From a virus: 64,000 nucleotides of DNA. Shown in pieces: positions 1 to 64,000 of this stretch (the first letter of the stretch is position 1; the number at the start of each line of letters is the position of its first letter). Both the position numbers and the translations under genes were made by a program. The notes under the pieces were generated by a model that had not been told where the DNA came from, did not search any database, and worked only from the letters and a program-made list of their open reading frames with translations. The stretch is taken from the IMG/VR virus record IMGVR_UViG_3300029121_000001; one strand, given 5' to 3'.

Positions 1-144
1 GACAAGAGAATTGATATCGATAAATAGATTAATTTTATTACAATTAGATCCAGTATAAGACTGACTAATCAGCTCAGCCATTTTCTCATACTTGATAAAA
101 TGTCCAGTCATTAATTGTTCTAGTGTATATTTATCATCTATCAT
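1..144 (-). CDS. hypothetical protein, N-terminal part only (runs off left edge)
   Basis: ATG at 144-142 overlaps the TGA of the upstream gene (ATGA coupling). Open to position 1: MIDDKYTLEQLMTGHFIKYEKMAELISQSYTGSNCNKINLFIDINSLV. Confidence 0.6.
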   Translation of the reverse strand, partial: MIDDKYTLEQLMTGHFIKYEKMAELISQSYTGSNCNKINLFIDINSLV

Positions 145-491
145 TCATTTCCAACTCCTTTATTATTAAATCTACCTGTATGTCTATGCTCAACTTTAGA
201 TGGTAGTTCGAGATTAAATCTATTTCTAACTGATCTAATCTCTTCAATTATATTAAAGTCAAGATCAAGAGCTTCATAAATAAGAATTAGATTATCAATA
301 GAAATCTGATATTTAGATTCCATCTTACTAACCATAGAATGTGTAACACCAATTCTTCTTGCGAGTTCATCTTGAGAAATATCTTTCTCTAATCTAGTAG
401 CTTTAATCTTATCAATAAGATTTCTTTTTACTTGTTCAACTAACATTGATTGGGCAATATTTTCATAAACTTTACTACAAGGACCATTCAT
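141..491 (-). CDS. XRE/Cro-CI family helix-turn-helix transcriptional regulator
   Basis: HTH signature ISQDELARRIGVTHSMVSKMESKYQISIDNLILIYEAL. The track start at 506 is a TTG inside the GGAGG RBS; the ATG at 491 (MNGPCSKV) has proper spacing. Confidence 0.8.
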   Translation of the reverse strand: MNGPCSKVYENIAQSMLVEQVKRNLIDKIKATRLEKDISQDELARRIGVTHSMVSKMESKYQISIDNLILIYEALDLDFNIIEEIRSVRNRFNLELPSKVEHRHTGRFNNKGVGNE

Positions 492-516
492 TTTACAATC
501 CTCCAATAATTAAAAA

Positions 517-543
517 GGAGTAGAGAATTAAATTCTCTACTCC
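517..543 (-). terminator. intrinsic terminator after 553..948
   Basis: Hairpin ggagtagagaatt/aattctctactcc followed by a T-run on the minus strand. Confidence 0.7.
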
Positions 544-552
544 GATTGTTAT

Positions 553-948
553 TTAATCAATAATAGTACGTAAATCAAAGGTTTCATCAATATCGTCAGG
601 AACCTTATCACCATAACAAGCTCTTACTGCTTCAGGGAAATCAGAACGATTCTTAATAGCACCAAGAATCTTCTCAGTCTTACCAAAGCCTTCTTCAACA
701 AGAGCATGGGTCAGCTCATGAGGACCATCTTCTGTAAGAAAACTACAGCCTTTAAGCATTCTTTCATTACCATCTGCGTCTGTAGTATATTTACGAATAT
801 CAAGCTTAATCTTACTAGGATCTACTTCTTCATCTGCTCCAACCCAAGCAATCTGTGCAAGACGAATAAATTGATTATTCTTTTCATCTACTACACGATT
901 AACACCACGAAAAGAATATTTAAATTCAGAATTCTTACTGAATGCCAT
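553..948 (-). CDS. hypothetical protein, possibly PC4/YdbC-like ssDNA-binding fold
   Basis: 131-aa ORF with AAGGAG RBS. The W..LDIRKY pattern is reminiscent of bacterial PC4-like proteins; the family call is from memory only. Confidence 0.4.
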   Translation of the reverse strand: MAFSKNSEFKYSFRGVNRVVDEKNNQFIRLAQIAWVGADEEVDPSKIKLDIRKYTTDADGNERMLKGCSFLTEDGPHELTHALVEEGFGKTEKILGAIKNRSDFPEAVRACYGDKVPDDIDETFDLRTIID

Positions 949-984
949 ATTAATTACTCCTTAATTTTATTTAAAAAATAAAAA

Positions 985-1013
985 GGTCTGGGAGACCTTA
1001 GGCTTCCCAGACC
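985..1013 (-). terminator. intrinsic terminator after 1038..1889
   Basis: GGTCTGGGA/TCCCAGACC stem followed by TTTTTATTTTTT on the minus strand. Confidence 0.7.
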
Positions 1014-1037
1014 CTTCATGATTTTTAGTTTACTAGA

Positions 1038-1889
1038 TTAGTAGCAAACAATTGCACCCTGATAATTAGTGGTATAATTGCTGTCAGGCTTGACCTTGCT
1101 CATAGCCTCACAATCAAGCTCTCTGATATCAAGGATCCAATCATTGTTAGCCATAGCCTGATAATAAATATTGGACATCATGCCCATATTCATCTGCTGA
1201 GGAACAGTGCACACTTCCTGAAGAGGTGCAATGCTATATCCAAAGTTGATATCATCCTTATGGCCACGAGCAGCTGCAATGACCTTCAGGATATCCATGC
1301 ACTTGACCGAAACCTGAGTCTGCTCAGTATTGGTCTTTACATCGTAAGAATCCTGAGCAGTAATGATATTATTCCATTCAACTCTCAGATTGTTGTTGGG
1401 AAGCAGGAAATCACTCAGAATATCCTTTGCATCCTGAGTAATACCAACTGCATACTTGCTACCACCTCTGCTCATTGCGGCATTGACATTCTTCCAGATG
1501 TTGATCTTGTTATACAGCTCTTCAACAGATCTGGTCTTCTGATGCAGATTTGCACCCAGGATAGTGAATGCAACAAACTTACCATCATCAGGAAGCTTAT
1601 TGATCTCGTCCTGGCTCATGAGCTTAAACACAAGCTCAACAGTGACATATCTGATTCCGGTATTGGGATTAGGAGTAATCTTGACAACAGTGCCCTGATA
1701 ATCTGCAAACGTCTGCTTAAACATATGAGTGATATTACGGCAGAGTTCAGTAGATTTGATGAAGAGTTCAGACATACCAGGCTGAGTAATGATAGTAGGA
1801 GTAGTGGGATGCATGCTCAGTTTGCCTTCGATACGTGCGCCAGTGTTAGTGAACTTTTTGGTGTTGTTGTTAGTGCTGCGGATTTCCAT
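1038..1889 (-). CDS. hypothetical protein with GC-richer codon usage (probably abundant)
   Basis: Long ORF. The ATG at 1889 (MEIRST) lies 8 nt after GGAGG; the track start at 1904 is a TTG inside the RBS. Codons are visibly richer in G/C at third positions than in neighbouring genes. Confidence 0.8.
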   Translation of the reverse strand: MEIRSTNNNTKKFTNTGARIEGKLSMHPTTPTIITQPGMSELFIKSTELCRNITHMFKQTFADYQGTVVKITPNPNTGIRYVTVELVFKLMSQDEINKLPDDGKFVAFTILGANLHQKTRSVEELYNKINIWKNVNAAMSRGGSKYAVGITQDAKDILSDFLLPNNNLRVEWNNIITAQDSYDVKTNTEQTQVSVKCMDILKVIAAARGHKDDINFGYSIAPLQEVCTVPQQMNMGMMSNIYYQAMANNDWILDIRELDCEAMSKVKPDSNYTTNYQGAIVCY

Positions 1890-1974
1890 GGTAGGTACCT
1901 CCAAATTAAAAAATTGTTTTACACCGTGTACTTTGGTGTTTACGTATAATAAAAGATATTTTCATATCTTCTAT

Positions 1975-1990
1975 CACTATTATAATATCT
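1975..1990 (-). promoter_or_regulatory. copy of recurrent promoter-like motif AGATATTATAATAGTG
   Basis: Matches the 16-nt consensus AGATATTATAAWWWTG, 86 nt upstream of the 1889 start. Confidence 0.45.
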
Positions 1991-2020
1991 TGCCATTTTA
2001 AATATTAGACTATCAATATT

Positions 2021-3067
2021 TTACTTATTATGATTATCATAATTTTCCATGGCAGCTTTCAATCTTGTCTGTATTCTATTAGTTTGCTCCTCAGTCATTT
2101 TATAAAATTCAAGAGGACTAAATTCCTGTTCAGATTCAATAAAAGGAACAATCCAAAGAATCTCATCAGAATCCATAATAATCATATACTTCATCTTGAT
2201 AGAGTTTAAATCAATATCGTATCCAAACTTAATAGGAACAGCTTTTACGATATTAATTCCACCACACATCATAGACAGAAATACCTTATTCTCATCAGAA
2301 ATGGGCTTATTAAACTCAAGTTTAAAATCAGTTTTAATAATTCCAATCTTAGAATAAATATCAGTCATCAATCCACAATGGCCAATAAACTTAAAGAGAC
2401 TATTACAATATCCATTATAGCAATCATCTTTAATCGCATTCAGGAAATTCAGAGTAGTATCTTTAGCATATCGAATTGCGGTTTCATAAAGATCATTAAG
2501 AATGTCTTGTGTAGTAGTATTATCGAGTAAAACAGCAAGTGTGCTAGGTGTATCAAATTTGTAAACGTTAGCCATACGAGAATCAATGATTTTAGAAGCT
2601 GCACTAAGATCACTAAAACTATATCCTTCAGGACAAGCATCATCGGTAATGGAAAATCCTACGTCGTCTTCATTAGGATCAAGAAAAGTTTTAAAGATAT
2701 TCATTAGAGATTGACGTGCAAGAATGCAAGGACTATCTGCATCGATCATATGAATATCTTTATTCTCCATAAAGAAAAGCATAATGATATCTTTAATTTC
2801 TCTACCATTTTCTAATTCAGTAACTACTACGTTACTAAGAGACAGAATACCATCAGGAGCTAGAGGAGTATAACCCTTAATCATTTCCTTAAATTTATCT
2901 TTAGGAAGAGTTTTATATCCTTTCACCTTATAATCATGATCAAGTTCTGCATAATTCCAACTTTTACCATTATCAGATTCTTTGATAATACGAACCATAT
3001 CAAAACCATCATCAATACTATTATATTTGCAAAACAGTTTACCGATATTTGTTTTCAATTCTGTCAT
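2021..3067 (-). CDS. hypothetical protein
   Basis: 348-aa ORF, AAGGAG RBS 8 nt before the ATG. Confidence 0.85.
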   Translation of the reverse strand: MTELKTNIGKLFCKYNSIDDGFDMVRIIKESDNGKSWNYAELDHDYKVKGYKTLPKDKFKEMIKGYTPLAPDGILSLSNVVVTELENGREIKDIIMLFFMENKDIHMIDADSPCILARQSLMNIFKTFLDPNEDDVGFSITDDACPEGYSFSDLSAASKIIDSRMANVYKFDTPSTLAVLLDNTTTQDILNDLYETAIRYAKDTTLNFLNAIKDDCYNGYCNSLFKFIGHCGLMTDIYSKIGIIKTDFKLEFNKPISDENKVFLSMMCGGINIVKAVPIKFGYDIDLNSIKMKYMIIMDSDEILWIVPFIESEQEFSPLEFYKMTEEQTNRIQTRLKAAMENYDNHNK

Positions 3068-3128
3068 GATGATTACTCCTTTTCAAACATCTGTTATTGT
3101 ACAGTTTTTATTGTAATAAACAATAAAA

Positions 3129-3156
3129 GACCAATAGGACGAAACTCCTATTGGTC
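3129..3156 (-). terminator. intrinsic terminator after 3191..3514
   Basis: Hairpin gaccaatagga/tcctattggtc followed by TTTTATTGTTTATT on the minus strand. Confidence 0.65.
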
Positions 3157-3190
3157 TCATTATTATATTATCTCAGCAATTGGAAATTTA

Positions 3191-3514
3191 TCATCGACAT
3201 TCTTGAACATACAAATTAGCACAATTACCCGTAGATTGAGCATCTATTCTAAATACTTTGCCATATATATTCTTTCGATTATGAATATCATAATTAATAT
3301 AATTAACCATGTTAGCCAAATCGGAAGGATTAGATGTCATGATTTGCATTTGAAGCGTATAATGGTTTGAGTCAGTGATACCACACACTCCAGTTACATT
3401 ATATTGCTTTACAATATCATATATTGCCATTGAATGGTCAAAGAATCGTAGAATATCATCAATAGGATAAGTAGATGCTTTATATGTCTGTCCAATGAAT
3501 TCTGGCATATTCAT
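3191..3514 (-). CDS. hypothetical protein
   Basis: 107-aa ORF, AAGGAG RBS. Confidence 0.8.
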   Translation of the reverse strand: MNMPEFIGQTYKASTYPIDDILRFFDHSMAIYDIVKQYNVTGVCGITDSNHYTLQMQIMTSNPSDLANMVNYINYDIHNRKNIYGKVFRIDAQSTGNCANLYVQECR

Positions 3515-3529
3515 TAGAGTTTGACTCCT

Positions 3530-3685
3530 TTAGGTAAGATTATCTTCTATCATTCTACCTACTTGTCTAGCTCCTTGTTCCTCTTTTGATAATTTACTTT
3601 CTTCTTCTTTTTCTCTCCAATACATATAATACAATGTATTTATATCAGATAATAGAAGATGATCGAATTCTAACATAGAGGTCAT
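3530..3685 (-). CDS. possible small ORF (51 aa)
   Basis: MTSMLEFDHLLLSDINTLYYMYWREKEEESKLSKEEQGARQVGRMIEDNLT fills the gap between two minus-strand genes, but no clear RBS. Confidence 0.3.
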   Translation of the reverse strand: MTSMLEFDHLLLSDINTLYYMYWREKEEESKLSKEEQGARQVGRMIEDNLT

Positions 3686-3708
3686 GTTTTTAAAATACTT
3701 AACCAGAG

Positions 3709-5658
3709 TTACTTTTCTGTATATGTAGTCGCGATACGAACCAATTGCTGCCGTGTAAAAAGCATACCACGAGGATTGACAGTGCTCTCAGCTACCTTAT
3801 TACCACACTTCGGACAATTAGTTTCAGGCATCACATACTCAATATCAGCATTAGACTTAATAACAGCAGCATTGATTAGAGAAGCAACAATGCTAAATTC
3901 AACAGTATTAAATTCCTTAAGGATCTTAGAATATGCAGCAATCTTAGACTTGAAAGTCTTAGCATGATCGCCAGGATACTTTTTCCATCCAACAGGATAT
4001 AGATTACCATCATCACCGATCATATAAATACGATCAATGAATCTAATGACACTAATAATGGATTCATACTTTCTGATGAATGCATCATCAAGAGCACCAT
4101 ATTCATACATGATAGTGAACAAAGAAGGCATCTTGATACCAACAGCAAATCTATCATTGATGACAGTAACTACAGATTCATATGCTCCAGAGTTGTCAGG
4201 TGTTAGTTCCATATTCTTGATAGAATCAAACTTCTTCTTGGTATCATCGCTTCCGAATTTAACCATCTTATCAATGGGAAGATCATCGGATAGCCAAGCA
4301 TATTGGCAATGATCATTGTCACATGTGTAAGGTACATAGTTAGCACCTTCTAGAGATGCTACATATAGTGCCATAAAAATGCTATCTAGATCGCCAAAAG
4401 GAATGGTCTTAGCCCATGCTTCCAGAGTAGCAGGACGATACGGATTGACATCATGCTCAAAAATAATACGAGCCTGAGTAGTTGTCAGAACAGTATTAGA
4501 ATTATTATCCTGCTCTGCTAGCAATGCAACTTCAGCACCCTTTAGAGAAGATGCAATATAAGGACGATTTGCAAACATCAAAGGCCAAGTAGCAGTCTTA
4601 ACTGCAACGGGCTTAGTATTTTTCAAAACGTCCTTAATATTAATGACCTTATTAGAAACAACAAGCTGAGATGCATTTACTTTACGACCAGTGTTAACAA
4701 TCTTCTTCATGATATCATTACGAAGATTTGCCATTGCAACATCAACAAGTTTTTCAGATTCCTCATCATCAATAGGATCAGTTCTAGAACTTTCATCCTC
4801 ATCATCAGACTCTTCTTCAAAATCATTGTCATCAATATCTTCTAGATCATCAGATGTCACATGAGAAATATTGTTATCCATACTAGTCAAGGTATCATGC
4901 TTATCATCTTCAGCAGCAAGAATCTCTGCATCCTCGGACTCAACAGCACTATCTTCCTCAACGTCATCTGTGACGGTCTCATCCTCCGCATTCTCTTCTT
5001 CAGGAGCAGCTTCTTCCTCTACAATATGAGCAAAAGGATGAGGATTATTATCTTCTTCGATATCTTGATTATGAATCACAACATGAGTAGGCTCTTCAAC
5101 TTCTTCATCCTCATCATAATCAGAATCTTCAAAGTCATCATTTAGATCTTCGGACACAATACCATTATCTGTATTGATTGGTGCCTTAATCTTGTCATCT
5201 TCACTCATAGGTGTATATAGAGGATTCGGCATATACTGAATCTCATCACCAACATTCTCTAGACCATTCTCAATGCTTTCACGGTTAGCAGCATCTTCTT
5301 CTTCCATCTTAGCAACAGCTTCATGGAATTCCTGCTTACGACGAGTAACAGCAGCTGCTAGTTCGTTGACATACTTCTCTTGAATAGGCTTAGGTTCAGG
5401 CTTACTAACAGGCTCAATATAATCATTAGGATTAATTTCTTGAATCTGATCTGCAGATTCAACAGTACGATGAACACGCTTACGATTAGGATTAATCTTA
5501 ATTGTCTGACGGTTAGGATTCTGATTTTCATCAGCAATACCAGTAACAGTACCACCTGCTGCATTGATATTAATAGGTTGAGTATTCTGGGCAGGAGTTA
5601 CGCCAGGCTGTGTAATAACAACCTTAGGTCCAGTTCTATTTAGATCATTCACATTCAT
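3709..5658 (-). CDS. hypothetical protein with a long acidic low-complexity centre and a C-terminal CxxC pair
   Basis: 649-aa ORF, AAGGAG RBS. D/E-rich region; NCPKCG near the C-terminus. Confidence 0.85.
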   Translation of the reverse strand: MNVNDLNRTGPKVVITQPGVTPAQNTQPININAAGGTVTGIADENQNPNRQTIKINPNRKRVHRTVESADQIQEINPNDYIEPVSKPEPKPIQEKYVNELAAAVTRRKQEFHEAVAKMEEEDAANRESIENGLENVGDEIQYMPNPLYTPMSEDDKIKAPINTDNGIVSEDLNDDFEDSDYDEDEEVEEPTHVVIHNQDIEEDNNPHPFAHIVEEEAAPEEENAEDETVTDDVEEDSAVESEDAEILAAEDDKHDTLTSMDNNISHVTSDDLEDIDDNDFEEESDDEDESSRTDPIDDEESEKLVDVAMANLRNDIMKKIVNTGRKVNASQLVVSNKVINIKDVLKNTKPVAVKTATWPLMFANRPYIASSLKGAEVALLAEQDNNSNTVLTTTQARIIFEHDVNPYRPATLEAWAKTIPFGDLDSIFMALYVASLEGANYVPYTCDNDHCQYAWLSDDLPIDKMVKFGSDDTKKKFDSIKNMELTPDNSGAYESVVTVINDRFAVGIKMPSLFTIMYEYGALDDAFIRKYESIISVIRFIDRIYMIGDDGNLYPVGWKKYPGDHAKTFKSKIAAYSKILKEFNTVEFSIVASLINAAVIKSNADIEYVMPETNCPKCGNKVAESTVNPRGMLFTRQQLVRIATTYTEK

Positions 5659-5685
5659 TTGATTATCTCCTTACTAAAAATATAA

Positions 5686-6060
5686 TTAAGATACTAGATC
5701 ATTTAGTTCTATAGGAGTAGAACTATTTTCTGTATCATATATGAACTTAGTACCATCAGCAATAATTATGATATTGAGATATTTAGTATTTTCTTTCAAA
5801 TTTAAAATTACATCACATGCAAGAAATTCTCCAGACATATATGTTTCAATTTGTTTTTGAATTCTAGTACGAAGCATCTCAAGATCATCTTCAGAAATAA
5901 ATCTGTACTTAGGTCCTAGTCCTACACCCATTCCAGGATGCAAAGGATTAGATCCAGGCTGTAATATTAATAGTCTAAAGAGTAGTGTTCCATAAGCATC
6001 TGCTCCTTTAATTGATTTAGGTTCAAGATACTCACTCGTAGTCAATAAATGTTCTACCAT
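5686..6060 (-). CDS. hypothetical protein, possibly gp25/GPW-like baseplate wedge protein
   Basis: 124 aa. LILQPGSNPLHPGMGVGL resembles the PxFG region of gp25-like proteins; weak, from memory. Confidence 0.4.
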   Translation of the reverse strand: MVEHLLTTSEYLEPKSIKGADAYGTLLFRLLILQPGSNPLHPGMGVGLGPKYRFISEDDLEMLRTRIQKQIETYMSGEFLACDVILNLKENTKYLNIIIIADGTKFIYDTENSSTPIELNDLVS

Positions 6061-6191
6061 ATGATTACCACCTACCTAATTATATAATTGTATTCCATAT
6101 AAAATATTATAACAATTAATATTAAGTCAATGAAAATAGGATGGCTAAACATCCAAATAATTTACTGAGTATATTTTAAGGAGGAATAGTA

Positions 6192-9100
6192 ATGCAGTCT
6201 ATTATTCTTGCAGAATCAGTTGTTGCTAATACTGCTAAGAGTACTTATCAAAAGAAATATAAGTGCCCTTATTGTGATAAACGATTTGTAAGAGCAAAAC
6301 TTCATATTCATATTCAAAATGAACATGAAGATCTTATACCTGAAGGTTATACTGCTCTTAGAGTAGCATTCAATACTATTAATCATAAAACAGAAGGTCA
6401 TTGCATTATGTGTGGTGCAGTGACTGATTGGAATGAAGACAAAGGTAGATATGAAAGACTCTGCAATAATCCTAAATGCCATGAAGCATATAAGAAGATG
6501 GTTGCAGAACGTACTAAGAAAAAGTATGGCACAGAACGTCTTCAGACAGATCCAGAATATGCAGAATATGTTCAAAGAAAAGCACTTGCTGGACGCAAAA
6601 TGCATGGAGAATATAAATTTGCTGATGGTGGAGTAATTGAGTATTTCGGAAGTTATGAAAAGAAATTCCTTCAGTTTATGGATCAAATAATGCATTGTAA
6701 ATCTGAAGATATTCTTGCTCCTGCTCCTAGTATCAAATATATTTATAATGGAGAGCAGCATCTATATATTCCTGACTTCTATTATATTCCTTATAATCTT
6801 ATTATAGAGATTAAAGATGGTGGAAGTAATCCGAATAACCATCCTCATCGTACTGGAGAAGATGAACTTAAGCTTAGATGTAAAGAAGAAGCTATTATAC
6901 AGCTTAATGAATTTAGCTATGTAAGAGTAGTTAATAATGACTTTAGCCAAGTATTGAGTATCATGGCAGTGCTTAAATATAACATGGCTCATAGATACAA
7001 AGACCCTGTTGTTAAGGTAAATGAGAGTACGCTTCTAGAAACTGCTAGTATAGTAGATAAGAATTTCAAGCCTAAAGACAGAATTAATCTATATTCTTTG
7101 AAGAAAGTTCATATCACGGAAGCCGTCATTGAAAAGTATAAGAAACAGTATCCTGATCTGCGTCATGTTAGATGCAAAGATACTGATACTTATAAATGTG
7201 ATGGATATATGTGGTTTGATAATGAGAATCTAGTAGCCCAAGTAGGATCTTGTGAGTATCTAGATGATGGAACAAAATGGATTGTAAGTCTAGATATTAT
7301 GAAAGATTATAAGGGTCATGGTTTAAGTAAACAAATTCTTGATTTTGCAACTAAGATCATGAAATGCAAATATCTTTCTGTAGATAAAAATAATAAACTT
7401 GCAAAAATGATTTATGATCAGTATGGATTTAAAGTTTATTATGAAGATGATAAGATGTACTACATGACTCTAGAAGCAAATCCTGTAAAGGTCAATGAAT
7501 CTACTTTATTAGAATCTGTATCTAATAATTATCCTAAGGATCTTTATAACTGGATGAAGGCAAATATTACATATAAATCTACTGGAATTCTTCTATCACC
7601 TGAAGAGGTAGAAGAATATGGATATGGAGATTGTCATGATCAGGCAAATTATATTCATAGTAAATTGTCTACTAAAGATATTTCTAATGGAAGATTATTT
7701 GTGATTGAATATAATGATCTAAATTCTCCTGCAGGAAAAACTCATACTGCTGCTTATTATAAGCAGAATGGAAAGTATTATTGGATTGAAAATGCTTGGT
7801 ATGAGCAAACTGGAATCCATGGTCCTTATAATAGTATTTTCGATCTTAAAATTGCTATTGTAAATGTATGGGTTTGGGGTAATTATAAGAATCTATATAT
7901 AGGCTCTGTAAATAGATCTAAAATTAAGAATGGTATGAATCTAAATGATTATGTAAATGCTTGTCTTCCTGAGAATGAAAAAATGATTAAGCCTTTTATT
8001 ATCAATGAAGATAATACCAATCATATTAAGAATAAAGTTGTTGAGTCTATGTCTGATACTATTGGTGGTGCATTACCACTAACTCCTAATCCTATTCCTT
8101 ATGAATCTAATAAAGATAATTATTACATTATCCAGCATATGGAGAATAATGCTTTTGCTTATTCTCTTACTAAAGATCCTGTACAATATACAATGTATTC
8201 TGTAGATCCTGAATCTAAAGGATTTTATAAAGTTTTTAAGTCTGATAAGAGTAAGATTAATAAAAAATATTCTACTTTTAAGATCAAGGATCGCCAAAAA
8301 GCAAAAGAACTTTATGATGAATTAGCAAAGATTGAATCTTCTAATTCTAAAACTTTCTTTGCTGGAGATACTTCTAATGATTATATTTATCAACGTCTAA
8401 CTGAAGGCTCTAAAATAATTTCTGATGATCAAATTAGATATGATACTAGATTTGAAGAAGTTAAAAACTTCAATGAAGAAGTTCAAGATATCTGTGAATC
8501 TGTAAGAAATTTCATTCTTGGTGATCCCATCACTAGACTAGAAGAGCAGGTATCTACTCTATCCAATCTAGTAAATATCAATGAATCTTCTAATTATGTC
8601 TCTAGTGATTATGACATGATTACTAGTATAGAAGATTATGATAATAAAGTTCTTAAAGCAAAAACTGCTGAACAAATGGGTTTAATTATTCTATATCCTG
8701 AGTTTAAATATGGTACTTGTAATAAAAATACCATTGATAAACTTAAGAAGAAATATGCAGACTTTAATGCTCTTTCCCAAGAAAAAAGAACTCTATCTAA
8801 TAGAACAGCATATCATATCTTTGGATATGATAATGATACTCTATATAGTAAGCTACTTAATCTCTATGTATCAACAACTATGAAATCCGGAGGAGGATCA
8901 GAAGGATATTCATATAATACTATGAGATCTATTACTCCTCCTATTGAGCAATATTATAAACCTGGTGAAAAAGTTGGTACAGTTAGTTCTGATACTAAAG
9001 TGGCTAGAGAATCTTTTACTGATGATTCTTCTTGGAGACAAGTTGTAAGCAAACTTTGTCTAGAAGCAAATAACACAAGTGATGCAAAAAAGAAAAATGA

Positions 9101-9902
9101 TCTCAAAAATGAGATCATCAATCTTGGATGGAATCCTGAAATTCCTTTCAATGAAGAAGCCATTACTAGAGTAAAAAATATGAGACATAAGCTTCATATT
9201 TTTACAGAGGTGGATGCTGAAGAGTATATCAGAAATATTCATACTTTCAATGAAGCTACTTATAATCAATTGAAAGATAAGATTGTTCCTGTATTCATTT
9301 GCCTATTCAAAGGTAAAGCTCTTCATAGTAGAGGAATTGAGCTGTATACCGGATCTGAATGGTCTCATGCTGCAATATCATTCGATTCTTCTATGAAACA
9401 AATGTATACATTTAATATGAATCCTAAAGTAACTTCTAATGGAATATCTAAAGGATTTACTATTGAAAGTATAGAAGCTTATTGGAAAATAGATCCTTCT
9501 ATCAAATTCAAAGTTCATGCTCTATTTGTTACAAAAGAGCAAAAGATTATGATGGAAGATGCAATCAAATGGTATGTAACTCATCAGAATGAAACTAAGT
9601 ATTCTTTTAAAACCATTATCAATATTGCTCTAAAACGAGTATCAGATTTTGGTTCTGAATATGCAAATAAAACTGAAATGGTATGTAGTCAGTTTGTATA
9701 TACTATTTTGGCAATTGCAGATTTCAAAACTAAGGTCACTAAAGATGCAAGTCTAGTAAGTCCTGGAGATCTTGATACTAGTATTGATGATAGACTATAC
9801 TCTATGTTTATTGGAGGTATTGGCCTATATAGTAGTAAAAAGATTGATAGAATGGTTAGACAAATCATTCCTACACTACCATTAGATAAGTATAATATTT
9901 AA
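6192..9902 (+). CDS. multidomain polyprotein: C2H2 Zn finger, PD-(D/E)xK-like nuclease motif, GNAT acetyltransferase, transglutaminase-like Cys peptidase, C-terminal permuted papain/YiiX-like peptidase
   Basis: YKCPYCDKRFVRAKLHIHIQNEH; IPDFYY..IIEIKD; YKGHGLSKQILDFA (GNAT motif A); YGYGDCHDQANY; WSHAAISF ... MVCSQFVY ... SPGDL. The linker PV(V)KVNESTLLE is repeated. Confidence 0.6.
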   Translation: MQSIILAESVVANTAKSTYQKKYKCPYCDKRFVRAKLHIHIQNEHEDLIPEGYTALRVAFNTINHKTEGHCIMCGAVTDWNEDKGRYERLCNNPKCHEAYKKMVAERTKKKYGTERLQTDPEYAEYVQRKALAGRKMHGEYKFADGGVIEYFGSYEKKFLQFMDQIMHCKSEDILAPAPSIKYIYNGEQHLYIPDFYYIPYNLIIEIKDGGSNPNNHPHRTGEDELKLRCKEEAIIQLNEFSYVRVVNNDFSQVLSIMAVLKYNMAHRYKDPVVKVNESTLLETASIVDKNFKPKDRINLYSLKKVHITEAVIEKYKKQYPDLRHVRCKDTDTYKCDGYMWFDNENLVAQVGSCEYLDDGTKWIVSLDIMKDYKGHGLSKQILDFATKIMKCKYLSVDKNNKLAKMIYDQYGFKVYYEDDKMYYMTLEANPVKVNESTLLESVSNNYPKDLYNWMKANITYKSTGILLSPEEVEEYGYGDCHDQANYIHSKLSTKDISNGRLFVIEYNDLNSPAGKTHTAAYYKQNGKYYWIENAWYEQTGIHGPYNSIFDLKIAIVNVWVWGNYKNLYIGSVNRSKIKNGMNLNDYVNACLPENEKMIKPFIINEDNTNHIKNKVVESMSDTIGGALPLTPNPIPYESNKDNYYIIQHMENNAFAYSLTKDPVQYTMYSVDPESKGFYKVFKSDKSKINKKYSTFKIKDRQKAKELYDELAKIESSNSKTFFAGDTSNDYIYQRLTEGSKIISDDQIRYDTRFEEVKNFNEEVQDICESVRNFILGDPITRLEEQVSTLSNLVNINESSNYVSSDYDMITSIEDYDNKVLKAKTAEQMGLIILYPEFKYGTCNKNTIDKLKKKYADFNALSQEKRTLSNRTAYHIFGYDNDTLYSKLLNLYVSTTMKSGGGSEGYSYNTMRSITPPIEQYYKPGEKVGTVSSDTKVARESFTDDSSWRQVVSKLCLEANNTSDAKKKNDLKNEIINLGWNPEIPFNEEAITRVKNMRHKLHIFTEVDAEEYIRNIHTFNEATYNQLKDKIVPVFICLFKGKALHSRGIELYTGSEWSHAAISFDSSMKQMYTFNMNPKVTSNGISKGFTIESIEAYWKIDPSIKFKVHALFVTKEQKIMMEDAIKWYVTHQNETKYSFKTIINIALKRVSDFGSEYANKTEMVCSQFVYTILAIADFKTKVTKDASLVSPGDLDTSIDDRLYSMFIGGIGLYSSKKIDRMVRQIIPTLPLDKYNI

Positions 9903-9912
9903 CAAACAAAAA

Positions 9913-9939
9913 TCGGCTAGGGAGTTAATCCCTAGCCGA
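9913..9939 (+). terminator. hairpin after 6192..9902
   Basis: tcggctaggga/tccctagccga stem 10 nt after the stop; weak T-run. Confidence 0.5.
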
Positions 9940-9982
9940 CTTATTCAAATCTGCAGTCATTGATTTTCACTTTCCTTCAATT

Positions 9983-9998
9983 AGATATTATAAATATG
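9983..9998 (+). promoter_or_regulatory. promoter-like motif AGATATTATAAATATG
   Basis: Plus-strand copy 56 nt upstream of the plus-strand gene at 10054. Identical 16-mer to the minus-strand copy at 37090-37105. Confidence 0.5.
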
Positions 9999-10053
9999 AA
10001 ACAATAGACCCAAACTCTAGAGTTTCAAATAATATTAAAAGGAGGAAAGTACC

Positions 10054-10305
10054 ATGTCCGTACTTCCTGAAATACAGTTCTCAAAAGTTTCTGTTTACAA
10101 ATATGATGATGGCAAAGCCACTCATATTATCAAGCACGAAGTAATACCGCATCTCATAAATGATGTATTGAACTGTAGAGACTCTACAAAGATCCTACCA
10201 GATAGATACATGAAATCTATCAACAATGCTAACGACCACTACTTGAAAGAGTACAACAAAGTCGCTGGCATTGCTAAAGTCCCTTCAATAACTGCATTAC
10301 TATAA
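10054..10305 (+). CDS. hypothetical protein
   Basis: 83-aa ORF, AAGGAGG RBS. Confidence 0.8.
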   Translation: MSVLPEIQFSKVSVYKYDDGKATHIIKHEVIPHLINDVLNCRDSTKILPDRYMKSINNANDHYLKEYNKVAGIAKVPSITALL

Positions 10306-10314
10306 TGTATATAG

Positions 10315-10337
10315 GTGTAGAGAATTATTCTTTACAC
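10315..10337 (+). terminator. intrinsic terminator after 10054..10305
   Basis: gtgtagagaa/ttctttacac hairpin followed by TTTTTATTTTTT. Confidence 0.7.
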
Positions 10338-10347
10338 TTTTTATTTT

Positions 10348-12822
10348 TTATTTCTTTTCGCCTTCGTTATTAGGCTGATTATTATTCTCTTGATTCTGAT
10401 TATTCTCTTGATTACCGTTATTTTTCTTATTATTCTTTTCCTGTTTCTTTTCGTTCTTACTAGAAGCTTTAATAACAGTTTTAAATAGATTCATATTCTG
10501 TTTATATGCTGCAAAAGCATTAGTACACTTAGCAGTTATAACAGAAATGTTTGTAGAGAAACAACGATGAATAGCATCATCAAGAGTTTTAGAATTATTA
10601 TCATCAACCTTACCAGTAGCCTTTTCAGCATCTTCAGTGGTCTTTTCACCAGGAGTAATCTCTGCTTCATTGAAAGGAAGTTCATCATCAATCTGAGAAA
10701 GTCCTAGACATTCAGCAAGATTAAATCCAGAATTAAAATCACTGATAGCAGACTCATGCCCAGTCTGTTGTTGGGCAGGTTTCTGAGATCCGGTTTCACT
10801 CTTAGGTTCACCAGAACTAGGTTGTTGTTGAGTTGCTTGATTATTGGTATCATTCGAAGGATTATTTCTCATCTTTACCATATAATCATTATAATTTCTA
10901 GAAGCATTCTTATAATCTTCATCAATTTGCTTATAATCATCATTAATAGTTCCAAGAGCATCAGATGAATATCCCTTATAAACAAATTCATCAACGTATT
11001 TAAATGCTTCATCAAAATTATATCTAATATTTGCTAGAGTCTTACCTTTACTATTATCAATATTAATATAAGCTCCTTGGTAAGCTTTATTAACTCTAGT
11101 AAGGAAAGAGTCATCCTTATCTTTTCCAGCAGTAGCTTTATAATCAGTTCCGGTAGTGCCATGAATTTTATTAAGTGCTGCATTCTCCATAGCATCATCA
11201 GACTGAAGATCTTTGCTAACAGGATCAAACTTAATGACTGTAGAATTCTTGAACAAATTAAGATTATAACAATACCATTGGTTAACTTGAGTATCCATGA
11301 TATTGATATTCTTTAGTTTATTCTTATTATCTTCCCAGAACTGTTTGTCTCCACCCTTGCCAAGAACTTCATCGATTCGCTGCTTAAATCTACCAATAGC
11401 CTCTCCAAGTCTAGAAATAATTTGTTTAAGCCAATTAAGGATACCAAATTTATTTTTAGACTTAGAATTATTTTCTTTATTATTATTCGAATCATTATTA
11501 TTTGAATTATTACTATCTTTATTTTGATTTTCTTGCGGCTTAGATTCTTCTGCTTTTCCATCACTTTTGCTACTGGAATCTTCTGGTCTTCCGATAGTAG
11601 GCTCATTAGATTGAGCGTCCCATTCTTCTCTAGTTAATTCTGTCAAGTATTGTTCAAGCATGCACTCAAACTTATACTCATTATAAACGTTCTCAATGAG
11701 CATATTAGTCATTGTGTTGTCATGCTGAATATCATAGAATTCTTTAACAGAATCTTCACCATTGAAGGAAATAGAATCAGCAGGAGTATCTTGAGCAACA
11801 TCTTCAACTGGCTTATCAGTATTTTCAGATAGATCACAGTATTTAAGAATTAATTCATGAGCAGTATTAATTACTGTAATAGAATCTTTTCCATATCCAT
11901 AAATATCAATTAATCTATGAATCTTTCTACTAGCAACAATATTAGCTACACAAATTACATTCTGAATTACATTAATCAAAGATGCTGACCGATGTCCATA
12001 TATATTTTTATATTCATTAGAACCATTATTCTCTAGATTATTAATATACTCATCTATTTTATGAAGGCAATTATTAAAGCTGGATTCTACATCAGCTTTC
12101 ATATAATCTAGAAGCTCAATAACTGTATCAATAGAATTAAGATTAGAATATGCTCTGATATAAGTATCTAGAAGAAATCTCTGAGTATATTTACGATCCG
12201 GCATTAATGTATCTGCAATTCCAACTGCAAAAGACATAGTGTTAGCGGCCTTAGAAGGATCATAAAAACTACCAAGCATATTATAAAGAATATTATCTTT
12301 AAAAGAATTGAAATCAGTATTCTCAGTAGTGATTCCCTTAATAGCAGAAATATTGGGGAACATCTTGTCTAGAATAACATTTCCAGCAGTAATTTCTCCA
12401 ATATTATGAATTTGTAGCTCTGCAGGATCTGCGATTACAATCATTCTCTTAATAAATTCAATTCTCTGTGATATAGAATATTTATATTCAATAGGATTTT
12501 TCTCTCTTGTCTTACAAGATTCGATAGTTTCCTTAGCACCAGAAATTTCTTCTAGTAGAGAATTCTTTACTGTAGAAATAGCTTCTTTAGCAGTTGTAAG
12601 AGAATCATAAATCTGGCTAAATTGAATATCTCCAGGCTCTTCAGATTCATTAATAGAAACAATATTTTGAACAGATTCTCTAAGAGTATTATTAAACTTA
12701 AGAGTATTTTGAAGAGTAAATTCTTCTACATTAACGCAATTATTGTAGTTAATATAATCAGGAATATGGCAATGAGAATTATATCCTTCAAGAAAGAATT
12801 TATAATTCATATTTAGTCCCAT
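10348..12822 (-). CDS. hypothetical protein with N/Q/S-rich low-complexity tracts
   Basis: 824-aa ORF. Confidence 0.85.
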   Translation of the reverse strand: MGLNMNYKFFLEGYNSHCHIPDYINYNNCVNVEEFTLQNTLKFNNTLRESVQNIVSINESEEPGDIQFSQIYDSLTTAKEAISTVKNSLLEEISGAKETIESCKTREKNPIEYKYSISQRIEFIKRMIVIADPAELQIHNIGEITAGNVILDKMFPNISAIKGITTENTDFNSFKDNILYNMLGSFYDPSKAANTMSFAVGIADTLMPDRKYTQRFLLDTYIRAYSNLNSIDTVIELLDYMKADVESSFNNCLHKIDEYINNLENNGSNEYKNIYGHRSASLINVIQNVICVANIVASRKIHRLIDIYGYGKDSITVINTAHELILKYCDLSENTDKPVEDVAQDTPADSISFNGEDSVKEFYDIQHDNTMTNMLIENVYNEYKFECMLEQYLTELTREEWDAQSNEPTIGRPEDSSSKSDGKAEESKPQENQNKDSNNSNNNDSNNNKENNSKSKNKFGILNWLKQIISRLGEAIGRFKQRIDEVLGKGGDKQFWEDNKNKLKNINIMDTQVNQWYCYNLNLFKNSTVIKFDPVSKDLQSDDAMENAALNKIHGTTGTDYKATAGKDKDDSFLTRVNKAYQGAYINIDNSKGKTLANIRYNFDEAFKYVDEFVYKGYSSDALGTINDDYKQIDEDYKNASRNYNDYMVKMRNNPSNDTNNQATQQQPSSGEPKSETGSQKPAQQQTGHESAISDFNSGFNLAECLGLSQIDDELPFNEAEITPGEKTTEDAEKATGKVDDNNSKTLDDAIHRCFSTNISVITAKCTNAFAAYKQNMNLFKTVIKASSKNEKKQEKNNKKNNGNQENNQNQENNNQPNNEGEKK

Positions 12823-12881
12823 TTATAAGCGCCCCTTTCTTTATGAATAGAAGTAGATTATTATAAAGTTTTCAAGATAAA

Positions 12882-12910
12882 GTCCCTATGGACTTTTAAT
12901 CCATAGGGAC
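12882..12910 (-). terminator. hairpin after cassette a
   Basis: gtccctatgga/tccatagggac stem just after the cassette stop. Confidence 0.55.
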
Positions 12911-12914
12911 GATT

Positions 12915-13139
12915 TTAAATATATATTATATTAGCATAACTACTATAGTTTCTAAAATCGAACCCACTGCTCCAGTCAAATCCATATGTAGCATATACTT
13001 TACCGTTATATTGATATGCTGTAAAATATTCAGATTGTCCTGGACTATCTAATAAATCACATCCTATCATTGTGCCATTTAATGGATATCCACTAGTAGT
13101 AATATAAATATTATTAAGCTTTTTTATAGAAGCGTCAGA
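12915..13139 (-). CDS. startless cassette a (74 aa), SDAS...IIYI family
   Basis: Opens at TCT GAC GCT TCT directly after an in-frame TAA. No start codon, no RBS. SDASIKKLNNIYITTSGYPLNGTMIGCDLLDSPGQSEYFTAYQYNGKVYATYGFDWSSGFDFRNYSSYANIIYI. Paralogue of cassette j. Confidence 0.6.
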   Translation of the reverse strand, partial: SDASIKKLNNIYITTSGYPLNGTMIGCDLLDSPGQSEYFTAYQYNGKVYATYGFDWSSGFDFRNYSSYANIIYI

Positions 13140-13156
13140 TTATAAAAAAAATAAAA

Positions 13157-13177
13157 GGTGGGCGAATGAAACCCACC
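13157..13177 (-). terminator. intrinsic terminator after 13229..13555, abutting the cassette motif
   Basis: GGTGGG/CCCACC hairpin followed by TTTTATTTTTTTT on the minus strand, then TATAATCTGACGCTTCT. Confidence 0.7.
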
Positions 13178-13228
13178 CCTTCCGTAAAATTCTGATTGAT
13201 ACAGGATCTGTCAATTGTATACTAACGT

Positions 13229-13555
13229 TTATCCGATTATATCCATGATAAACTTAATACATTCTTTGGCCATATCACAGGCAACTCCAACATACTTTCG
13301 ATCCTCCTTATTGACAATGTACACATGTACATTGTCAATTTTGGAGACATCATTATTGAATAAATCAATAATAATTTCTTCCATTTTTGAACTGTTAAAT
13401 TCCATTTTGATCCCATCAGACGATAATATTAAAGCATTACCATCATCGTTTTTACTGATGTATGCAATAAAATCACATATATCAGTACCAAAGTATTTGG
13501 TAAATAGTGCTTTGCATTTATCAGTGCTTAGCTTGAGACGTACATCTATCATCAT
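13229..13555 (-). CDS. hypothetical protein
   Basis: ORF with AAGGAGG RBS before ATGATG at 13555 (MMIDVRLK). The track start at 13588 is upstream of the RBS. Confidence 0.75.
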   Translation of the reverse strand: MMIDVRLKLSTDKCKALFTKYFGTDICDFIAYISKNDDGNALILSSDGIKMEFNSSKMEEIIIDLFNNDVSKIDNVHVYIVNKEDRKYVGVACDMAKECIKFIMDIIG

Positions 13556-13619
13556 AATAATTAACCTCCTTTTATGATGATGAAACAATCCGAAATAGAG
13601 AATTCTTATATTCCTATCT

Positions 13620-13635
13620 CAATTTTATATTATGT
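13620..13635 (-). promoter_or_regulatory. promoter-like motif ACATAATATAAAATTG
   Basis: Degenerate copy of AGATATTATAAWWWTG, 65 nt upstream of the 13555 start. Confidence 0.35.
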
Positions 13636-13661
13636 AAGTGAAAATATACACTTTAAATAAA

Positions 13662-13922
13662 TCTGACGCTTCTATTAAGATAAAGAATAAAATTGTAAAT
13701 GTAAAAGATTATTATACATTTAGAGATGGTATCATATTAAATACCTGCCTTATGACGTATTCTAATGTAAGTTATTCATATAGGCCATTTATTCAAGTGC
13801 GTTACGATAATAATGATAATAGTTATAGTATTAGAATACAATGTATCATTAATAGTGATATTGATGGATATAATTTCGATAATAGTGTGAATGATGGAAG
13901 TATTATAATATATTATATATAA
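13662..13922 (+). CDS. startless cassette b (86 aa), the only motif copy on the plus strand
   Basis: AAATAAATCTGACGCTTCTATTAAG. SDASIKIKNKIVNVKDYYTF...SIIIYYI. The frame is open from 13638 (GTG), but there is no RBS. Confidence 0.55.
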   Translation, partial: SDASIKIKNKIVNVKDYYTFRDGIILNTCLMTYSNVSYSYRPFIQVRYDNNDNSYSIRIQCIINSDIDGYNFDNSVNDGSIIIYYI

Positions 13923-13926
13923 AATA

Positions 13927-13955
13927 ATCCAGTAGGAATTAAATTCCTACTGGAT
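13927..13955. terminator. bidirectional hairpin between convergent cassette b and the radical SAM gene
   Basis: atccagtaggaatt/aattcctactggat. Confidence 0.6.
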
Positions 13956-13962
13956 ATTATTG

Positions 13963-15297
13963 TTACTTATTAAATGCTTCTTTTTCTAGATTAAATAAAT
14001 AATCAGCTTCTTCTTTACCAAGAATATCTACTACTTCATTATATGGAAGATTGATCTTTGTTGGATCTTTATCTCCTAACTCAATACATCTTCTATTATA
14101 ATAGTAATAGTATCCTAATACTCTACCTTTATGAGCATAACAAATTCCAGTATATCTTTTATTCGCAGTTCCATATAATTCATAATTATATGCAGAACAC
14201 CAACCACAATTCAAAGATACAGGACAATCAATACACTTCTTTGGAGATTGAGAAGTGAATGTTATAGAATCAAGTTCTTTCTTGATATTCTTACTACTCT
14301 CTGATTTAAATAATCCATTAAAGCAATCACCAATAATAATTTTATTAGCTTTCTCTTTTCCAATAGATATAGGAGCATATCTAATACAAGGATAAGCATT
14401 GCCATCTGGGTCAAATGCCATCATATGACCGGTACCACCACAGAAATTCTTATCATCATGCTGTAGATTGACTGCTCCTCCGAGAGTAGAATCAAGTAAA
14501 GCTACAATAGCATTACTTTTATTTTGAATTAAATAATTAGAAAGCTTCTTTAATTCAAAATAAATATTCTTTGCATCACTAATAGAATATTCTGGTTCAT
14601 ATGCAAAATTGCAATTAACAAGGTTACATCCATTCTCAATCATCATCTTAATAGATGGAGTAATATATTGAACAGAATTGGGAACAAATGTCATTTTACT
14701 ATTCGCTGAACCATAAATATTTTTTACATCAAGAAATGCTTTATATGCTTTTTCAAATGATCCTTCTCCATATCTATCGATTCTATATTTATCATGAAGA
14801 TCTTGAATACCATCAATAGATACAGTAATTGATAAGAATTCTTTATACTTATGCACAAAATGTTGTACATCTTTATCAAACCAATTCTGACCATTTGTAG
14901 CAAAAGCAATTCTAGTAAATTGAGCAATAGGAATATTCCTTAAATAGCATTGATGAAAGAAATAATCACATATTTCTTCTACTAATTTTGCTTCTAGCAT
15001 TGGTTCTCCACCAATAAAATCAAGAATAATACTTTTTGTATTCTTATTGATAAAATCAGTGTCATTATCCTCATACATATCTAGAATTCTATCAATACAT
15101 TTTTTACCAATATAGAGAGACATAGATCCATCAGACTTATGATGTTCATAACAATAAGAGCAACGAAGATTACACTGATTTGTTACCTGAAATGTAATTT
15201 CTCGTGCAGCCTCCATTTTTCGATCTTCTCCATTTGAAAAAATCTCTCGAATATACTCACCATAATTGTCTCTAGATCGACTATTAATACTTACCAT
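13963..15297 (-). CDS. radical SAM enzyme with C-terminal SPASM-like Cys cluster (anaerobic sulfatase maturase / peptide maturase family)
   Basis: CNLRCSYCYEHH (CxxxCxxC), GGEP motif. C-terminal CIDCPVSLNCGWCSAYNY...GICYAHKG. Confidence 0.85.
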   Translation of the reverse strand: MVSINSRSRDNYGEYIREIFSNGEDRKMEAAREITFQVTNQCNLRCSYCYEHHKSDGSMSLYIGKKCIDRILDMYEDNDTDFINKNTKSIILDFIGGEPMLEAKLVEEICDYFFHQCYLRNIPIAQFTRIAFATNGQNWFDKDVQHFVHKYKEFLSITVSIDGIQDLHDKYRIDRYGEGSFEKAYKAFLDVKNIYGSANSKMTFVPNSVQYITPSIKMMIENGCNLVNCNFAYEPEYSISDAKNIYFELKKLSNYLIQNKSNAIVALLDSTLGGAVNLQHDDKNFCGGTGHMMAFDPDGNAYPCIRYAPISIGKEKANKIIIGDCFNGLFKSESSKNIKKELDSITFTSQSPKKCIDCPVSLNCGWCSAYNYELYGTANKRYTGICYAHKGRVLGYYYYYNRRCIELGDKDPTKINLPYNEVVDILGKEEADYLFNLEKEAFNK

Positions 15298-15584
15298 GTT
15301 AATTCTACCTCATTATTATCGAAATCAAATTCATATTCTATAGAAGAAGGAACTTTTCCGATTATAGAGGCAATAAGAGTATTTACGTTTACCATAAATT
15401 CAATATAGGCATTCTGATAATCTACTCTATATTTATCTATCATAGCTGCAGTTTCTGCGGATTTATTTTCTGCAAATTCACGAGCCAATACACAAATGAA
15501 ATTTTTATAACTCATCATAATATAATGAAGTCTTTCAATTGTAATAGATTGCTCTTTATCAATATTAACTTTCTTTTTCTGCAT
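15291..15584 (-). CDS. hypothetical protein
   Basis: ORF overlapping both neighbours. The ATG at 15584 (MQKKKVN) follows GGAG; the track start at 15605 is less likely. Confidence 0.65.
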   Translation of the reverse strand: MQKKKVNIDKEQSITIERLHYIMMSYKNFICVLAREFAENKSAETAAMIDKYRVDYQNAYIEFMVNVNTLIASIIGKVPSSIEYEFDFDNNEVELTW

Positions 15585-16185
15585 TATTATTAGTCTCCAT
15601 TTCAATCAGATGATAAGCTGTAGTTTCAGTTTTAAGAGATTCATATCGATCTCTTATATAAAAAATTTTATCGAGAATCCTGATAAGAAGACTATTGTCT
15701 CTATCCTTTTCTTCAATCATCTTATTAGCAATTGAACGTAGCACAGTATAAAGACAATATACATGAAAATTAGAATTTGTACTCATACTTAGAAAAATGT
15801 TTATTTTATTATTATCTATAGGAAATCCATCAATAACAGTAAAATTGCATTTATCTGAATATGTCTTTAAAGTAATTGTATATATAGTAAGAAGTATTTC
15901 TTCATCTGTAGCATCATAATTACATGCTGAAAAAATACTAGATACTACAGAACTTACATATTTTGCATAATCATGTATATTAATAGAAAAGTCAGAATGA
16001 CAAAGTGTGCAAAAATAATCTATATAACAAAATTCGGGTTCTTTAGATATATTATCAAAAATAATAAGCATATCTTTAGTAATTGGATCCATTGAAAGAA
16101 ATCTATTAAGTAAGAAATTCTTTTTAAAGAATTTATCATTTTTAGAATAATTTATAGTAAAGGTATCATTAGTAATATCTATCAT
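15565..16185 (-). CDS. hypothetical protein
   Basis: 206-aa ORF, GGAGG RBS. Confidence 0.8.
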   Translation of the reverse strand: MIDITNDTFTINYSKNDKFFKKNFLLNRFLSMDPITKDMLIIFDNISKEPEFCYIDYFCTLCHSDFSINIHDYAKYVSSVVSSIFSACNYDATDEEILLTIYTITLKTYSDKCNFTVIDGFPIDNNKINIFLSMSTNSNFHVYCLYTVLRSIANKMIEEKDRDNSLLIRILDKIFYIRDRYESLKTETTAYHLIEMETNNNAEKES

Positions 16186-16198
16186 AAAATATCCTCCA

Positions 16199-16756
16199 TT
16201 ACATTAACCAAAATCCACATCCAGAGCAAGATTCACAAGTATGAGCACATCCAGATCCACACCCTTCGCATCCATCACACCCTCCACTACATCCTCCACT
16301 ACATCCAGAGCAAGTAGTGTTACATCCTCCACTACAATTTGTTTTACAATTTCCAGAACATCCTTTACAACCACCATAGCAACCAGTATTGCACAATCCA
16401 CTACAAGATGCTTTACATCCAGTAGAGGTCGCATCTTTAGCAATTTTAGAAAGATTGCCTACTGATGTAGTAGCATTTGTAAGTACACTAGCAATAACAT
16501 TAGCATTTTTATCAGGAGTTGTATTACTACCAGTAACAGCATCCAAAGGTTTAGTAATCTTTTGAATGTGTTCTAAATTGATTTTAATATCTTTACCTTG
16601 AGCTGGTGTAGTAGTATAATCATATGAAGTTCCATTATAGGATTTCATACTTCCAACACTTGCTGAATTTGATCTACGTGTAATCTCCGATTTTACGAGT
16701 TTCTTAAGTGCAGTAAAATCACTAGCATTAATTAATTCGCTTTTTTTAATACCCAT
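16199..16756 (-). CDS. protein with an extremely Cys/Gly/Ser-rich C-terminal tail
   Basis: 185 aa. The last 72 residues contain 19 Cys at 3-4 residue spacing (CKASCSGLCNTGCYGGCKGCSGNC...CESCSGCGFWLM). Confidence 0.8.
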   Translation of the reverse strand: MGIKKSELINASDFTALKKLVKSEITRRSNSASVGSMKSYNGTSYDYTTTPAQGKDIKINLEHIQKITKPLDAVTGSNTTPDKNANVIASVLTNATTSVGNLSKIAKDATSTGCKASCSGLCNTGCYGGCKGCSGNCKTNCSGGCNTTCSGCSGGCSGGCDGCEGCGSGCAHTCESCSGCGFWLM

Positions 16757-16760
16757 AATA

Positions 16761-17303
16761 TTACCCTCTTACACGAATGCGTACTCGACGAATATCTGTA
16801 TTAAGATCTTCATCGACTGCATATCCTACAATTTGTGTATTTTCTACTATTTCATCATGAAGTTTTGCTTTACCAACTCCAGAAATATCAGAAACTATAA
16901 TAGTATCTCCACGATGAATTTCTCCAATACACTTACAGTATACACGGCCACATAGTGATACAGGAATATATTTCTTAATATTCTTAGAAATATAATCATC
17001 ACTATTATCATATTGATCACCACCAATAATCATAGCATATTCATCAGAATGAACACCTGCAATAATACTACTTTTATTAGTAGCTTTAATATAGCTTTCT
17101 TTATCAGAAGATAGATCAAGAGCAATAATATCTCCAGGTTCTGTATATTCTCCTCTAGGGAAGAATTCTGCATAGTCATTATATACAGCACCATAACATT
17201 TACTAAATTTTGCTACACCATTTTTATCTACATAATAACTAGCACTACCAAAATTAATAGTACCCGTCATTGTTCCACCAGACTTAAGAAGATAAGCGTC
17301 AAA
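16761..17303 (-). CDS. startless cassette c: tail-fibre-like C-terminal module with Peptidase_G2/IMC-like domain
   Basis: Opens TAA TAA TTT GAC GCT TAT, giving FDAYLLKSGGTMTGTINF (classic fibre motif). DYAEFF...IAGVHS...PVSLCGRVYCKC resembles the phi29 gp12-type autochaperone. An internal ATG at 17270 has no RBS. Confidence 0.6.
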   Translation of the reverse strand, partial: FDAYLLKSGGTMTGTINFGSASYYVDKNGVAKFSKCYGAVYNDYAEFFPRGEYTEPGDIIALDLSSDKESYIKATNKSSIIAGVHSDEYAMIIGGDQYDNSDDYISKNIKKYIPVSLCGRVYCKCIGEIHRGDTIIVSDISGVGKAKLHDEIVENTQIVGYAVDEDLNTDIRRVRIRVRG

Positions 17304-17340
17304 TTATTATAATTTTAATATATTTCAAAAAAAAGAAAAA

Positions 17341-17364
17341 CCAATAGAGAGAAATCTCTATTGG
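17341..17364 (-). terminator. intrinsic terminator between cassettes d and c
   Basis: ccaatagaga/tctctattgg hairpin followed by TTTTTCTTTTTTTT on the minus strand. Confidence 0.7.
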
Positions 17365-17371
17365 TTTATAA

Positions 17372-17587
17372 TTAAATATAATACACTATACAAGATATAT
17401 TATCATCCGTCCAAGTTGATGTATTACTACCTAAAGTAAAATGAATACAATATATCCAAGATGATTTAGATATAAATGCAATATAATTATAATAGTTTTC
17501 TTTAATTGCAACAGATATTGGAATTCCTAATGTAAACTTTTGTCCTGATTTAAAATCTATACTCTTAATTTTAGTAGAAGCGTCAGA
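17372..17587 (-). CDS. startless cassette d (71 aa)
   Basis: TGA TCT GAC GCT TCT. SDASTKIKSIDFKSGQKFTLGIPISVAIKENYYNYIAFISKSSWIYCIHFTLGSNTSTWTDDNISCIVYYI. No in-frame start near the 5' end, no RBS. Confidence 0.6.
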   Translation of the reverse strand, partial: SDASTKIKSIDFKSGQKFTLGIPISVAIKENYYNYIAFISKSSWIYCIHFTLGSNTSTWTDDNISCIVYYI

Positions 17588-17606
17588 TCATTCAAAAAAA
17601 AAATAA

Positions 17607-17632
17607 AAGCATGAAATTAGATTTCATGCTTT
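17607..17632 (-). terminator. intrinsic terminator after 17647..18390, abutting the cassette motif
   Basis: agcatgaaat/atttcatgct hairpin followed by TTTTATTTTTTTTTT. Confidence 0.7.
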
Positions 17633-17646
17633 TATTTTATGATATC

Positions 17647-18390
17647 TCAAATATGTTCTTTTATAATATCAATAATTGCCTTAATCAATCTTCTTTCATC
17701 GTGCTTTTCAATATTACTATTACTGCAAAAATCATTGAATTTTGTTCTAAAGTTTTCAATATCAGAAGAAGTCATATAAATATGAGATAATTGTGTCATA
17801 CTTAAAAGATTATAGTCTGGTTTTCCGAATAGATCATTATAAAGTTTGTCAACCAAGTATTCTTTTCTTTTTTGATCAATACATCTTATCCATACATCTC
17901 CAAGAGTGATAGAATCACTATTATTGACATTGATATATAATTCATATATATTTTCTAAAAGTCTAATGGTAATGACTACTTTATTATCAGAATCTAATTT
18001 TTTACTAATAAATTCCAAAGATTCAATCATTCTATTTGTTGTATTAATATTATGACAATTAATAAAATATCTTATCATATCATCATTATTTAATTTAATT
18101 TTACGCATCCTTCTACCAGATAATACTTTGTTACTGTTACAAAATGCAATAGATTTGAACTGCTCATATTTATCTTTAGCACATTCATAACTTTCAAAAT
18201 TATATCTACTAATTTTAACCTTTTTACCTCCATTAATATCGAATATAATATTTCTAATTGTAATAACATATGATAGATAATCATTATAACTATAACTTTC
18301 AATCATAACACATGTTTTACTATCAGAAGAATATCCCAATAAACTAACCATAATATCATCTTTTATAGTAGTAATAAATCTTTCTCTCAT
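17647..18390 (-). CDS. hypothetical protein
   Basis: 247-aa ORF, AAGGAG RBS. Confidence 0.85.
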   Translation of the reverse strand: MRERFITTIKDDIMVSLLGYSSDSKTCVMIESYSYNDYLSYVITIRNIIFDINGGKKVKISRYNFESYECAKDKYEQFKSIAFCNSNKVLSGRRMRKIKLNNDDMIRYFINCHNINTTNRMIESLEFISKKLDSDNKVVITIRLLENIYELYINVNNSDSITLGDVWIRCIDQKRKEYLVDKLYNDLFGKPDYNLLSMTQLSHIYMTSSDIENFRTKFNDFCSNSNIEKHDERRLIKAIIDIIKEHI

Positions 18391-18447
18391 TGTAATTCTC
18401 CTTTATTTTAGATAATTTAAAATAGAGTACATTATTCTCTATTTCTT

Positions 18448-18463
18448 CAATTTTATAATATCT
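18448..18463 (-). promoter_or_regulatory. promoter-like motif AGATATTATAAAATTG
   Basis: 58 nt upstream of the 18390 start; identical to the copy at 33937-33952. Confidence 0.5.
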
Positions 18464-18541
18464 AATTCAAAATCATTATATATATAACGATATTTCACAT
18501 CATAATAATTCTCAAAACTTTTCATAAAGGAGACAATTATT

Positions 18542-19045
18542 ATGAATTTTAATATGAAACAACTTCATACTATCTATGAATGTGATACCAATGATCAGAC
18601 TGGAGCAAATCTAGATAATACTCTTTCTTCTAATAATCTTCTAGATATCTTTGATAATATTTGTCCTATTACTGGTGATATCTATAAGACCATGAAGAAT
18701 GCTGCTGCAGATCCTAAGAATCTAAAGGTTACTGCTGCTAAGTCTGGAGATGGAGAGAAAGCAAGTCTTTTCATTGAAGCTGTAGAGTTTATGACTTATG
18801 TAGAAGCTTCTGGTAAGACTATTGGTGAAGCAGCAGAAGATATTGTAGATACTTATCAATCTGATATCCCTGGTATGGCAAGTGATGATATCCATGTTGT
18901 ATTTCCCAGTGATGCTCTTAATAAAAATAATCTCGGCAGTCAGAATTATGGCAGAGATGTTAAGAACGATTGGGCAATGCAACTTATGACTGGAATTCGT
19001 AGATATGGCCTAAAGGCAAATATTGGAGTTGACGAAAGTAAATAA
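18542..19045 (+). CDS. hypothetical protein
   Basis: 167-aa ORF, AAGGAG RBS. Confidence 0.8.
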   Translation: MNFNMKQLHTIYECDTNDQTGANLDNTLSSNNLLDIFDNICPITGDIYKTMKNAAADPKNLKVTAAKSGDGEKASLFIEAVEFMTYVEASGKTIGEAAEDIVDTYQSDIPGMASDDIHVVFPSDALNKNNLGSQNYGRDVKNDWAMQLMTGIRRYGLKANIGVDESK

Positions 19046-19100
19046 GTATTTATAAATTCTCAATATAGTATATAGTAAAACATATTCGAATTAAAATAAT

Positions 19101-19124
19101 CCACTAGAGATTCTTCTCTAGTGG
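19101..19124. terminator. bidirectional terminator
   Basis: ccactagaga/tctctagtgg hairpin flanked by an A-run and a T-run, between convergent units. Confidence 0.65.
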
Positions 19125-19131
19125 ATTTTAT

Positions 19132-19371
19132 TTATATATAATAAATTATTGCTGTACCTGATACACAGTTATCAACATCATGTGAATTATATCCAGTATT
19201 TGCACATATATAATATAAATTTTCAGTATAATATTTATTATTCATTGTTATACTACACACAGGATAATTAGTACCATTATATATTAATACAGCAGATATT
19301 GGCGTTCCTGGTACAGAAAAATAACTTGACACTTTTACTGTTATATTTTTAATCTTAGTAGAAGCGTCAGA
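19132..19371 (-). CDS. startless cassette e (79 aa)
   Basis: TGA TAA TCT GAC GCT TCT. SDASTKIKNITVKVSSYFSVPGTPISAVLIYNG...GTAIIYYI. The track GTG start at 19332 has no RBS and lies inside the conserved region. Confidence 0.6.
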   Translation of the reverse strand, partial: SDASTKIKNITVKVSSYFSVPGTPISAVLIYNGTNYPVCSITMNNKYYTENLYYICANTGYNSHDVDNCVSGTAIIYYI

Positions 19372-19390
19372 TTATCAAAAAAAAAAATAA

Positions 19391-19416
19391 ACCAGTAGAG
19401 ATTTCTCTCTACTGGT
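19391..19416 (-). terminator. intrinsic terminator after 19425..20084, abutting the cassette motif
   Basis: accagtagag/ctctactggt hairpin followed by a 13-nt T-rich run on the minus strand. Confidence 0.75.
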
Positions 19417-19424
19417 TCTTTATA

Positions 19425-20084
19425 TTATGAATTTTCTCTTAAGAATCTTTGCTCATCTTCATATTCTTTTCTAATTCTAAATATCATTACATTAGGATCA
19501 TTTGCGTATTTCTTATATATTGGACTTACAAAAGATACTGTTTGATTATCTATATTCCCTTCATAGAATTCATCATCGTAATTATATTGTTTTATATATC
19601 CTTTACTTATAGGAATGCTTCTTACATGAGCATCTCCTAATTGTACTAAACATCTTCCTTTTCCTGAATATTGTTGAATAGTATTTATCATTATAGTTTC
19701 TCTTGTTTTAAACTCTTCTTCTCTAGACTTAAATTTCTTAGTATCTCCTCTATCTATTCCAATTAAAGGAATATTATATTTATATGCTAATTCATATAGC
19801 CAATAATTATATTGATAATCACATGGACCCCTCCCGCCATTAGTAGCATGGTCCATCTTATATTTGATATCTTCTCTTGTAAGAGCTTTATCAGCATAAG
19901 CAAATTCAGCTAAAAGATAATCATATTTACTTTGAGATAAAAGTTTATCATAAATACCAATCATTGAATTATTATGATATTCACCTACAATAACCATTTT
20001 ATATTTATCTAGTTTAGCAGATTTAATATCTTGATGCTTTGAATATGGAGTAACTTTTTCATTTATAATATTAAATACTTTCAT
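19425..20084 (-). CDS. hypothetical protein (weak ChaN/Tiki-like resemblance)
   Basis: 219-aa ORF. VIVGEYHNN resembles the LGExH motif; low confidence. Confidence 0.7.
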   Translation of the reverse strand: MKVFNIINEKVTPYSKHQDIKSAKLDKYKMVIVGEYHNNSMIGIYDKLLSQSKYDYLLAEFAYADKALTREDIKYKMDHATNGGRGPCDYQYNYWLYELAYKYNIPLIGIDRGDTKKFKSREEEFKTRETIMINTIQQYSGKGRCLVQLGDAHVRSIPISKGYIKQYNYDDEFYEGNIDNQTVSFVSPIYKKYANDPNVMIFRIRKEYEDEQRFLRENS

Positions 20085-20124
20085 AATATTATCTTCTTTC
20101 TTTTTATTATTACTAATTTGTATT

Positions 20125-20140
20125 CAATATTATAATATCT
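20125..20140 (-). promoter_or_regulatory. promoter-like motif AGATATTATAATATTG
   Basis: 41 nt upstream of the 20084 start. Confidence 0.45.
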
Positions 20141-20158
20141 TTTTATAAATTAATTGGT

Positions 20159-20287
20159 ATGGCTAGTGTTGTAACTGGTAATATTCCATCATTAAATATT
20201 GGAAATAAATATTATGACATAAAAGTTATATTAGATTATACATACAGTAAAGATTTATCTGTGATCGTATCGGTTATATATTATTAA
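20159..20287 (+). pseudogene. possible remnant of a cassette-family C-terminus on the plus strand
   Basis: 42-aa ORF ending ...SVIVSVIYY-stop, like the YYI-stop family end. No 5' motif, no RBS. Confidence 0.25.
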
Positions 20288-20293
20288 AATAAA

Positions 20294-20321
20294 ACCCAGA
20301 GGGTCTTAAGACCCTCTGGGT
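20294..20321. terminator. hairpin terminator
   Basis: acccagagggtc/gaccctctgggt. Confidence 0.6.
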
Positions 20322-20346
20322 AATTTTATATAGTAATTATTATAAA

Positions 20347-21405
20347 TTAATAGACGGGGAAGAAGCGATCATCAGAGAAGATAGCAGAATTATGCTGACC
20401 CTGAAGAGGCTTATCGTCATTATGCTTCATAATTTCATCTCTGGTGAATCTGGCGTCTCCATCAGTGAAACGCTGCTTAATATAATCATATGTATACTTA
20501 TCAGTACCCTTAGCCCAAGCATGCATTGCCTTATCAAGATCCTTATCACCATCATATGTATCCTTGGCGATAGACTTATTCTTCAGGGCAAACTTCAGAA
20601 TCTCAACATACTGACCAACATAAGAATGATACCACTTAATAAGTTCAGAAGATGCAAGAGAGATATATCTGCATGTAGCATTAACCGCCTTCAACTTATC
20701 ACTCTTATCCTCATCATTTTCTTCTCTAATATCCTTCTTAGCATCATTAAGAGTCTTTAGTGCTGTAGCTTTAGATTTACGAATTTCATTAAAAATAGTT
20801 CTATCAGTATTAAAAACAATATTCTCTGCGTGTGTTAGAATACCCTTATTAATTTCTACATTCTTCTTGGATGTCACAACTGCTTTTTTGATTTTCATCT
20901 TAACATCAGAAGCTTCAGCATTAGCATTAGAGTTGTTAGCATCAATAGCAAGGAAATTAGCAACGTTTTTGTTAAGATCTTCTTTCTCGACCCAATTAGT
21001 AATTTCCTTATTATACTTTGCAGTGTTACTCCAATTAGCAATGATATTATCAAGCTTCTTCTTGTTAATACCAGCCTTATTGAAGAACTCACGAACATCT
21101 TCAACACGATCCTGAACCCAGGTAATCAGCTTGTCCCACATATCGGAGACAGTCTTGGTAACCTTATCAATAGCACCCTTGATCTTTTCCTTCAGCTGAT
21201 AGTTAGCCTCGTTAACATACTGAATTTCAGTGCCGTTCTCCAGCAGATAAGCATGCTCATTCAGCAGAATGCTCATGTTCATCTCATTCAGTGCATCAGC
21301 AGTATATGCCTGAGCCATGCCACAAGCCTCTGCCAGGCTCATGCCAGGAAACGGATTAGGGTTAGTATAGCCAGAGCTCTGACCACTAATAACATTAACA
21401 ATCAT
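20347..21405 (-). CDS. hypothetical protein (GC-richer codons, possibly a virion or scaffold protein)
   Basis: 352-aa ORF, AAGGAG RBS. Confidence 0.85.
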   Translation of the reverse strand: MIVNVISGQSSGYTNPNPFPGMSLAEACGMAQAYTADALNEMNMSILLNEHAYLLENGTEIQYVNEANYQLKEKIKGAIDKVTKTVSDMWDKLITWVQDRVEDVREFFNKAGINKKKLDNIIANWSNTAKYNKEITNWVEKEDLNKNVANFLAIDANNSNANAEASDVKMKIKKAVVTSKKNVEINKGILTHAENIVFNTDRTIFNEIRKSKATALKTLNDAKKDIREENDEDKSDKLKAVNATCRYISLASSELIKWYHSYVGQYVEILKFALKNKSIAKDTYDGDKDLDKAMHAWAKGTDKYTYDYIKQRFTDGDARFTRDEIMKHNDDKPLQGQHNSAIFSDDRFFPVY

Positions 21406-21447
21406 GATTTAATCTCCTTTGTTTAAAATTACGATCGTAAGGAAAAA

Positions 21448-21996
21448 TTAATATAGATCGTCCCAACCTGTTGTGGACTCGTCAATACTGTCATCCTCAG
21501 CCAATTCAGCAGGGCTTGCTCCATCGACATACGATCCATCATCGAAGCTGGCTTCAAAGTTGTCATCTTCGTTGTTGAATTGAGGAATTGTATTGGGATC
21601 AACAGGGATCTCTTCAGATTCATTCACTAGACTTGCGTCCTTTTCAAATCCAGAGAAATCTTCATGAAAAGAATCATGGAACGATAAATCTACATCAGTG
21701 TCTTTTCCATCACTAGCATCTGCAAACTGATCAGCAGCAGCGATACCAGCGTCAAGACCATACTTAGCAGGGCGACCGAGCTTGTCGACTCCAAAGCCAT
21801 CAAAACCAGAATCTTCAGTGGATTCTTCAAATACATCTGCACTCTCATCTGCAAATGAATTCTGCTTATGCTTAATGTCAGAAGCAGTATCTCCGAATCC
21901 ACTATTATCATCTTGTTCCTGGCTATCATCCCAGGTATTGTGAGGCTCATCTTTATGCCAAGTATCTTCATGAAGAAGACTATTAAAAATACTCAT
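21448..21996 (-). CDS. highly acidic hypothetical protein
   Basis: 182-aa D/E-rich ORF, AAGGAG RBS. Confidence 0.8.
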   Translation of the reverse strand: MSIFNSLLHEDTWHKDEPHNTWDDSQEQDDNSGFGDTASDIKHKQNSFADESADVFEESTEDSGFDGFGVDKLGRPAKYGLDAGIAAADQFADASDGKDTDVDLSFHDSFHEDFSGFEKDASLVNESEEIPVDPNTIPQFNNEDDNFEASFDDGSYVDGASPAELAEDDSIDESTTGWDDLY

Positions 21997-22048
21997 AATA
22001 GTAGTTTCTCCTTTCCTGAGATTTATTATAAAGTTATATATTTAAGAA

Positions 22049-23209
22049 TTAGAATAATCCGCCACCATTATCATCACCATATGTGGTTTGATCATCTTCA
22101 TCGTATCGATGTTTAGATTCTTCTTTTTCATTCTGTTCAGTTTCTCTAGTTGCTTTAGAGTTCTTAAGAGCAATTGCGTTAGCAATCTTTCTAAATCTAT
22201 CAACCCATTTAATTTGACGATCATAAACTTTCTTTTTATGATCATCGCCTTTTTCATCTTCACGATACTTAAGGTTTTCTGCATTGATCTGCAGATAATT
22301 AGCTTGAAGTTCAAACCAATCAGATACATCCATACGAGTCTTAAGAGTAAAGAATGCAACTTTACGAAGAAGCCAAATGAACAGAATAGCGCTCATACCA
22401 GCACCAACTACTGTAGCAATGAATGCTCCAATAGGTCCAGCTGCTGCTAGTGATGTAAGTAGAGGACCAGCACTAGCACCAGTAGCAGCACCTACAATAG
22501 CCTTAGTAAAGTCGGTAAATGTCTTATTACCATTTTCATCATAATCAATGAAAATTCCATCTTCATTGATTCCTGTAGCAGATTCACCAGTACTAGTAAT
22601 ATTACTCTTAATGCATCCATTAATGAGTTTATCAATAGTGCCATTAGCACAGTTACGATTAAATTGATTAATATACTCCAGAGTCAAATTGTCTCTAGAC
22701 TTAATATAACCAGTTTTATCGAGTGCAACACTGAAAGAATCATGGCCATTCTTAATGAATTCTACAGAAGAAGAGATCAAAAGAGAAGTAGATGTGATAA
22801 TAGACATTACTGTCATATTATATAGCATAATAGGAAATTCAATGTTAAGAGTAAATGCCTTGGTAAATAGACGCTCTCTATCATGAATATTACTAATAGC
22901 AGTAGATAGTTCATCTACAGGCTTAGTAGGTTCATTATAGCTCTTAACAAGATCATGAATACTATTAATGCAATCTACAATACTTGCATAATTTTCAACC
23001 TTAGTAATTACTCCCTTAGAACGAGGAATGGTACCAAAGTCAATTCCAGTTACATCATTCTTGATATGGCTATAAAGTCTACCAACAATGTTTTCAATAT
23101 TTGCTTGCCTCTTAGCTTCATTGCAAAAGAGAACATTCTTCTTAGTATAATAATCAGATAGATCATATGCTTCACTTACGAGTTGCATATATTCTGCACC
23201 TGTAATCAT
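22049..23209 (-). CDS. hypothetical membrane-associated protein
   Basis: 386 aa with the hydrophobic stretch GAATGASAGPLLTSLAAAGPIGAFIATVVGAGMSAILFIWLL; AAGGAGG RBS. Confidence 0.85.
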   Translation of the reverse strand: MITGAEYMQLVSEAYDLSDYYTKKNVLFCNEAKRQANIENIVGRLYSHIKNDVTGIDFGTIPRSKGVITKVENYASIVDCINSIHDLVKSYNEPTKPVDELSTAISNIHDRERLFTKAFTLNIEFPIMLYNMTVMSIITSTSLLISSSVEFIKNGHDSFSVALDKTGYIKSRDNLTLEYINQFNRNCANGTIDKLINGCIKSNITSTGESATGINEDGIFIDYDENGNKTFTDFTKAIVGAATGASAGPLLTSLAAAGPIGAFIATVVGAGMSAILFIWLLRKVAFFTLKTRMDVSDWFELQANYLQINAENLKYREDEKGDDHKKKVYDRQIKWVDRFRKIANAIALKNSKATRETEQNEKEESKHRYDEDDQTTYGDDNGGGLF

Positions 23210-23230
23210 TACAAATATCCTCCTTTCAAT

Positions 23231-24931
23231 TTATCTAGAAGAAGCCATTAGATTAATAAGTTTCTTATAAGTACCACCATCTTGAGTTTCTCTCTCAAGC
23301 ATAGTATAAGAGATATCTTCGAAACTCTTACTACCATTATCAAGCAATAGATGCAGAACCTCATTAGAATCATCTACAATAGCGAATCCCATAAGATTAT
23401 AAGAACTCATAAATCTTAGGGCATTCTTAGGATCACTGATATCCAAATTCTCTTCACGATATAGTTCATCTACATCTTCCTGAGAAATCAAAACTGTAGT
23501 GATAGCAGAGAAATCATTATGCTTACCAGACTTAATTTGAGATTTAGCGGCAGCAGCTCTATTCTGAAGCAGTGTCCAAAGGTCTCCACGTGCTCCCTTT
23601 ACCTTATAAGATTTGACATCATCAGTAATACGAGACAATCCAAGAATAACTTCAGATGCTTTAAGCTCACCAGTAATAGTACGCATGAACTTCAAGAATT
23701 TCTGGCCATCCTTATTATCGTTCATAATACGACGAAGAATCTCAGTAGTAGTAATAGGAACAATTTTGGATTTAACACCAATTAGAAATTCAGTAGGAAT
23801 ATCAGAGATACCACCATTATTATCACGCTGATAAAAACGGACAACAAGAATAGAAGGAACGGCGTCATTCATCTTCTTGATATCCTGATCTTTCAGAATC
23901 ATTGCAGAGCCATATCTAAATTGTTGAGCTCTTTGGGTATTATATTGGCTATCAGCACGCTCTTTAGCAGCTTTCTCTTCTTCTGCTTTACGTTTAATAG
24001 ATTCGAGTTCTTTCTGATTCTTAAATTGGTTATTCTGTTCTGCTTCTTTATTATCATGGCGTTGTTTTTCTTCTGCAGTCTGGTTGTTATGGCGTTTCTC
24101 TTCACGTGCGCTAGCTTTCTGATCATCGTAATCAGATGCTTTATTTCTGGCAGCTATATATCCAGAATAATCTTTTTGCTGAGTTTGATTATTATTCTGG
24201 TTACTATTTCCACTATTCTGATTATTACCATTATTATAGTTATTCTTTACTTTGCCTGTATACTTCTTAGCCTCATTGAGATCCATGTATCCCATCGTGA
24301 CCTTATAAGTACCATTAGCAAATTCTCTAACTATATAGTCATTAACAGAAACAGGATTAAGATTAGTATCTAGAACTTCAATATTTGCATTTTCATGCAT
24401 TAGATTTACTAGATCTCTAATATCAGTAGAACTAATCTTAACATTATCAGCTTGGAACATGAAAGGATCAACAGAAGCTTCAGCAAAAGCTTCTGCATTC
24501 ATAGAACCAGCAATTGTAGCATTTTCAAAAGTTCCTCTTTCATAAGCATCTAGCCAAGATTGCATAGTAGCAATAATAGCATTACTATTATCATCACCAA
24601 GATCTAGATTCTGATGGAAATTTCTTAGGTAATCAATACCATTTTTAACATTACTAATATTAGCTTGCTGTAGAGCCAGCATAAAGAACTGACAAGAGAT
24701 CTGCTCAATATACTTAGAAACAGCATGTGCAGAAGACATACTTACAGTACGACTTGTCAAAACAGGAAATACAGCAATAAGCTTAGATGCTGCTCTTGCG
24801 ATAGATGAATAAGAATATGAATTATTACCACTAGTATTCTGATATCGCTGTGTAGCAACATTGCTAAGACCCTTTGCCATGTCAACCATATCATCAAAGC
24901 CATAGCTGTTTGCTTCGCGCAAACTATCCAT
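23231..24931 (-). CDS. hypothetical protein with N/Q-rich and charged coiled-coil-like centre
   Basis: 566-aa ORF, AAGGAGG RBS. Confidence 0.85.
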   Translation of the reverse strand: MDSLREANSYGFDDMVDMAKGLSNVATQRYQNTSGNNSYSYSSIARAASKLIAVFPVLTSRTVSMSSAHAVSKYIEQISCQFFMLALQQANISNVKNGIDYLRNFHQNLDLGDDNSNAIIATMQSWLDAYERGTFENATIAGSMNAEAFAEASVDPFMFQADNVKISSTDIRDLVNLMHENANIEVLDTNLNPVSVNDYIVREFANGTYKVTMGYMDLNEAKKYTGKVKNNYNNGNNQNSGNSNQNNNQTQQKDYSGYIAARNKASDYDDQKASAREEKRHNNQTAEEKQRHDNKEAEQNNQFKNQKELESIKRKAEEEKAAKERADSQYNTQRAQQFRYGSAMILKDQDIKKMNDAVPSILVVRFYQRDNNGGISDIPTEFLIGVKSKIVPITTTEILRRIMNDNKDGQKFLKFMRTITGELKASEVILGLSRITDDVKSYKVKGARGDLWTLLQNRAAAAKSQIKSGKHNDFSAITTVLISQEDVDELYREENLDISDPKNALRFMSSYNLMGFAIVDDSNEVLHLLLDNGSKSFEDISYTMLERETQDGGTYKKLINLMASSR

Positions 24932-24993
24932 TTATAATACCTCCTTTTTAGGCCTACTAATATTATACTAATGTTAAAAAATAAAAAATAATG

Positions 24994-25020
24994 CTCTGGA
25001 GCCTATTTTGGGCTCCAGAG
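24994..25020 (-). terminator. intrinsic terminator after 25029..25937
   Basis: ctctggagcc/ggctccagag hairpin followed by a T-rich run on the minus strand. Confidence 0.7.
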
Positions 25021-25028
25021 ACTTTTAT

Positions 25029-25937
25029 TTATTTCTTATGCTGATGCATGGGAATTACACTTATGCCGTCATTGTAGTAGACAACGAGATATTTCTCATT
25101 ATCATCTATATATTCCAGCAAAGAATTCATTCTATTAAAGCTAATAGTTTTAATACCTTGAACCTGATTAAATACTCCATCCATATCAACGAATACAAAG
25201 TATTTGCAATGAGCAAGATATCTTCTAAGAAGTTTACCTTTAATAAATCCCTTCCATCTTCTATCATCTACAACAAATTTATCACGATAATCTTCAGTTG
25301 TAAGATTATCATCAATACTTTTATTTACGTAAACAATAGATTCTTGAATTCTTTTACTAGCCTTTTTATACCGTTTTGTATTAGCTATTTTTAGTGCTCT
25401 ATTTAACATCCTCTCTTCATCAATATCCGATAGCATAAATCCAAATTCAGGATGAAGATATGCACTTGTATTATCATTTATAAACAAATTTCTTAAACGT
25501 GCATTACTTTCAATATTGAGATCAACAGTGCTCATTTTATTTGTATAAATAAAAAGAGCATACTCATGATCATCGATTATATTATTTATCACCCATTCTT
25601 TGTTTACTATAAGAGCAGTACTATTATCCCTTTCTACATTTGTATTATCAAAGATAAGAGACCATCCACATTGTTTGAATAAATACTTTAACCTACTACC
25701 ATTGATCGTATGCTTAAAGTATTCGATTCTAATGTCTGGATCATAGTCTTTATCAGCTGACCAATCCTGAACATATTCAGAATCAACAAAGACCATAGAT
25801 TCACAAAGCTCATTCATAGCTTCATTATATCCATTATCTTCGATCATCAATTTTTCAGAATTACTTAAAGTTCTTTGCATTTCTTCATGTTTAAGAAGAG
25901 CTGCAAATCTAGGATCAAGTATCACTGATTCATTCAT
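25029..25937 (-). CDS. hypothetical protein
   Basis: 302-aa ORF. Confidence 0.85.
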   Translation of the reverse strand: MNESVILDPRFAALLKHEEMQRTLSNSEKLMIEDNGYNEAMNELCESMVFVDSEYVQDWSADKDYDPDIRIEYFKHTINGSRLKYLFKQCGWSLIFDNTNVERDNSTALIVNKEWVINNIIDDHEYALFIYTNKMSTVDLNIESNARLRNLFINDNTSAYLHPEFGFMLSDIDEERMLNRALKIANTKRYKKASKRIQESIVYVNKSIDDNLTTEDYRDKFVVDDRRWKGFIKGKLLRRYLAHCKYFVFVDMDGVFNQVQGIKTISFNRMNSLLEYIDDNEKYLVVYYNDGISVIPMHQHKK

Positions 25938-25954
25938 TTTTATTCCTTTCTTCT

Positions 25955-26224
25955 TTAAAATTTTCTTCTCTTGTGATTCATGAAATACACTGCCTGTTTA
26001 TCTTCTACAGGAGTTCTTCCCATGATAGTATCACAATAGTAGTTTTTTGTTTCTACAAAAGAACCTTTAATAGACTGAGTAGGAGTGAAATCCACATCTC
26101 TTCTCTTATCATAATTATTGACAAACCTCTTGCCTACATCACATACACCATATACTACAGTGTCGATGATTACAGGCATTGCATCCTTTAAAACCTCACC
26201 AATACTAAATCCATTTGCTACCAT
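25955..26224 (-). CDS. hypothetical protein
   Basis: 89-aa ORF. Confidence 0.7.
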   Translation of the reverse strand: MVANGFSIGEVLKDAMPVIIDTVVYGVCDVGKRFVNNYDKRRDVDFTPTQSIKGSFVETKNYYCDTIMGRTPVEDKQAVYFMNHKRRKF

Positions 26225-26275
26225 TTTTAATCAAACCTTTCGTTTAAAATTTATGAGAAATATTCTCATATCTCT

Positions 26276-26291
26276 CATAATTATAATATCT
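26276..26291 (-). promoter_or_regulatory. promoter-like motif AGATATTATAATTATG
   Basis: 52 nt upstream of the 26224 start. Confidence 0.45.
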
Positions 26292-26377
26292 TTTTATAGG
26301 GTACTTTAAAGGCTCTAATATGTTAGCTCTGGAACATCCGTATAATATTTATTATATAAGAAAAGGAGGAAAAGGTA

Positions 26378-27589
26378 TTGGCTAATAATAGCAAATATAG
26401 TTATACTAGTGAGACAATACGTCAAGGTGAAAGTAATACTGATGTATTAGCTCAGGACTACGTAACTGATGAGCTTATGCACTCTCGTGGAATTTATTCC
26501 AAGAGTGATATTAAAGATGCTAAATTTAATAAATACTCTCGTTTTGGCCGGATACTTGATCCATATGGAAGAGTAAATGGAGGAAGAGAATATCTATTCT
26601 TTGTCAAACCTGATCTTCATATAGTAGTGCCTTATGGAAAATCTACATCAGATACTTTGTATACTATGGGTGGATTTCAAAAGACTAATACTATTGCTGG
26701 TAATGGTTATAGGCTTAATCCACAACTAGCGAATAATTCTTATTTCGTTGGATTGCTTAATACAAATCCTGATATAATTCCAGAAATTCAAAAGAGTGCT
26801 ACTGCCAGTGTAGATCCATTTAGTCATCTTTTAAGTTTTTCTGTAAATAGTGCTTTGCCTTTGGATTCTTCTAATTCGCAAACTATGGACAATCCTGCTA
26901 CTATATATGGAACAGCTTATAAGTATCTTCAAGATTCTGAACCCTCTGATGAAAACTACAGTTTCTCACTAGAATTTGTCGATGATAAAAGCCTGAGTAC
27001 TTACCAATTTTTCAAAGCATATTCTGAATATCATATTGCTAGAAAATCTGGTCTAGTAACTCCTCCTAGTTTAGATTATTATAAATATAAACGTCTTCAT
27101 AATACAATGGGTATATATAAATTCATTGTAGATGAAGATATGGAAACTCTAATTTATTGGGCTTACTTATGGGGTGTATATCCAACATCATGTCCTAGAG
27201 ATGCATTTCAGGATGCATCTTTTAGTGACGGCTTAACTTTTTCTGTTAGTTTTGATGCAGCGTTTATTGAAGATATGACTCCTGCTATACTAAGTCAATT
27301 TAATTATCTTATGATGAAAGTTTTGAACAAAAACGGAATCAATAAGAACGATTGGCTTCCTGTAGTTAAACATAATAGAAAATCTGATATGCTTTATGGT
27401 AGAAATCATGGTTATGATTCTTCTTTGAGCTTAGGAGCATCAGAACAATCTTTTAGTGGCATGAAATATAATGTCGGTGTTACTGAATGGATAGATGGTA
27501 CTCTTCCTTGTGCTGCTCTAGTCGATGGAAGAGTTCTTGAAACTGATTCAAGAAGCAAATATCGTCTCAGATGGTATGCTAAAAAATAA
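26378..27589 (+). CDS. hypothetical protein, probably virion structural
   Basis: 403-aa ORF. TTG start 8 nt after AAGGAGG; heads a plus-strand block with the 1507-aa protein. Confidence 0.8.
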   Translation: MANNSKYSYTSETIRQGESNTDVLAQDYVTDELMHSRGIYSKSDIKDAKFNKYSRFGRILDPYGRVNGGREYLFFVKPDLHIVVPYGKSTSDTLYTMGGFQKTNTIAGNGYRLNPQLANNSYFVGLLNTNPDIIPEIQKSATASVDPFSHLLSFSVNSALPLDSSNSQTMDNPATIYGTAYKYLQDSEPSDENYSFSLEFVDDKSLSTYQFFKAYSEYHIARKSGLVTPPSLDYYKYKRLHNTMGIYKFIVDEDMETLIYWAYLWGVYPTSCPRDAFQDASFSDGLTFSVSFDAAFIEDMTPAILSQFNYLMMKVLNKNGINKNDWLPVVKHNRKSDMLYGRNHGYDSSLSLGASEQSFSGMKYNVGVTEWIDGTLPCAALVDGRVLETDSRSKYRLRWYAKK

Positions 27590-27609
27590 ATTGATAAGGA
27601 GAATTTCAG

Positions 27610-30600
27610 ATGGCAAAGAAAACAGTTAATTCTGATATCTACAATCTGTCATCATTGGTTGAAGATGTCAAATCGGTATTTCTTCCAGATGAAAATGAAG
27701 AAACCTTAGCAATTGGTACATATGGATATCTTGGTGCTCTAGAGGCAAAAAGACTTCAGACTCAGGTTCAAATGACTGGTGAATTATGTAATGAAGTTTT
27801 TCCTTCCAGAGCAAGGCTAGAAAGAAACGTTATTACTCATGCAATAATGATGAATATCGAAAACATCAATGCTGTTCCTGCAAAGATGACTGCTTTTCTA
27901 GCTATCAAAGAATCTGATATTGCTGATTACTTTGATGAAAATAATATATTTACCATTGATAGAGAATGTCCTCTAGAGATTGGTGACTATGAATTTCATC
28001 TGGAATATGATATTAAGTTAAAAAGAATTTATATTGAGAAGAAAGCTACAAATACTTATACTGCTCAATATGAAATTCCTGCAAATAGAGATGTACCTAC
28101 GTCTACTATCAATGTAGAAAATCAATATCTAAGTCCTCCTAATGTTGTCATTGTCAACCATGAAGCATATATTTATCTAACAGTAATTCTTGCTCAGGTT
28201 GAACATAACACAGTTTCCAAAAAGTTGGTTACTTCAAATATTATTGATAACAAAACTATCAATTTTGAATTTGAAAATCAACTTGCATATTTCGAGATTC
28301 ATTCTAAAGAGTCTGATCAAGATTACTATATTACTCCTGTATTTGAAGGAAGCTCTGTACCAAGTGATACTAAATCTAAGTATTATTGTTGGTATCAATA
28401 TATCGATACTAATCTTATCAGAGTGCGTTTTGACAGACAGTCATATATGCCTGGTCTAAATGCTACTGTAGAATGTCTAGTTAAAACTTGTCAAGGCTCT
28501 GGTGGTAACTTTACATATGGTAAAGATGTAGACGTTACTCTAGAATCTACAAATTTTAATTATCGAAATATTACATGTAGACTTACTCCTATTACCAATT
28601 CTTCTGGTGGTATTGATAGAAAATCTAAGAAAGAACTACAAGGAATTATTCCTAAAGAAGCACTTTCTAGAGGATCTCTTACTACTATTACAGATTTGAA
28701 TAACTATTTTGGAATGCTAGATTCTGATTCTGCTCGAATTGTTATTCAAAAGAAAATTGATAATCAGATTGAGCGAGTTTATTACGCATACTTCGTAGCT
28801 AAAGATACTAATGGAGATATTCTTCCTAGTAATACTATTGATATTAAAGTTCCTATGAGTGCTCTCATTGAATCTAAAATCAATGAAGTTGATTCTCCTA
28901 GATATCTATTGCCTGCTGGTACATGCTTTAGACTAGGTGCAGATGGCATTGGATATATCAATGATAAGCCTATCATTGATAAAGGCTATGAAATCGATGG
29001 CCCTTCTGTCTCCAATGGTACTGTAGTTCAAGGAATTATCACTGTTGAAGTAGTAGATGAAACTAAAGCTCCTTTTAGCGTATCTTTTGATGTTGATGGA
29101 GTAGCATTTCCTACTCATTATTTCCCTGATAAGACTACAGGAGATATTAATGGCACCCTTGCATATGATAAAGAATTTGTTACTAATAGTAAAACAGAAT
29201 CTAAAATAGTAGAAAATTATATTCAGATGGGTGTTGGCAATGATTATGTATACACTGCCAGTTATGAAACTAGATATGATAATTCTATTATCAAGGTAAG
29301 AGATAAGTATCTTCCTAATCTTGATTTTGTTAAAGCTTATTACACTATCGAAGGTAAAACAACAGAATTTGATTCTCTTCCTATTGTTGTTACAGATCAA
29401 CCTACTGGAACCAAAATTGAATTTGGCATTATTAGAAGACTTAATGAAAAGACTTCTGGTGTTATCTATTTCGGTGAAGGAGAAAATAAATATAGTTTAA
29501 ATCAGCTTACAAAAGTAAATCTATCCACTGTTCTTAACTCTCTAGGATATAGTGGTCAGGTTACTGATTGTGTATCTTCTGATGAAAACTATGTATCTGT
29601 TACTTCTAATGGTACAGTAGAAAATCCAATTATTAAAGATCCTAATAAAGAAGATACTACTAATACTGATACACCTAGTGTGCCAGTTGAAACTAAGAAA
29701 GAGTATAAATTCAATGTTGTTAATCCTGATACCATTCCTCCTATAAGTAAGAGAGAAAAGAATAGTTGGTATGGTAACGTTTTGGAATCATCTACAATAG
29801 ACAAAGAAGCATCTGATACTCCTGCTGGCAAACTTGATAAATATAATATCAAAGTTACTGCAGAAAAAGATATGCCTGATCTTAAGGATCGTAAAGAGAA
29901 CGAATGGTATATGGGTATCGTCAATTCTTCTAAAGTTCCTGGTGGTGGAGAACAGCAAGAGTCTGATGATGATAATGATTATGCACTAAGTGTTGTTAAT
30001 GAAGAAGATCTTCCTGAAATTAATGATCGTCCTCAGAATAACTGGTACTATGTCATTGATCATGTAGAAGAAACTGAATCTGAACCTGATGATCCAGATG
30101 TACCTGAGAAAAAGATTAGTGGTAATGAATATATCATTGAAGTAAAGAAACGTCTTACTGGTCCTACTAGTATCAATGTTTCTATTGATGGTAAAATTTA
30201 TACTATCAAGATCACTCAAGATGTTTATGCTATTGAAAATGGTATTTATATTTATGAGGGATCTGAAAATACTTATAAGGATATCAATACCACTTATACT
30301 CCGAGAATTGATGAGATAAGTAATATTCTTGCTATCAAGAATGGTACTCAGATTACTTATAAATTCTCTTATAAGTCTCTTGGCACTAACTATACTCCTA
30401 AGATTACAGTAAAAGTATCTAAGGGTTTGGAGTATATGATTTTCAGTAATTATCTGAAATATAATGGTAAGCAATATCAGTATGAGCCCAAAGAATCTAC
30501 TATTGAGAAAGAAAAAGGATTTATCTATACTAATCCTTATGCAGTTAATATTAATGGATATCGTCTATATTCAGCATTTTACATGATGTCTATGGAAGAA

Positions 30601-32133
30601 AATCCATATCTACATTTTGATTATATTAATGATAAATCTAATATCCAATTTATCTCCACTAATCTTCATTGGACTAGACCCTTCTGTGAAGATAGAAAAG
30701 ATAAATATTCTCTTCAGATTGAATTTATGCAATCTGTTCAAGATGATCTTGGCATTATTCCTGAAGAGGAAGGTGCAACTCCTCTTATTAAAGCATTTGC
30801 TGTATTTAGAAGAAATAATTCTAATTACAGATACAGAGCATTAAATCTACTAAGCTATGATGATTCTGATTATACATTTACTTTTGGTCAAGATTTCTCT
30901 GCTGAAGATATCTTTGATCAAGATAATAATATCAGAGTTTCTAACGTTCAAGTATGTGGCCAATCAGAATACACTGTTACTATTTCTAATGATAAAAACA
31001 CCTATAGAATGAATAATGGTGGCATTGTAAATCTATCTACTATTCTTACAAATCTTGGTCTTGAAGTTCCTAGTGAATATGACTATGCTATTTCTAGTAA
31101 TGCAAATGCATTAAGCTTCGATCCTATTCTTGATAAAGATGGTAAGAAAGTTGATTATAGAGTTATTTCTTTCACTGATTTTGCAGACGAAATTGAAATT
31201 TCTTATGCAGGATCTGATGCAGATGCCCCTGTTACTATTAAAGCTACAAGTACTCAACCTGCTTTGACAGAATATGGATTCTTTAATCCTACTACAGAGA
31301 TGAAGATTTATGTTCTGTGTGCTATACCCGATACTAATGGAGTTTACTCTAGAAATGGCTTCGATGCTATTTGTCCTGGTCTAAAGAATTGGACACTTAC
31401 TAACATCTTTGACGTTGTCAACGGTGTTACTATGTATCATAATTATTCTGAAATTATGGGTTCTAGAGTTAAACCTTATGGTACAGATATAGAAAAGGCA
31501 GAAGATGATACTAGTACTACTAGAATGAATCTTGAAGGTTATTATGTTGCAAGCGTTCCTATGCTTGGATACGATTATTGCCAAGATGAGATTCTAGTTC
31601 AATCTGCAATCAATGCTTTGAATTATAGAAAAGCTTATATTGAATCTGCTATACAGAAACTTGAAAATTCTTTCGGAGTTGACTTTAAGCTATTCAATAC
31701 ATATGGACCTTCCAATACATTCTATATTATCAAAGATAAAGACAATAATGGCCTACTCGATGATACTATTGAATATATTGATCGTGTCAATATTAGTCTA
31801 TACTTCAGAGTCAAGTTGGTTGCAGAGAATGACTCTTATACAAAGAATAATATTGTTCAGGAAATTAAGGACTATATCGAAGATCTAAATGATCTTAGTG
31901 AGTTGCATATTCCTAATCTGGTTACACAGATTACTACCAACTATAAAGAGCAAATTACTTACTTCGAGTATCTTGGATTTAATGATTATGGTGCTAACAT
32001 CCAGCATATCTATAAACTGGATGATTCTCAGATTCCTATTCATACAGCTCCAGAATTCTTGAATGTAAATAATGTACTCTCTAATGATGGTACTACAACT
32101 CCTGATATCAATATCTATGTATCTGAAATTTAA
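27610..32133 (+). CDS. large (1507 aa) putative virion structural protein (baseplate or fibre component)
   Basis: Long ORF, AAGGAG RBS. Internal triple repeat: PPISKREKNSWYGNV / PDLKDRKENEWYMGI / PEINDRPQNNWYYVI. Confidence 0.85.
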   Translation: MAKKTVNSDIYNLSSLVEDVKSVFLPDENEETLAIGTYGYLGALEAKRLQTQVQMTGELCNEVFPSRARLERNVITHAIMMNIENINAVPAKMTAFLAIKESDIADYFDENNIFTIDRECPLEIGDYEFHLEYDIKLKRIYIEKKATNTYTAQYEIPANRDVPTSTINVENQYLSPPNVVIVNHEAYIYLTVILAQVEHNTVSKKLVTSNIIDNKTINFEFENQLAYFEIHSKESDQDYYITPVFEGSSVPSDTKSKYYCWYQYIDTNLIRVRFDRQSYMPGLNATVECLVKTCQGSGGNFTYGKDVDVTLESTNFNYRNITCRLTPITNSSGGIDRKSKKELQGIIPKEALSRGSLTTITDLNNYFGMLDSDSARIVIQKKIDNQIERVYYAYFVAKDTNGDILPSNTIDIKVPMSALIESKINEVDSPRYLLPAGTCFRLGADGIGYINDKPIIDKGYEIDGPSVSNGTVVQGIITVEVVDETKAPFSVSFDVDGVAFPTHYFPDKTTGDINGTLAYDKEFVTNSKTESKIVENYIQMGVGNDYVYTASYETRYDNSIIKVRDKYLPNLDFVKAYYTIEGKTTEFDSLPIVVTDQPTGTKIEFGIIRRLNEKTSGVIYFGEGENKYSLNQLTKVNLSTVLNSLGYSGQVTDCVSSDENYVSVTSNGTVENPIIKDPNKEDTTNTDTPSVPVETKKEYKFNVVNPDTIPPISKREKNSWYGNVLESSTIDKEASDTPAGKLDKYNIKVTAEKDMPDLKDRKENEWYMGIVNSSKVPGGGEQQESDDDNDYALSVVNEEDLPEINDRPQNNWYYVIDHVEETESEPDDPDVPEKKISGNEYIIEVKKRLTGPTSINVSIDGKIYTIKITQDVYAIENGIYIYEGSENTYKDINTTYTPRIDEISNILAIKNGTQITYKFSYKSLGTNYTPKITVKVSKGLEYMIFSNYLKYNGKQYQYEPKESTIEKEKGFIYTNPYAVNINGYRLYSAFYMMSMEENPYLHFDYINDKSNIQFISTNLHWTRPFCEDRKDKYSLQIEFMQSVQDDLGIIPEEEGATPLIKAFAVFRRNNSNYRYRALNLLSYDDSDYTFTFGQDFSAEDIFDQDNNIRVSNVQVCGQSEYTVTISNDKNTYRMNNGGIVNLSTILTNLGLEVPSEYDYAISSNANALSFDPILDKDGKKVDYRVISFTDFADEIEISYAGSDADAPVTIKATSTQPALTEYGFFNPTTEMKIYVLCAIPDTNGVYSRNGFDAICPGLKNWTLTNIFDVVNGVTMYHNYSEIMGSRVKPYGTDIEKAEDDTSTTRMNLEGYYVASVPMLGYDYCQDEILVQSAINALNYRKAYIESAIQKLENSFGVDFKLFNTYGPSNTFYIIKDKDNNGLLDDTIEYIDRVNISLYFRVKLVAENDSYTKNNIVQEIKDYIEDLNDLSELHIPNLVTQITTNYKEQITYFEYLGFNDYGANIQHIYKLDDSQIPIHTAPEFLNVNNVLSNDGTTTPDINIYVSEI

Positions 32134-32153
32134 TTATATAGGAGGATATTACA

Positions 32154-33080
32154 ATGAGTCTCAAGGAAGATCGCGAATATCTTACAAATAAGCGTAAGGA
32201 AAAAGAAGAAGCGGTAAAAGCTACTATTCAGAAGAAGCGTGAAGAGCTCAATAAGCGTATTGTTGATCGTGAAGATGCAAAAGCTAAGCACGAAGCAGCT
32301 GTTAATGGACTTTATAATTTCAAGCATGATGTTAAGAAGTCTCTTATTAAGAAGATGCTCATGGAGTTGTGCGTAGGTTCTATTCCCAATTATACTCAAC
32401 GTGAGTATGCTATCTGTGAGAACCTTATTGAAAATTATATCAATGAGGTTGGAGAACCTATTATTCTAAAGAATATGAGATTCTCTGAAAATGGTTTCCT
32501 TCGTACTTGCTATAATCAGATTGATAAGCACTTTAAGGCTATTACAGAAGATGCTACTATTGAGCCTGAAACTCAATATATTGATTCTAATAGTCTTGAT
32601 AGTTTCTGGGATGATATTGATGACACAGAAAACGTTGATGATATTACTAGTCTGATTCGTATGCGTGTATCTGATGCTGAAGAGAATTTCATCAATAAAA
32701 ATCAGCAGGATAAGGAGAACGTTAAGACTGTTCTACAGCAAACTGCTTCTCGTATCCAGATGGCTAAGGGTACTAATGATAATGATTATGCAGAGGAAGT
32801 CGAGGAATCTGAAACTCGTCTTGCTAAGAATAAAATTTATCAAATTCAGCATGAAGGCCATCGTAGCGTATTTGATCGTATGGTTCGCAATCTATCTGAA
32901 GCTGCCCTCAAAAATGAAGATGCTAAGGGCACTCTGATTGATGAGAGTGGTAAGCTTGATATGGATGCAATTGTGGAATCTGCTCGTTGCATGTATGCTC
33001 TACTCGAAACTGTTAGTACTATTCAGCTTGAAAAGGTTGATATTAAGTATATTGAAGATACGCTAAAGTCTATTAAGTAA
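32154..33080 (+). CDS. hypothetical charged/coiled-coil protein
   Basis: 308-aa ORF, AGGAGG RBS. Confidence 0.85.
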   Translation: MSLKEDREYLTNKRKEKEEAVKATIQKKREELNKRIVDREDAKAKHEAAVNGLYNFKHDVKKSLIKKMLMELCVGSIPNYTQREYAICENLIENYINEVGEPIILKNMRFSENGFLRTCYNQIDKHFKAITEDATIEPETQYIDSNSLDSFWDDIDDTENVDDITSLIRMRVSDAEENFINKNQQDKENVKTVLQQTASRIQMAKGTNDNDYAEEVEESETRLAKNKIYQIQHEGHRSVFDRMVRNLSEAALKNEDAKGTLIDESGKLDMDAIVESARCMYALLETVSTIQLEKVDIKYIEDTLKSIK

Positions 33081-33089
33081 AAAAAAATA

Positions 33090-33120
33090 AAGCCGGGTGG
33101 ATATTTAGTCCACTCGGCTT
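33090..33120. terminator. bidirectional intrinsic terminator
   Basis: aagccgggtgg/ccactcggctt hairpin flanked by an A-run and a T-run, between convergent genes. Confidence 0.75.
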
Positions 33121-33125
33121 TTTAT

Positions 33126-33884
33126 TTAGTAATTTATTTTACCAGAATAATTAATATTGTATCTATGATGATCAAGATAGACATTATCTGGTCCTAACGG
33201 TTTATCGATATCTATTCTATGAATAAAAATACGCTTATGAGTACCATCATTCATAAGTTTTTCGTATAGTGGCTTACAGTAATTCACAAAATTATGAATA
33301 GCAGATATAGGATCATCATTATTAAGCCACTCTTTAGAAACTTGGAACCCTGAAATGGAAGATTCACCGGCACAAGCAGCGATATGATTATATGTACTAT
33401 TTAATGTAACCATAACAGGATCTCTACCAACAGTTATCCCATGCTTTACGTTTGAAAGATTACATTGCCCGCATGTATTTATATATCCACAAGTAACTAT
33501 ATATAGCTTAAGATCTATTATTCTCCCACAATCACACTCACATCTTACAATAGGTCTATGACGTATACGACCATTATCATGACTAGAAGAAAGAGTAGTT
33601 ATTCTTCCTACGAATGATCGTATTGTTAAATGACCATATTTTTTATTAATATATTTATCTACAGTTTTCTTTGCATGTTCAACACAATATAAGTTACATG
33701 ATTTTGAGCATGCTTTTGGAGAATGTAATACATTCTTTAGTATCTTATCGTATTCCTTGCCGCAGTCACATTTAACTCTTACTTTTGATTGCCTAATAAT
33801 TGTATTAGGTTCTACAACTCCAATAACTGTTAAACATCCAAATTTTTTGTTTATAAAATCATTTAAGTTTTTCTTTTCACTCAT
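33126..33884 (-). CDS. Cys-rich protein with repeated G-L-T-V...C-x-C-D-C-G modules (paralogue of 56506..57711)
   Basis: KFGCLTVIGVVEP..VKCDCG and KYGHLTIRSFVGR..RCECDCG repeats. Confidence 0.8.
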   Translation of the reverse strand: MSEKKNLNDFINKKFGCLTVIGVVEPNTIIRQSKVRVKCDCGKEYDKILKNVLHSPKACSKSCNLYCVEHAKKTVDKYINKKYGHLTIRSFVGRITTLSSSHDNGRIRHRPIVRCECDCGRIIDLKLYIVTCGYINTCGQCNLSNVKHGITVGRDPVMVTLNSTYNHIAACAGESSISGFQVSKEWLNNDDPISAIHNFVNYCKPLYEKLMNDGTHKRIFIHRIDIDKPLGPDNVYLDHHRYNINYSGKINY

Positions 33885-33936
33885 AATAATTCTCTTCTTT
33901 CTTTTTAATATTTTTGATAAGAGGTTTCATTCTTAT

Positions 33937-33952
33937 CAATTTTATAATATCT
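33937..33952 (-). promoter_or_regulatory. promoter-like motif AGATATTATAAAATTG
   Basis: 53 nt upstream of the 33884 start. Confidence 0.5.
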
Positions 33953-33970
33953 ATTTGAAATAAAATAAAA

Positions 33971-33995
33971 GGAGTAGATCGCAATGATCTACTCC
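33971..33995 (-). terminator. intrinsic terminator after 34001..34603
   Basis: ggagtagatc/gatctactcc hairpin followed by TTTTATTTTA on the minus strand. Confidence 0.7.
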
Positions 33996-34000
33996 TGTTT

Positions 34001-34603
34001 TTATTCATCAGATTCTAGTTTCACTTTAAGAATAAAGTTTCTTTTATATACTTCTTGAAGTTTGCGAGACTTTCTCATCTCAGTATCATGAATAAGTCGC
34101 TGTTTATGGGTATAGCAAGGAAGTCTTCTAAAATCATTTAGAACTTTAACCTTATATTTATCATGAGATATAATGTACTTTAGCATACTCAGAATATCAG
34201 ATTTACCACGATATTTCTGAATATGATAATGATGAACTAGATGACCATTCTTAATGGGTAGCTCACCATAATTTTCAGTATTCGCATGATACAGCATAAG
34301 ATCTGTTGCTCTAGGTCTTGCACAAATCTTCCAAGAAGAAAATACATTATCAATGTACATTGCTCCGCCTTCAATATACATTTTCAGATAATGAGAGCAT
34401 AAATAACTATCTATATTTACTCGATCTTCATTATACTTAATAATTATTCTAGAGCAAAGTGGACATTGATAATATCCTTGTTCTTCTGCTTCATCTATAC
34501 TATTGAATTCAATTCTATTGTTTGGTTTAATATTCTTTGCACATTTGCAGTATTGATAATGAAATGCTTTAGTTTTTGAACCCTTCGATGCAACTAATTT
34601 CAT
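34001..34603 (-). CDS. protein with N-terminal Ada-like zinc-binding domain
   Basis: FHYQYCKCAKNIKPNNRIEFNSIDEAEEQGYYQCPLC matches the Ada N-terminal pattern (H..C....KPEN...F.S..EA...GY.PC..C). Confidence 0.6.
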   Translation of the reverse strand: MKLVASKGSKTKAFHYQYCKCAKNIKPNNRIEFNSIDEAEEQGYYQCPLCSRIIIKYNEDRVNIDSYLCSHYLKMYIEGGAMYIDNVFSSWKICARPRATDLMLYHANTENYGELPIKNGHLVHHYHIQKYRGKSDILSMLKYIISHDKYKVKVLNDFRRLPCYTHKQRLIHDTEMRKSRKLQEVYKRNFILKVKLESDE

Positions 34604-34935
34604 ATTTTCACCATCAGAGTGTTGTTTCCAACGTAAATAATATTTGCTAGATTATTAACAATAGAACTATCAATAGCAGAATCACCAATTTCATTAATAG
34701 CATATTCTAGAGCAGAAGAAACAGTAGAAGAATATTTAGTATCATTCGGATTATAATTTTCAATAGTAATATAGATATTAATACCACCAGTAGGATCGTA
34801 TCCAAAGCCTACATTGCCAATGCCATTTCTATTCATATATTCTGTAAACTTTCGAACAAATTCTTCAGAATTATAAATAGTGGATCGAAGATTACTAATA
34901 ATATTAGTAATCTCATCAGAGTAAGTTGCAGTCAT
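34600..34935 (-). CDS. hypothetical protein
   Basis: 111-aa ORF, AAGGAGG RBS, ATGA overlap with the next gene. Confidence 0.8.
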   Translation of the reverse strand: MTATYSDEITNIISNLRSTIYNSEEFVRKFTEYMNRNGIGNVGFGYDPTGGINIYITIENYNPNDTKYSSTVSSALEYAINEIGDSAIDSSIVNNLANIIYVGNNTLMVKI

Positions 34936-35361
34936 TTATTTATCCTCCTTATTAGATTTATTCATATATTCTTTTAATTGCTCCTTAAGTTTAGGGTCAG
35001 AATTGATTAATAGCTGCTTATGGATATTCCAATTCTTAGATTCCATCTCAAGAATAAATGCCATATTACATGCAGCATGCCAAAGATGAGGAAGCCCAGA
35101 TTCTTCATCAAGTTCTTCACCTTCCTGATAAGCGATTAAATGACGCCACATAGCATCAATATATCTTTGTTTATCTACTAGAACCCAGTTATTAGGAGCA
35201 TGATATTTTTCTTCACCATATTTTCTAATAGCTGCAATATTCCTAATGATTTCCATAGGTACTAAAGAGATAGGAAGTTTTCCTTTATCTGCTTTAGCAC
35301 ACTGAATATTTTTTGACATACCTGTACATTCATTAGATTCATTAAATAAAAGATCTTCCAT
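34936..35361 (-). CDS. dATP/dGTP pyrophosphohydrolase-like (DUF5664-type) protein
   Basis: KGKLPISLVP...IRKYGEEKY..NW...RYIDAMWRHL...LDEESGLPHLWHAACNMAFILE fits the conserved pattern of that family (from memory). Confidence 0.55.
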   Translation of the reverse strand: MEDLLFNESNECTGMSKNIQCAKADKGKLPISLVPMEIIRNIAAIRKYGEEKYHAPNNWVLVDKQRYIDAMWRHLIAYQEGEELDEESGLPHLWHAACNMAFILEMESKNWNIHKQLLINSDPKLKEQLKEYMNKSNKEDK

Positions 35362-35377
35362 TTTATAATACTCTCCT

Positions 35378-36112
35378 TTATATAGGATTACCCATATTAT
35401 CCAAATAGCTTACACCAAATTCTTGTTTATAATCTTTTCGATTAACGATCTGATTATATTGATAAGAATTTGTAATGTAATTTAAATATCTAATATATAT
35501 TTCAAGTCTAGGTAATACTGAGTAATATTTATGTATATCAGCATCTACTATTAGACTATCATCAAGCCAAATATTATAATTAAATGCATCATAATATTTC
35601 TTTTCAATATTATCTACATCTGGTTTCTGCATTGGTCTATGAAGACCAATTTCGGCAAGTATAGTATCTGCTTGATTGAAATAAGACGGTGTATGCGAAA
35701 ATGTGTTTATTGATACTTGCATAGGTGTAGAAATTAGCCCATTAAGCTGAATTAATTCTTGATCTACTAATCTATGCATAAATCGATGATCATCTGCTGC
35801 ATTAGGAGAATATACATGAACAAAATCTCTTGCTTGAATAGCCATGTTCATATAATTTTTCCTATTTACTAATCTGAATCTTGGTCGCTTAGCTCCTTCA
35901 GGATCTTCATATAAAACAAGTTTATATGTATAATACTGAAGATAAGTTTCCATATTTCTTTTCTTTTCAATTATATCATTCATTTTGGAAGGGGTCAATT
36001 TGAATTGATCTATTAGCCAAGCTAATCTCTGATCATTATCTCTTGGAATAAATCCATATTTCAAATCATATTCTTCCGCTTTTTCTTTTCTCGATTTACT
36101 CAAAGGAAACAC
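35378..36112 (-). CDS. protein with C-terminal RusA-like Holliday junction resolvase motif
   Basis: PDVDNIEKKYYDAFNYNIWLDDSLIV resembles RusA D.DN..K...D.L......DD..I. Start is either GTG at 36112 or, with better spacing from GGAGG, TTG at 36103. Confidence 0.5.
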   Translation of the reverse strand: MFPLSKSRKEKAEEYDLKYGFIPRDNDQRLAWLIDQFKLTPSKMNDIIEKKRNMETYLQYYTYKLVLYEDPEGAKRPRFRLVNRKNYMNMAIQARDFVHVYSPNAADDHRFMHRLVDQELIQLNGLISTPMQVSINTFSHTPSYFNQADTILAEIGLHRPMQKPDVDNIEKKYYDAFNYNIWLDDSLIVDADIHKYYSVLPRLEIYIRYLNYITNSYQYNQIVNRKDYKQEFGVSYLDNMGNPI

Positions 36113-36170
36113 ACCTCCTTTCGATTTTTATTAATCTACCGTTATTGGTACTTTTAAAAATAAAAAATAA

Positions 36171-36200
36171 AAGGAAGTAGATTTTGATTTCTACTTCCTT
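36171..36200 (-). terminator. intrinsic terminator after 36276..37031
   Basis: aaggaagtag/ctacttcctt hairpin followed by TTTATTTTTTATTTTT on the minus strand. Confidence 0.7.
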
Positions 36201-36275
36201 CTAATTAATTATTTGTATGATCTAATTTTAGAATAATCTGGTTGACAGCAATCATCAGGAACTGTTCCATTTCTA

Positions 36276-37031
36276 TTATTCAAATATAAATCTCATCTTT
36301 TTGTTATTATAATATAATGCTTTATAATTATTATCATTATTTTTACCAACATGCAATGCATGCATTGCAATATATTGATATAAATATAGATATGGGTTAT
36401 TAATTGGAGAACCCCATCTTATTTTATTATTGATAATATTATATATCTCTTCTCTAAACGATCTATTAATTTTAGGATCGCAGACTATTACAACTCCTCT
36501 TGTTTCATTAATATTGACTCGTATACTATTATATTCCGGTACATCAATATTTACAATTAATCCAGAGGAAAGTGGATTTGCTATTTTAAATCTTCCATTT
36601 CCAATAGGTAAATCAATTGTATCAGGAATAATAGCATCAAATATATTGTCAATAGTTATAGAATCGATATAATTTGGACAAGTAGTAGGTGTTTCCCATT
36701 TAGAATATACAATATTTCCATCACTAGAATCCCAAGCATTATTTAATTCTTCCCAATTATCATGCATAAATTTATCAATGATCATACATTGATATTTATC
36801 AAAGAATTCTGCAGGTTTACCAAAATATTCATTTTTGTAAAGTTTAATGCATATGTCAGAATATCCATTAGTACAAATATGAATATGAGGTTCTACAAAT
36901 CCTTCCATTCCATATACTCTAGCAATACTTCTTTTAAGAGGAAATAATTCAGCTGGAATTATAAATTCATGCACATCAAGCGAATAAAATAAATCATCGT
37001 TATTCTGTTTTCCTGGCCTATTATAATCCAT
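36276..37031 (-). CDS. hypothetical protein
   Basis: 251-aa ORF. Confidence 0.85.
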   Translation of the reverse strand: MDYNRPGKQNNDDLFYSLDVHEFIIPAELFPLKRSIARVYGMEGFVEPHIHICTNGYSDICIKLYKNEYFGKPAEFFDKYQCMIIDKFMHDNWEELNNAWDSSDGNIVYSKWETPTTCPNYIDSITIDNIFDAIIPDTIDLPIGNGRFKIANPLSSGLIVNIDVPEYNSIRVNINETRGVVIVCDPKINRSFREEIYNIINNKIRWGSPINNPYLYLYQYIAMHALHVGKNNDNNYKALYYNNKKMRFIFE

Positions 37032-37089
37032 AAGTTTATCCTTTCTAAATTATAAATAAAATTTAATATGAATATCCTCCTTAAATATT

Positions 37090-37105
37090 CATATTTATAA
37101 TATCT
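37090..37105 (-). promoter_or_regulatory. promoter-like motif AGATATTATAAATATG
   Basis: 59 nt upstream of the 37031 start. Confidence 0.5.
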
Positions 37106-37120
37106 AAATATTATAAATAA

Positions 37121-37147
37121 TAAAACAAAATCTGGAAGGGAGTTATT
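37121..37147 (-). terminator. intrinsic terminator after 37164..38672
   Basis: tctggaaggga/tcccttccaga hairpin followed by a T-rich run. Confidence 0.7.
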
Positions 37148-37163
37148 CCCTTCCAGAATATTT

Positions 37164-38672
37164 TTATGACAAGAATCTTGTATCACTAAATTTAGAGAAT
37201 ATATGTTTTGCAGCGGCTTTATTAGCAGTATTTTTAATACCGCCCCAGAAATAATCACCCCAATCATTAAATGTATTTCCAATGATTTGTAGAGCAAGTT
37301 TAACCTGTCTAGTTGGTTCAAATTCATTTAGATCAACGCCAGCCATTGTAGCCAGGTAATCCATCTGAGCAGTATTGGTTAGCAGACCCATGCGCTTAGA
37401 AATTTGCATAGATCCATATAGATCTTTTAGGCTAAGTGTAACGTCTGCTACAGTAGGCATACCCATAGAATTCCAGTTACCAGATCCACCCTTGCTAATT
37501 GATAGACCAGTAATTATACCCATATCACAGCTAAAGATAGATTTATAAGTAGCTCTTACAATAAAGGGAGATTCATATGAGTTAGAACTATTACCGATCT
37601 GTCTAGGAGCTGCCATAGATATTAAGAGAATAATAGGCATGTATATATTAAGAAAAATACTAACAGGATCTGGATCGGGAGATCTTAGTTTGATATTAAT
37701 ATCATAAGATCTATCATATTCGGATTCAGACCAAATCTCAGGGAACACAATCTTACCACCAGTAATAATTGTAGTAAGTTCACCTGAAATTCTACTAATC
37801 ATACTCTTTCCAGCAAAAGCTTCACTTAATCCACCAATAGCATCAGTAACCGCTTGAGATACATCAGTTGTAGCTTGCTGAATATTTCCAGCTAGACCAC
37901 CAAAATCTTTAGATCCCATAATAAATTGAATTTCTCTAGCATTCTGAGAATATTGATTAACAGTTTGCGACAATGCAGATTCAGTAGTACTATTAGAAAA
38001 ACTTTCACTAATAGAATTTTCTGCATCTAGAAAGAACGGCACAGTAACTTGTGTACCAAAGAATTTAGAGAATCCACTATTTAAAAATCTTTCAATATCC
38101 ATCTTTCCTAGTCTAATATTTCCACCACCACCAGGAATAGGAATTTCAACTTTATCGATTCCCATATATAATGCAAGCGCTCTTAGAGAAGCATTTGCAT
38201 ATTTTTTATATTCAGGAAAATTCGATTCAAAAGAATAATATCTACCATCATCTAGTTCAGTTTCATCTTGATCTAGATCAAGCATACCTGCTAATTTAGC
38301 AGCAGTGGTTTGTCTAATACTCTTGTATTTATTATTTCCATAGTCAGCCATAAACTTAGGTTCACCAGGAGATAGAAATAGAATAGGCATAATAGAAAAA
38401 ATCTTACTATTATACTTTCTTCCAATATGAGTATCGACTCCATTCTCATGAATAGTAGGATCTACATCAGCAGAAAATTGATACGGCAAACCAAATATAC
38501 CAGAAATATTTGTAGCAAGATTGTGAAATCCAGGTTGAGATAGACCATGTTGAATGTCACTAATGAATTTATTTGTATTAGCTTCTTGATTAGCAGCATC
38601 ATCACTATTAGTATCTGATGCACTATTGTCATATTCAAGAACTGTTCCACCATATGCTGCAATAACTGCCAT
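37164..38672 (-). CDS. hypothetical protein, probably a tail/virion component (directly downstream of the giant protein)
   Basis: 502-aa ORF, AAGGAG RBS. Confidence 0.85.
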   Translation of the reverse strand: MAVIAAYGGTVLEYDNSASDTNSDDAANQEANTNKFISDIQHGLSQPGFHNLATNISGIFGLPYQFSADVDPTIHENGVDTHIGRKYNSKIFSIMPILFLSPGEPKFMADYGNNKYKSIRQTTAAKLAGMLDLDQDETELDDGRYYSFESNFPEYKKYANASLRALALYMGIDKVEIPIPGGGGNIRLGKMDIERFLNSGFSKFFGTQVTVPFFLDAENSISESFSNSTTESALSQTVNQYSQNAREIQFIMGSKDFGGLAGNIQQATTDVSQAVTDAIGGLSEAFAGKSMISRISGELTTIITGGKIVFPEIWSESEYDRSYDINIKLRSPDPDPVSIFLNIYMPIILLISMAAPRQIGNSSNSYESPFIVRATYKSIFSCDMGIITGLSISKGGSGNWNSMGMPTVADVTLSLKDLYGSMQISKRMGLLTNTAQMDYLATMAGVDLNEFEPTRQVKLALQIIGNTFNDWGDYFWGGIKNTANKAAAKHIFSKFSDTRFLS

Positions 38673-38708
38673 AATTGTTTCTCCTTTCTTATTAGAAAAT
38701 ATTAATAA

Positions 38709-38733
38709 GGAGTTGGGCCGTGAGACCCAACTC
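38709..38733 (-). terminator. hairpin after the 3164-aa gene
   Basis: ggagttgggcc/gacccaactcc. Confidence 0.55.
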
Positions 38734-38744
38734 CATTATTTTAA

Positions 38745-41700
38745 TTACGGTGTAGATGCAAGAGCTTCAACTTTTGCTTTCATATTTCTGAGTTGTTCCA
38801 TAATATTATTTTGAATATCTTGTGCAGAATTATTAATATCTCCAATACTAGACGCAGCACCACCAGCAGAAGATGCTAGTTGTGCAATAGATCCCATATT
38901 GTTAATAATGCCATTCAAAATACTTGCAATAGCAGGTAGAGAACTGTTATTATTAGTATTTTGAGTAATCTGTTCTAGATATTTAATAATAATATCAAGT
39001 TTTTCAACATCAGACAAACTAGAAGTATTAACTGTAGTTGCTACAGTATCAATATCAGAAGCAGAGCCTCTAGACAAAGCTTTCTTTCTAACTACAGTAG
39101 GAGTAGAAGAATGGTTAGGATTGGTGAAATCATGAGTAATAGGAATCTTAGTATTCTTAGTAGAAGAACCACTTCCAGATCTACGTGCAGCCACAGCAAT
39201 AGCTTCTTGATCAAGACGGTCAAGTGCACTACCAGTACCATGTAGAGCACTATATACCTCTTCAGCACCCTTCTTACGAACAGGATACCAAGTCTTATTA
39301 GTCTTAGCTTTTTCCATACCCAGACTAGGCATTTCATAATTTCCAAGTGCTGCAGCAGCTGCATCAGCAGGAGTTTTTGCACTCATTAGATTATTATATG
39401 CCTTAGTATACTTACCAGAATTTTTCAATTCATCATAAGCAAAATCAACCTGAGTATTTAGATCACCAACAGAAGTTCCCTTACTCTTAGCAAAAGCGAG
39501 TAGATTATGCTTACGATTACCGCTTCTAGGATTGCTATTGGCACCAGTCCACTGAGCCAAACCATATCCAACATCATCGTTAGCTTTATCAGGCCACTTA
39601 TTGTTAGAGTCTACATAATTAGTGTATTCTTTATCGCCGCCATACTTCTTTTCGAATTTGTTCTCAAGATTCATAGGATTGAAATTAGACTCGTTTTTCC
39701 AACAGCCCATAAGACCAGAAATACCAGTCTCACTCATTCCTTTACTCTTAAGACGTTTCCAGATAGCTTTAGCATTATCACTTGCATTTCCAGCATTAGG
39801 AGTAGCTACAGAATTATGGGAAGCATAGTATTCCTGAACAGCAGGATTATAAACAAATCCAAGGAATCTATACTTGGAATTTCCGCCCCAGTTTCCATCA
39901 CTACCCCTCTTACGAGATTTATACTTAAACTTGAAGGAGCTAAATCCAGATTCAGAATCCATAAGTTCATCACTGGAAATAACTTTCTCAACAACAGCAA
40001 CATGGCCAGCTCTACCAACAGTACTAGCCCAAACCATTATTGCACCTGCCTGAGGAGTAGAACCTGTTTGTAGACCAAATTTAGAAGCAAGAGCATACAT
40101 CTGTCCAGCATCTGCATGGAAGTCTCTATACCTCATGGTCTTTTCGCCCTTCATAATACTATAGATATGGTTAAAACGACCGCATGCCCAACCAACACAG
40201 TTAGAAAGAACTGAACAAGTAGGATCAGTAGGATTACCAAGTCTACAATTACTCTGTCCACCATGACTTTTAGTATTATAATAAGAGATGTAAGGATCAT
40301 TTGCCTTAGGCATTTCAGTACAGATCGGGAAAGGAGAATCTCCTGTGTATACATAGCCACCACCAGAAGAACTAGTGTCTCCATAGCTATATCCAGAAGA
40401 ATCGCCACTAGTAGAAGAGTTATTAAAGCCATTAAAAATAGTATTAACGATGGTACCAAATGTTCCACCAACTTTATTTGCTATTGCATTGAATCCTGCA
40501 CTAATACCGGTATTAATAATAGTAGATACATCCATACCACTATTACTAGTAGTAGAAGCTGTAGAACTATCAACATCAGAATCTCCACCTGCAACAACTC
40601 CAAGTTTAGTCTTCTGAAGAATACTCTTCTTATAGAGAGCAGTTCCCTTTAGTTCAGGATCATCAACAATAACATTTCCATTCTTATCCTTGCCTCTTGC
40701 CACAATGTAGTGAGGATTAGGTCCAAACGGACTATTGGTTTTAGATTTGTTTCCATCATCTTCACCAAGAAGAATAGTAGGTTTACCAGAAGAAATAGCA
40801 GAATTAATATCAGTCCTATTATCAGTATACTTAGTATCAATTCCATTTCTTCCAAGGATATCTCCAAAATAAGATGCATTAGTACCACGTTCAGATTTAG
40901 TGCTACCTGCAACATATCCCATCTTCTCAGCATATTTAGCAGTATCTGTAATATCAGTATTCTTGCCAAAAGCTTTCAAGACGGTAGATGCAACAGCAGG
41001 TCCACATCCATCTTGATCAATAGTGCTATTACCAAATTTAGTGAAGTTACCCTTTTGTGTTGTATGGATATCAGATCCAGATCCATTAAAGAAACTGAAA
41101 ATACCTTTCTTTTTCTTCTTAGAAGATTCGATCTTAGCTTTAGCGAGTTTAGCTTGATATGCCTTCTGGGAAGCACCAGATCCAGAGCCATACTTTGCAC
41201 CAGATGCTTCTTTGTTCAGATCAATATTAGATTTACTTGCAGATAGATTATCTTTTGTATCATCCTTACTAGTATCTTTATTCTTTCCTGTGAAGAAATT
41301 CTTGATATTAGTTACAGTTTTTCCAACAAAAGACTTAAACTTATCCTGAGTAGTACTCTTTCCAAGTACGTTATAAACATACTCTTCTACGTTATAAGTG
41401 TGGCCAGTTTCCTGGTTATAAGCTTCAACTGTTGCTTTAGCATCGGCTCTCTTATCAGCAAGAGTACGTGTTAGTCCCTTAAGAAAACGAGATAGAACAT
41501 TGAATACAATGTTAAAGATAGTAGTAGAACTAATAATGCCTCCAATACCAGGAATAGCGTAATTGATACCATTAACAGCAGCAGCTACACATCTTTCAGC
41601 AATAGTAGGCTTTTCAATAATTCCAAGGATACTCATAGCACGGGCATCTTCAAAACCATCTTCAACAGCTAGAGCAATCTGTCCTATATAAATAGCACCA

Positions 41701-44700
41701 GCAATCTTACTAAGAACACCAGTTACCTTAGATCCAGCCTTACCAATTGCTTGTGCAATCTGTTCAGCACAATCATCAATCCAACTAGTATCTTTACCTA
41801 GTTTCTTAGCTACGAAATTAAGTACAGCACGAACAGCACCCTTGCATTTATTTGCAATTTTTGCCATTATTTCAGCGTTCTTACTAACACCAACAGCAGC
41901 ATCAGGATCAATAACTTTAGTAGCAGCTTTATGTGTGAGTTTATCAACACCCTTTTTAAATACATCTCCTACTTTAGATGCACCCTTAAAAGGAGCAGCT
42001 ATTACTTTGCCAAAAGTAGTCTTACTAATAGCTGTTGCTGCTTTTCCAATACCAGGAATCTTACTAATAGAAGTTGCTAATTTTGCACCAGATAGAGCAG
42101 GATTATTACCAAAACTTAGTAGAGCATTTGTGGCAATTCTCTTCTTAAATCTATCAGAGAAGAAAGAAGATACATGATCATCTTGCTCATATGTAGTCAT
42201 CTTTTTGCCAGTAGCACTGATTTCAAAACGATCTACACCAAGTTTTGCTCGCTTCAGAATTTTTCCTATTCCTTTAACTTCCTTCTGGCGTTCAGTAGGA
42301 TCCATTCCTTTGCGCATTCCAGAATCTGCATCTGTTCCAGCAGCTTGTCCACCAAGATAGCTTAATCCTATAATGGTTGCAGCAGATCCTAAAATCGTAG
42401 GAAGATGTGCTATTATAGTTTTACCGAAAGTTCCTCCTAGGAAAGAAGTTATACCATCAAAAATCTTACCGAATAACCCAGAAGCTTTATCCTTAACAAA
42501 ATCAAGTATGGAAGATTTTTTCTCTCCATCTTCATCTGTTTTGCCAATACCGAAAATATCCTTGAATTTATCAAAGAAATTTCCTCCGACAAACATACCA
42601 AAGAATTTGTCCTTTAACTCAGAAGCTTTTCTCTTAGCTTTAATAGCAGCATTAGTAACAGCATCTGCAAGATTAGCAATCCATTCACCCTTAGTATTCC
42701 TTGTATACTGAATTGGATTGCCTTCATCATCAAGAACTGTCTTTGTATTGCCATCTCCACTACTAGCATTATCTCCTGTTGATTCTCCACCTTCCTGAAT
42801 AGGAGCAGAAGAATCACCTGTTACCTTTTTGGTAGGATCTTTAGCTCTATTATTACGGATAATCTCTCTGACTTTTCCTACTTCGATTCCTAGTTTCAAT
42901 GCAATACGCCAATCATTAACACCAGTATTATGAAGGCGCATAACCTCTTTAATAGTGTCTGTTGTAATGATCGTATTATTGCTATTGTTTTCTTTAGGCT
43001 TAGTATTTTCTCCAGCTACTTTTTCTGCTAACTTTTCATATTCTTTCTTAACCTCTTCTGCTTTCTTCTCCATTTCCGTAGAAGGCTTAGAAGAAGTAGT
43101 GTCCTCTTTATTTTCAGGAGGAACTACTCCTGCAGGAGTAGTAGAAGTTTCTTTAGCAGCATCAGCTATAGTAGCTTCTGTTGCAGTAGCAGGTTTCTGC
43201 TCTTTGCTTTCTGCTTCTTCAGTCTGCTTTTCTCCAGTAAGAGATTCAAGAATACCAGAAATCTTATCAGAAATAGTATCTAGAATGGTATTACGTTCAA
43301 TATCGAGTTTATCTACAGCCTCAGTAGTTGCTTCACCAGGTGTAACATTAGCTTTATTATTCAGAGCTTCTCTAGCAGCATCTTCTTTCTTATGAATACC
43401 AGCAGCATCCATACGAAGTTGCATACGAGTACGACGTAGCTCTTTCTTACTCATCTTGCTAATATCAAGACCACTTTCATTGAAGAATGTTTTCTTCTTT
43501 TCACCATAATCTTTAATATCAGCATCTATTTCGTTTAGTCTTTTAACCTCTGCTTCGATTTTTTCTGTCATCGATTTTTTAGTTGTTTCATCGAGGTTAG
43601 AATTTTCAATCTCTGCAATAACGTCGCTATAGTCATTATTATTTTTCTTATGATAATTCATAAGTTTAGTAATAGACTTAGCGAGTTTCTGGTCAGGACC
43701 GTTACCACCATGAGGAAGAGTTCCTACTAGAGTATCTCTTAGATTTTGACGAATCTGATGCTTTTCCTGCTTTAGAACAGTAGGACCATTAAGAGCAGCA
43801 TTTGCTGTCTTAATCATCTTATCACGTTCTTCTCCACTGTATTTAAGCTCCCAATCTGTCAATGCAGATTTTCTAACTTTTTTTCTTCCAGTGAAGAATT
43901 TATATCCAGAATTCTTTTCAATATCATCTCTCTCTTCTGCAGACAGAGAAGAATATCCTTTATTGATATTATGTCTTTTTAAAGCATCACCTGCGGCTCC
44001 CATAAGTTTAAAAGGAGCAGTGATAATAGCTTTGCCAACACCTAAAGCTTTTTTAGCAATCCATTTACCAGCCGTAGCTACAGGAGCAAATAGAGCATCA
44101 AATTTTTCACCAATAGTACGTCTTACAACATCCTTGGCACTGTCTACTATAGACATCATGATGCTCTTAGATTTACCCTTGACCCAATCAGTAAGAGGAT
44201 CAAACAGTCTCTTTATAGGACTAAAGAAATTCTTTTTCGCAAAGTTCTTAATTTTTTCAATACCGTTTTCAGTAAATTCTGCTAGAGGATCTATGACACG
44301 AGTTTGAATAGAACCAAGAATACCACCATGTCTTTCTCCGTTCAGTCCTTCTTTACCGAACATTGCAGATTTAAAAGTTTCAGTATCCTTAACAAGTTCA
44401 ATACCGGCACCAAGTACAAATCCACCCATGACACCACCAGGAGCAAGTCCAATGGTTCCAAGAATTGCACCAAGTGCACCAGCTTTACCCATATCAGGAA
44501 CTTTTTCTGTGATAAATTTCTTAGCTCCTTTAGGAAGAATTCCCTTCTTAATCAGATTCTCGTGATCATCATATTTTCCAAATAGAGCTTCTGATAGAGC
44601 CGTTGAATTGTTAACAATAACAGCACCAGATCCTAGAACAAGGCCACCAAGAAGTCCTAATCCAGACCCAGTTAATGCTGCACCTGCAAGTGCACCAAGA

Positions 44701-47700
44701 CTACCAGCTGCTGCTACCTTAGGAAGATCAACCTTAGCAGCTCTAACAATTTCATTTCCTGTTTTCTTTAGATCTTTGTAGATATCATCTCCACCAAGGA
44801 AATAATCCATGGCTTCTTTGAGTTTGCCCTTGCCATAATCAACACCGGATTTAATAGATTGACCAACAGGAGAATTGAGGAATTCACTAGAATAATGAGC
44901 AGTTTTTTCTTCTGCCCATTTAGCATATCCAGAAAGTACTTTTCCACAATCATTGATCTTTTCTTTTACTTTATTATTTTTTCTTGCATCACTGATATAT
45001 TCAACAATTTCAGGAGATACACCAACACCATCAGCAATATATTGAACAGATCTTCCACGGTTAAGTAAAGTGTTAATCTGTTTAGCTTGTTCTTCTGTAA
45101 TATCATTAGGTTTGGGTTCTTTTTCTTCAGGCTTATCTTCAACAGTGCCACCTTCAGCAAAACTACCAAAGAAGGTACCACTATTTCCACCAGCTTTTCT
45201 CCAAGCTTTATAATTTCTACGTTCAATAGCCTTACGCTGTTCATCAGTTAAAGCACCATGATACATAGGATTATACTTAGCAGGAATAATCAATTCACCT
45301 TCAGAAACAGAAACCATTCCAGATTTTCTGACCTGTCCACCTTTATAAGATCCTTCAGGTTTTGCATCATTATTAGGAATAGGAGGAGCTACTTTATCAG
45401 GATTCCATGCAGGAAGTTGAAACTTGGTAGATGCTACAGGAACGTCTACATATTCCTGTTTACCGTCTTTATTAGTTTTTAAAACTCTTGCTTTAAATTT
45501 ATGCTCTTCAAAAGGCTTTTCTTCTTTAGGTTTACCAATCTTAAAATGCTCTTTAATATATTTTAAAGTACCATCTACTTGTCTATCAGCATACTGTGCA
45601 GTACCTCTTACAAAGCTAGCGAGAATATCCTTATTGGCTTTAATATATTTTTCACCAAAATTGGTTTCTTGAAACTTCTTCCAAAGCTCATCTGCTTTTT
45701 TAGCAAATCGCTCAGGGAAATCATATATAGCATCACTAATACGAGAAGGAAGATTAAGCATATATCCAAAGAATCCGCCATCTTCATCTACTTGCTCTTT
45801 AAGTTTAGTGCCAAGATCACCAAACATAAAGTTTTCCATTAGATCATTAATCTGATCAATAATGAAAGATCCAACAGTAGATTCTTCTTTAGCCTTATTC
45901 TTTTTAAATAATAGGCTACCACGGCTCTCTGCCTTAGGCTTTTCATACTGCTTAGTTTCAGGATTATAAACGTCTCTACCTTCAGAATCTATAACAGTAA
46001 AACCTCTCTCCGTAACTTCTTCAGAAGTTACGGGTTTCTTTACTGTTTTATTAGCATAAATATTAATATTATCAGGAGCAGTATATTGATTTAGATCAAA
46101 TCCATATATAGATCTTGAAGGGTTAGCAGGGGCAGGCTGTGCAGAATTACCAGAACTTGAAAGTTGTGGCTGCCCACTAGATCTTCCATTTCTATGAAAT
46201 GCTTCAGTAATTCTACTAAACAATCCACCATTGTTAGGAGGATTAGTTGTATTCTTACCACCAACAATATTATCTTTAACTTTATCGAGATCAAATTGCA
46301 TGGCAGACTGGAAGTCTACCATCATTCTGATATTTTTATAGAAATCCTGAAGATAGAAGAATACATTATTTCCAAGATTATCTTTTACATTAAAGATATT
46401 ATTCTTATCAGAGTTTAGATTGTTAGTATACTTGTGAGTATTAGCAAGGCCAGATCCATTTGCAATATTGCTAAATGTACTATCAGATTCACTAATCTGA
46501 TCAACAAATTTAGCATTTGCAAGTTGTCCTTGATACACACCATTATACAGCTTTCCAACACCAGATTTTTTCTTAAAAATCAATCTATCAAGAGCTACAA
46601 TGCTCTTATAATTCATCGGATACTTAGATTGATCTCCAGAATTACCAATCCAGCCTTGAGCAACACAGAATTTTACAATATCTCCAGTCTTATGAAATCT
46701 ACCAGGTTCTACTCCCTTAAGAGTCAAGAAAGACATTAGTTTATCATAATCTTTGCTCAAGGATCTAACAGCTCTACTGTTTTCGGTATAACTAATATGG
46801 CCAGGAGTATTTCTATGAATTTCATTATCTTCAGAAATGAAATCATTGATCAATTCCCTCTTCATTCCTCTACTAGCATTACCAATAACTTCTTCTCTCT
46901 TCTTTTTAAAATCATTAACAGATCTACTAGCAGTAACAAATCTACCAGTTTCATAATTAAAGATTTTAGCTTCTTTACCAGAAAGAAGTGCTTCAATGTT
47001 AGCCAGATAAGTAGGAATAACTTCTCTCAAAGCTTTACTATCTTTACCTGTCCAATCTACTCGTCCCTTGTTGTAATTGCCAAAATCCATCTTAGGTTTA
47101 GTTTTAGGAGTAATATCCAAAAACTTAGCAATTGTAGCAAAGAATCCATCACCCTTTGCATATTCATGCATACGGCCAGCAATCTTCATCATACCATCTC
47201 TAAGAATAGAAACAGTTCTATCAAGCGCTTTACCAGTAGGACCATTCTGAATCTTAGAAGTAAGAGACATAGTAAGAGCAGTAGCAATAGGAGATGCTAG
47301 ACCACCACCCTTGATCAGCATATTGATCATATCAGGGCTTAGAACAGCTGCTAGAGAGTCTAGATCATATTCTTCCATAAATTTCTGAGTAGCAAACTTG
47401 CCCCATTCACCAAGGTCAGGAAGATCTCCTCCCATAACTTTTTCCCAAGGAGTTTGCTTTCTAGATCTAGCAGATTCAGTAGATTTAGGAGAAAATCTAT
47501 CAGTAAGCAAATTCTTAATATCTTCTAGATATTTAGTTTGTTTAGCCATTTCTTCACTAGTCTGCTTGAAGAAAGTATCAGCATTTAGTGCCAAACTATT
47601 AACAGGTTTAACAATATCAGTGTGAAGATTAAGAATAGAAGAATTGATGACAGACAGAGAATTATTCATCATACCGAATAGTCTCTGATTATTGAGCATC

Positions 47701-48239
47701 ATATTTCTGCTATTCTTAGTAGCATTACCAGCAATCTTTCCAGCAACTGCTTCAGAAGTAATTAACTGATGATACGACAATTGATTTCCTAGGCCATGAA
47801 TGGCTCCAGTAATCTCAGAAGACTCATTATCACTAGAAGATTCTTCTTCCTTATTATCATTATCATCGAAGTCAAAATCTTCATCATCAAAATCAAAGCC
47901 TGTCATACCCATTGATTCTGCAAAAGCACCAATGGCAGCATCTTCTCTTTCTGCATTATAGAACTTACCAGTCTTAAGGTCATCGAGAATATTTTTCTTG
48001 ACATCTTTCAAAGAGTCAAGGTTCTCTTCACCGACCATTTTACCAAGTTCATTTCTAACAGTACCTTTGAAATCTTTCACTGCATAATACATGTCTTTTG
48101 CAGCAGATACATTATCAGAAATGTAATTGGTTAATGTAGGATTGACACCTTTGGCAGTCTCAGTAGCAACATACTTAATGGATTTCAATACATTCTTGGC
48201 ATATGTATTGGGATCCACAAAGCCAAATCGATTAGCCAT
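38745..48239 (-). CDS. giant (3164 aa) tape-measure-like virion protein with C39-like peptidase, CHAP and phage-tail-lysozyme domains
   Basis: AAGGAGG RBS. Gly-rich membrane-like segments (GSLGALAGAALTGSGLGLLGG). DQDGCGPAVAST...PHYIVARG (about 40650-41030). NCVGWACGRF...GHVAVVEKV CHAP (about 39950-40270). GLMGCWKNESNFNP...GYGLAQWTG...QVDFAYDEL (about 39380-39760). Confidence 0.85.
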   Translation of the reverse strand: MANRFGFVDPNTYAKNVLKSIKYVATETAKGVNPTLTNYISDNVSAAKDMYYAVKDFKGTVRNELGKMVGEENLDSLKDVKKNILDDLKTGKFYNAEREDAAIGAFAESMGMTGFDFDDEDFDFDDNDNKEEESSSDNESSEITGAIHGLGNQLSYHQLITSEAVAGKIAGNATKNSRNMMLNNQRLFGMMNNSLSVINSSILNLHTDIVKPVNSLALNADTFFKQTSEEMAKQTKYLEDIKNLLTDRFSPKSTESARSRKQTPWEKVMGGDLPDLGEWGKFATQKFMEEYDLDSLAAVLSPDMINMLIKGGGLASPIATALTMSLTSKIQNGPTGKALDRTVSILRDGMMKIAGRMHEYAKGDGFFATIAKFLDITPKTKPKMDFGNYNKGRVDWTGKDSKALREVIPTYLANIEALLSGKEAKIFNYETGRFVTASRSVNDFKKKREEVIGNASRGMKRELINDFISEDNEIHRNTPGHISYTENSRAVRSLSKDYDKLMSFLTLKGVEPGRFHKTGDIVKFCVAQGWIGNSGDQSKYPMNYKSIVALDRLIFKKKSGVGKLYNGVYQGQLANAKFVDQISESDSTFSNIANGSGLANTHKYTNNLNSDKNNIFNVKDNLGNNVFFYLQDFYKNIRMMVDFQSAMQFDLDKVKDNIVGGKNTTNPPNNGGLFSRITEAFHRNGRSSGQPQLSSSGNSAQPAPANPSRSIYGFDLNQYTAPDNINIYANKTVKKPVTSEEVTERGFTVIDSEGRDVYNPETKQYEKPKAESRGSLLFKKNKAKEESTVGSFIIDQINDLMENFMFGDLGTKLKEQVDEDGGFFGYMLNLPSRISDAIYDFPERFAKKADELWKKFQETNFGEKYIKANKDILASFVRGTAQYADRQVDGTLKYIKEHFKIGKPKEEKPFEEHKFKARVLKTNKDGKQEYVDVPVASTKFQLPAWNPDKVAPPIPNNDAKPEGSYKGGQVRKSGMVSVSEGELIIPAKYNPMYHGALTDEQRKAIERRNYKAWRKAGGNSGTFFGSFAEGGTVEDKPEEKEPKPNDITEEQAKQINTLLNRGRSVQYIADGVGVSPEIVEYISDARKNNKVKEKINDCGKVLSGYAKWAEEKTAHYSSEFLNSPVGQSIKSGVDYGKGKLKEAMDYFLGGDDIYKDLKKTGNEIVRAAKVDLPKVAAAGSLGALAGAALTGSGLGLLGGLVLGSGAVIVNNSTALSEALFGKYDDHENLIKKGILPKGAKKFITEKVPDMGKAGALGAILGTIGLAPGGVMGGFVLGAGIELVKDTETFKSAMFGKEGLNGERHGGILGSIQTRVIDPLAEFTENGIEKIKNFAKKNFFSPIKRLFDPLTDWVKGKSKSIMMSIVDSAKDVVRRTIGEKFDALFAPVATAGKWIAKKALGVGKAIITAPFKLMGAAGDALKRHNINKGYSSLSAEERDDIEKNSGYKFFTGRKKVRKSALTDWELKYSGEERDKMIKTANAALNGPTVLKQEKHQIRQNLRDTLVGTLPHGGNGPDQKLAKSITKLMNYHKKNNNDYSDVIAEIENSNLDETTKKSMTEKIEAEVKRLNEIDADIKDYGEKKKTFFNESGLDISKMSKKELRRTRMQLRMDAAGIHKKEDAAREALNNKANVTPGEATTEAVDKLDIERNTILDTISDKISGILESLTGEKQTEEAESKEQKPATATEATIADAAKETSTTPAGVVPPENKEDTTSSKPSTEMEKKAEEVKKEYEKLAEKVAGENTKPKENNSNNTIITTDTIKEVMRLHNTGVNDWRIALKLGIEVGKVREIIRNNRAKDPTKKVTGDSSAPIQEGGESTGDNASSGDGNTKTVLDDEGNPIQYTRNTKGEWIANLADAVTNAAIKAKRKASELKDKFFGMFVGGNFFDKFKDIFGIGKTDEDGEKKSSILDFVKDKASGLFGKIFDGITSFLGGTFGKTIIAHLPTILGSAATIIGLSYLGGQAAGTDADSGMRKGMDPTERQKEVKGIGKILKRAKLGVDRFEISATGKKMTTYEQDDHVSSFFSDRFKKRIATNALLSFGNNPALSGAKLATSISKIPGIGKAATAISKTTFGKVIAAPFKGASKVGDVFKKGVDKLTHKAATKVIDPDAAVGVSKNAEIMAKIANKCKGAVRAVLNFVAKKLGKDTSWIDDCAEQIAQAIGKAGSKVTGVLSKIAGAIYIGQIALAVEDGFEDARAMSILGIIEKPTIAERCVAAAVNGINYAIPGIGGIISSTTIFNIVFNVLSRFLKGLTRTLADKRADAKATVEAYNQETGHTYNVEEYVYNVLGKSTTQDKFKSFVGKTVTNIKNFFTGKNKDTSKDDTKDNLSASKSNIDLNKEASGAKYGSGSGASQKAYQAKLAKAKIESSKKKKKGIFSFFNGSGSDIHTTQKGNFTKFGNSTIDQDGCGPAVASTVLKAFGKNTDITDTAKYAEKMGYVAGSTKSERGTNASYFGDILGRNGIDTKYTDNRTDINSAISSGKPTILLGEDDGNKSKTNSPFGPNPHYIVARGKDKNGNVIVDDPELKGTALYKKSILQKTKLGVVAGGDSDVDSSTASTTSNSGMDVSTIINTGISAGFNAIANKVGGTFGTIVNTIFNGFNNSSTSGDSSGYSYGDTSSSGGGYVYTGDSPFPICTEMPKANDPYISYYNTKSHGGQSNCRLGNPTDPTCSVLSNCVGWACGRFNHIYSIMKGEKTMRYRDFHADAGQMYALASKFGLQTGSTPQAGAIMVWASTVGRAGHVAVVEKVISSDELMDSESGFSSFKFKYKSRKRGSDGNWGGNSKYRFLGFVYNPAVQEYYASHNSVATPNAGNASDNAKAIWKRLKSKGMSETGISGLMGCWKNESNFNPMNLENKFEKKYGGDKEYTNYVDSNNKWPDKANDDVGYGLAQWTGANSNPRSGNRKHNLLAFAKSKGTSVGDLNTQVDFAYDELKNSGKYTKAYNNLMSAKTPADAAAAALGNYEMPSLGMEKAKTNKTWYPVRKKGAEEVYSALHGTGSALDRLDQEAIAVAARRSGSGSSTKNTKIPITHDFTNPNHSSTPTVVRKKALSRGSASDIDTVATTVNTSSLSDVEKLDIIIKYLEQITQNTNNNSSLPAIASILNGIINNMGSIAQLASSAGGAASSIGDINNSAQDIQNNIMEQLRNMKAKVEALASTP

Positions 48240-48298
48240 ATCTTACTCCTCCTTACATTAAAAGTATTATTCTAAAGTTCGATTTATACAAAAGAAGC

Positions 48299-48323
48299 GG
48301 GGAAGACTATTACAGCCTTCCCC
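48299..48323 (-). terminator. hairpin after 48334..48837
   Basis: GGGGAAG/CTTCCCC stem. Confidence 0.55.
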
Positions 48324-48333
48324 AATTCTTTAT

Positions 48334-48837
48334 TTATTTTAACCACTCAGGGCAAGGATTTAATGCCTTGATACCACCATGAGCGGGAATGAACGTATTC
48401 AGACGTTCACCATTTTCAGACTTAATAGGAATTTCAGTAGTACGGTCTTCAATGTTCTTCCACATTAGTTCAATGTTAGAAGTCTTTCGACCACCAAGAG
48501 GAAGTTTTCTACCAGTCTGAAGATAAGTTCCAGTAAACTCCTTAGACATATTTACCATAGCAGCGGCATCTGCACGGGTAAATTCATAAGCATTAACTAG
48601 TTCTGTTGCTTCCTTTACAGGAATATGAGTGGTAGCAGCTACTACATTGCTAACCACTTTACGAAGTTCACGAGAAGGATAGTATTCATCAACCTTACCA
48701 CCCTTAGCATAAACATCAACAGAATAGTTTGTATCATTCATCATTGCTTGCATGACAGTGATCTCATCTTTTTTAGAAGAAGAACATTGAGTAACACCAT
48801 CTCTGACTTCTTTGATAATCTCATATGCACTTGTCAT
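48334..48837 (-). CDS. hypothetical protein
   Basis: 167-aa ORF with GC-richer codons; weak RBS. Confidence 0.75.
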   Translation of the reverse strand: MTSAYEIIKEVRDGVTQCSSSKKDEITVMQAMMNDTNYSVDVYAKGGKVDEYYPSRELRKVVSNVVAATTHIPVKEATELVNAYEFTRADAAAMVNMSKEFTGTYLQTGRKLPLGGRKTSNIELMWKNIEDRTTEIPIKSENGERLNTFIPAHGGIKALNPCPEWLK

Positions 48838-48939
48838 AATCGGTCATCTCTCTTTCTTTTTAATTTTATAGAATTCTTCTTATACTCCAAGATTCAAGAC
48901 TCGAACTTGATAAATGTCCAATACAATCTTAGTTAGGGA

Positions 48940-49740
48940 GATATGAGTTTGCTAGTGGACCGTAGCCCACAAATAACCCTCAGAAACCCATATCAGAAAA
49001 CCGCATCTTAATTTCGGAAATATAGAAGGATGCTTTATCTATACCCCTAGAAGGTCAACTGTCTTTTTCTCATACCTACAGCTCATCTGGATCGATGGTT
49101 TCCTACACGAAATCAAAGTCCTTAAATTTCGGATAATGTGCTAGATGATTTACACAAAACCTACTATTGTTCTTTATATCGTGGCCAGCTCAATAAACTT
49201 ACGGGTGAAGTTTTGCATAAACTAAACGCGCAAGTAGCCTTCCTTAGAACAATCAAGAGTATCTAATGCATATCAATATTCGGCAAACTACCTAAACCAT
49301 AGCTGGTATGGAGTTATTCGTACCAAATATTATTATTCCCCGCCTCGGTAGATACTTTCAAGACTTGACACGCTTTCCCGGTGCCCTTTATGTGGGGCAT
49401 ATAGTAGACCACTATAATTAATAGCCTAAAAAGTTGATCAGACTATCTAGAAAATTAATTAAAGTTTTTATGGCGATACGCGTATCTATTCAATTACGAA
49501 TCCCAATTTGGGATCCTAATAATTGTCACTACGGTCCCCCAGATCCATCTATATGCGTATAAGCGTTAGGATAAAGGTAGTAGACATTATCCCTGCAGAA
49601 TCTTACTGCACCATCATTAGATGTAATCTAATGAATCGAACCTCGCTTTGTAAACCTAAGAAGAAAGAAAAACTTAGATTTACACTTCTTTTGAGCTGTC
49701 CGTCCCTCGATACACAAAAGAAAAAATAGGAATTAAATAC
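48940..49740. ncRNA. candidate large structured non-coding RNA (about 800 nt ORF-free, GC-elevated region next to the tRNAs); strand unresolved
   Basis: No credible ORF in six frames in otherwise gene-dense DNA. Composition is clearly richer in G+C than the flanks (similar to the verified intron). Local helices such as ggatcccaa/ttgggattc. Adjacent to two tRNA genes. Confidence 0.35.
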
Positions 49741-49762
49741 AAGCCGAATATTTAATTCCTAA

Positions 49763-49839
49763 TGGTGGGCCATGTAGGACTCGAACCTACGACCATCCGG
49801 TTATGAGCCAGAAGCTCTGACCAACTAAGCTAATAGCCC
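49763..49839 (-). tRNA. tRNA-Met: tRNA with CAU anticodon (Met, or Ile2 if lysidine-modified), encoded CCA
   Basis: GGGCTATTAGCTTAGTTGGTCAGAGCTTCTGGCTCATAACCGGATGGTCGTAGGTTCGAGTCCTACATGGCCCACCA folds as a cloverleaf with GGTTCGAGTCC T-arm. Confidence 0.9.
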
Positions 49840-49871
49840 TTATAAGTAGAATTAGGGGAGATAATTCTACA

Positions 49872-49954
49872 TGGTGCAGGAAAAGGGACTTGAACCCTCA
49901 CTCCGAAGAACTAGATCCTAAGTCTAGCGTGTCTGCCATTCCACCATTCCTGCA
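49872..49954 (-). tRNA. tRNA-Leu: tRNA-Leu (UAG anticodon), class II with long variable arm, encoded CCA
   Basis: TGCAGGAATGGTGGAATGGCAGACACGCTAGACTTAGGATCTAGTTCTTCGGAGTGAGGGTTCAAGTCCCTTTTCCTGCACCA; anticodon loop CTTAGGA. Confidence 0.88.
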
Positions 49955-49974
49955 AATATAAAAGAGCTAATAAC

Positions 49975-50142
49975 TTAATTAGTCTGATTCGAATCCGTAC
50001 TATTATGTATGTCTTGTAAAGTTTGATCATCTAAAAATGTAATAGCATTTACATTTTTAATCTTGCCTTTAGAAGAAATAAAGTGATTAATTTCTTCAGG
50101 TGTAGATGAACAAAGAATTTTATAAAAATCAGATTTGTCCAT
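49975..50142 (-). CDS. small hypothetical protein (55 aa)
   Basis: MDKSDFYKILCSSTPEEINHFISSKGKIKNVNAITFLDDQTLQDIHNSTDSNQTN; AGGAGG RBS 8 nt upstream. Below the ORF-track length cutoff. Confidence 0.6.
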   Translation of the reverse strand: MDKSDFYKILCSSTPEEINHFISSKGKIKNVNAITFLDDQTLQDIHNSTDSNQTN

Positions 50143-50194
50143 TAATATTCCTCCTACAATATTTTGTATTATATTGTTTAGGAGGAATTAAAGT

Positions 50195-50458
50195 TTAAAT
50201 ATAATAAAGCGTAGATATAGTGCACTCCATTATAATTATTCCAGAAGCATTATAAGCAAGTGCCATTATATATGAATCTATTTGTGTTAACATACATTTA
50301 TATCTTATTACTTTCATATTTAATGAATATCCAATCATAGTTCCAGAAGCTAAATAATAACAGTATTCATTAAAGTTACCATATTGATTATTTATCTGTG
50401 TATATACTGTTTTTATATCAGATAATTTATGTATAATATTTTTCTGAGAAGCGTCAGA
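50195..50458 (-). CDS. startless cassette f (87 aa)
   Basis: AAATAAATCTGACGCTTCTCAG. SDASQKNIIHKLSDIKTVYTQINNQYGNFNEYCYYLASGTMIGYSLNMKVIRYKCMLTQIDSYIMALAYNASGIIIMECTISTLYYI. Confidence 0.55.
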   Translation of the reverse strand, partial: SDASQKNIIHKLSDIKTVYTQINNQYGNFNEYCYYLASGTMIGYSLNMKVIRYKCMLTQIDSYIMALAYNASGIIIMECTISTLYYI

Positions 50459-50474
50459 TTTATTTGATAATATA

Positions 50475-50711
50475 TTAAATATAGAATATTCTTACATTAT
50501 ATTTTGCTAAAATAATATCATGTGCGTTTAAGTCAATATTAAATGCAGCGATTCCATATTGTGAATTACTAATGTAATATATGGATACATATGGAAGTCC
50601 AGATATAGAATTCACATCTTTACATACTGCAGATATTACAGTTCCATTTTTAAAAGTTTTTAGTTCTGGGATATACATATCTATATATTTAATTTTAGTA
50701 GAAGCGTCAGA
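50475..50711 (-). CDS. startless cassette g (78 aa)
   Basis: TAA AAT AAA TCT GAC GCT TCT. SDASTKIKYIDMYIPELKTFKNGTVISAVCKD...NVRIFYI. The internal ATG at 50678 has no RBS. Confidence 0.6.
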   Translation of the reverse strand, partial: SDASTKIKYIDMYIPELKTFKNGTVISAVCKDVNSISGLPYVSIYYISNSQYGIAAFNIDLNAHDIILAKYNVRIFYI

Positions 50712-50720
50712 TTTATTTTA

Positions 50721-51638
50721 TCTTATCATTATAAGAGGGAAAACTCCTTTACTACCATAATACACAGGTGCATTAGCAACTTTTACTTCAGATCCAGATG
50801 CAATATACCATGGCATATCATAACTGTGTCCTCCTTGAGGATAGCTATTGTTTGATAATCCACGTAAGAAGCCATCTCCAAATTACCAAGTAGTAAAATT
50901 AAAATATGGTAATTTATAATTAGCTTCACCATCATCATATTTGTTGTTATTAGAAGCAAATTTACCAGTAATTTGTCCAGCACTCATTAATGTACAATAT
51001 GCATTTGTCCAAGCATAACCTGTATTAGTAAGATTGCCATTGACATATTCAGTTTTATTAGATAATAATACCTTTCTTTTAACTAAATGATTATAAAAAA
51101 TAGATTTTTTCATCAATATATCAGCTGTAGTTGAATTCAAATCTTTATGCACACCTGTACTTACATATCCAGTATCTTCAAATATCATGCCATTTGATGA
51201 TTTATAAAGAGGTTCTGTAGGAATCATAAATATACCATATCCATTATCATATGGTGTTCCATCTGAAGCAGTTTTATTATGTTCACAATCAAAACCTACA
51301 ATAACCCATTTCTTATTGTAAGTACCATCTTTAATAGTTATTGTAGAACCAATAGAAGCACCATAATAACCTGTAAAATTACTACATCTAATAAGAAAAT
51401 CATCTAGATCAATAGTAGTTTCATCATGATTAATGGATAATGTGCCAAGGTCTTGAACTTTATATCTAGTATTAGGAGTAGAAGTATCAATAGGAAGATT
51501 TTTTACATCTCCTAGTATTTTAATAATAATAGATTGTATAGTTGTATTTTTACTAAATTTACTTTTAGCAGGAATTCCTCCAACTGTGTATCTTGTTACA
51601 ATATCATTCTCTAATATTAAATTAGTAGAAGCGTCAGA
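50721..51638 (-). CDS. startless cassette h: long receptor-binding-like module (251 + 54 codons) interrupted by an in-frame TAA; paralogue of cassette i
   Basis: TAA TAA TCT GAC GCT TCT. SDASTNLILENDIVTRYTVGGIPAKSKF...ANYKLPYFNFTTW-TAA-FGDGFLRGLSNN...GVFPLIMIR. The first in-frame ATG is 136 codons in. Confidence 0.6.
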
Positions 51639-51660
51639 TTATTATAAAAAAAAAATAAAA

Positions 51661-51682
51661 GGGAGTAGATTTCTCCACTCCC
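51661..51682 (-). terminator. intrinsic terminator after 51691..52136, abutting the cassette motif
   Basis: gggagtag/ccactccc hairpin followed by TTTTATTTTTTTTT on the minus strand, then ATAATAATCTGACGC. Confidence 0.7.
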
Positions 51683-51690
51683 TTTTATAA

Positions 51691-52136
51691 TTATTCTTCG
51701 CCTTCTTCCCATTTATGATGACGCTCTTCTTCGAGCATCCTCTCGTTAATAGACTTTGGAAGTCTCTTCATACGAGATACATTGGTGATATACAGCTTGC
51801 TATCATTACCAAGCTCAACAATGTACTTGCATTTTGCATTGAATACGGGAGGATAAAATTGCGTCCAGCCTTTATCAAACAAGTACTGATAGCAGTACCT
51901 ATAAATCTGGCGCATAGTAGCACCAGATTTTGCATTGCCATGATTCACCATATGGCGAAGCATGGCGGAATATTTTTTACCCTTACGGGTAAAAATCAGG
52001 TTGATATCATGCTTTTCATGCTCAAAAGGAGCACGCGCATGGCATTCATGGCTTTGTCAAATTCCTCCCAGTACTTATCTTCATCACTGATACAAGTAGT
52101 GTTGATATCGTTCATATTGTTGTTCATGTTAGCCAT
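51691..52136 (-). pseudogene. frameshifted gene (or -1 frameshift / sequencing indel), GC-rich
   Basis: AAGGAGG RBS plus ATG at 52136 opens a frame that stops at 51996-51998. The -1 frame is open from 52056 to 51691 (…FEHEKHDINLIFTRKGKKYSAMLRHMVNHG…). Overlap window 51999-52056. Confidence 0.55.
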
Positions 52137-52258
52137 AATAAAGTCCTCCTTATAGACTTCCAATATAATAAAATATTCTTCTAAGAAGGAATATATTTAT
52201 CCTTCTTATCACTTTTATACTATACAAGTGAAATATTTAAATTGTTAAAAAAATAAAC

Positions 52259-52280
52259 CAGTAGAGATTTCTCCCTACTG
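52259..52280 (-). terminator. intrinsic terminator after the RNAP beta-prime gene
   Basis: cagtagag/ccctactg hairpin followed by TTTATTTTTTT on the minus strand. Confidence 0.7.
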
Positions 52281-52338
52281 ATATTTTTAATTATACATAC
52301 ACTACTATTATCTCATTAGTATTATTGCGCAATTAATA

Positions 52339-52587
52339 TTAGTGAGATTTAATAACATTAAAGATTCTATCAAACTTAGCAATCTCTTCTTGAGTATAAT
52401 TTTCTCTACCAAGTCTTGCTAATGTATTAGCATTGATAAGAGTATCTCTTTGCATAGAAGCGTTAGCATTAAAATACCCATTATCTCTAGAAATATACAT
52501 AGCATTTCTAGGATTAAATTTCTCCCAAGCAAGACGAATGAAAGTCTGATTCATCGGTACCAAACAATATATAACATCTCCGTCAAA
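52339..52587 (-). CDS. RNA polymerase beta-prime-like subunit (N-terminal fragment type), exon 2
   Basis: Opens FDGDVIYCLVPMNQTF..., completing the AAD|FDGD catalytic motif begun in exon 1. Confidence 0.8.
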   Translation of the reverse strand, partial: FDGDVIYCLVPMNQTFIRLAWEKFNPRNAMYISRDNGYFNANASMQRDTLINANTLARLGRENYTQEEIAKFDRIFNVIKSH

Positions 52588-53129
52588 CCTAAATCGGACA
52601 CTTTAGGAAAGTTAAAATTGAAATAAGCGAATCTTATGTCATTCATGTACCCTTACACATGAAATATTTAAAATTGCTTAAAACTGCATATTTTAACTTT
52701 TCTTTTAATTTAGCGATCATATCTTTATCCAGTAAAGATTCTGCAATTCTTTATTTATCTGGATATATATCGTTTCGATTTAAATGGATTTATCTGCTGC
52801 CTCAGTACCATACCTATATAATATAGGCTCTACATAATGATCTGTGGGCACACTCATTTCTGAGCTTCGCTGCTGGTTGTCAATTTTATACTATAATAGT
52901 ATTGATCTTTAAGGAACTTAATTTTCATTAAGCTTTTATTGCATCCTAGATCATCCTGTAAATTCTTTCTGACTTTCGTCGGCTTTCACGCTTACCATTG
53001 CTAGTTACGTTGTAGCTTTACAGGCATTATGGTTTTCCAGCAATTAGATATATTAGCGACTCTAAATTACTTTAGAGAAGGGACTTCTGTGGTGATATTA
53101 TATATTATAAATAGCACCACTGCTATTTA
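52588..53129 (-). ncRNA. group I self-splicing intron (542 nt, no ORF)
   Basis: Splits AAD/FDGD. 5' exon ends in U (GAT); the intron ends in G (…GATTTAGG). CCCACAGATCATTATG and AAAGATATGATCGC resemble the conserved R and S elements and can pair as P7 (GATCAT/ATGATC). GC-elevated, no ORF. Confidence 0.75.
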
Positions 53130-54554
53130 ATCCGCAGCCAAAAATTTCAAGATCTGCAGAGGAACTGCTAGAGTATAGGTATTAGTAATTCCAACACAGA
53201 ACATTTGCAGAATAGAGCCATAAGCAAGTGTAGGATTTCGGCCAATTATTACCGGTAATCCACGCATACCTTTATGCTTAAAATCATCAATGATAGATTG
53301 AATAATCGTATTGATCTTTTTATTAGGCTCAATAGTAGCTTTATACCAGATATCATGAGCTTCTGTTGGAGTCATACCATGCATACGGCAAAGAATATTT
53401 TTAATTCTCTGCTCAAGCATAACAGTCAGAGCAACTGCAGGCATTGTAATTTCATCAATACGAAGATTGGGATTTTGAACGATAACACAACGAGAAGAGA
53501 AGTTATACCGTCCACCGAGAAGACATCTAAAATCACCTTTCTTACCAGCAAGGATATTAATTTGCTCTGAATAAATATCCATAAACTTCTTCTGGAGATT
53601 ATAAAGCTGCTGATTCTTGATCTTAGGTTCTCTCTGAATAGCAGTCTTATTCTTGTTGATAGAAGTTGCTAGTTTATTGATCATGGCATACATTGCATTT
53701 GTAGGCTCATATGTCATGTTATTTCCATCGATATCAAAAGGACGAAGTAGAGTAGTAATAACAGGAAGAGACGATGAGAATACAGACTCTCTAGCTTCAT
53801 AAATAGCATCATAATAACTCTTCTTATTAGGATACTTTTTAATATAATAATCCATAATCTCATCGAATCTTTCAGTGAATTCTATCATACCAATTCCAAA
53901 GAAAGGTTCATCCTTAAGCTTAGGATCATCTCTAGACATCGTATTGAGAACAAGTTGAGTATCTGTGACATCAAGAATATTCTCAAGCTTAGTACGCTTA
54001 TTACCTTGAATATAGATGCCCTTACCAAGAATAGATTCAATATAGATATAGAATGTAGGATGAATAAACTTATATGGTTTAGATAATTTAATCCAACCAC
54101 AATACTTGAAGTTATCATCTACATATGTGCACAAGTGCCCACATTGAGGACAGCGAAGACCATAATTAATACGTCCTCTAAGTCCTCCTTCTTTACATCT
54201 ACAACGATACCTATCCATAAAAGGATTAGTATCAGCAAGAGTCTGTCCAAACTTTGGAGAGAAGATACCATCTTCTGCACGAAGATCTTTCTTGATGTTA
54301 CGTCCTGCAGGTTCTACAATAAAGCCATTGCCTTCACGAAGATCATCTTCACAAGCTTTATCATAATTAATGATCTCAAGCTTACCAGAGAATTCATATT
54401 TATCAGAATGAGGATAAGTTTTACTGGTAGACATAAGATCATTAAGATGAGGCTTAAGGAAATTAAATTCCTGTTGATGCTTCATCTGATATTCGATATT
54501 GTAATCGTGGAGTTGTTTATAGTTGCTAGTGTCAACATTATATTTCGTTTCCAT
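53130..54554 (-). CDS. RNA polymerase beta-prime-like subunit, exon 1
   Basis: Zn-binding CRCKEGGLRGRINYGLRCPQCG; LLGGRYNFSSRCVIV; ends ...LKFLAAD. AAGGAGG RBS. Confidence 0.85.
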
Positions 54555-54647
54555 TGAATAAAAATCCTCCTTAGTGTATTTATACTTTTGGAGATAATAT
54601 CTTACAAAAATTACGGTGGTCTAATCATAAAATCATAACCTTTCTAT

Positions 54648-54663
54648 CAATATTATAATATAT
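54648..54663 (-). promoter_or_regulatory. promoter-like motif ATATATTATAATATTG
   Basis: 94 nt upstream of the 54554 start. Confidence 0.4.
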
Positions 54664-54677
54664 CCTTAAAAGATTTT

Positions 54678-55241
54678 TTAAGAATTATCTGTAAATTTAT
54701 TCAGTTTCATTATAGTATTATAATCAGGATCATCTAATCTAGGCTGTTTAGAATCGTCTTTTAGCAGGTATACTTTTCCTTTAAACGGTTTATATTTAAT
54801 ACCAACAGCATCAAGCATTCTAGTAGCTTCTCTAAAATCTGCTGTATCAGGATATTTATTAATGCTATAATAAATATTCTTTACTCCTACTTGAATAAGA
54901 GCCTTAGTGCAATTATGACAAGGAAACATGGTTACATAAAGAGTAGATCCTCTAAAAGCAGAAAGATCTCCACGGAAGTTGAGAATAGCATTTTCTTCTG
55001 CATGTACTACATAAGGATATTTAGTATCTTCTTCATTTTCTGCTTCCCTTGCCCAAGGAAATTCATCATCAGAAATTCCATTAGGAAATCCATTATAACC
55101 AATGCTAAGGATACGATCATTAGAAGATACAAATACTGCACCAACTTGAGAATTAGGATCTTTAGATCGCATTGCTGCCATTCGAGCAATGCCCATATAC
55201 ATATCTTCTTTAGAGATATAATTAGTGCGTTTATCTGACAT
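54678..55241 (-). CDS. dCMP deaminase
   Basis: VVHAEENAI and PCHNCTKALIQVGVKNIYY zinc-binding motifs; AAGGAGG RBS. Confidence 0.9.
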   Translation of the reverse strand: MSDKRTNYISKEDMYMGIARMAAMRSKDPNSQVGAVFVSSNDRILSIGYNGFPNGISDDEFPWAREAENEEDTKYPYVVHAEENAILNFRGDLSAFRGSTLYVTMFPCHNCTKALIQVGVKNIYYSINKYPDTADFREATRMLDAVGIKYKPFKGKVYLLKDDSKQPRLDDPDYNTIMKLNKFTDNS

Positions 55242-55297
55242 GAGATAGCCTCCTTTAAATTTAGTAATTAATTGTCAAATGAAAAATTAAAAAATAA

Positions 55298-55330
55298 TAC
55301 TAGGTAAGGAATCTACTTCCTTACCTAGTA
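55298..55330. terminator. bidirectional hairpin terminator after cassette i
   Basis: tactaggtaaggaa/ttccttacctagta. Confidence 0.65.
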
Positions 55331-55360
55331 TTTTAAAATTTCATAAAGTGGTTAATTATA

Positions 55361-56227
55361 TTACCTAATATAAATAAGCGGACGAAGACCGAGCCTGCTA
55401 TAACAGAGGTTCCAATCTGGTTTACCAGAATTTGAAATACCATAGACATAGTTATTGCCATAACTTTTACTGCATATTCCACGCAACCAAGCCCAATTAT
55501 CAAAACTCCATGTTTCATAATTGAATAATGGTAGTTTATAATTAGCTTCTCCATCATCGAATTTATTACTAGTAGAAGCAAATGTGCCAGTTACTTGTCC
55601 TGTACTCATTAACGTGCAATATGCATTAGTCCATATATAACTATTAGCACAATAATTAGAATCTCTAGAAGTACTCAATAGAACATTACGTAGTACAAGA
55701 TGCTCACCAAGTACTCTCTTAAGGTTATCTGCAACTTCAGATAATATAGTCTTATTTATAGCAGATCCATTATATCCTTTTTCAGTAGAACTAGAATCCC
55801 ATACTACACTACCTAAACTCCTCCTAGGTATTAAACATATACCATATCCATTATCATTAGTATTTCCATCAGATGCTGTTTGATTGTGTTCCATATCGAA
55901 ACCAGCAATAATCCATTCTTTATTATATACATCATCTTTAATAGTAACATAACTACCAATAGTAGCACCGTAATAACCAGTATCATGGCAACATCTATAA
56001 AGAAAGTAATCTATATCACTAACATTAGACCAAGTCCCAAGATCCTGAGACTTATAACGTGTATTAGGTGTAGAAGTATCAACCGGAAGTTGTCCACTAT
56101 CTCCTAGCATTTTAATGATAATAGATTGTATAGTATCAGTTGCAGAGAATTGAGATCTTTTAGATATACCTCCAACAGTATATCTAGTATTATAAATTTG
56201 GACTCCAAGTTTATTAGAAGCGTCATT
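55361..56227 (-). CDS. startless cassette i: long receptor-binding-like module (288 aa), variant motif AATGACGCTTCT
   Basis: NDASNKLGVQIYNTRYTVGGISKRSQF...ANYKLPLFNYETWSFDNWAWLRGI...GLRPLIYIR. The track N-terminal extension to 56350 overlaps cassette j in another frame and has no RBS. Confidence 0.6.
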   Translation of the reverse strand, partial: NDASNKLGVQIYNTRYTVGGISKRSQFSATDTIQSIIIKMLGDSGQLPVDTSTPNTRYKSQDLGTWSNVSDIDYFLYRCCHDTGYYGATIGSYVTIKDDVYNKEWIIAGFDMEHNQTASDGNTNDNGYGICLIPRRSLGSVVWDSSSTEKGYNGSAINKTILSEVADNLKRVLGEHLVLRNVLLSTSRDSNYCANSYIWTNAYCTLMSTGQVTGTFASTSNKFDDGEANYKLPLFNYETWSFDNWAWLRGICSKSYGNNYVYGISNSGKPDWNLCYSRLGLRPLIYIR

Positions 56228-56231
56228 CTTA

Positions 56232-56456
56232 TTAAATATATATGATGTTTGCATGGCAGTCATCAGTATAAGATGACGCTGTACCATTACTCCAGTGTCT
56301 AATCCATCTATAATATAATTTTCCGTTATTTTGATAAATCCAATCAGCATCGTTTCTTACGTCATCTAATATATCAAATCCTATTATAGTACCATTTAAT
56401 GTATATCCAGATTTTGTGATATAAATATTATAAAGCTTCTTTATAGAAGCGTCAGA
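56232..56456 (-). CDS. startless cassette j (74 aa)
   Basis: TAA TAA TCT GAC GCT TCT. SDASIKKLYNIYITKSGYTLNGTIIGFDILDDVRNDADWIYQNNGKLYYRWIRHWSNGTASSYTDDCHANIIYI. Confidence 0.6.
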   Translation of the reverse strand, partial: SDASIKKLYNIYITKSGYTLNGTIIGFDILDDVRNDADWIYQNNGKLYYRWIRHWSNGTASSYTDDCHANIIYI

Positions 56457-56470
56457 TTATTAAAAAATAA

Positions 56471-56500
56471 AAGGAGTGAAGATTTTACTCTTCACTCCTT
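56471..56500 (-). terminator. intrinsic terminator after 56506..57711, abutting the cassette motif
   Basis: aaggagtgaag/cttcactcctt hairpin followed by TTTATTTTTT on the minus strand. Confidence 0.7.
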
Positions 56501-56505
56501 CTAAA

Positions 56506-57711
56506 TTATTTCTTATATTCCATTTCGTAGAAACTCAAATCATACGGATATGGAACTTTTGGTTTACAGTTTCTATCACAGTATCCACAAGATTTGGATT
56601 GTCCACTTAACACTGAAGACAATATAGGAATATTAAAATTGCCACAATCGCACTTGCAAATTACTCGTTGATACAAACTTGGTTTATTAATGCTTATATC
56701 TTCTGGGTTATAAATATATGCTGCTTTGATTATAGTAAGTTTTCCATGATGTTCACCTTTATAAATTTTATCAACAGCAGATGGAGTTGATTTCTGATAC
56801 TTCTTACCACACTTGTCGCAAGTAGTTCTCTGCAGTTTACCATTCTCTAATTTTGTAGATACATATCCTCCACAATCACATTGACATACCACATTAAAAT
56901 GAGAAATCGTGCGATCATATCCACTAATTACAGGTACTGCTTGTACGATTCTAAGTTTTCCATACTTCCTTCCAATCAATTTAGGTGTATATTCTTTTGC
57001 ATAGCAGTATACGCATTCACCATATTTTTTATTCCAGGCAAACAGTACATCTTTGCAATCAGTATATGCATTACCACATTTAATACATTTAAATGTACAC
57101 TTATCGAGATCTTTTGTAACACTAATAAGTTTAAGTCTTGAAATACGTCGTTCAAGATCCATTCTGCATTGAATTTCCATCAATTCATCGCACTTAGTGC
57201 AATTGGGATATACAGATAGTGCATTATTTAGTGTAATACGATTGACTTCACCACAAGAATGAACTGTATAGACATATGTGGTATTCATCAATTTAATGAT
57301 GTTGTCACTGGTAAATTCACATTCTACTTTATCATATCTCCTATCATCTCTAGAAAGATTTCCAATAATCTGACACCATCCAAATGCCTGATGGTCTTGA
57401 GCCCAGATATATCCTACGTATTCATTAGGATCAAAGATGTTGTCACACTCCTCTTTAACGATGAATGTATTGGACTTGCTAGCTTCAAGTATAGCATTGA
57501 ATGCATCTTTTGAATTATCAATACCATATACATTAGAATCATATGCGCTAATATAGAGATTGATATATTTATCACTTGTAATAAAGTAATGCCCTTTTGC
57601 TTTTATGGAAAATATCATTTCTCTATTTAAGCCAATTCCAATGAATAGTGTATTAGGAAAATACTTATAGATACTTTCCATATACTCGATAACCTTTTTC
57701 TTGTCAATCAT
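56506..57711 (-). CDS. Cys-rich protein with C-x-C-D-C-G repeat modules (paralogue of 33126..33884)
   Basis: KYGKLRIVQAV..VVCQCDCG and HHGKLTIIKAA..ICKCDCG. The ATG at 57711 (MIDKKK) follows AAAGGAG; the track start at 57762 lies inside the promoter-like motif. Confidence 0.8.
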   Translation of the reverse strand: MIDKKKVIEYMESIYKYFPNTLFIGIGLNREMIFSIKAKGHYFITSDKYINLYISAYDSNVYGIDNSKDAFNAILEASKSNTFIVKEECDNIFDPNEYVGYIWAQDHQAFGWCQIIGNLSRDDRRYDKVECEFTSDNIIKLMNTTYVYTVHSCGEVNRITLNNALSVYPNCTKCDELMEIQCRMDLERRISRLKLISVTKDLDKCTFKCIKCGNAYTDCKDVLFAWNKKYGECVYCYAKEYTPKLIGRKYGKLRIVQAVPVISGYDRTISHFNVVCQCDCGGYVSTKLENGKLQRTTCDKCGKKYQKSTPSAVDKIYKGEHHGKLTIIKAAYIYNPEDISINKPSLYQRVICKCDCGNFNIPILSSVLSGQSKSCGYCDRNCKPKVPYPYDLSFYEMEYKK

Positions 57712-57759
57712 TTTAACTACTCCTTTTTTAAATTGTATGATAGGACAACTTCTTCCTAC

Positions 57760-57775
57760 CATATTTATAATATAT
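57760..57775 (-). promoter_or_regulatory. promoter-like motif ATATATTATAAATATG
   Basis: 49 nt upstream of the 57711 start. Confidence 0.4.
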
Positions 57776-57787
57776 ATTCATTTCATA

Positions 57788-58762
57788 TTAAAAGTAAATA
57801 TCTCTATTAAAAGCCTCTTTAAAACTCGCTTTAACTTTACTGCTATTCACATTACAATAAATCATAGTAGTCTCTAATTTGGCATGCCCGAGAACTTCTT
57901 TAATCTGTTCTACAGGCATTCCTCTATCCATTAGATGAGTTGCACAAGTTCTACGGAATCGGTGAGGATGTACATTCTCTACTCCAGCTCTATCACCAAT
58001 ATCCTTAAGAATTAATTCTGCACCTCTTGGAGTCAATCTATGGCCATTTGAAAGATGTGTGAATAAAGGTTGATCCGGTTGAGCATAACGTTCTTCTAAA
58101 TATTCTTGTAAGTATTTCATACAATTATTACTTAGATAAACAACTCTCTCCTTATGACCTTTACCAAATACTATAACTTCGCCTTCATTGAAGTTGATAT
58201 CTTTTACATTAAGACTAATAACTTCAGCAAGTCTAGTTCCAGTAGAATATAGAAATTCAACAAATGCTTTATCTCTTTTATTAGTACATTCTGCTCTAAG
58301 AGCATCCATCTCAACATTAGAGAAAGCTTTCTTGATTTTCTTTTCACACAATACTCTTTCAATTTTATTAGTAGGATTTTTCTCAATGAATTCTTCATTT
58401 ACAAGAAATTCATAAAAAGAGCTAATAGCTCTAATCTTAGTCTGTAATGTAGCAGCTTGAAGATTTCTTGCTTTAACCATATAGGCAAGATAATCCTTCA
58501 TATCTGCAGTAGTAATGTCTAAATAACTCTTTCCATTATAGTACTTAGCCATTGCTCTAACTTCTGTTACATATCCGGTCAAAGAAGATGGTTTTAGTCC
58601 TACTAAACTTTTCTGTTGTATGAAGCGTTCTATCAACTCTTCATTTGGTAGAGCGGTTCTAGATGTTCTTAGAATTGTATCCAGAACGTTTTTCAATTTA
58701 GCTAGTTGAATTTCATTTAATTCTGGTCCCATCAATTTTAGGATCATCTCTATATTAGTCAT
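57788..58762 (-). CDS. tyrosine site-specific recombinase (XerC/XerD / phage integrase family)
   Basis: N-terminal SAM-like domain. Catalytic signature GTRLAE...HPHRFRRTCATHL...LGHAKLETTMIY. The ATG at 58762 (MTNIEM) follows GGAG. Confidence 0.9.
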   Translation of the reverse strand: MTNIEMILKLMGPELNEIQLAKLKNVLDTILRTSRTALPNEELIERFIQQKSLVGLKPSSLTGYVTEVRAMAKYYNGKSYLDITTADMKDYLAYMVKARNLQAATLQTKIRAISSFYEFLVNEEFIEKNPTNKIERVLCEKKIKKAFSNVEMDALRAECTNKRDKAFVEFLYSTGTRLAEVISLNVKDINFNEGEVIVFGKGHKERVVYLSNNCMKYLQEYLEERYAQPDQPLFTHLSNGHRLTPRGAELILKDIGDRAGVENVHPHRFRRTCATHLMDRGMPVEQIKEVLGHAKLETTMIYCNVNSSKVKASFKEAFNRDIYF

Positions 58763-58810
58763 CGCTATATCTCCAATCACAATTAATGTACATTAAGGAG
58801 GACTTTTCAA

Positions 58811-59335
58811 ATGGAAAAGCTAGTTCTGTCTAACGGTGCTGAGTATCGTCTGGTTACTGATGGTGTAAATGAGTACAATGGTGTCCTAACCCTAAAGGTT
58901 CGTCCGATGGAAGGTACTACCAAGACTGCTGAAGAGGTCCTGAAGGACTTCACTGGTAATGATACCATTACTGCTAAGATTGATGATACTGCTATTCGTA
59001 TCTTCACCAATTACACCAAGGTTAAGGACGTTAGACTGGTTCCTAACTACGTTGTTAACACCAAGTATGTTTGCCCCGAGTGTGGTGAGTCTGTAGAGAA
59101 CACTGCTACTACTTGTACAAAGTGCAATGCTACTTTCGATGCTCCTACGATTTCTGAGGAGACCGATACTATCTTCATTCTGAATGTCACTACACCTGAT
59201 GTCAATGACCGTCTGAATGATGTTGAGAATGCTATCACTGAGATTGGTGCTTCTCTGCTGGCTATGGGTGGAGACGATACTGACTCCTCTGATGGTAATG
59301 ACACAGCACCTGAATCCAATGTTGTTGCTGATTAA
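58811..59335 (+). CDS. hypothetical protein with zinc-ribbon (CPECG...CTKC), GC-richer
   Basis: 174-aa ORF, AAGGAGG RBS. Confidence 0.8.
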   Translation: MEKLVLSNGAEYRLVTDGVNEYNGVLTLKVRPMEGTTKTAEEVLKDFTGNDTITAKIDDTAIRIFTNYTKVKDVRLVPNYVVNTKYVCPECGESVENTATTCTKCNATFDAPTISEETDTIFILNVTTPDVNDRLNDVENAITEIGASLLAMGGDDTDSSDGNDTAPESNVVAD

Positions 59336-59358
59336 TTAAAATTAGGAGGTAAATGACA

Positions 59359-59484
59359 ATGTATAAGTTTGTCGTTCGTATGTGGAAGAATCATATGATT
59401 GATGAAAAGGGTGTCGACAATGCTGTGAAGAAGCATTGGATCACTGCTAAGCAGGCAGAAGATATCAAGAAGATGCCTCGTTAA
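59359..59484 (+). CDS. xkdX: XkdX-family small phage protein (41 aa)
   Basis: MYKFVVRMWKNHMIDEKGVDNAVKKHWITAKQAEDIKKMPR. AGGAGG RBS 9 nt upstream. Size and the ...ITAKQAEDI pattern fit XkdX (from memory). Confidence 0.55.
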   Translation: MYKFVVRMWKNHMIDEKGVDNAVKKHWITAKQAEDIKKMPR

Positions 59485-59504
59485 TTTTCATTAGATAAAA
59501 AATA

Positions 59505-59533
59505 ATGGGTAAGGGATTAACTCCCTTACCCAT
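59505..59533. terminator. bidirectional terminator
   Basis: atgggtaaggga/tcccttacccat hairpin between convergent genes. Confidence 0.7.
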
Positions 59534-59541
59534 TTAATTTA

Positions 59542-61914
59542 TCAAACGATAGAAGCTCTAATTACAACATCAGTTTTATTCTGTGTTACCTTAATACCCT
59601 TGCTTACAGAACTCATCATCTGGATCTGAGAAATCGGCAAACTTATATTGGATCCTGTGGTAATAATATTAAGTGTATTATTATCAGAAGCTCCAAAGAT
59701 AGTTTTAATTCTATCTCCTCTTCCAAGATCAATAACTCTACTACCAGCTTTATTTCTTTGACTTCTCTCAAAACCAGCAACGGAGAATTTATTAATCTTA
59801 CCAGACTCTGTCAATACAATAACGTATTTGGTTGGATTCTTATGGTCAGTATAAATAATACTCATACCTTCCATAGGCCCATGTTGACCTCCCATACCAA
59901 GTGTGCCAATTGTATTTCTCTTAAGCAATGCGATATCAGTAGAAGCAATTCGCAATGCTTTAGAATCGCTATACAGAATCAGATCCATATTGTCAGATAC
60001 AAGTTGAGTATCAACAATGTCATCATCCTGATTAATCTTAGAATAGATAATACCAGAAGGAGGAACATTGATGAAATCCTGAATATCAAGTTTCTTGATA
60101 GTATTATTTTTAGACAAGATTGCTACATATACTTTCTGCTTTAAAGCCGCAAGTTTAGTAACCATAGGCTCATAAATTACAGAAATAATATCTGCAGTAA
60201 GTCCTTTAATAACACCCTTAACATCGATACCAGGCTCATTCTTAGCCATAATGGGAATTCTGTGAATCGGAAGCTTGAATACTCTACCCTTATTATCAAA
60301 GAGAAGTATATTCTCCAGATTACTTACTGTCAATACAAACTTAGGCCGATCTCCCTTAACCACATTTACATTCTCATTCTCACCAATCTTACGGATATAG
60401 TTATTCTCAGTGATAATGATCTTGAATGTACCTTCAGGGATATTGCCCAGATTACTAACCTTAATAACCTTACAGATTCTAGGGGTAGCATACTTATTGC
60501 GAAGCATGATCAATTCATTTTTGACATCTTCCTTAATAAGTTTATCATTAGCGATTCTTCCTTCAAGCCAAGATTCTTCTTTACTTAGCTTATTAAACTC
60601 CTCCTTATATTTATCAAGATATCCTCTAGACAACTGTTTGATCTGAGCATTGATAATATAAGATGCCTGAATATCAGTCAATCTATATTTACTAATCAAA
60701 AGCTCAATCAATTCATTATCAGAACTAGTCTTTCCTTTCTTAATAAGATTAATAATCTTATCAATATCAGGAGATCCTACAATCTTGATAAATGCGTCAA
60801 GTTTATGAAGCTTTGTAGATACTACATAATGTCTTGCAGAGTATTCCTTGATCTTATTATCAGTAGCAAATTTGATAAACAATTCAAGATAGGCTTTATA
60901 AGACAATCTTACAAGCTCAGTACCATAAACTGCTTCAAAATTAACTCTGAAAGATTGTTCACAAGGAGTGTACTTATACAAAGCTTCTTTAACAAAGTTT
61001 ACATCAGTACCCTTCTTTAACTTGATTACGATTCGTACACCATAGTCATTCTTAGACTCATCATTAACATCAATAATCTGAGGGAATTTACCAGCGGCAA
61101 TTCCTTCATCGATCTTGTTGACTACATTGTTGGTACCATACATCGGAAGAGAAGTAATTGTGATATAAGGATAATCATTCTTATCATGAGATACACTCAT
61201 AGTTGCTCTTGCACGATAAGATCCATAGCCTTTATTACAGATATTCTTCCAATCTGTATCGATGATATCGCAAGGAAGACAATGATCAGGAATTAGAACT
61301 ACTTCTGCGTTTGGATCATCAATCAATCTCAGAGTTGCATCGATAACTTCTCCCATATTATGAGAAGGAAGATCTGCTTTAATGCCAGTACCAATACCAC
61401 CAAGAATACCATTGATCAGAAGAAGTGGAACTTTAACAGGAAGATATTGAGGCTCCATATGCTTGTTATCATATGTGGGATTCCAATCAACGACTTCATT
61501 GTTATAATACAATGCTCCACATACACATTCGAGTCCAAAAGGACTTAAACAGCATTCGGTATATCTTTGTGCAGATGCTACTTCACCAGATACAGTACCA
61601 AAAGAGCCTTGCCCAATCATCATCGGTTGCTTAATTTCAAACCAGTTTACCATGGTTTTAAATGTAGGATAGGTACCACTATGAGGATGATATTTCTTCA
61701 TAACAGTACCTTCTACGGCAGCAGATTTAACCTGAGTAGCAGGACTTACTGCTTTTTCATCATTCATTAGAGTATACAGAATACGTCTTGCAACAGGCTT
61801 CAATCCATCTCGAACATCAGGCAATGCACGAACTAGGTTCGTAGCAATAGTGTATAGAGCAAGATCTTCGATATATTGTTTATGAGCTGTATTTTGACGA
61901 ATTACTTCGGCCAT
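59542..61914 (-). CDS. type II DNA topoisomerase, A (breakage-reunion) subunit
   Basis: PDVRDGLKPVARRILY, KYHPHSG, active-site AQRYTECCL; 790 aa. Confidence 0.9.
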   Translation of the reverse strand: MAEVIRQNTAHKQYIEDLALYTIATNLVRALPDVRDGLKPVARRILYTLMNDEKAVSPATQVKSAAVEGTVMKKYHPHSGTYPTFKTMVNWFEIKQPMMIGQGSFGTVSGEVASAQRYTECCLSPFGLECVCGALYYNNEVVDWNPTYDNKHMEPQYLPVKVPLLLINGILGGIGTGIKADLPSHNMGEVIDATLRLIDDPNAEVVLIPDHCLPCDIIDTDWKNICNKGYGSYRARATMSVSHDKNDYPYITITSLPMYGTNNVVNKIDEGIAAGKFPQIIDVNDESKNDYGVRIVIKLKKGTDVNFVKEALYKYTPCEQSFRVNFEAVYGTELVRLSYKAYLELFIKFATDNKIKEYSARHYVVSTKLHKLDAFIKIVGSPDIDKIINLIKKGKTSSDNELIELLISKYRLTDIQASYIINAQIKQLSRGYLDKYKEEFNKLSKEESWLEGRIANDKLIKEDVKNELIMLRNKYATPRICKVIKVSNLGNIPEGTFKIIITENNYIRKIGENENVNVVKGDRPKFVLTVSNLENILLFDNKGRVFKLPIHRIPIMAKNEPGIDVKGVIKGLTADIISVIYEPMVTKLAALKQKVYVAILSKNNTIKKLDIQDFINVPPSGIIYSKINQDDDIVDTQLVSDNMDLILYSDSKALRIASTDIALLKRNTIGTLGMGGQHGPMEGMSIIYTDHKNPTKYVIVLTESGKINKFSVAGFERSQRNKAGSRVIDLGRGDRIKTIFGASDNNTLNIITTGSNISLPISQIQMMSSVSKGIKVTQNKTDVVIRASIV

Positions 61915-61920
61915 TTATTT

Positions 61921-62424
61921 TTACACCTGACTTTCAATATATTCACTTTTACTATTTGAGCATTTAACGATCTTGTTATCTCCAGTGTTATTTTTAATCC
62001 ATTCAGATTCTGCTTTGTTATGATAGATAAAAATGCAATCATTACCATAGGTTCTATCCATGCAACGATTGAAGAAGACATGATCAAAATTAGCATTATA
62101 AAGAATACCTTGCTGATTCTTGATCATTTCCTTGCCTTCTGCTACAGAACCATGTGCTGCCATAGGACAGATAGTACCTGCTTGAGCAAATAGCAATATA
62201 TTTCTATCATCATAAAGTTTCGTAAGATCTTTAAGGACATCAAGAGTGCTAAATCCACTATTATGTCTAATATTGAGAATCCAATGAATTTCATCATCAA
62301 AATCCGCAAGAGCAGCATAAAGATCACTAATACAGGATCTAAGATAAGGTTCAGTATGATTATAATAAATAGCAATATTTACTTTACCGCTATCAACATC
62401 AACCCATTTACTATTATTCATCAT
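61921..62424 (-). CDS. hypothetical protein
   Basis: 167-aa ORF, AGGAG RBS. Confidence 0.8.
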   Translation of the reverse strand: MMNNSKWVDVDSGKVNIAIYYNHTEPYLRSCISDLYAALADFDDEIHWILNIRHNSGFSTLDVLKDLTKLYDDRNILLFAQAGTICPMAAHGSVAEGKEMIKNQQGILYNANFDHVFFNRCMDRTYGNDCIFIYHNKAESEWIKNNTGDNKIVKCSNSKSEYIESQV

Positions 62425-62959
62425 GGCTTATTCTCCTAGTAAATTTTGCATTCATAGTCTTCATAAATTCATTAGTATTACCAATATTCAAAGTAGTTCC
62501 TTCAACTTTTTTATTTCCACTTACGACAACAGTTCCGCTGGATTTAGAATCTTCACATGAAAAATCAATTCCTTTACGACTATTAAGCATATTTGTAAAC
62601 ATTTCAGAATATAAATATGCATTATCGATCTCAAACTTAGTCACAAATGTACCATTCATCTTAATTTCTCCACAAAGGGCTTTACCTTTAAGATGGACAG
62701 ATCTAAATGCAAAGTCAAATGACTCTTCCTCAGCAATCTGATCGAGAATTTTTCTAGAATACTCTGCATCGCTAATTCTATTAATCTCAATAGAATAATT
62801 TTCATGAAGAAGAGCGGCTAATTGAGTTTTGATAAATGCTACTACTACAGCATATTCAACATTAAGTTTTAAAGTCAAATCAGGATCATTGTAGACATCT
62901 TCTGTCATAATCGATGTAGGTGTTTTACCTAAAGAATAATTCATATATTCTATGAACAT
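62414..62959 (-). CDS. hypothetical protein
   Basis: ORF. The ATG at 62959 (MFIEYMNY) is better spaced from AAGGAG than the track start at 62965. Confidence 0.8.
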   Translation of the reverse strand: MFIEYMNYSLGKTPTSIMTEDVYNDPDLTLKLNVEYAVVVAFIKTQLAALLHENYSIEINRISDAEYSRKILDQIAEEESFDFAFRSVHLKGKALCGEIKMNGTFVTKFEIDNAYLYSEMFTNMLNSRKGIDFSCEDSKSSGTVVVSGNKKVEGTTLNIGNTNEFMKTMNAKFTRRISHDE

Positions 62960-62986
62960 AATCATCTTCTCCTTAAATAAAATAAT

Positions 62987-63020
62987 AAGAGACTAGTAAA
63001 TTGGTGCTTACTAGTCTCTT
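62987..63020 (-). terminator. intrinsic terminator after the topo II B gene
   Basis: aagagactagtaa/ttactagtctctt hairpin followed by a T-rich run on the minus strand. Confidence 0.7.
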
Positions 63021-63026
63021 ATATTA

Positions 63027-63866
63027 TTACAATCCGATCAATGCACTGCGATCAACAACACCAGTTTCTTGAAGAATCATATGCTTATTCGAATCATACT
63101 GACGAATGATCTTAGTGGTCTCATTGATATCATCAACCGTATATTGGATCAGGGTACGTGTATTAGGATTCATAGTAGATTCAGCCAACTGATCAGCATT
63201 CATCTCACCTAATCCCTTAAAACGGTTAACACTGCCAATAGTATTCATTGCTGTAGATACTAGATCATACAAACCAACTTTCTTACCATTAACAATGAAT
63301 CTCATATGATTTTCATTCATCGCTTTCTTAATAGGGTCGATCAGAGGTTTGCAATCCTCAATGAATCTATCATTATAGAAAATCGTTTCAATTCTTCCAT
63401 TAATTAGGCCTTTGATTCTGATAGTATTACCAATCTTAGTAATATTTTCATTCTCCATAAATCTAAATTCAGAAGTAATTCTCTTACGAAGAGTTTCAAA
63501 TTTCTCCTTCTTAATATAGGAAGAAATGACAATTTCCAATAGGATAGGATTAATCTTATATCTTTCAGCAATGGTGGAGAAGTCATAAATATAATCAGAA
63601 TTCTCAATCAAGATTCTAGTAAAGGTAGCAGAATCGATAGGCTTACCATTAAGATCTGTAACAGAATTCTTCTTATAATACTCCTTCTGCATATATCTTA
63701 CAAAGTCAACACGCTCTGCAAAATATTTCATGCGATTCTTCCCCATAGGAATTCCATATAGAGGAGGAACAGCCTTATATACTTTGCCAGCATCGACTAA
63801 GCCGGGGAACATCTTCAGGCACACAAGCAAAAGAAGGTCTGCAATATGTGCACCATCATTATCAGC
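63027..63866 (-). CDS. type II DNA topoisomerase B subunit, C-terminal exon (Toprim DxDxD onward)
   Basis: The frame reads ..ADNDGAHIADLLLLVCLKMFPGLVDAGKVYKAVPPLYGI..., a GyrB/ParE signature. It is closed by TGA at 63882-63884 just upstream of the conserved motif. The exact 5' exon boundary is uncertain by a few nt. Confidence 0.8.
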   Translation of the reverse strand, partial: ADNDGAHIADLLLLVCLKMFPGLVDAGKVYKAVPPLYGIPMGKNRMKYFAERVDFVRYMQKEYYKKNSVTDLNGKPIDSATFTRILIENSDYIYDFSTIAERYKINPILLEIVISSYIKKEKFETLRKRITSEFRFMENENITKIGNTIRIKGLINGRIETIFYNDRFIEDCKPLIDPIKKAMNENHMRFIVNGKKVGLYDLVSTAMNTIGSVNRFKGLGEMNADQLAESTMNPNTRTLIQYTVDDINETTKIIRQYDSNKHMILQETGVVDRSALIGL

Positions 63867-64000
63867 TCTATTTCGGTACTCTCACGTTAGTGAGAGAGTA
63901 GACTATATGTTACTATGCTTAGATACTATACTTCTCTAAACCTAGAATGCTCTTTCCAAATACGTGTCAATAGTATCTGTACTTTCCTTCACGGAAATAG
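63867..64000 (-). ncRNA. probable 3' part of a second group I intron (runs off right edge)
   Basis: The conserved Toprim motif is cut off by non-coding, GC-elevated, hairpin-rich sequence (ctctcac gtta gtgagag). The missing upstream part of the motif (expected ..IMTD) is not in frame. Confidence 0.45.

Follow-up and report, generated by a model that had tools for sequence, protein, structure and literature searches.

What is the back half of a tail-fibre gene doing behind a terminator and a pair of stop codons, with no usable signal to start its translation? The window, by which we mean the whole 64-kb stretch of DNA analysed here, comes from a jumbo phage of about 258 kb from the human gut, and its minus strand carries such a module at 16761-17303: 180 codons for a short fibre stub followed by a phi29 gp12-type autochaperone. 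The ORF, which begins FDAYLLKSGGTMTG…, lies downstream of a terminator hairpin and TAA TAA (17309-17304), after which the strand reads TTT GAC GCT TAT CTT CTT AAG TCT GGT GGA ACA ATG ACG GGT, with the ATG at 17270, and translates as FDAYLLKSGGT-MTGTINF. The first-pass annotation had described this start-less arrangement, and the minus strand bears it out. The terminator that it placed at 17341-17364 is also present, but as an intrinsic-terminator-like hairpin of 13 pairs with a T-run at 17367-17338 (minus strand; kept in relatives L120, L126 and L128). As had been reported, this hairpin separates the module from a 71-codon ORF just upstream, cassette d (17587-17372, minus strand). The module's frame stays open until the stop at 16761, giving 180 codons counted from 17303 and 169 from ATG 17270. 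That ATG, taken to be the only one in frame, is merely the first, the second lying at codon 91; its reported lack of a ribosome-binding site (RBS) holds, as upstream of it there is only GGTGGA, 3 nt away, whereas in this phage an ordinary gene has AAGGAG(G) 6-9 nt 5' of its ATG.

The module does head an operon, as had been proposed. It is the first of five genes, the four behind it being co-oriented and either overlapping or spaced by 4-13 nt, and six further loci show the same block in synteny. Gene 2 (16199-16756, minus strand, like the rest) encodes a Cys-rich CxxxC-repeat protein, presumably a radical-SAM target, which corresponds to phrog_6085 and whose orthologues match PF27846 faintly. 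Genes 3 (15565-16185; 206 aa) and 4 (15291-15605; 104 aa) are syntenic, with no function assigned. Gene 5 (13963-15297) encodes a radical SAM/SPASM peptide maturase (PF04055, Fer4_12); it scores 292.5 bits against TIGR04115, under the cut-off of 350, adjoins a Cys-rich neighbour and appears to be related to the CXXX-repeat-target family of maturases.

The downstream part of the module had been likened to the Peptidase_G2 intramolecular chaperone, with structure prediction of the 180-aa product suggested as a check. The likeness stands at the level of fold. An AF2 model of the module (pLDDT 82) has 3suc, from phi29 gp12, as its best Foldseek match (E 1.2e-4, TMq 0.57) and aligns to 3gqh with TM values of 0.53/0.58; residues ~40-180 match both structures of the phi29 gp12 C-terminal autochaperone (Peptidase_G2, PF11962), and the module carries the invariant D-Y-A-E motif, although identity to gp12 is just 15-16%. 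At the level of sequence, PF11962 gives no match to the window protein at E<=0.01, but it does match close homologues of the module, with 29.1 bits for P0017 (76% identical; cut-off 25) and 23.9 bits, under the same cut-off, for P0020. A PDB sequence search with the module profile returned spurious ubiquitin matches only. The chaperone domain is C-terminal in the fused relatives P0020 and P0005, and the model supports the reading of the Peptidase_G2-like region as a putative intramolecular chaperone.

What the module lacks is found in its close relatives. In P0002, P0020 and P0036 (69-89% identical) it follows without a break on a 136-aa N-terminal part, ...SMNQTLTSLN-DAYLLKSGGTMTG. Alignment to full-length fibres, also proposed in the first-pass annotation, thus locates the missing N-terminus and identifies the module as a genuine fibre C-terminus without its front. 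Homology between window and relatives breaks exactly at T|GACGCT (17295-17301, minus strand), which in the module takes the variant form AATTT GACGCT TATCTT: window position 17301 aligns to position 10408 of L120. Elsewhere too, the window's breakpoints against L120 and L152 fall at a T|GACGCT. The dN/dS of the module is 0.2-0.6.

Could the module simply express itself from ATG 17270, as a 169-aa free chaperone or short stub, with the conserved upstream sequence serving as promoter and 5' UTR and the N-terminal fusion being an alternative architecture? The ATG at codon 12 is kept in all truncated copies, with GGTGGA before it; database entries more often have the truncated form, on which purifying selection acts; and internal promoters of AR9-like phages can yield N-terminally truncated proteins (PMC5312081). 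But the ATG and GGTGG belong to the universally conserved fibre motif SGGTMTG and so would be conserved in any case, and the strength and spacing of the Shine-Dalgarno (SD) sequence are far off this phage's norm. The 11 codons before the ATG behave as coding sequence: in diverged truncated relatives, which have in-frame stops just 5' of the module and lack a normal RBS, they are conserved as protein and vary by synonymous changes (Leu CTT/TTA/CTA, Lys AAA/AAG). This is the reverse of what the first-pass annotation had said would speak against a truncated fibre gene, namely homologues starting at the equivalent ATG with a normal RBS and with unconserved codons before it. Judging from phi29 gp12, the mature protein left after autochaperone cleavage would also have only ~30 residues. 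Finally, internal initiation is inapplicable to the other ORFs of this kind described below, four of which contain no canonical start codon at all and most of which have none near the 5' end. We therefore consider it an unlikely explanation.

The module is one of a set. At least ten, and about eleven, ORFs in the window open at the invariant core TGACGCTTCT, as do more than 40 in five relatives. Those in the window are spread over 12.9-56.5 kb (at least 43 kb) on both strands and fall into three unrelated classes: small tips of ~70-100 aa ending ...YYI, domains of ~250-307 aa ending ...LRPLIYIR, and the fibre stub plus autochaperone with its four-gene tail. Cassette d, of the small class (SDASTKIK...CIVYYI*; orthologues in L120 and L128), opens right after a TGA with TCT GAC GCT, has no ATG, GTG or TTG before codon 68, and has its core site immediately 3' of the terminator hairpin of an upstream 247-aa gene (17600-17638, minus strand). 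Further start-less small cassettes on the minus strand lie at 19132-19371 (79 codons, SDASTKIKNITVK...IIYYI*), at 12915-13139 (74 codons, SDASIKKLNNIY...ANIIYI*) and at 56232-56456 (74 codons, no canonical start anywhere), the last heading a recombinase-proximal array. Two more are the second (50475-50711; 78 codons) and third (50195-50458; 87 codons) members of a three-cassette array. The big class is represented on the same strand at 50718-51638 (~306 codons, ...PLIMIR*, interrupted at codon 252 by a premature in-frame TGA) and at 55361-56227 (288 codons, NDASNKLG...LRPLIYIR*). On the plus strand, 20159-20287 is a dead remnant whose core site and ~45 codons are deleted relative to L120, and a small cassette of 86 codons at 13662-13922 is preceded by a promoter-like repeat and by eight open codons that run from a GTG. 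Many relatives of the latter type have an ATG 9-10 codons upstream; this subfamily, with its own promoter-like element, is at odds with a library that is silent throughout. In relatives, arrays of 7-8 cassettes and more occur.

The site that begins every cassette is asymmetric, with an AT-rich left arm, T|GACGCT and TCTAyTAArAT. Where 0.05 copies of its 20-nt motif would be expected in the window, there are eight, and an 11-nt core pattern with one mismatch allowed matches ten times (3.9 expected), with such ORFs headed by nine of these matches; when viral contigs were searched with a 14-nt core, mostly chance matches came up. Across 37 ORFs, positions -1 to +8 are 86-100% conserved, the invariance of T-GACGCT itself being a consequence of the criterion by which the ORFs were selected. 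The Asp codon at cassette heads is GAC in 34 of 41 cases, whereas GAT makes up 90% of the genome's Asp codons, and the core is constrained as a nucleotide sequence. The ORFs open exactly at the core, with neither SD nor start codon, and in 24 of the 37 an in-frame stop stands immediately 5' of it. With dN/dS of 0.2-0.6 for the big class and 0.35-2.2 for the small class, whose ORFs remain open in DNA of ~28-29% GC, the cassettes are genuine coding sequence.

Several conventional accounts of such frames were tried and rejected. Recoded stops or suppressor tRNAs find no footing in a window whose only tRNAs are tRNA-Met(CAT) and tRNA-Leu(TAG), and all three stops occur upstream of the ORFs. For introns or known RNAs, Rfam at gathering thresholds reports those two tRNAs alone in the window, and at E<=1 only chance-level matches in the extra segment of L120. 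Neither a prfB-like +1 frameshift, a +1-frame NTG start, bypass nor tmRNA-like resumption yields more than peptides of 2-9 codons, with no consistent upstream ORF or start. A scan for sigma-70-type promoters found 99 sites, no better than the 91 expected from shuffles, and the AR9 late consensus AACA-N6-T[AG] is absent upstream of cassettes. The small cassettes might also have been independent genes, as a profile search with them gave 62-139-aa proteins only; that search missed N-terminal fusions through its word prefilter, and these were revealed by searching with the N-terminal domain instead.

This N-domain forms a family of 79 proteins joined at ...SLN|DA... to unrelated C-termini, including orthologues of window cassettes. 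Its identity is 79-96% in 57 of the 79 and 38-65% in other lineages. At the same junction it is fused to small cassettes in P0151 (which has a cassette-d-like C-terminus), P0152, P0165, P0169, P0198 and P0230 (the occupied orthologue, in L152, of 12915-13139), and to the big class in L138, L140 and L141, where the orthologues of 55361-56227 are found. An AF2 model of the P0151 fusion has a pLDDT of 54 and is unusable for fold search; short N-domain contigs end in a hairpin, and their ends are uninformative on heterogeneity. The earlier view of the cassettes as gene fragments rather than small independent genes is thus upheld, but far from being truncations in decay, they are intact 3' gene segments that can be selected and at which a mobile 5' segment docks, and what had been called a cassette motif is a recombination core site.

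The mobile segment has a defined anatomy. At 12 loci an element of 831-845 or 943-944 bp lies between direct copies of GACGCT, always in frame, and the occupied loci include cassettes of the small and the big class as well as the fibre module, which is itself occupied in L120 and L142. From its left end (GACGCT ATT ACG AAG TAG, encoding ...ITK*), the element runs through a terminator, conserved blocks and 3-5 direct repeats resembling the attP arm to a 5' UTR with SD, an ATG and the 136-aa fibre N-domain ending ...SLN, so that the product of fusion is …SLN-DA-cassette. At least 14 independent junction pairs fall within one and the same stretch of 6-7 nt, and all of them keep the frame. Each genome piece examined holds a single element, with one attL and one attR, and all four junction types are found: attB at empty cassettes, attL and attR at the element ends, and attP in a self-closing 944-bp contig. 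The last comes from L133, where a 1085-bp k141 contig has an exact 141-bp terminal overlap and closes to a 944-bp circle. The circle junction, AAT|GACGCT|ATT ACG AAG TAG, is flanked by the inverted repeat ACTTCGCTAAAT / ATTACGAAGT, and the attP sequence reads …CTAAAT GACGCT ATTACGAAGTAG; attP thus has inverted arms around the core. The arms of attB sites are only weakly symmetrical. The L133 circle could be an artefact, a collapsed tandem repeat. Taken together, the direct core repeats and the closed ~0.94-kb contig indicate excision and integration.

Two near-identical genomes carry the element at different positions. The flanks of L153 and L154 are 99.97% and 100% identical, their elements sit at different cassettes 3.2 kb apart, and each genome is empty at the other's occupied site, with the flanks there unchanged. 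Such comparisons, made between assembled contigs of different samples, suggest that the element moves. The two element copies are only 96.3% identical while their flanks are ~100% identical, so exchange between co-infecting phages, by homologous or site-specific recombination, played a part alongside simple hopping or in its place. The window sequence is 99.99-100% identical to contigs of two other samples, with no rearrangement, and switching may therefore be rare. No N-domain is encoded within the 64 kb; the genome's own element, if it has one, must lie outside. The module at 16761-17303 is accordingly an empty (attB) cassette, an unoccupied docking site for a mobile 5' module, and in this configuration its expression is therefore likely to be weak at best, if it is not silent altogether.

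We propose that the phage keeps a library of 3' segments for the distal part of its tail fibre, each without promoter, RBS or start codon. A non-autonomous element of 0.83-0.94 kb would recombine at GACGCT with any of these cassettes to give an in-frame N-domain-DA-cassette gene. Once integrated, it would supply translation signals, and presumably transcription too, to the cassette and the genes behind it; as regards a promoter in the element, a search of the phage for the AR9-type consensus shows no enrichment (6 of 34 against 4.3±1.9). Excision would restore the start-less cassette and release a small circle, which we take to be a real intermediate. That silent 3' cassettes are served by a mobile 5' element docking at one of them at a time is, in our judgement, very probably the right explanation as a whole. 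A candidate for the enzyme that performs the exchange is an Xer-like tyrosine recombinase (57788-58780, minus strand), whose gene adjoins the cassette array in the window and whose L135 orthologue lies beside the array holding the element. A more specific version, which could be called a reverse integron, has a sub-kb, non-autonomous circle carrying only expression signals and the constant N-terminal half of the fibre hop during infection among dozens of dispersed silent cassettes, one of them with the radical-SAM operon behind it, by means of this recombinase, leaving progeny with different tips; we would give it about an even chance. It supposes that switching keeps to the time scale of infections and that the cassettes encode receptor-binding tips, both of which we infer.

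The same comparisons could be read as mosaicism alone, in which the core serves as a conserved linker where two domains meet, homologous or microhomology-driven swaps occur between co-infecting phages, the start-less copies are leftovers, and there is no dedicated element, recombinase or regulated switching. The unrearranged window in other samples is in keeping with this, as are the 3.7% divergence of element copies amid identical flanks and the mosaic breakpoints that also fall at cores; PeSL recombination in T4-like phages, moreover, needs no dedicated recombinase to give similar mosaics and mini-circles (PMC2839356). Linker mosaicism does not readily account for the confinement of so many independent, in-frame junctions to one stretch of 6-7 nt, for an attP with inverted arms around the core and several arm-like direct repeats, or for a core invariant at synonymous positions over three unrelated protein classes. 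Dozens of start-less ORFs kept open under selection and a conserved tyrosine recombinase linked to the arrays likewise speak against it, and we regard mosaicism on its own as quite improbable. The poorest fit, which we consider very improbable indeed, is that the cassettes are ordinary independent genes with unconventional initiation (leaderless mRNA made from a promoter that overlaps the motif, AUU/AUA starts or a special initiator tRNA) and the motif a promoter or translation signal: a -10-like hexamer ([TGA]ATAAT) does end 3 nt 5' of the core, each cassette has its own downstream terminator, some relatives have an ATG right before the core (MNDAS..., MYNDAS...) and Ile codons are frequent at codons 5-8, but the fused forms account for the missing starts with no new translation mechanism, the invariant core holds no in-frame near-cognate start, head-to-head pairs ~20 nt apart are too close for two promoters, and attL, attR and attP would be left unexplained.

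If silent cassettes and a mobile 5' element are indeed what these genomes contain, several consequences follow. First, a single phage genome would hold a library of receptor-binding tips, at least ten of them in the 64-kb window, with the choice of tip made by relocating the gene's front half while the back halves stay in place, so that the phage could change its host-binding tip by insertion of the element. Second, host-range switching in abundant, uncultured gut jumbo phages would become directly testable. Third, the mobile-5'-module architecture explains the dozens of start-less ORFs that gene callers see in these genomes, and for annotation, start-less ORFs headed by TGACGCTTCT should be neither trimmed to internal ATGs nor discarded. 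Finally, a 6-7-bp core with a donor of under 1 kb is a potential tool for in-frame swapping of protein domains.

The architecture is new for programmed variation, and its parts recall several known systems. Shufflons (R64 Rci; Rin of Bifidobacterium prophages) and the serine-invertase tail-fibre switches Mu Gin, P1 Cin and p15B Min also choose alternative C-termini of an adhesin or tail fibre, by site-specific recombination at short repeats within coding sequence, and keep silent C-terminal segments without starts. In these systems the constant N-terminal part stays where it is, all sites lie in one small region, and the variable segments change by inversion only. Here, in contrast, the N-terminal part is mobile within an element between direct repeats while the cassettes stay put over 12.9-56.5 kb, which places the phage system outside this group. 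Phage receptor-binding proteins do offer a precedent for shufflon-type switching (PMC6109161). The PeSL cassettes of T4-type phages, in which terminator and promoter motifs bound small ORFs in hyperplastic regions and recombination shuffles genes and yields mini-circles (PMC2839356), differ in being purely regulatory and in recombining through homology, without coding sequence or in-frame fusions, whereas the core described here has 6-10 nt and a precise crossover.

Integrons share arrayed promoter-less cassettes, a tyrosine recombinase, a small circular intermediate and the dependence of expression on adjacency to a single promoter-bearing site. There, however, the cassettes circulate and the platform (attI and Pc) is fixed, whereas here it is the platform that moves, among stationary cassettes. 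The phage system lacks attC hairpins, its 3' hairpins being perfect terminator-type stems with T-runs; the fusion is translational and in frame; and the phage recombinase falls far under IntI-type cut-offs (102.6 bits against 265 for TIGR02249 and 65.8 against 435 for PRK15417).

The closest analogue appears to be the vsa expression-site system of Mycoplasma. In M. pulmonis (vsa, HvsR), a single expression module comprises the promoter, the RBS and the first 714 nt of the coding region (PMC2268961). Like M. agalactiae vpma (Xer1) and M. bovis vsp, this system uses site-specific recombination to connect its one module with one silent 3' gene out of many, at a site inside or just 5' of the coding region, with an Xer-like tyrosine recombinase encoded beside the gene family; the silent genes are flanked by terminators, as here (PMC2268961). 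The phage likewise has silent 3' segments without promoter, RBS or start that share a 5' recombination site, and one 5' module of RBS, start and 5' coding sequence joined to different cassettes. The mycoplasma systems invert one compact locus of a bacterial chromosome and make a lipoprotein, whereas the phage targets are dispersed over at least 43 kb on both strands and the product is a virion fibre. In place of inversion between inverted sites, the phage element lies between direct core repeats, has constant content (831-944 bp) and closes into a circle; the vsa principle would thus recur in a phage, with movement by excision and integration.

The fibre module is a gene segment that opens without a start. 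On the minus strand, 17309 to 17262 reads TAA TAA TTT GAC GCT TAT CTT CTT AAG TCT GGT GGA ACA ATG ACG GGT, and the frame stays open for 180 codons up to a stop at 16761. The first-pass annotation had described these tandem stops, the fibre motif, the frame length and the adjoining cassette d, and the minus-strand sequence agrees on each. Cassette d, a 71-codon ORF (17587-17372, minus strand), opens with TCT GAC GCT directly after a TGA and lacks any canonical start in its first 67 codons; it is separated from the module by a 13-bp hairpin and T-run (17367-17338, minus strand). The ordinary start layout in this phage is AAGGAG(G), 6-9 nt and ATG, whereas the ATG at 17270 is preceded only by GGTGGA at 3 nt. 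The claim that this ATG lacks a ribosome-binding site therefore holds, although it is not the sole in-frame ATG, as had been stated, with another at codon 91. The module does head an operon: four genes follow with gaps of 4-13 nt or overlaps, encoding in order a Cys-rich protein, two small proteins and a radical-SAM/SPASM enzyme.

Homologues of the module fall into two length classes, ~165 aa and 278-315 aa, with the shorter proteins called from an internal ATG. One protein, on ~259-kb contigs, is 100% identical to the window module (P0001). In the closest long forms (P0002, P0020 and P0036), the module follows without a break on 136 aa of N-terminal sequence, the N-domain (...SMNQTLTSLN-DAYLLKSGGTMTG), as anticipated for a fibre C-terminus missing its N-terminal shaft. 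The truncated layout (5' to 3': hairpin, AT-rich block, in-frame stops and (T/A)(T/A)T GAC GCT) is kept in the diverged relatives L123, L126 (two copies) and L128. Lack of conservation in the 11 codons before the ATG would have counted against the original reading; in these relatives their nucleotide changes are synonymous and their amino acids unchanged, so it survives. An AlphaFold model of the module (pLDDT 82, residues 1-15 disordered) best matches phi29 gp12 (3suc, E 1.2e-4; C-terminal autochaperone fragment 3gqh, TM ~0.55). The suggested Peptidase_G2-like region is supported by this fold and by P0017, a protein 76% identical to the module that passes the Pfam Peptidase_G2 threshold, but the window protein itself does not pass it. 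Together, these results support the interpretation of the module and extend it.

The core motif at the head of the module recurs systematically and works as a nucleotide-level signal. A 20-nt motif has 8 copies in the window (0.05 expected), and an 11-nt core pattern with at most one mismatch has ten matches there (3.9 expected), nine of which head an ORF in the same frame; an additional core copy, at 56227, lies outside these initial ten. Among 37 core-headed ORFs from the window and four related genome pieces, 24 have an in-frame stop immediately 5' of the core, 20 reach their first canonical start at or after codon 34 and four have none anywhere. Core positions -1 to +8 (TGACGCTTCT) are 86-100% conserved, and the Asp of the core is GAC in 34 of 41 heads; genome-wide, 90% of Asp codons are GAT. 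The motif is common to three unrelated protein classes: small proteins of ~64-100 aa ending ...YYI, big proteins of ~250-307 aa ending ...LRPLIYIR, and the fibre module. These ORFs are genuine coding sequence, with dN/dS of 0.2-0.6 for the module and big class and 0.35-2.2 for the small class, whose frames are kept open in ~28-29% GC DNA, a pattern as would be expected of fast-evolving binding tips.

Small cassettes can also form uninterrupted arrays, of seven in L151 (2566-4364, minus strand) and at least eight in L154 (8129-11116, plus strand), spaced ~240-500 nt apart, mostly ~250-330. In the window, tRNA-Met(CAT) and tRNA-Leu(TAG) (49763-49953, minus strand) lie directly 3' of a three-cassette array. 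The window's one plus-strand cassette, in the stretch 13618-13922, has a promoter-like repeat upstream (TTCAATtTTATAATATCT, also at 18446 and 20123) and, beginning with a GTG, eight open codons; in many relatives that position is ATG (MKIYTFKNIN-DAS...), in L128 it is GTA, and L120 carries a frameshift. Members of this subfamily may be expressed independently, a misfit with a purely silent library.

The N-domain is encoded nowhere in the 64-kb window. In L120, a syntenic ~259-kb relative, homology to the window begins exactly at GACGCT, the former reading ...CGCTAAAT and the latter ...ATAATTT before the shared GACGCTTATC...; another GACGCT, 831 bp further upstream in L120, comes directly after the terminator of cassette d and is followed by ATT ACG AAG TAG. 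An N-domain-only query found 79 proteins, most of 205-238 aa, with an N-domain 79-96% identical to the query in 57 and 38-65% identical in other lineages. It is joined at ...SLN-DA... to many different small cassettes, for example in P0151 (cassette-d-like), P0152, P0165, P0169, P0198 and P0230, the last with an ortholog of the window cassette at 13139-12915, and some forms consist of the N-domain alone, ending ...SLNDAITK and a stop. None of these fusions was recovered by a word-prefiltered profile search from the cassettes, although they appeared at once with the N-domain as query, and negatives from that search do not mean absence. The fusions argue against the small cassettes being independent small genes.

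The N-domain, with its 5' UTR, lies on an element of 831-845 or 943-944 bp found between two direct GACGCT copies in 12 loci: before small cassettes (L134, L135, L136, L137, L139 and L152), big-class cassettes (L138, L140, L141 and L151) or the fibre module (L120 and L142), with an in-frame joint in all 12. To its left is the sequence that usually precedes start-less cassettes (hairpin, T-run, GATAA TCT). The empty cassette reads TCT-GACGCT-TCT (attB), the ends of the docked element TCT-GACGCT-ATT ACG AAG TAG (attL) and CTA AAT-GACGCT-TCT (attR), and the element closed on itself, in L133, CTA AAT-GACGCT-ATT ACG AAG TAG (attP). The contig L133 (MEGAHIT k141, 1085 bp) begins and ends with the same 141 bp and hence closes into a circle of 944 bp. 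This equals the length of the long element type, and we infer that the contig represents a circular intermediate. The attP core flanks form an imperfect inverted repeat (ACTTCGCTAAAT / ATTACGAAGT). At its left end, the element is invariant over 37 nt; it also contains a terminator, an inverted core copy, 3-5 direct repeats (TGTGAAGAC..CG.TTTAAGA) similar to the left arm of attP, a hairpin block that is likewise invariant, an SD (AGAAAGGAAA) and the ATG.

The inverted core lies just 5' of the 5' UTR (minus strand, L120 9845, L134 9843 and L135 9842; L133 ~922-935), and the 5' UTR and N-domain are therefore flanked by inverted cores ~560 bp apart; inversion between them could uncouple the N-domain from the cassette as an ON/OFF switch. 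A chromosomal N-domain gene (L132, ERZ27271590 k95_34715, 923-1374) has a different 5' end, made up of a separate AAGGAGG SD and the head ('MASVNKVKVETDIYY') of a fixed, paralogous fibre gene, and ends ...SLNDAITK and a stop, as at the circle junction. It looks like a homologous-recombination hybrid of the element and a fixed paralog (P0219/P0222 type, adjoining the recombinase in L135).

Viral contigs carry one attL and one attR per genome piece, at different loci in otherwise syntenic ~258-276-kb genomes: before the fibre/radical-SAM operon, between head-maturation genes and RNase H, in a recombinase-proximal array, near a homologue of the window's 182-aa gene, or before the ortholog of its 13139 cassette. 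The cleanest case of mobility is L153 and L154, whose flanks are 99.97% (1 mismatch in 3245 nt) and 100% (2333 nt) identical, and whose elements sit at two cassettes 3.2 kb apart, each with the other's site empty and the flanks there unaltered. The two element copies differ by 3.7% and a neighbouring segment is only ~96.8% identical, so co-infecting genomes have also exchanged DNA at these cores.

The obvious candidate enzyme is an Xer-like tyrosine recombinase encoded at 57788-58780, two genes from a cassette array. Its product matches the NCBIfam XerA/integron-integrase model at 220 bits and contains a Pfam Phage_integrase domain, and its ortholog adjoins the array holding the element in L135. 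Further recombinases may be encoded in the ~194 kb of genome outside the window. Elsewhere in the window is a 3164-aa ORF (38745-48239, minus strand) whose C-terminal quarter contains C39-like peptidase, CHAP and tail-lysozyme domains and which probably encodes a giant tail or ejection protein. The window also encodes a multisubunit RNAP beta-like subunit (53127-54554, minus strand) and topoisomerase II (59542-61914, minus strand). In genome type the phage is similar to AR9/phiKZ-like jumbo phages, though it makes strong use of SD sequences and has ~30% GC.

From these comparisons, we read the module ORF (17303-16761) as an intact cassette in the empty state, and cassette d and at least eight other window ORFs as likewise empty. 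Where the element has docked at the module, in L120 and L142, it creates a ~313-aa fibre and presumably also drives the four downstream genes. The whole 3.3-kb operon is presumably one cassette, in the sense of being driven by a docked element; in support of this, it is absent from this locus in L152, elsewhere in L123 and duplicated in L126. The cassettes probably encode receptor-binding tips. A big-class cassette at 51638-50718 (minus strand) has a premature in-frame TGA at codon 252, after which the frame runs on for 54 codons to ...PLIMIR, the usual end in this family; either a silent copy has acquired a nonsense mutation or, possibly, the TGA is read through. At 20159-20287 (plus strand) lies a remnant that, relative to L120, has lost the core and ~45 codons between short AATT repeats. 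Such decay would be expected of unexpressed copies.

The block 3' of the module (13963-16756, minus strand) encodes a Cys-rich protein with ~30 Cys in CxxxC/CSGGC repeats, the two small proteins and the radical SAM/SPASM enzyme (TIGR04115, 292 bits, below the cut-off of 350). It always lies 3' of a fibre module (window; L001 6536-9339; L120, L123, L126 and L128) and is present too in an unrelated, higher-GC gut phage, MT835573. It looks like a tail-fibre-linked peptide- or protein-modification system.

Gin, Cin and Min switches change fibre C-termini while the constant part stays fixed. The same is true of shufflons, among them the Rin shufflons of Bifidobacterium prophages (PMC6109161). Like the phage system, integrons have arrays, circles and a tyrosine recombinase, but their polarity is the opposite and they use attC sites, and the phage recombinase scores far under the cut-offs of integron-integrase models. 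PeSL mini-circles are regulatory and homology-driven (PMC2839356). Closest in logic is vsa of Mycoplasma pulmonis; in the related vpma system, the Xer1 recombinase is encoded adjoining the gene family (PMC2268961). However, vsa and vpma act by DNA inversion within one locus, whereas the 5' module of the phage appears as an excisable, integrating mini-element. We found no description of this architecture, a mobile 5' module with silent cassettes, in the literature searched. The first-pass observation is confirmed, and the system can be placed in a kind already known, in which recombination switches an expression site among silent cassettes; its implementation in a phage is unusual and possibly unprecedented.

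Follow-up and report, generated by a model that had tools for sequence, protein, structure and literature searches.

A predicted large structured RNA with a RAGATH-36-type core beside the tRNA genes of a human-gut phage

Comparison with related phages shows that the gap between a tRNA-Met gene and a 167-aa open reading frame (ORF) of a phage contig (IMG/VR record IMGVR_UViG_3300029121_000001) is non-coding, conserved and structured, that the predicted RNA is encoded on the minus strand, as are the tRNAs, and that its 5′ core is homologous to the RAGATH-36 type. We analysed 64,000 nt of this contig, hereafter the window. The gap probably, though far from assuredly, encodes a stand-alone ornate RNA of ~800-875 nt that lies beside the tRNAs, is made with them and acts through its shape. 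This RNA would begin at roughly 49760 or 49648 and end at about 48887, in the orientation of tRNA-Leu and tRNA-Met and immediately following them. An initial annotation, made from the sequence of the window, had proposed a large structured RNA beside the tRNAs; that proposal is supported by 24 homologues, compensatory pairs, strand asymmetry and the lack of coding signal, whereas the families that it named as candidates are not.

To our knowledge, very few bacterial or phage RNAs longer than 500 nt have complex conserved folds. Ribosomal RNA, RNase P, group I and II introns, OLE, GOLLD, ROOL, HEARO and raiA are examples, and the function of the giant phage RNAs is a long-standing question. The region described here would add a well-delimited RNA of ~800 nt from human-gut jumbo phages, together with 24 natural variants, and tie a large RNA to a small motif already catalogued, RAGATH-36. 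For structural biology it is a new candidate for an RNA-only architecture; for phage biology, another apparent instance of tRNA genes paired with giant RNAs.

The gap spans 925 nt (48838-49762) from tRNA-Met (49763-49839, minus strand) to the 167-aa ORF (48334-48837, minus strand). Upstream of the RNA lies a small tRNA cluster whose first gene, tRNA-Leu, is kept in all relatives checked. As the initial annotation had stated, the gap next to the two tRNA genes has no credible ORF: those present reach at most 68 aa and none is conserved in relatives, including the ORF at 49523-49729 that it had already doubted. The limits that it had set also hold, with a hairpin and U-run just after tRNA-Met (49761-49727) on one side and the gene at 48334..48837 on the other. 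Its estimate of base composition (40-47% G+C against ~30% in the flanks) does not, as the measured G+C of 48940-49740 is 37.6%, at the 91st percentile of the window (mean 32.7%, s.d. 3.6, 800-nt windows), and the left neighbour genes are like the gap (38.1% and 36.3%); G+C is low only on the right flank (26.6%). Nor did Rfam models detect, at E ≤ 1 in the whole window, the ‘verified group I intron’ to which the G+C shift had been likened. There is no GC-skew switch at the gap. A sigma-70 promoter scan found no recognisable promoter and fewer sites than in shuffled sequences, but such scans are uninformative here because the phage has genes for its own multisubunit RNA polymerase.

Neither the 167-aa protein nor the small ORFs of the gap matched PHROG, Pfam or PDB entries, and the protein has 141 homologues. 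At four loci (L035-L038) where it is 65-68% identical there are no tRNAs, no RNA and no gap, and in two of these (L037 and L038) its gene again directly precedes the giant tail gene. For a further locus, L039, the contig reaches only 106 nt upstream of the gene and cannot inform on the RNA (L035-L039 proteins, 65-72% identical). In the window, a terminator-like hairpin lies between the 167-aa gene and the 3164-aa tail gene; the terminator scan reported none between the RNA and the 167-aa gene.

Substitutions between the window and three relatives were spread evenly over codon positions in the gap (31/29/31, 117/109/119 and 114/111/110), without 3-nt periodicity; the adjacent gene had a strong third-position bias (P = 6e-4 to 5e-12). 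The lack of codon periodicity speaks against a decayed protein gene, a possibility that had been raised earlier. Aligned sequences folded more stably in the sense than in the antisense direction (-148/-158 versus -104/-120 kcal/mol), with more compensatory pairs (47/51 versus 33/36), and there were 283 G-U cells versus 99 A-C cells. Both strands of the gap beat their shuffles in folding (z about -3 each).

The 24 distinct homologues, 61-99% identical, all lie at the corresponding position in contigs of related human-gut phages (190-270 kb). Covariation among related phages, which the initial annotation had suggested as a check, yielded many compensatory pairs. RNAalifold on four sequences predicted 209 pairs (97.8% paired), 47 of them with double compensatory changes against 3-6 in slid controls. 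Applied to nine sequences outside its derivation, the structure was 89.4% paired and had 52 covarying pairs, compared with 9-11 in slid controls. Column-shuffled alignments gave 20.7±3.1 compensatory pairs and -53±5 kcal/mol; the observed values were 47 pairs and -148 kcal/mol. About 16 helices were recovered in separate folds of the two deepest clade sets (about 61% identical). All full-length homologues belong to one phage lineage with about five sub-clades, so that these counts reflect few independent covariation events. The structure was predicted on MAFFT alignments, and details vary between runs. Helices H19, H22-23, H25 and H27 break in some clades, and helix H18 of the first fold (GCCGA/CUGGC) was discarded, because one clade breaks it and P7, with which it overlaps, has better support. 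The predicted elements are listed in Table 1.

Table 1 Predicted elements of the RNA and neighbouring features, in 5′ to 3′ order of the minus strand.
Feature	Position	Strand	Evidence or remark
tRNA-Leu, anticodon UAG	49872..49953	-	ARAGORN; Rfam tRNA, 58.5 bits
tRNA-Met, anticodon CAU	49763..49839	-	ARAGORN; Rfam tRNA, 66.9 bits; directly upstream of RNA
Hairpin Ha (49761-49748 / 49740-49727) and U-rich run	49716..49761	-	-14.1 kcal/mol, z -6.3
Hairpin Hb, conserved purine-rich loop (…GAGGG.GGA…)	49685..49723	-	Stem varies between clades
Hairpin Hc, C/U-rich loop of 12-18 nt	49649..49684	-	Stem variants across clades
RAGATH-36-type 5′ core	49559..49648	-	Rfam partial match and model R1; MFE z -2.9
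Core closing stem AAGCG / CGCUU, proposed	49648-49644 / 49565-49561	-	
Core conserved block GAGGUUCGAUU	within 49559..49648	-	
Core P0	49634-49628 / 49620-49614	-	Covaries across phages
Core P1, loop UAAGAUU	49610-49606 / 49598-49594	-	Covaries across phages
Core P2	49593-49585 / 49576-49568	-	Covaries across phages
Core linker AACGCUUA	49567-49560	-	
P3 domain, ~160 nt	49397..49556	-	At position of RAGATH-36 P3 (~55 nt)
P3 outer stem	49556-49542 / 49410-49397	-	Covaries
P3a	49541-49530 / 49484-49471	-	
P3b, variable hairpin	49525-49491	-	
P3c, long hairpin, apical loop CUGAUCA (49441-49435)	49465-49411	-	
P4 hairpin GGCAC-CGGGAAAGC-GUGUC, then AAG	49367..49385	-	4 of 6 pairs with double changes, 100% paired
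P5 hairpin, invariant 11-nt loop AAAGUAUCUAC	49342..49364	-	Three stem variants
3′ domain, ~400 nt, closed by P6	48935..49341	-	P6 covariation
P6 long-range helix, GGGGA / UCCCU	49341-49337 / 48939-48935	-	
P7 (49332-49321 / 49285-49274), small conserved branch inside	49274..49332	-	
P8 arm, outer stem 49253-49246 / 49173-49166	49166..49253	-	
P8 inner hairpin, apical loop 49218-49214 (AUGCA)	49235-49197	-	
P9 hairpin, invariant loop AAAUCAUCUA	49131..49161	-	100% paired, 3 double changes
P11 hairpin, GCAUC/GAUGC	49033-49029 / 49007-49003	-	P11 and P12 span 48940..49033
P12 arm (48994-48981 / 48954-48940), inner hairpin	48970-48955 (inner hairpin)	-	
P13 terminal hairpin (CUAAGAUU / AAUCUUGG)	48887..48932	-	Nearly invariant
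167-aa gene and purine-rich ribosome-binding region (48858-48847)	48334..48858	-	ORF; directly downstream of RNA
G+C-rich hairpin and U-run, intrinsic-terminator-like	48298..48324	-	Terminator scan: 12 pairs, 6 G-C

The predicted layout starts with two or three leader hairpins. All 13 pairs of Ha are kept in 13 sequences (100% paired), three of them with double changes; it looks like a terminator or else the 5′ boundary hairpin of the RNA, and was missed by the terminator scan because it is A/U-rich. With its U-run, Ha could stop the tRNA transcript ahead of the RNA. The stem of Hb is CUUUUG/CAAAAG or CUUGUGU/ACACAAG depending on the clade, and its loop has a predicted 12-nt complement in the 3′ domain of clades other than that of the window (GUAUAGAGGGU / GACCCUCUAUAC); in the window clade this complement is only about 5 bp. 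The Hc stem likewise varies, from GUAAAUCUAAG/CUUAGGUUUAC in the window to GAGAUUCAAG/CUUGAAUCUC in other clades.

The 90-nt core follows; AAGCGAGGUUCGA and AACGCUUA flank its junction, around which three hairpins are arranged. The Rfam RAGATH-36 model (RF03104) matched the 5′ part only, at 29.6 bits against a gathering cut-off of 70 (E = 8.7e-4 in a scan of 1.3 kb, 0.043 in the whole window). That model omits a conserved 5′ part, AAGCGAGGUUCGA and hairpin P0, which canonical copies also carry. We define the extended core as AAGCGAGGUUCGA, P0, UGG, P1, P2 and UAACGCUUAG. A covariance model of 17 such core modules, all from other phages (model R1), matched the window at 49648-49559 on the minus strand with 71.9 bits (E = 7.6e-17), its sole match in the 64 kb. 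The P1 signature of RAGATH-36, the loop GUAcGAUUC after UGG, is present at 49613-49594 as UGGUGCAGUAAGAUUCUGCA and is kept in all 24 homologues; P2 and the linker are found as GGGAUAA…UUAUCC and UAACGCUUA at 49593-49560. Hairpin P1, whose loop is UA(A/C)GAUU, hairpin P2 and the AACGCUUA linker match RAGATH-36 almost base for base.

Right after the linker, where RAGATH-36 has P3, stands the stem of a multi-branch domain that was predicted independently in both clade sets. Its outer stem covaries as GCAUAUAG/CUAUAUGC, CCAUUUGA/UUAGAUGG and CCGUUU/AAACGG. The P3 motif of RAGATH-36 (GAaGgUAaGuGAGG … GAAA) is absent and cmscan skipped P3 of the model: in place of the interior GA…GUGAGG…GAAA there is a three-branch interior, making the 160-nt domain an about three-fold expansion. 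The next hairpin with its AAG (49385-49364), compared by eye with canonical loci, has the same form as RAGATH-36 P4 (ggac-UaCGAAAGu-gucc, then aAG), including a GGGAAAG-type 9-nt loop at the corresponding site. It is plausibly homologous to P4, in which case P3 and P4 would complete an enlarged RAGATH-36 layout.

Beyond P4 the RNA would continue for about 470 nt, as P5, a 400-nt domain closed by P6, candidate pseudoknots and a terminal hairpin. The P5 stem occurs as GUCUUG/CGAGGC, GUCUCG/CGAGAC and GUCUUG/CAAGAC. Its loop (49356-49349) is complementary to UAGAUACU at 49265-49258; both clade-level folds picked this 8-bp candidate pseudoknot independently, with invariant partners and hence no covariation. 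P6 is intact in every one of the 24 sequences and takes three covarying forms (GGGGA/UCCCU, GGGAG/CUCCU and GGGAA/UUCCU). Within the domain, P7 reads AAUAUUUGG/CCGAAUAUU in the window and AUAAUGU/ACAUUAU, AUAAUG(U)GG/CCCAUUAU or AUAAUGAG/CUCAUUAU elsewhere. The outer stem of P8 is AUUGUUCU/AGAACAAU versus GUAAAUUCU/AGAAUUUAC, with further G-C and G-U variants, and its inner stem has 6-7 double changes. A second candidate pseudoknot joins UCAUCU of P9 (49148-49143) to AGAUGA at 49088-49083; it reaches 8 bp in some clades, without covariation. P12 is 100% paired with three double changes, and its inner hairpin alternates between GUGGG/UCCAC and GCUCG/CGAGC.

The last 95 nt before the ATG of the 167-aa gene are almost invariant. 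In P13 (MFE -10.8 kcal/mol, z -1.25), 4 of 13 sequences carry an A-to-G change that turns a pair into G-U, and an alternative inner helix, UUGGAC/GUUCGA, can be drawn. Its segment UCAAG-UUCGAGU-CUUGA could form a hairpin like a tRNA T-arm; we keep this as speculation, since the MFE fold has another form and the one-sided changes lend it no support.

At gathering cut-offs, Rfam models found only the two tRNAs in the 64-kb window. Permissive scans (E ≤ 10 for 48700-50000, E ≤ 1 for the window) returned no GOLLD, ROOL, intron, RNase P, tmRNA or riboswitch, and the remaining weak matches are chance. GOLLD and ROOL, which the initial annotation had put forward, thus fail in the cmscan comparison that it had itself named: RF01998, including the universally conserved 3′ half of GOLLD, and RF03087 gave no match at E ≤ 10, and neither did RF00028 or the group II models. 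The sole Rfam relative, RAGATH-36, was not among its candidates.

GOLLD is a phage-encoded, ornate, multi-domain RNA of more than 800 nt that often adjoins tRNA genes, and the example solved by cryo-EM lies downstream of a tRNA-Met (PMC12286853). One of its parts is conserved and another variable, and its chains contact each other symmetrically through a palindromic loop (PMC12286853). The present RNA resembles it in being from a phage, directly downstream of tRNA-Met and 800-875 nt long, a likeness of context that does not define a family, whereas helices and conserved motifs are not the same and the oligomerisation is putative. ROOL occurs in phages and prophages, in many cases close to tRNA islands; it measures several hundred nucleotides, contains multiple pseudoknots and has no known protein partner (PMC12286853). 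The RNA described here is longer, has a different architecture and does not match the ROOL model. RAGATH-36 RNA itself is a 128-nt candidate structured phage RNA found among or beside tRNA genes, as here, yet the present RNA is 6-7 times longer, with ~470 nt of further conserved 3′ structure that has no Rfam match.

A blastn search with the region against 50,697 GenBank phage records gave no match. Among IMG/VR contigs, a 16-nt pattern (GAAAGTATCTACCGAG) gave nine extra loci, shown by nhmmer to be chance matches, and two further patterns found nothing beyond three known relatives. The core pattern occurred at nine loci in a scan of GTDB genomes, none with the large domain; four of these (Gemmatimonadaceae, Geopsychrobacteraceae, Chitinophagaceae and Mycobacterium) lack P1 pairing and were set aside as chance. 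We found no second copy of the large RNA elsewhere in the window or in the other contexts searched, and nothing specific in the literature on RAGATH-36 or a matching large phage RNA. In one relative, L034, tRNAs, core and 167-aa gene are present and the large part is absent: ~665 nt are missing (49559 to about 48895), so that AACGCUUAG runs to the upstream region of the gene in about 50 nt, with flanks unchanged.

In unrelated phage contigs the same core lies within tRNA arrays and in front of other genes, and in IMG/VR contigs of sample 3300045988 (L012, L020, L022 and L023) it heads a second type of large RNA. This ORF-free region of ~870 nt, between two tRNAs, has 23 compensatory pairs. It shares the 5′ core and a P3/P4-like region (RAGATH-36, 46 bits, below the cut-off), followed by ~650 nt of structure; past the core no sequence resemblance to the RNA of the window is detectable, its G+C is higher, and true tRNAs stand on both flanks. 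RAGATH-36 has a conserved 5′ part that had gone unrecognised, and would head at least two different large RNAs.

Because the core recurs in tRNA arrays and before other genes, because it heads the L012 type as well, and because L034 lacks the large part, we read the RNA as stand-alone rather than gene-specific. We rate as its main rival, though an unlikely one, a giant cis-acting 5′ leader of the 167-aa tail-module mRNA, in which a pyrimidine-rich element (the Hc loop, 49672-49661, or an invariant UUUUCUG block near 49000) pairs with the ribosome-binding site and controls translation or mRNA stability. The RNA could be such a leader because no terminator separates it from the 167-aa gene, whose start codon lies ~50 nt beyond its end and which is itself followed by a strong terminator. 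The final 95 nt to the ATG are nearly invariant, and the ribosome-binding site is weak and non-GGAGG, unlike those of neighbouring genes. RNAalifold pairs the C/U-rich Hc loop with AAGAAAGAGAGA in the purine-rich ribosome-binding region (12 bp), and other clades pair CUUUUUCU with AGAAAGAG. These pairings, however, are invariant, low-complexity and without covariation; core and extensions precede tRNAs or unrelated genes in other phages; L034 and more distant relatives have the same gene context without the large RNA; and ~800 nt of covarying ornate structure far exceed the needs of known translational leaders.

A role as an element of the tRNA cluster that acts in processing or catalysis is improbable; the core or the whole RNA would then be a self-cleaving ribozyme or a tRNA-like substrate of RNase P or RNase Z, with the large domains as accessories. 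Association with twister and hammerhead ribozymes is what defined the RAGATH motifs, twister-P1, pistol, RAGATH-4 and RAGATH-16 occur among tRNAs at other loci that share the core, the junction and loop nucleotides of the core are highly conserved, and P13 might be drawn as a 7-bp acceptor-like stem plus T-arm with loop UUCGAGU. Yet the region matches no known ribozyme family (Rfam, E ≤ 10), we know of no report of self-cleavage by RAGATH-36, the changes in P13 fit the alternative helix equally well or better, and ~600 nt of extra conserved structure would be left unexplained. A mobile insertion between core and 167-aa gene, such as an intron devoid of ORFs or another selfish element of RNA or DNA, has very little to recommend it beyond the ~665-nt absence in L034. 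Group I introns have a conserved P3-P9 core, interrupt a functional gene, need a U before the 5′ junction and end in G; the junction inferred from L034 follows an A and no interrupted gene is apparent. Group II introns have GUGYG…AY ends and a domain V hairpin with an AGC triad; the boundaries lack this GUGYG…AY signature, with no GUGYG at the 5′ junction, no domain-V-like hairpin was seen by eye, and neither RF00029 nor the D1-D4 models matched. The earlier suggestion of a degenerate intron is further weakened as the RAGATH-36 layout runs on into the stretch missing from L034, which starts with a stem and holds a hairpin at the P3 and P4 positions; a deletion in L034 is for this reason the simpler reading. 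Copies in other places, as a mobile element might leave, were not seen in the window or other contexts. Just as improbable is a DNA-level element (replication origin, packaging site or promoter cluster) conserved as double-stranded DNA, to which the long non-coding stretch, its many inverted repeats and the folding of both strands beyond shuffles would be congenial. Compensatory changes keep pairing, not sequence; G-U pairs are about three times as many as A-C mismatches and folding is better on the minus strand than on the plus, against the replication or packaging element considered earlier; the skew does not switch at the gap; and the core belongs to an Rfam RNA family found within tRNA arrays.

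As a stand-alone RNA, it would be transcribed with the tRNA cluster or by read-through from it, might be freed as a stable RNA by the enzymes responsible for processing the tRNAs on its flanks, and would act through its three-dimensional shape, as is thought for GOLLD and ROOL; its transcript ends, processing, oligomerisation and any role in infection are inferred. A bolder proposal, which we offer tentatively and regard as possible but doubtful, is that it is the first of a new class of giant phage RNAs, in which a RAGATH-36 head joins a 400-500-nt ornate body that folds without protein and forms symmetric homo-oligomers through palindromic loops, in the manner of ROOL and GOLLD, the core being a common platform for unrelated large RNAs (at least two body types here).

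OLE, ROOL and GOLLD are homo-oligomeric ornate RNAs, which assemble into defined multimers by contacts from chain to chain. In the present RNA, two palindromic apical loops hint at self-association, a testable idea, which would proceed through CUGAUCA of P3c and UGCA or GAUC of P8. The same palindromic-loop signature supports the symmetric kissing loops of OLE and GOLLD (PMC12286853). Here, as for the candidate pseudoknots, the basis is invariant sequence, plus one palindrome switch: the P8 apical palindrome is UGCA in the clade of the window but GAUC in every other clade. In P3c each clade has its own stem, yet the loop stays constant, identical in 23 of 24 sequences; the exception, L052, has CCGAUCA, with the GAUC core kept.

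The 925-nt gap between tRNA-Met and the gene for a 167-aa protein carries a conserved, structured, non-coding element on the minus strand, just after two tRNA genes and headed by a core of the type of RAGATH-36 (Rfam RF03104, a 128-nt candidate structured phage RNA). The window is part of a jumbo phage genome, and every gene flanking the gap lies on the minus strand. The split RNA polymerase beta' subunit is distant kin of the phiR1-37, AR9 and PBS1 versions (at most 31% identity); since the phage encodes a multisubunit RNA polymerase of its own, scans for sigma-70 promoters are of little value. Immediately 5' of the tRNAs, the 55-aa ORF begins MDKSDFYKILCSSTPEEINHF and has a canonical GGAGG ribosome-binding site. 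It had no family match, and is kept in relatives with the tRNA–RNA cassette wherever the fetched locus extends far enough upstream.

Features of the locus (architecture within the gap is predicted) and of a second large RNA sharing the core
Feature	Coordinates	Strand	Remarks
GyrA	59542-61914	-	phage context
Tyrosine recombinase	57788-58780	-	phage context
dCMP deaminase	54678-55241	-	phage context
RNA polymerase beta' fragment	53127-54554	-	phage context
Conserved 55-aa ORF	50142-49975	-	first in transcription order
tRNA-Leu(UAG)	49953-49872	-	
tRNA-Met(CAU)	49839-49763	-	
Gap, 925 nt	49762-48838	-	
Leader hairpin Ha and U-run	49761-49716	-	terminator-like, z -6.3
Leader hairpin Hb	49723-49685	-	
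Leader hairpin Hc	49684-49649	-	loop C/U-rich
Core	49648-49559	-	AAGCG…CGCUU can close four-way junction holding P0, P1, P2
P3 domain	49556-49397	-	three branches; long hairpin P3c capped by loop CUGAUCA
P4, then AAG	49385-49367	-	
P5	49364-49342	-	invariant loop, 8-nt complement at 49265-49258
P6	49341-49337 / 48939-48935	-	encloses P7, P8 arm, P9, P11, P12
P13, terminal hairpin	48932-48887	-	
167-aa ORF	48837-48334	-	
Terminator-like hairpin, G+C-rich	48324-48298	-	12 pairs, 6 G-C, then U-run
3164-aa tail protein	3' of 48298-48324 hairpin	-	lysozyme, CHAP, C39 peptidase domains
Second large RNA, ~870 nt between two tRNAs	L012:9367-10242(-), L020:66-945(-), L022:2400-3290(+), L023:11795-12667(+)		

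The initial annotation saw no credible ORF here, and indeed ORFs within the gap reach at most 68 aa and none, 49523-49729 included, is conserved in relatives. Substitutions against three relatives fall evenly across the three codon positions, whereas the neighbouring gene shows a third-position pile-up; the gap is therefore non-coding rather than a decayed protein gene. That annotation's observation was largely right, except that its G+C of 40-47% against about 30% was overstated: the stretch measures 37.6%, while the window as a whole averages 32.7%; this is the 91st percentile among the window's 800-nt windows and the same as the left-hand genes. The 'verified group I intron' used as its G+C yardstick is unsupported, as Rfam finds none in the whole window (1-64000), whether with curated thresholds or with E ≤ 1.

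Homologues of the gap were drawn from three IMG/VR contigs (190-271 kb) reached via the 167-aa protein, from ENA, JGI and Logan contigs (one of them, of 267,825 bp, derived from a Hadza gut sample), and from a single pattern search across metagenome contigs, which added 15 further full-length copies, 11 of them new and distinct. The resulting 24 distinct full-length sequences (915-968 nt, 61-99% identical) form about five sub-clades, and gene order is constant wherever enough upstream sequence exists: 55-aa gene, tRNA-Leu, tRNA-Met, gap, 167-aa gene, giant tail gene. In more distant phages (65-68% protein identity), the tRNAs and the gap are both absent. The gap diverges faster than its surroundings (62% DNA identity between the window and the related phage L002, versus 85% in the neighbouring gene), and its alignment intersperses conserved blocks with completely different ones.

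Folding four sequences with RNAalifold gave 209 pairs, 47 with two-sided pair-keeping changes and 97.8% of cells paired; a shift of the 3' partners by 1-3 columns left 3-6 compensatory pairs and 40-45% pairing. When this structure was applied to 13 sequences, 9 of which were independent of its derivation, pairing was 89.4% and 52 pairs covaried; slid controls gave 9-11 covarying pairs. RNAalifold on four and 13 sequences found 47 and 51 compensatory pairs at -148 and -158 kcal/mol, compared with 20.7 ± 3.1 and 19.3 ± 3.3 pairs at -53 ± 5 and -61 ± 5 kcal/mol in column-shuffled alignments. The general reading of a large structured RNA was correct. The reverse complement folds less well (-104 and -120 kcal/mol; 33 and 36 compensatory pairs) and G-U cells outnumber A-C cells (283 versus 99), which places the RNA sense on the minus strand, as for the tRNAs. 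Separate folds of the 7 window-clade sequences and of the 17 from the other clades had about 16 helices in common at equivalent positions. The long-range helix P6, which closes a 400-nt domain, is intact in 24 of 24 sequences as GGGGA/UCCCU, GGGAG/CUCCU or GGGAA/UUCCU. These MAFFT alignments were made without structure guidance, some predicted helices break in some clades, and independent covariation events are few because every sequence belongs to a single phage lineage.

At curated thresholds, Rfam 15 returned the two tRNAs only, and blastn of the region against GenBank phages found nothing. A permissive Rfam scan (E ≤ 10) of 48700-50000 gave no match to GOLLD, ROOL, group I or group II, so these specific guesses were wrong. 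The one meaningful sub-threshold match was RAGATH-36, at 49613-49549 (-) (29.6 bits, cut-off 70, E 8.7e-4), which agrees near base-for-base across the two leading hairpins and the AACGCUUA linker and skips the remainder of the model. The pattern GATTCNGNNGGG…CCTAACGCTTA occurs at 20 IMG/VR loci, all within or beside phage tRNA arrays; seven have canonical RAGATH-36 above the Rfam cut-off, among RAGATH-4, RAGATH-16, twister-P1 and pistol. At canonical loci (L016:4571-6732, L021:5521-5590, L009:2922-3300) these other small phage RNAs form dense clusters amid the tRNAs; twister-P1 is present there in several copies, not all above threshold, alongside a pistol ribozyme.

The conserved unit exceeds the Rfam model. 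The model begins at the UGG before P1, whereas canonical copies (compared in L009, L014, L016, L021, L024 and others; window equivalent 49648-49614) have an extra 5' (A/G)AGCGAGGUUCGA and P0, so that the unit begins with AAGCGAGGUUCGA and this variable, strongly covarying hairpin. AAGCG can pair with CGCUU of the 'single-stranded' linker to form a four-way junction, one A-to-G variant giving G-U. Canonical copies also share sequence past the model's 3' end (…GGAAAUGC…). A covariance model of 17 cores, none contributed by the RNA-bearing clade, had a single window match, at 49648-49559 (71.9 bits, E 7.6e-17). As compared with RAGATH-36, the window RNA has a stem at the P3 start, right after the linker, and, at the position of P4 and aAG, a hairpin with a GGGAAAG-type loop followed by AAG; its first ~290 nt therefore look like RAGATH-36 with P3 expanded three-fold, followed by a further 470 nt that RAGATH-36 lacks. 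The description that fits best is a new and much enlarged form of RAGATH-36, whose putative functional grouping is with the tRNA-associated giant phage RNAs.

A second group (L012, L020, L022 and L023, on IMG/VR phage contigs of 103-148 kb) has the same core, joined to a different, G+C-richer, ORF-free body of ~650 nt that extends as far as the next tRNA and has UUCG-capped hairpins; compensatory pairs number 23. Its only Rfam match is sub-threshold RAGATH-36 (46 bits). RAGATH-36-type heads thus bear at least two unrelated large bodies. Two cores also lie ~1 kb apart at L060:4320-5440, one with a broken closing stem (CACCG replacing AAGCG); this 213-kb contig, from a genome labelled Herbinix sp. 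and binned as bacterial, is probably a jumbo phage. Further core matches in Oscillospiraceae and Clostridiales genomes hint at Clostridia as hosts for the phages that carry it.

We infer that the element is most likely a stand-alone RNA, a reading held with modest confidence: it would be transcribed together with the tRNAs, released by tRNA-processing enzymes and act by way of its fold. GOLLD and ROOL, phage RNAs of unknown function near tRNA islands (PMC12286853), would be parallel cases. The main rival, a giant leader serving the 167-aa gene and the tail genes, we consider rather unlikely. No terminator intervenes between the RNA and the 167-aa gene, and C/U-rich elements are predicted to be able to pair with the purine-rich ribosome-binding site, but the sequences involved are invariant and of low complexity, members of this RNA family elsewhere precede tRNAs, and L034 manages without the large part. 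The strong terminator-like hairpin at 48298-48324 separates the 167-aa gene from the 3164-aa tail gene, so the RNA and the 167-aa gene possibly form their own transcription unit.

L034 (Logan SRR13434665; 77% identity in the 167-aa protein) retains the 55-aa gene, both tRNAs, a leader hairpin and the RAGATH-36-type core. At L034:550-1010 the start codon is reached within ~50 nt of the core; P3, P4, the 3' domain in its entirety and the terminal hairpin, ~665 nt in all, are absent. Because the RAGATH-36-like layout runs through P3 and P4, a deletion there seems more likely than insertion of an intron in the window clade. A mobile insertion, a processing or ribozyme element and a DNA-level element are all less likely readings than a stand-alone RNA. 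As a natural deletion variant, L034 could serve functional comparison.

Of the 24 sequences, 23 have CUGAUCA as the P3c apical loop; the exception, L052, has CCGAUCA and so preserves the GAUC core. The stem beneath it, by contrast, is different in each clade. For the apical loop of P8, the palindrome is GAUC in four sub-clades but UGCA in the window clade, where the P3c and P8 loops cannot pair mutually but are each self-complementary. Palindrome switching is a signature supporting symmetric kissing loops in OLE and GOLLD (PMC12286853); here the change is one evolutionary switch, so self-association through palindromic loops is suggestive only. For the P9 loop UCAUCU, a complement (AGAUGA) lies at 49088-49083. 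Outside the window clade, the Hb loop GUAUAGAGGGU has a perfect 12-nt complement GACCCUCUAUAC in the 3' domain (RNA positions 55-69 and 738-753 in L002 and relatives; alignment A4 columns 56-70 and 763-778), which, if real, would tie the leader hairpins to the RNA body; one C-to-U change gives G-U, and the window clade retains only ~5 bp.

Follow-up and report, generated by a model that had tools for sequence, protein, structure and literature searches.

To our knowledge, the switches described in phages choose among two to six alternatives held in one compact invertible segment. In phages Mu (Gin, G segment) and P1 (Cin, C segment) and in p15B (Min), the distal part of a fiber is switched by recombination inside the coding sequence; the invertases Gin, Cin, and Min are of the serine type and act on compact invertible segments. 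Neisseria pilE/pilS and Borrelia vlsE pair one expression site with many startless, partial silent copies in which defects may occur, and sequence passes between them by non-reciprocal, homologous gene conversion. Two shufflons serve the purpose considered here, the switching of fiber tips: the tail-fiber shufflon of BV01-like phages, with 3 cassettes in 1.7 kb (PMC13596623), and the Rin shufflon of Bifidobacterium prophages (PMC6109161).

We compared with these systems a stretch of 64,000 nucleotides, hereafter called the window, from a jumbo phage of ∼258 kb that belongs to a lineage widespread in the human gut. The window holds at least 10 silent tips, and the loci examined together yielded >80 cassette families. 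We consider it very likely that three of its cassettes, h, g, and f, are silent spare C-terminal (receptor-binding) tips of one fiber protein, which are expressed only once recombination at a short site supplies a promoter and a constant N-terminal part (N-const), and that a TAA codon inside h is a harmless C-to-T nonsense mutation in one of the spares.

The original prediction placed h, g, and f head to tail behind a single terminator, and all of its coordinates hold. The terminator (positions 51645 to 51688, minus strand; 15-bp stem and T-run) belongs to an upstream 90-aa gene; its hairpin, 51688 to 51655 on the minus strand, and the T-run are followed directly by TAATCTGACGCTTCT at 51641 to 51627. 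There begins cassette h (50718 to 51641, minus strand; site at 51627 to 51641), a startless frame of 306 codons from a large h/i family of fiber tips. Cassette g (50475 to 50714, minus strand; site at 50700 to 50714) encodes a tip that has 77 aa from the GAC codon onward and ends in ...RIFYI*, and cassette f (50195 to 50461, minus strand; site at 50447 to 50461) encodes one of 86 aa, ending in ...STLYYI*. All three lack a start codon and open with AATCT|GACGCT|TCTAnTAA, which codes for S-D-A-S, and the cassettes have no dedicated promoter. Silence would follow from the missing start codon and promoter and from the terminator of the upstream gene, which would shield the head of the array. The array is also variable: before an identical 55-aa gene, different strains carry h-g-f, F5-g-f, F5-g-F4, or x-g-F4, and g is found in most related arrays. 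An expressed homologue of f, P0126, consists of N-const and an f-type tip.

Cassette h aligns with cassette i along its length, as had been noted, with ∼51% identity over 95% of the length. Its frame runs from TCT at 51638 to AGA at 50721, followed by the terminal TAA at 50720 to 50718. The internal TAA reported in the original prediction (50883 to 50885, minus strand) is indeed there, as codon 252, and 54 sense codons (...GVFPLIMIR) follow it; at the aligned position, h reads TTW*FGDGFLRGL and i reads ETWSFDNWAWLRGI. That prediction proposed to look for variation at the TAA and for selection on the segment after it, and both comparisons have now been made. Two silent copies of h in relatives, P0118 (locus L150) and P0119 (locus L149), are intact and 84 to 90% identical to it. 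In both of these relatives, the two for which the DNA was read, the codon opposite the TAA of the window allele is CAA, and neither has indels 3′ of it. Against L150, dN/dS comes to 0.45 for the part of h before the stop and to 0.42 for the part after it. Glutamine occupies the position in 13 of 13 h-clade proteins examined; one protein, P0213, joins N-const to an h-clade domain. On the sequences compared, the TAA is a single and recent C-to-T nonsense mutation, CAA to TAA, at a clade-invariant Gln of a silent cassette.

A one-base difference from relatives is also what a sequencing or assembly error in an intact h would leave, and a base-call error at 50883 to 50885 had been raised as a possibility. 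However, the truncated 114-aa ORF that ends at the TAA is identical in 5 contigs from at least 2 different samples, in JGI assemblies and in an independent ENA assembly. Since the same allele recurs in this way, we regard the TAA as real and an error as extremely improbable. The mutation would cost nothing while h stays silent. If h were moved to the expression site, the fiber would lack its last 54 residues, in which a structure model places five confident strands (predicted β-strands of the tip domain), and such a fiber is probably nonfunctional.

The original prediction had left two readings of the array, a silent archive of donor cassettes in which a nonsense codon is tolerated and readthrough of the TAA into nested extended products. 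The archive has stood up: the cassettes are startless and promoterless, homologues elsewhere are expressed in no other form than fused to the constant N-terminal part, and, besides the loss of the invariant Gln in h, two further silent cassettes are disabled in relatives, one by a nonsense codon (L127) and one by a frameshift (L133). Readthrough or recoding, in which translation of h would pass the TAA and might continue into g, gains something from the 54 codons that stay open and from the stop codon of h, which does lie in frame with AAT AAA TCT GAC GCT TCT of g, as first noted. Yet h has no start codon or promoter and sits behind a terminator, with nothing upstream that could be translated into it; relatives have CAA at the position of the TAA; and the frame is still open past the TAA because the mutation is recent. 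TAA is also the main stop codon of the window, ending 39 of its 52 long frames, and the only tRNAs found there are Met-CAT and Leu-TAG; these data give no indication of an alternative genetic code, and no TAA-suppressor tRNA was found within the window. The frame shared by h and g is a coincidence, because in-frame junctions (12 of 47 tandem junctions) are no commoner than expected by chance; the g-f junction is out of frame. The nested products find no support in these comparisons, and we hold readthrough to be very improbable.

The sites that open the silent cassettes are not a chance motif, since 15 matches with ≤3 mismatches were obtained in the window against 2.9 expected and none of 100 shuffles reached 15. 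The exact core, GACGCTTCT, is present in nine copies, each of which opens a cassette without a start codon. In the full 19-bp site, a left arm that varies is followed by the core TGACGCT and then by TCTAnTAA as the right arm, and the codons read x-D-A-S; such sites are short, asymmetric, nonpalindromic duplex sequences within the reading frame, and both orientations occur in relatives. Across 96 distinct contexts the silent-site consensus is AATCTGACGCTTCTAttAA, and the expression-site junction is invariant across 19 loci, ACTTCGCTAAAT|GACGCT|TCTAnTAAA. At the N-const loci homology breaks exactly at GACGCT, and the left arm always remains with the upstream part and the right arm with the cassette. 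Neither the role of this conserved, SDAS-coding 19-mer as the putative recombination site nor the inclusion of the promoter and N terminus in the moving part had been noted in the original prediction.

Direct-repeat arrays of cassettes are dispersed from 13 to 56 kb in the window, over at least 43 kb, and the hairpins at array heads are terminators of unrelated genes. Cassette a (12915 to 13142, minus strand) is silent here and has a homologue in locus L127 that is preceded by the N-const module. Cassette b (13659 to 13922), the sole plus-strand cassette of the window, has the expressed homologue P0161. Next come, all on the minus strand, c (16761 to 17306), with the degenerate site TAATTTGACGCTTAT, a 179-aa tip starting ...DAYLLKSGGTMTG, and an expressed homologue in locus L138; d (17372 to 17590), with the expressed homologues P0177, P0167, P0157, and P0169; and e (19132 to 19374). 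At the far end, likewise on the minus strand, cassette j (56232 to 56459; site at 56445 to 56459) lies right behind the terminator of a 418-aa gene and has expressed homologues in P0180, P0146, and P0173 to P0179; i (55361 to 56230), with the internal site variant AAGAATGACGCTTCT at 56216 to 56230, encodes a 287-aa tip that is silent behind j. None of the cassettes matched a family in Pfam or PHROGs.

Tips of the i type are fused to N-const in relatives P0003 to P0020, and in relative L119 the i-type tip is the target of a DGR with a 504-aa RT, the TR/VR differences falling mostly at template adenines. In a fold search of the PDB with a model of N-const plus an i-type tip, the only notable match was the T. 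ramosa IgA peptidase (E value, 1.5e-3; TM score, 0.27), and matches to C-type lectins were weak. The model is consistent with a tip domain that is folded and has a lectin-like end, and we draw nothing beyond that from it. A DGR was also considered as the source of the TAA in h and rejected: neither an RT nor a TR for h or i was found within the window, the TAA lies ∼6 codons upstream of the start of the VR, and a C-to-T change is not adenine directed.

The expressed counterparts in relatives share N-const, a constant N terminus of 137 aa that ends in ...YSMNQTLTSLNDAS (...LTSLNDAS) and is 76 to 96% identical over ∼60 type 1 proteins. At NDAS it is joined to >20 unrelated tips, including homologues of a, b, c, d, f, i, and j of the window as well as members of the h clade. 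A module of ∼950 bp, bounded by the same sites, carries N-const together with its promoter. This module occurs in no fewer than five genomic contexts and is made up of a stub, a site in inverted orientation, the promoter, and N-const; inverted sites flank the stub segment and likewise the N-const segment. N-const was not found within the 64-kb window, and in a metagenome scan with the N-const alignment the contig of this window was not among the matches. Expression of a tip would need N-const and the promoter, both parts of this module.

An empty and an occupied site can be compared directly at cassette a. The window reads terminator|a and then a gene of 824 aa; L127 has the same terminator, then F12|F43|stub|N-const|a, two more cassettes, and the same 824-aa gene. 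The orientation of the flanks is unchanged, and the boundaries are at GACGCT. In addition, a MEGAHIT contig with a terminal overlap of 141 nt represents a 944-bp circle that coincides exactly with the module and has N-const|GACGCT|stub as its closing junction. Such a circular contig might also stem from a tandem duplication of the module.

Conservative, site-specific recombination at the 19-bp site would couple N-const to a cassette. Direct sites appear to be used for excision and integration and inverted sites for inversion, and the module itself would travel between arrays. Translation would reach only the first cassette after N-const, because every cassette carries its own stop codon.

A different route to the same layout, many silent copies and one that is expressed, is non-reciprocal gene conversion or homologous recombination that copies cassettes into an expression site in the manner of pilE/pilS or vlsE; the recombinase encoded nearby, whose best scores are against Xer-type families, would then be unrelated, for example a genome-dimer resolvase. 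One protein, P0181 (locus L164), has a chimeric N terminus resembling the product of homologous recombination between the two fiber N termini. The junctions, though, share only ∼19 bp, homology breaks sharply at GACGCT, and no conserved 3′ flank has the length that homologous recombination requires, whereas the 944-bp circle and the site-bounded insertions of the module fit a conservative, site-specific reaction. We judge copying by gene conversion unlikely.

An inversion-only shufflon of the Rci type, in which N-const is fixed and segments flip, would account for sites in both orientations in relatives, for the inverted sites around the stub and N-const segments, and for P0141, which looks like N-const flipped into the stub; the sites are sfx-like as well, in that core and right arm are conserved and the left arm varies. 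Such a system is at odds with direct-repeat arrays over at least 43 kb of the window, with a module inserted while both flanks keep their orientation, and with a circular excision product, and it seems improbable as the whole explanation.

For site-specific recombination, the most likely enzyme, from its adjacency and from the site architecture, is a conserved XerC/D-like tyrosine recombinase encoded at 57788 to 58780 on the minus strand, which in NCBIfam scores best against XerA, XerC, and XerD. The cutoff is reached for XerA alone (220.2 against 220), and no Rci-specific model was among the matches; integron-integrase models scored far below their cutoffs (102.6 and 65.8 bits against 265 and 435). 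The protein belongs to the tyrosine (Phage_integrase) family, so the adjacent recombinase at this locus is not of the serine type. It is kept beside the primary fiber/cassette locus in those relatives whose fetched locus extends that far. Adjoining it wherever the region was fetched is the 418-aa gene (56506 to 57762, minus strand), whose product is rich in Cys-x-x-Cys pairs and may be an accessory factor.

The chances seem about even that the mobile unit is the promoter plus 5′ exon, in that the ∼950-bp module circles out and, by means of a tyrosine recombinase acting on the in-frame 19-bp sites, reinserts before any of dozens of terminator-shielded, silent 3′-exon arrays distributed over a genome of 258 kb. 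If true, one lineage could draw on a pangenomic library of >80 receptor-binding tips, built-in OFF states would arise where the frame of N-const runs on into the stub (NDAITK*), and one tip family would have a DGR as a further layer. Activation of tips by a moving promoter and N-terminal exon would account for the breaks and differences among assemblies of these phages at these loci. Of 38 contig ends, 4 are no more than 60 nt and 6 no more than 150 nt away from a site, a modest enrichment given that ∼13% of all positions lie within 150 nt; an ENA contig from an independent sample (L152) stops 53 nt beyond the core of the g site.

Related loci were found through the N-const alignment rather than with a single protein, P0165, which retrieved none. 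The phage GenBank collection yielded no relative: a distant DNA search with the locus matched only a tRNA, and a near search with 24 kb and tblastn with cassette i gave no match. Scanning IMG/VR with the bare 14-mer produced ∼118 unrelated single matches, and an exact lookup of an ATG-start ORF of 108 aa showed only the same arrangement. Rfam contained no family for the RNA-polymerase insertion.

Switching of fiber tips sets phage host range, and the system would offer a concrete mechanism for fast changes of host range toward gut bacteria whose surfaces vary. A compact pair of recombinase and site for in-frame domain swapping is suggested as well. For annotation, the label silent cassette, not gene, suits the startless ORF fragments here and likewise the "truncated" 114-aa ORF.

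Among known systems, the R64 shufflon (Rci, pilV segments, 19-bp sfx) resembles this one in joining a constant N-terminal part in frame, at a short site, to alternative C-terminal segments, in encoding a tyrosine recombinase beside the locus, and in using a site of ∼19 bp in which core and right arm are conserved while the left arm varies. R64 has one compact invertible cluster, whereas here terminators precede direct-repeat arrays at many loci in 258 kb of genome, with the >80 cassette families counted across those examined; excision and integration are evident from the circle and from insertions with unchanged flanks, and the recombinase is Xer type by model, with no Rci-specific match. The fiber switches of Mu, P1, p15B, the Bifidobacterium prophages, and BV01-like phages differ from the present system, which has a tyrosine recombinase, dispersed arrays that amount to at least 10 cassettes in 64 kb, and a module of promoter and N terminus that is mobile. 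Unlike the exchanges of pilE/pilS and vlsE, those seen here have sharp junctions at a 19-bp site. DGRs acting on tips with a C-type-lectin fold have their parallel in the i-type tip of relatives such as L119, whereas the window has neither RT nor TR. Integrons (IntI, attI/attC) share promoterless cassettes in direct arrays, which are confirmed here, an Xer-related tyrosine recombinase, and expression of promoter-proximal cassettes only. Integron units of cassette size leave as circles and insert at a site, and comparable traffic may occur here, where the sole circle is that of the promoter/N-const module and not of a tip cassette. In integrons, however, the sites are attC hairpins, imperfect inverted repeats that recombine as folded single strands, and the cassettes are whole genes; here the sites are short duplex 19-mers within the reading frame, the cassettes are gene fragments (3′ exons), and the recombinase falls far under the integron-integrase cutoffs. 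Finally, the promoter-bearing unit itself appears here to move to the arrays, and a mobile promoter and 5′ exon, if true, would make the system an integron turned inside out.

On the minus strand, an intrinsic terminator (51688-51655; 15-bp stem and T-run) ends a 90-aa gene (51691-51963) and is directly followed by TAATCTGACGCTTCT at 51641-51627. From the TCT at 51638, cassette h stays open for 251 codons up to a TAA at 50885-50883, continues for 54 further open codons to ...GVFPLIMIR, and closes with a terminal TAA at 50720-50718. The AAT AAA TCT GAC GCT TCT of cassette g, which ends at 50475 (minus), is in the same frame as h; cassette f (50461-50195, minus) is in a different frame from g. 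All three lack a start codon at the 5' end, and h is ∼51% identical to cassette i (56230-55361) across 95% of its length. The original description of this array, including its minus-strand coordinates and the h-i comparison, was correct.

The array belongs to a larger set. Sequences resembling AATCTGACGCTTCT occur 15 times in the window at ≤3 mismatches, with 2.9 expected and none of 100 shuffles reaching 15. The exact core GACGCTTCT is present in nine copies, each heading an open frame that lacks a start codon, begins (N-K-)S-D-A-S, and ends in ...YYI or ...IYIR before the stop; a tenth cassette, c (17306-16761), has a degenerate copy, TAATTTGACGCTTAT. The remaining cassettes are a (13142-12915, minus), b (13659-13922, plus), d (17590-17372), e (19374-19132), and j (56459-56232). 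An array's first cassette always comes immediately after an unrelated gene's terminator, and those that follow begin a few bases past the preceding stop.

Using cassette i as a query, we found hundreds of homologues; the exact protein is encoded on ∼258-kb contigs, indicating that the window comes from a human-gut jumbo phage. The window corresponds to positions 45,928-109,927 of a JGI contig. Some two dozen of the homologues, at 419-442 aa, have an additional 137-aa N-terminus, MAIIDKIKVGSTTYDVSPS...IPTSALIYSMNQTLTSLNDAS (N-const), whose junction with the i-type domain falls exactly on the D-A-S motif. N-const alone returned 84 proteins, among which this near-constant sequence (76-96% identity among ∼60 type-1 members) precedes C-terminal modules of 65-105 aa, of more than 20 unrelated kinds. 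Many of the fused modules are clear homologues of the silent cassettes of the window: expressed fusions carry relatives of f (P0126), a (P0127, P0149, P0158), j (P0180, P0146, P0173-P0179), b (P0161), d (P0177, P0167, P0157, P0169), and c (in locus L138), and P0213 (442 aa) belongs to the h clade. Because N-const is similar to the N-terminus of a neighboring protein with Phage_fiber_rpt repeats, it is predicted to be the virion-proximal part of a fiber, with the cassettes as its exchangeable tips.

The original prediction allowed two readings of the internal TAA in h: a silent archive of donor cassettes in which a nonsense codon is tolerated, or TAA readthrough generating nested products. The stop is not a base-call error, which the original prediction had wished to exclude; the 114-aa ORF that it ends is identical in five contigs, one independent sample included, so the TAA is inherited. 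Both h-type relatives with available DNA (L149 and L150) are silent and intact and have CAA at this position, and Gln is found there in 13/13 h-clade proteins examined, as TWQF or TWQY. In the comparison with relatives that had been proposed, dN/dS versus L150 was 0.42 after the stop and 0.45 before it, and together with zero indels past the TAA these values indicate that the mutation is recent and that the segment behind it has not decayed. Readthrough along an in-frame h-g link fared poorly: TAA closes 39 of 52 long frames in the window, whose tRNAs are limited to Met-CAT and Leu-TAG, and the 47 distinct tandem junctions across all loci comprise 12 in frame, 30 at +1, and 5 at +2, so it is unremarkable that h and g are in frame. 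The silent-archive reading was supported. Besides h, two silent-position cassettes are disabled among 72 distinct cassettes of the larger families, one (L127 2502, minus) by a stop in place of Arg with conserved sequence downstream (...VVMI-stop-GFGS...ARVYYI) and the other (L133 18524, minus) by a frameshift. In a structure model of N-const with an i-type tip, the tip domain is confident (pLDDT ∼90) and five strands follow the TAA position; h, cut short there, would probably give a tip unable to fold. We conclude that the stop is tolerated because h is silent and is an ordinary consequence of that silence.

In L119-type relatives (MAIIDKIKV clade), a diversity-generating retroelement (DGR; L119 11146-12350 and 12276-13790) also acts on the i-type tip, with a 504-aa RT and differences between template repeat (TR) and variable region (VR) mostly at template adenines; the VR, at the C-terminus of the expressed i-type tip, begins at W-L-R-G-L. 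A DGR origin of the h TAA was considered and rejected: the codon lies about six codons upstream of the VR start, the change is C to T, and RT and TR are both absent from the window.

The DNA at the expressed junction, ...CAGACTCTnACTTCGCTAAAT-GACGCT-TCTAnTAAA..., is invariant in 19 loci. Silent sites read AATCT-GACGCT-TCTAnTAA behind a T-run or the previous stop, and T4, G5, A6, G8, C9, T10, and T13 are invariant across 96 distinct silent-site contexts. Homology between the N-const loci of different genomes ends exactly at GACGCT, indicating a site made up of a variable left arm, a 6- to 7-bp core, and a right arm; the left arm remains with the upstream sequence and the right arm with the cassette. 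A XerC/D/XerA-like tyrosine recombinase (57788-58780) adjoins the primary locus in the window, as it does in relatives whose fetched locus extends there, and is the presumed enzyme acting on the 19-bp sites. Its constant companion is a Cys-x-x-Cys-rich protein of 400-418 aa, encoded directly downstream in every fetched locus reaching the region; the 418-aa protein of the window (56506-57762, minus) had no family match and may be a recombination accessory factor.

In relatives, N-const and ∼150 bp upstream form a module of ∼950 bp, ordered site(+), stub (a short segment), site(-), promoter region, N-const, and expression site(+). In the window, N-const was looked for and not found. We found it in at least five genomic contexts: beside the recombinase and a second fiber gene (L119, L122, L124, L132, L133); close to the prohead protease, with the h-g-f-type array of that contig 55 kb away on the other strand (L123); between homologues of the 219-aa and 352-aa genes of the window (L130); adjoining a homologue of its 167-aa gene (L136); and before a homologue of cassette a (L127). 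L128, which is more distant, has the module directly after a 51%-identical homologue of the gene preceding h. L127 and the window offer a clean comparison of occupied and empty sites. The window has the terminator of a 108-aa gene, the site with cassette a, and an 824-aa gene; L127 has, between the same terminator and the same 824-aa gene, the site, cassette families F12 and F43, stub...N-const, a, F45, and F46, with every boundary at GACGCT and the orientation of both flanks unchanged. A 1,085-bp MEGAHIT contig (L163; ENA ERZ27287044 k141_685194) has a 141-nt terminal overlap and hence represents a 944-bp circle, which is exactly the module, closed by N-const-GACGCT-ATTACGAAG. This junction encodes ...NDAITK before a stop, which would be an OFF form, and is also found integrated in genome L164. 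The circle, the integrated junction, and the L127 insertion argue that recombination between direct sites, giving excision and integration, occurs. Recombination between inverted sites probably also takes place, and P0141 resembles a product in which N-const has flipped into the stub's other end. The range of reactions is wider than that of an inversion-only shufflon. Comparative genomics, together with one circular contig, is the basis on which we infer which enzyme acts at the sites and which reactions take place.

The second fiber gene, with a related N-terminus (L119 6579-9054; L122 6816-8394), is split over two frames at ...YAGGG / GGTTTTTYHRRP..., which could reflect a programmed frameshift or a phase-variable tract; it occupies other genomic positions in L139-L141 and was not found in the window. 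Right behind the Cys-rich gene, L164 (ENA ERZ27271590 k95_34715) encodes at 933-1364 a chimeric N-terminus, its first ∼45 aa of the second-fiber type and the remainder N-const, terminating in the stub; this suggests homologous recombination between the two fiber N-termini.

The h-g-f locus itself varies. Among ten places sharing an identical downstream 55-aa gene, h-g-f is found in the window phage and ERZ28662610, and the other arrays are F5-g-f, F5-g-F4, and x-g-F4; a separate look-up added F29-F30-h-f in L149. In ERZ28662610, a scaffold of 161.5 kb stops 53 nt beyond the g core and one of 96 kb stops, by coordinate extrapolation, at the g site, hinting at more than one upstream partner of g in that population; contig ends overall are only modestly enriched near sites.

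Elsewhere in the window, an RNA-polymerase beta'-like gene (52339-54554, minus) is split: exon 1 (53127-54554) ends ...LKFLAAD, exon 2 begins FDGDVIYCLVPMNQ... near 52590, and an insertion of ∼540 nt lies at the catalytic DFDGD motif. L122, L154, and L157-L159 have an unbroken gene (557-574 aa), and a 245-aa NUMOD4/HNH_3 endonuclease ORF occupies the same gap in L153 and L156. The insertion resembles a self-splicing intron, which may or may not carry its homing endonuclease, but has no Rfam match at E ≤ 0.1. A 3,164-aa ORF (38745-48239, minus) has precomputed Pfam matches to Peptidase_C39_2, CHAP, and Phage_lysozyme2 near its C-terminus and is probably a giant protein that degrades cell walls, either virion-associated or ejected.

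Tail-fiber switching by site-specific recombination is known in Mu, P1, and p15B and reportedly also occurs in Bifidobacterium prophages. BV01-like Bacteroides phages have a three-cassette tail-fiber shufflon (PMC13596623). No published description of the present fiber-tip system was found in the literature searched. It has a tyrosine recombinase and site architecture in common with the R64 shufflon but is neither compact nor inversion-only; with integrons, which have circular intermediates, it shares promoterless direct arrays, but the one circular unit observed here is the N-const module and not a tip cassette, and an IntI-type integrase is lacking.
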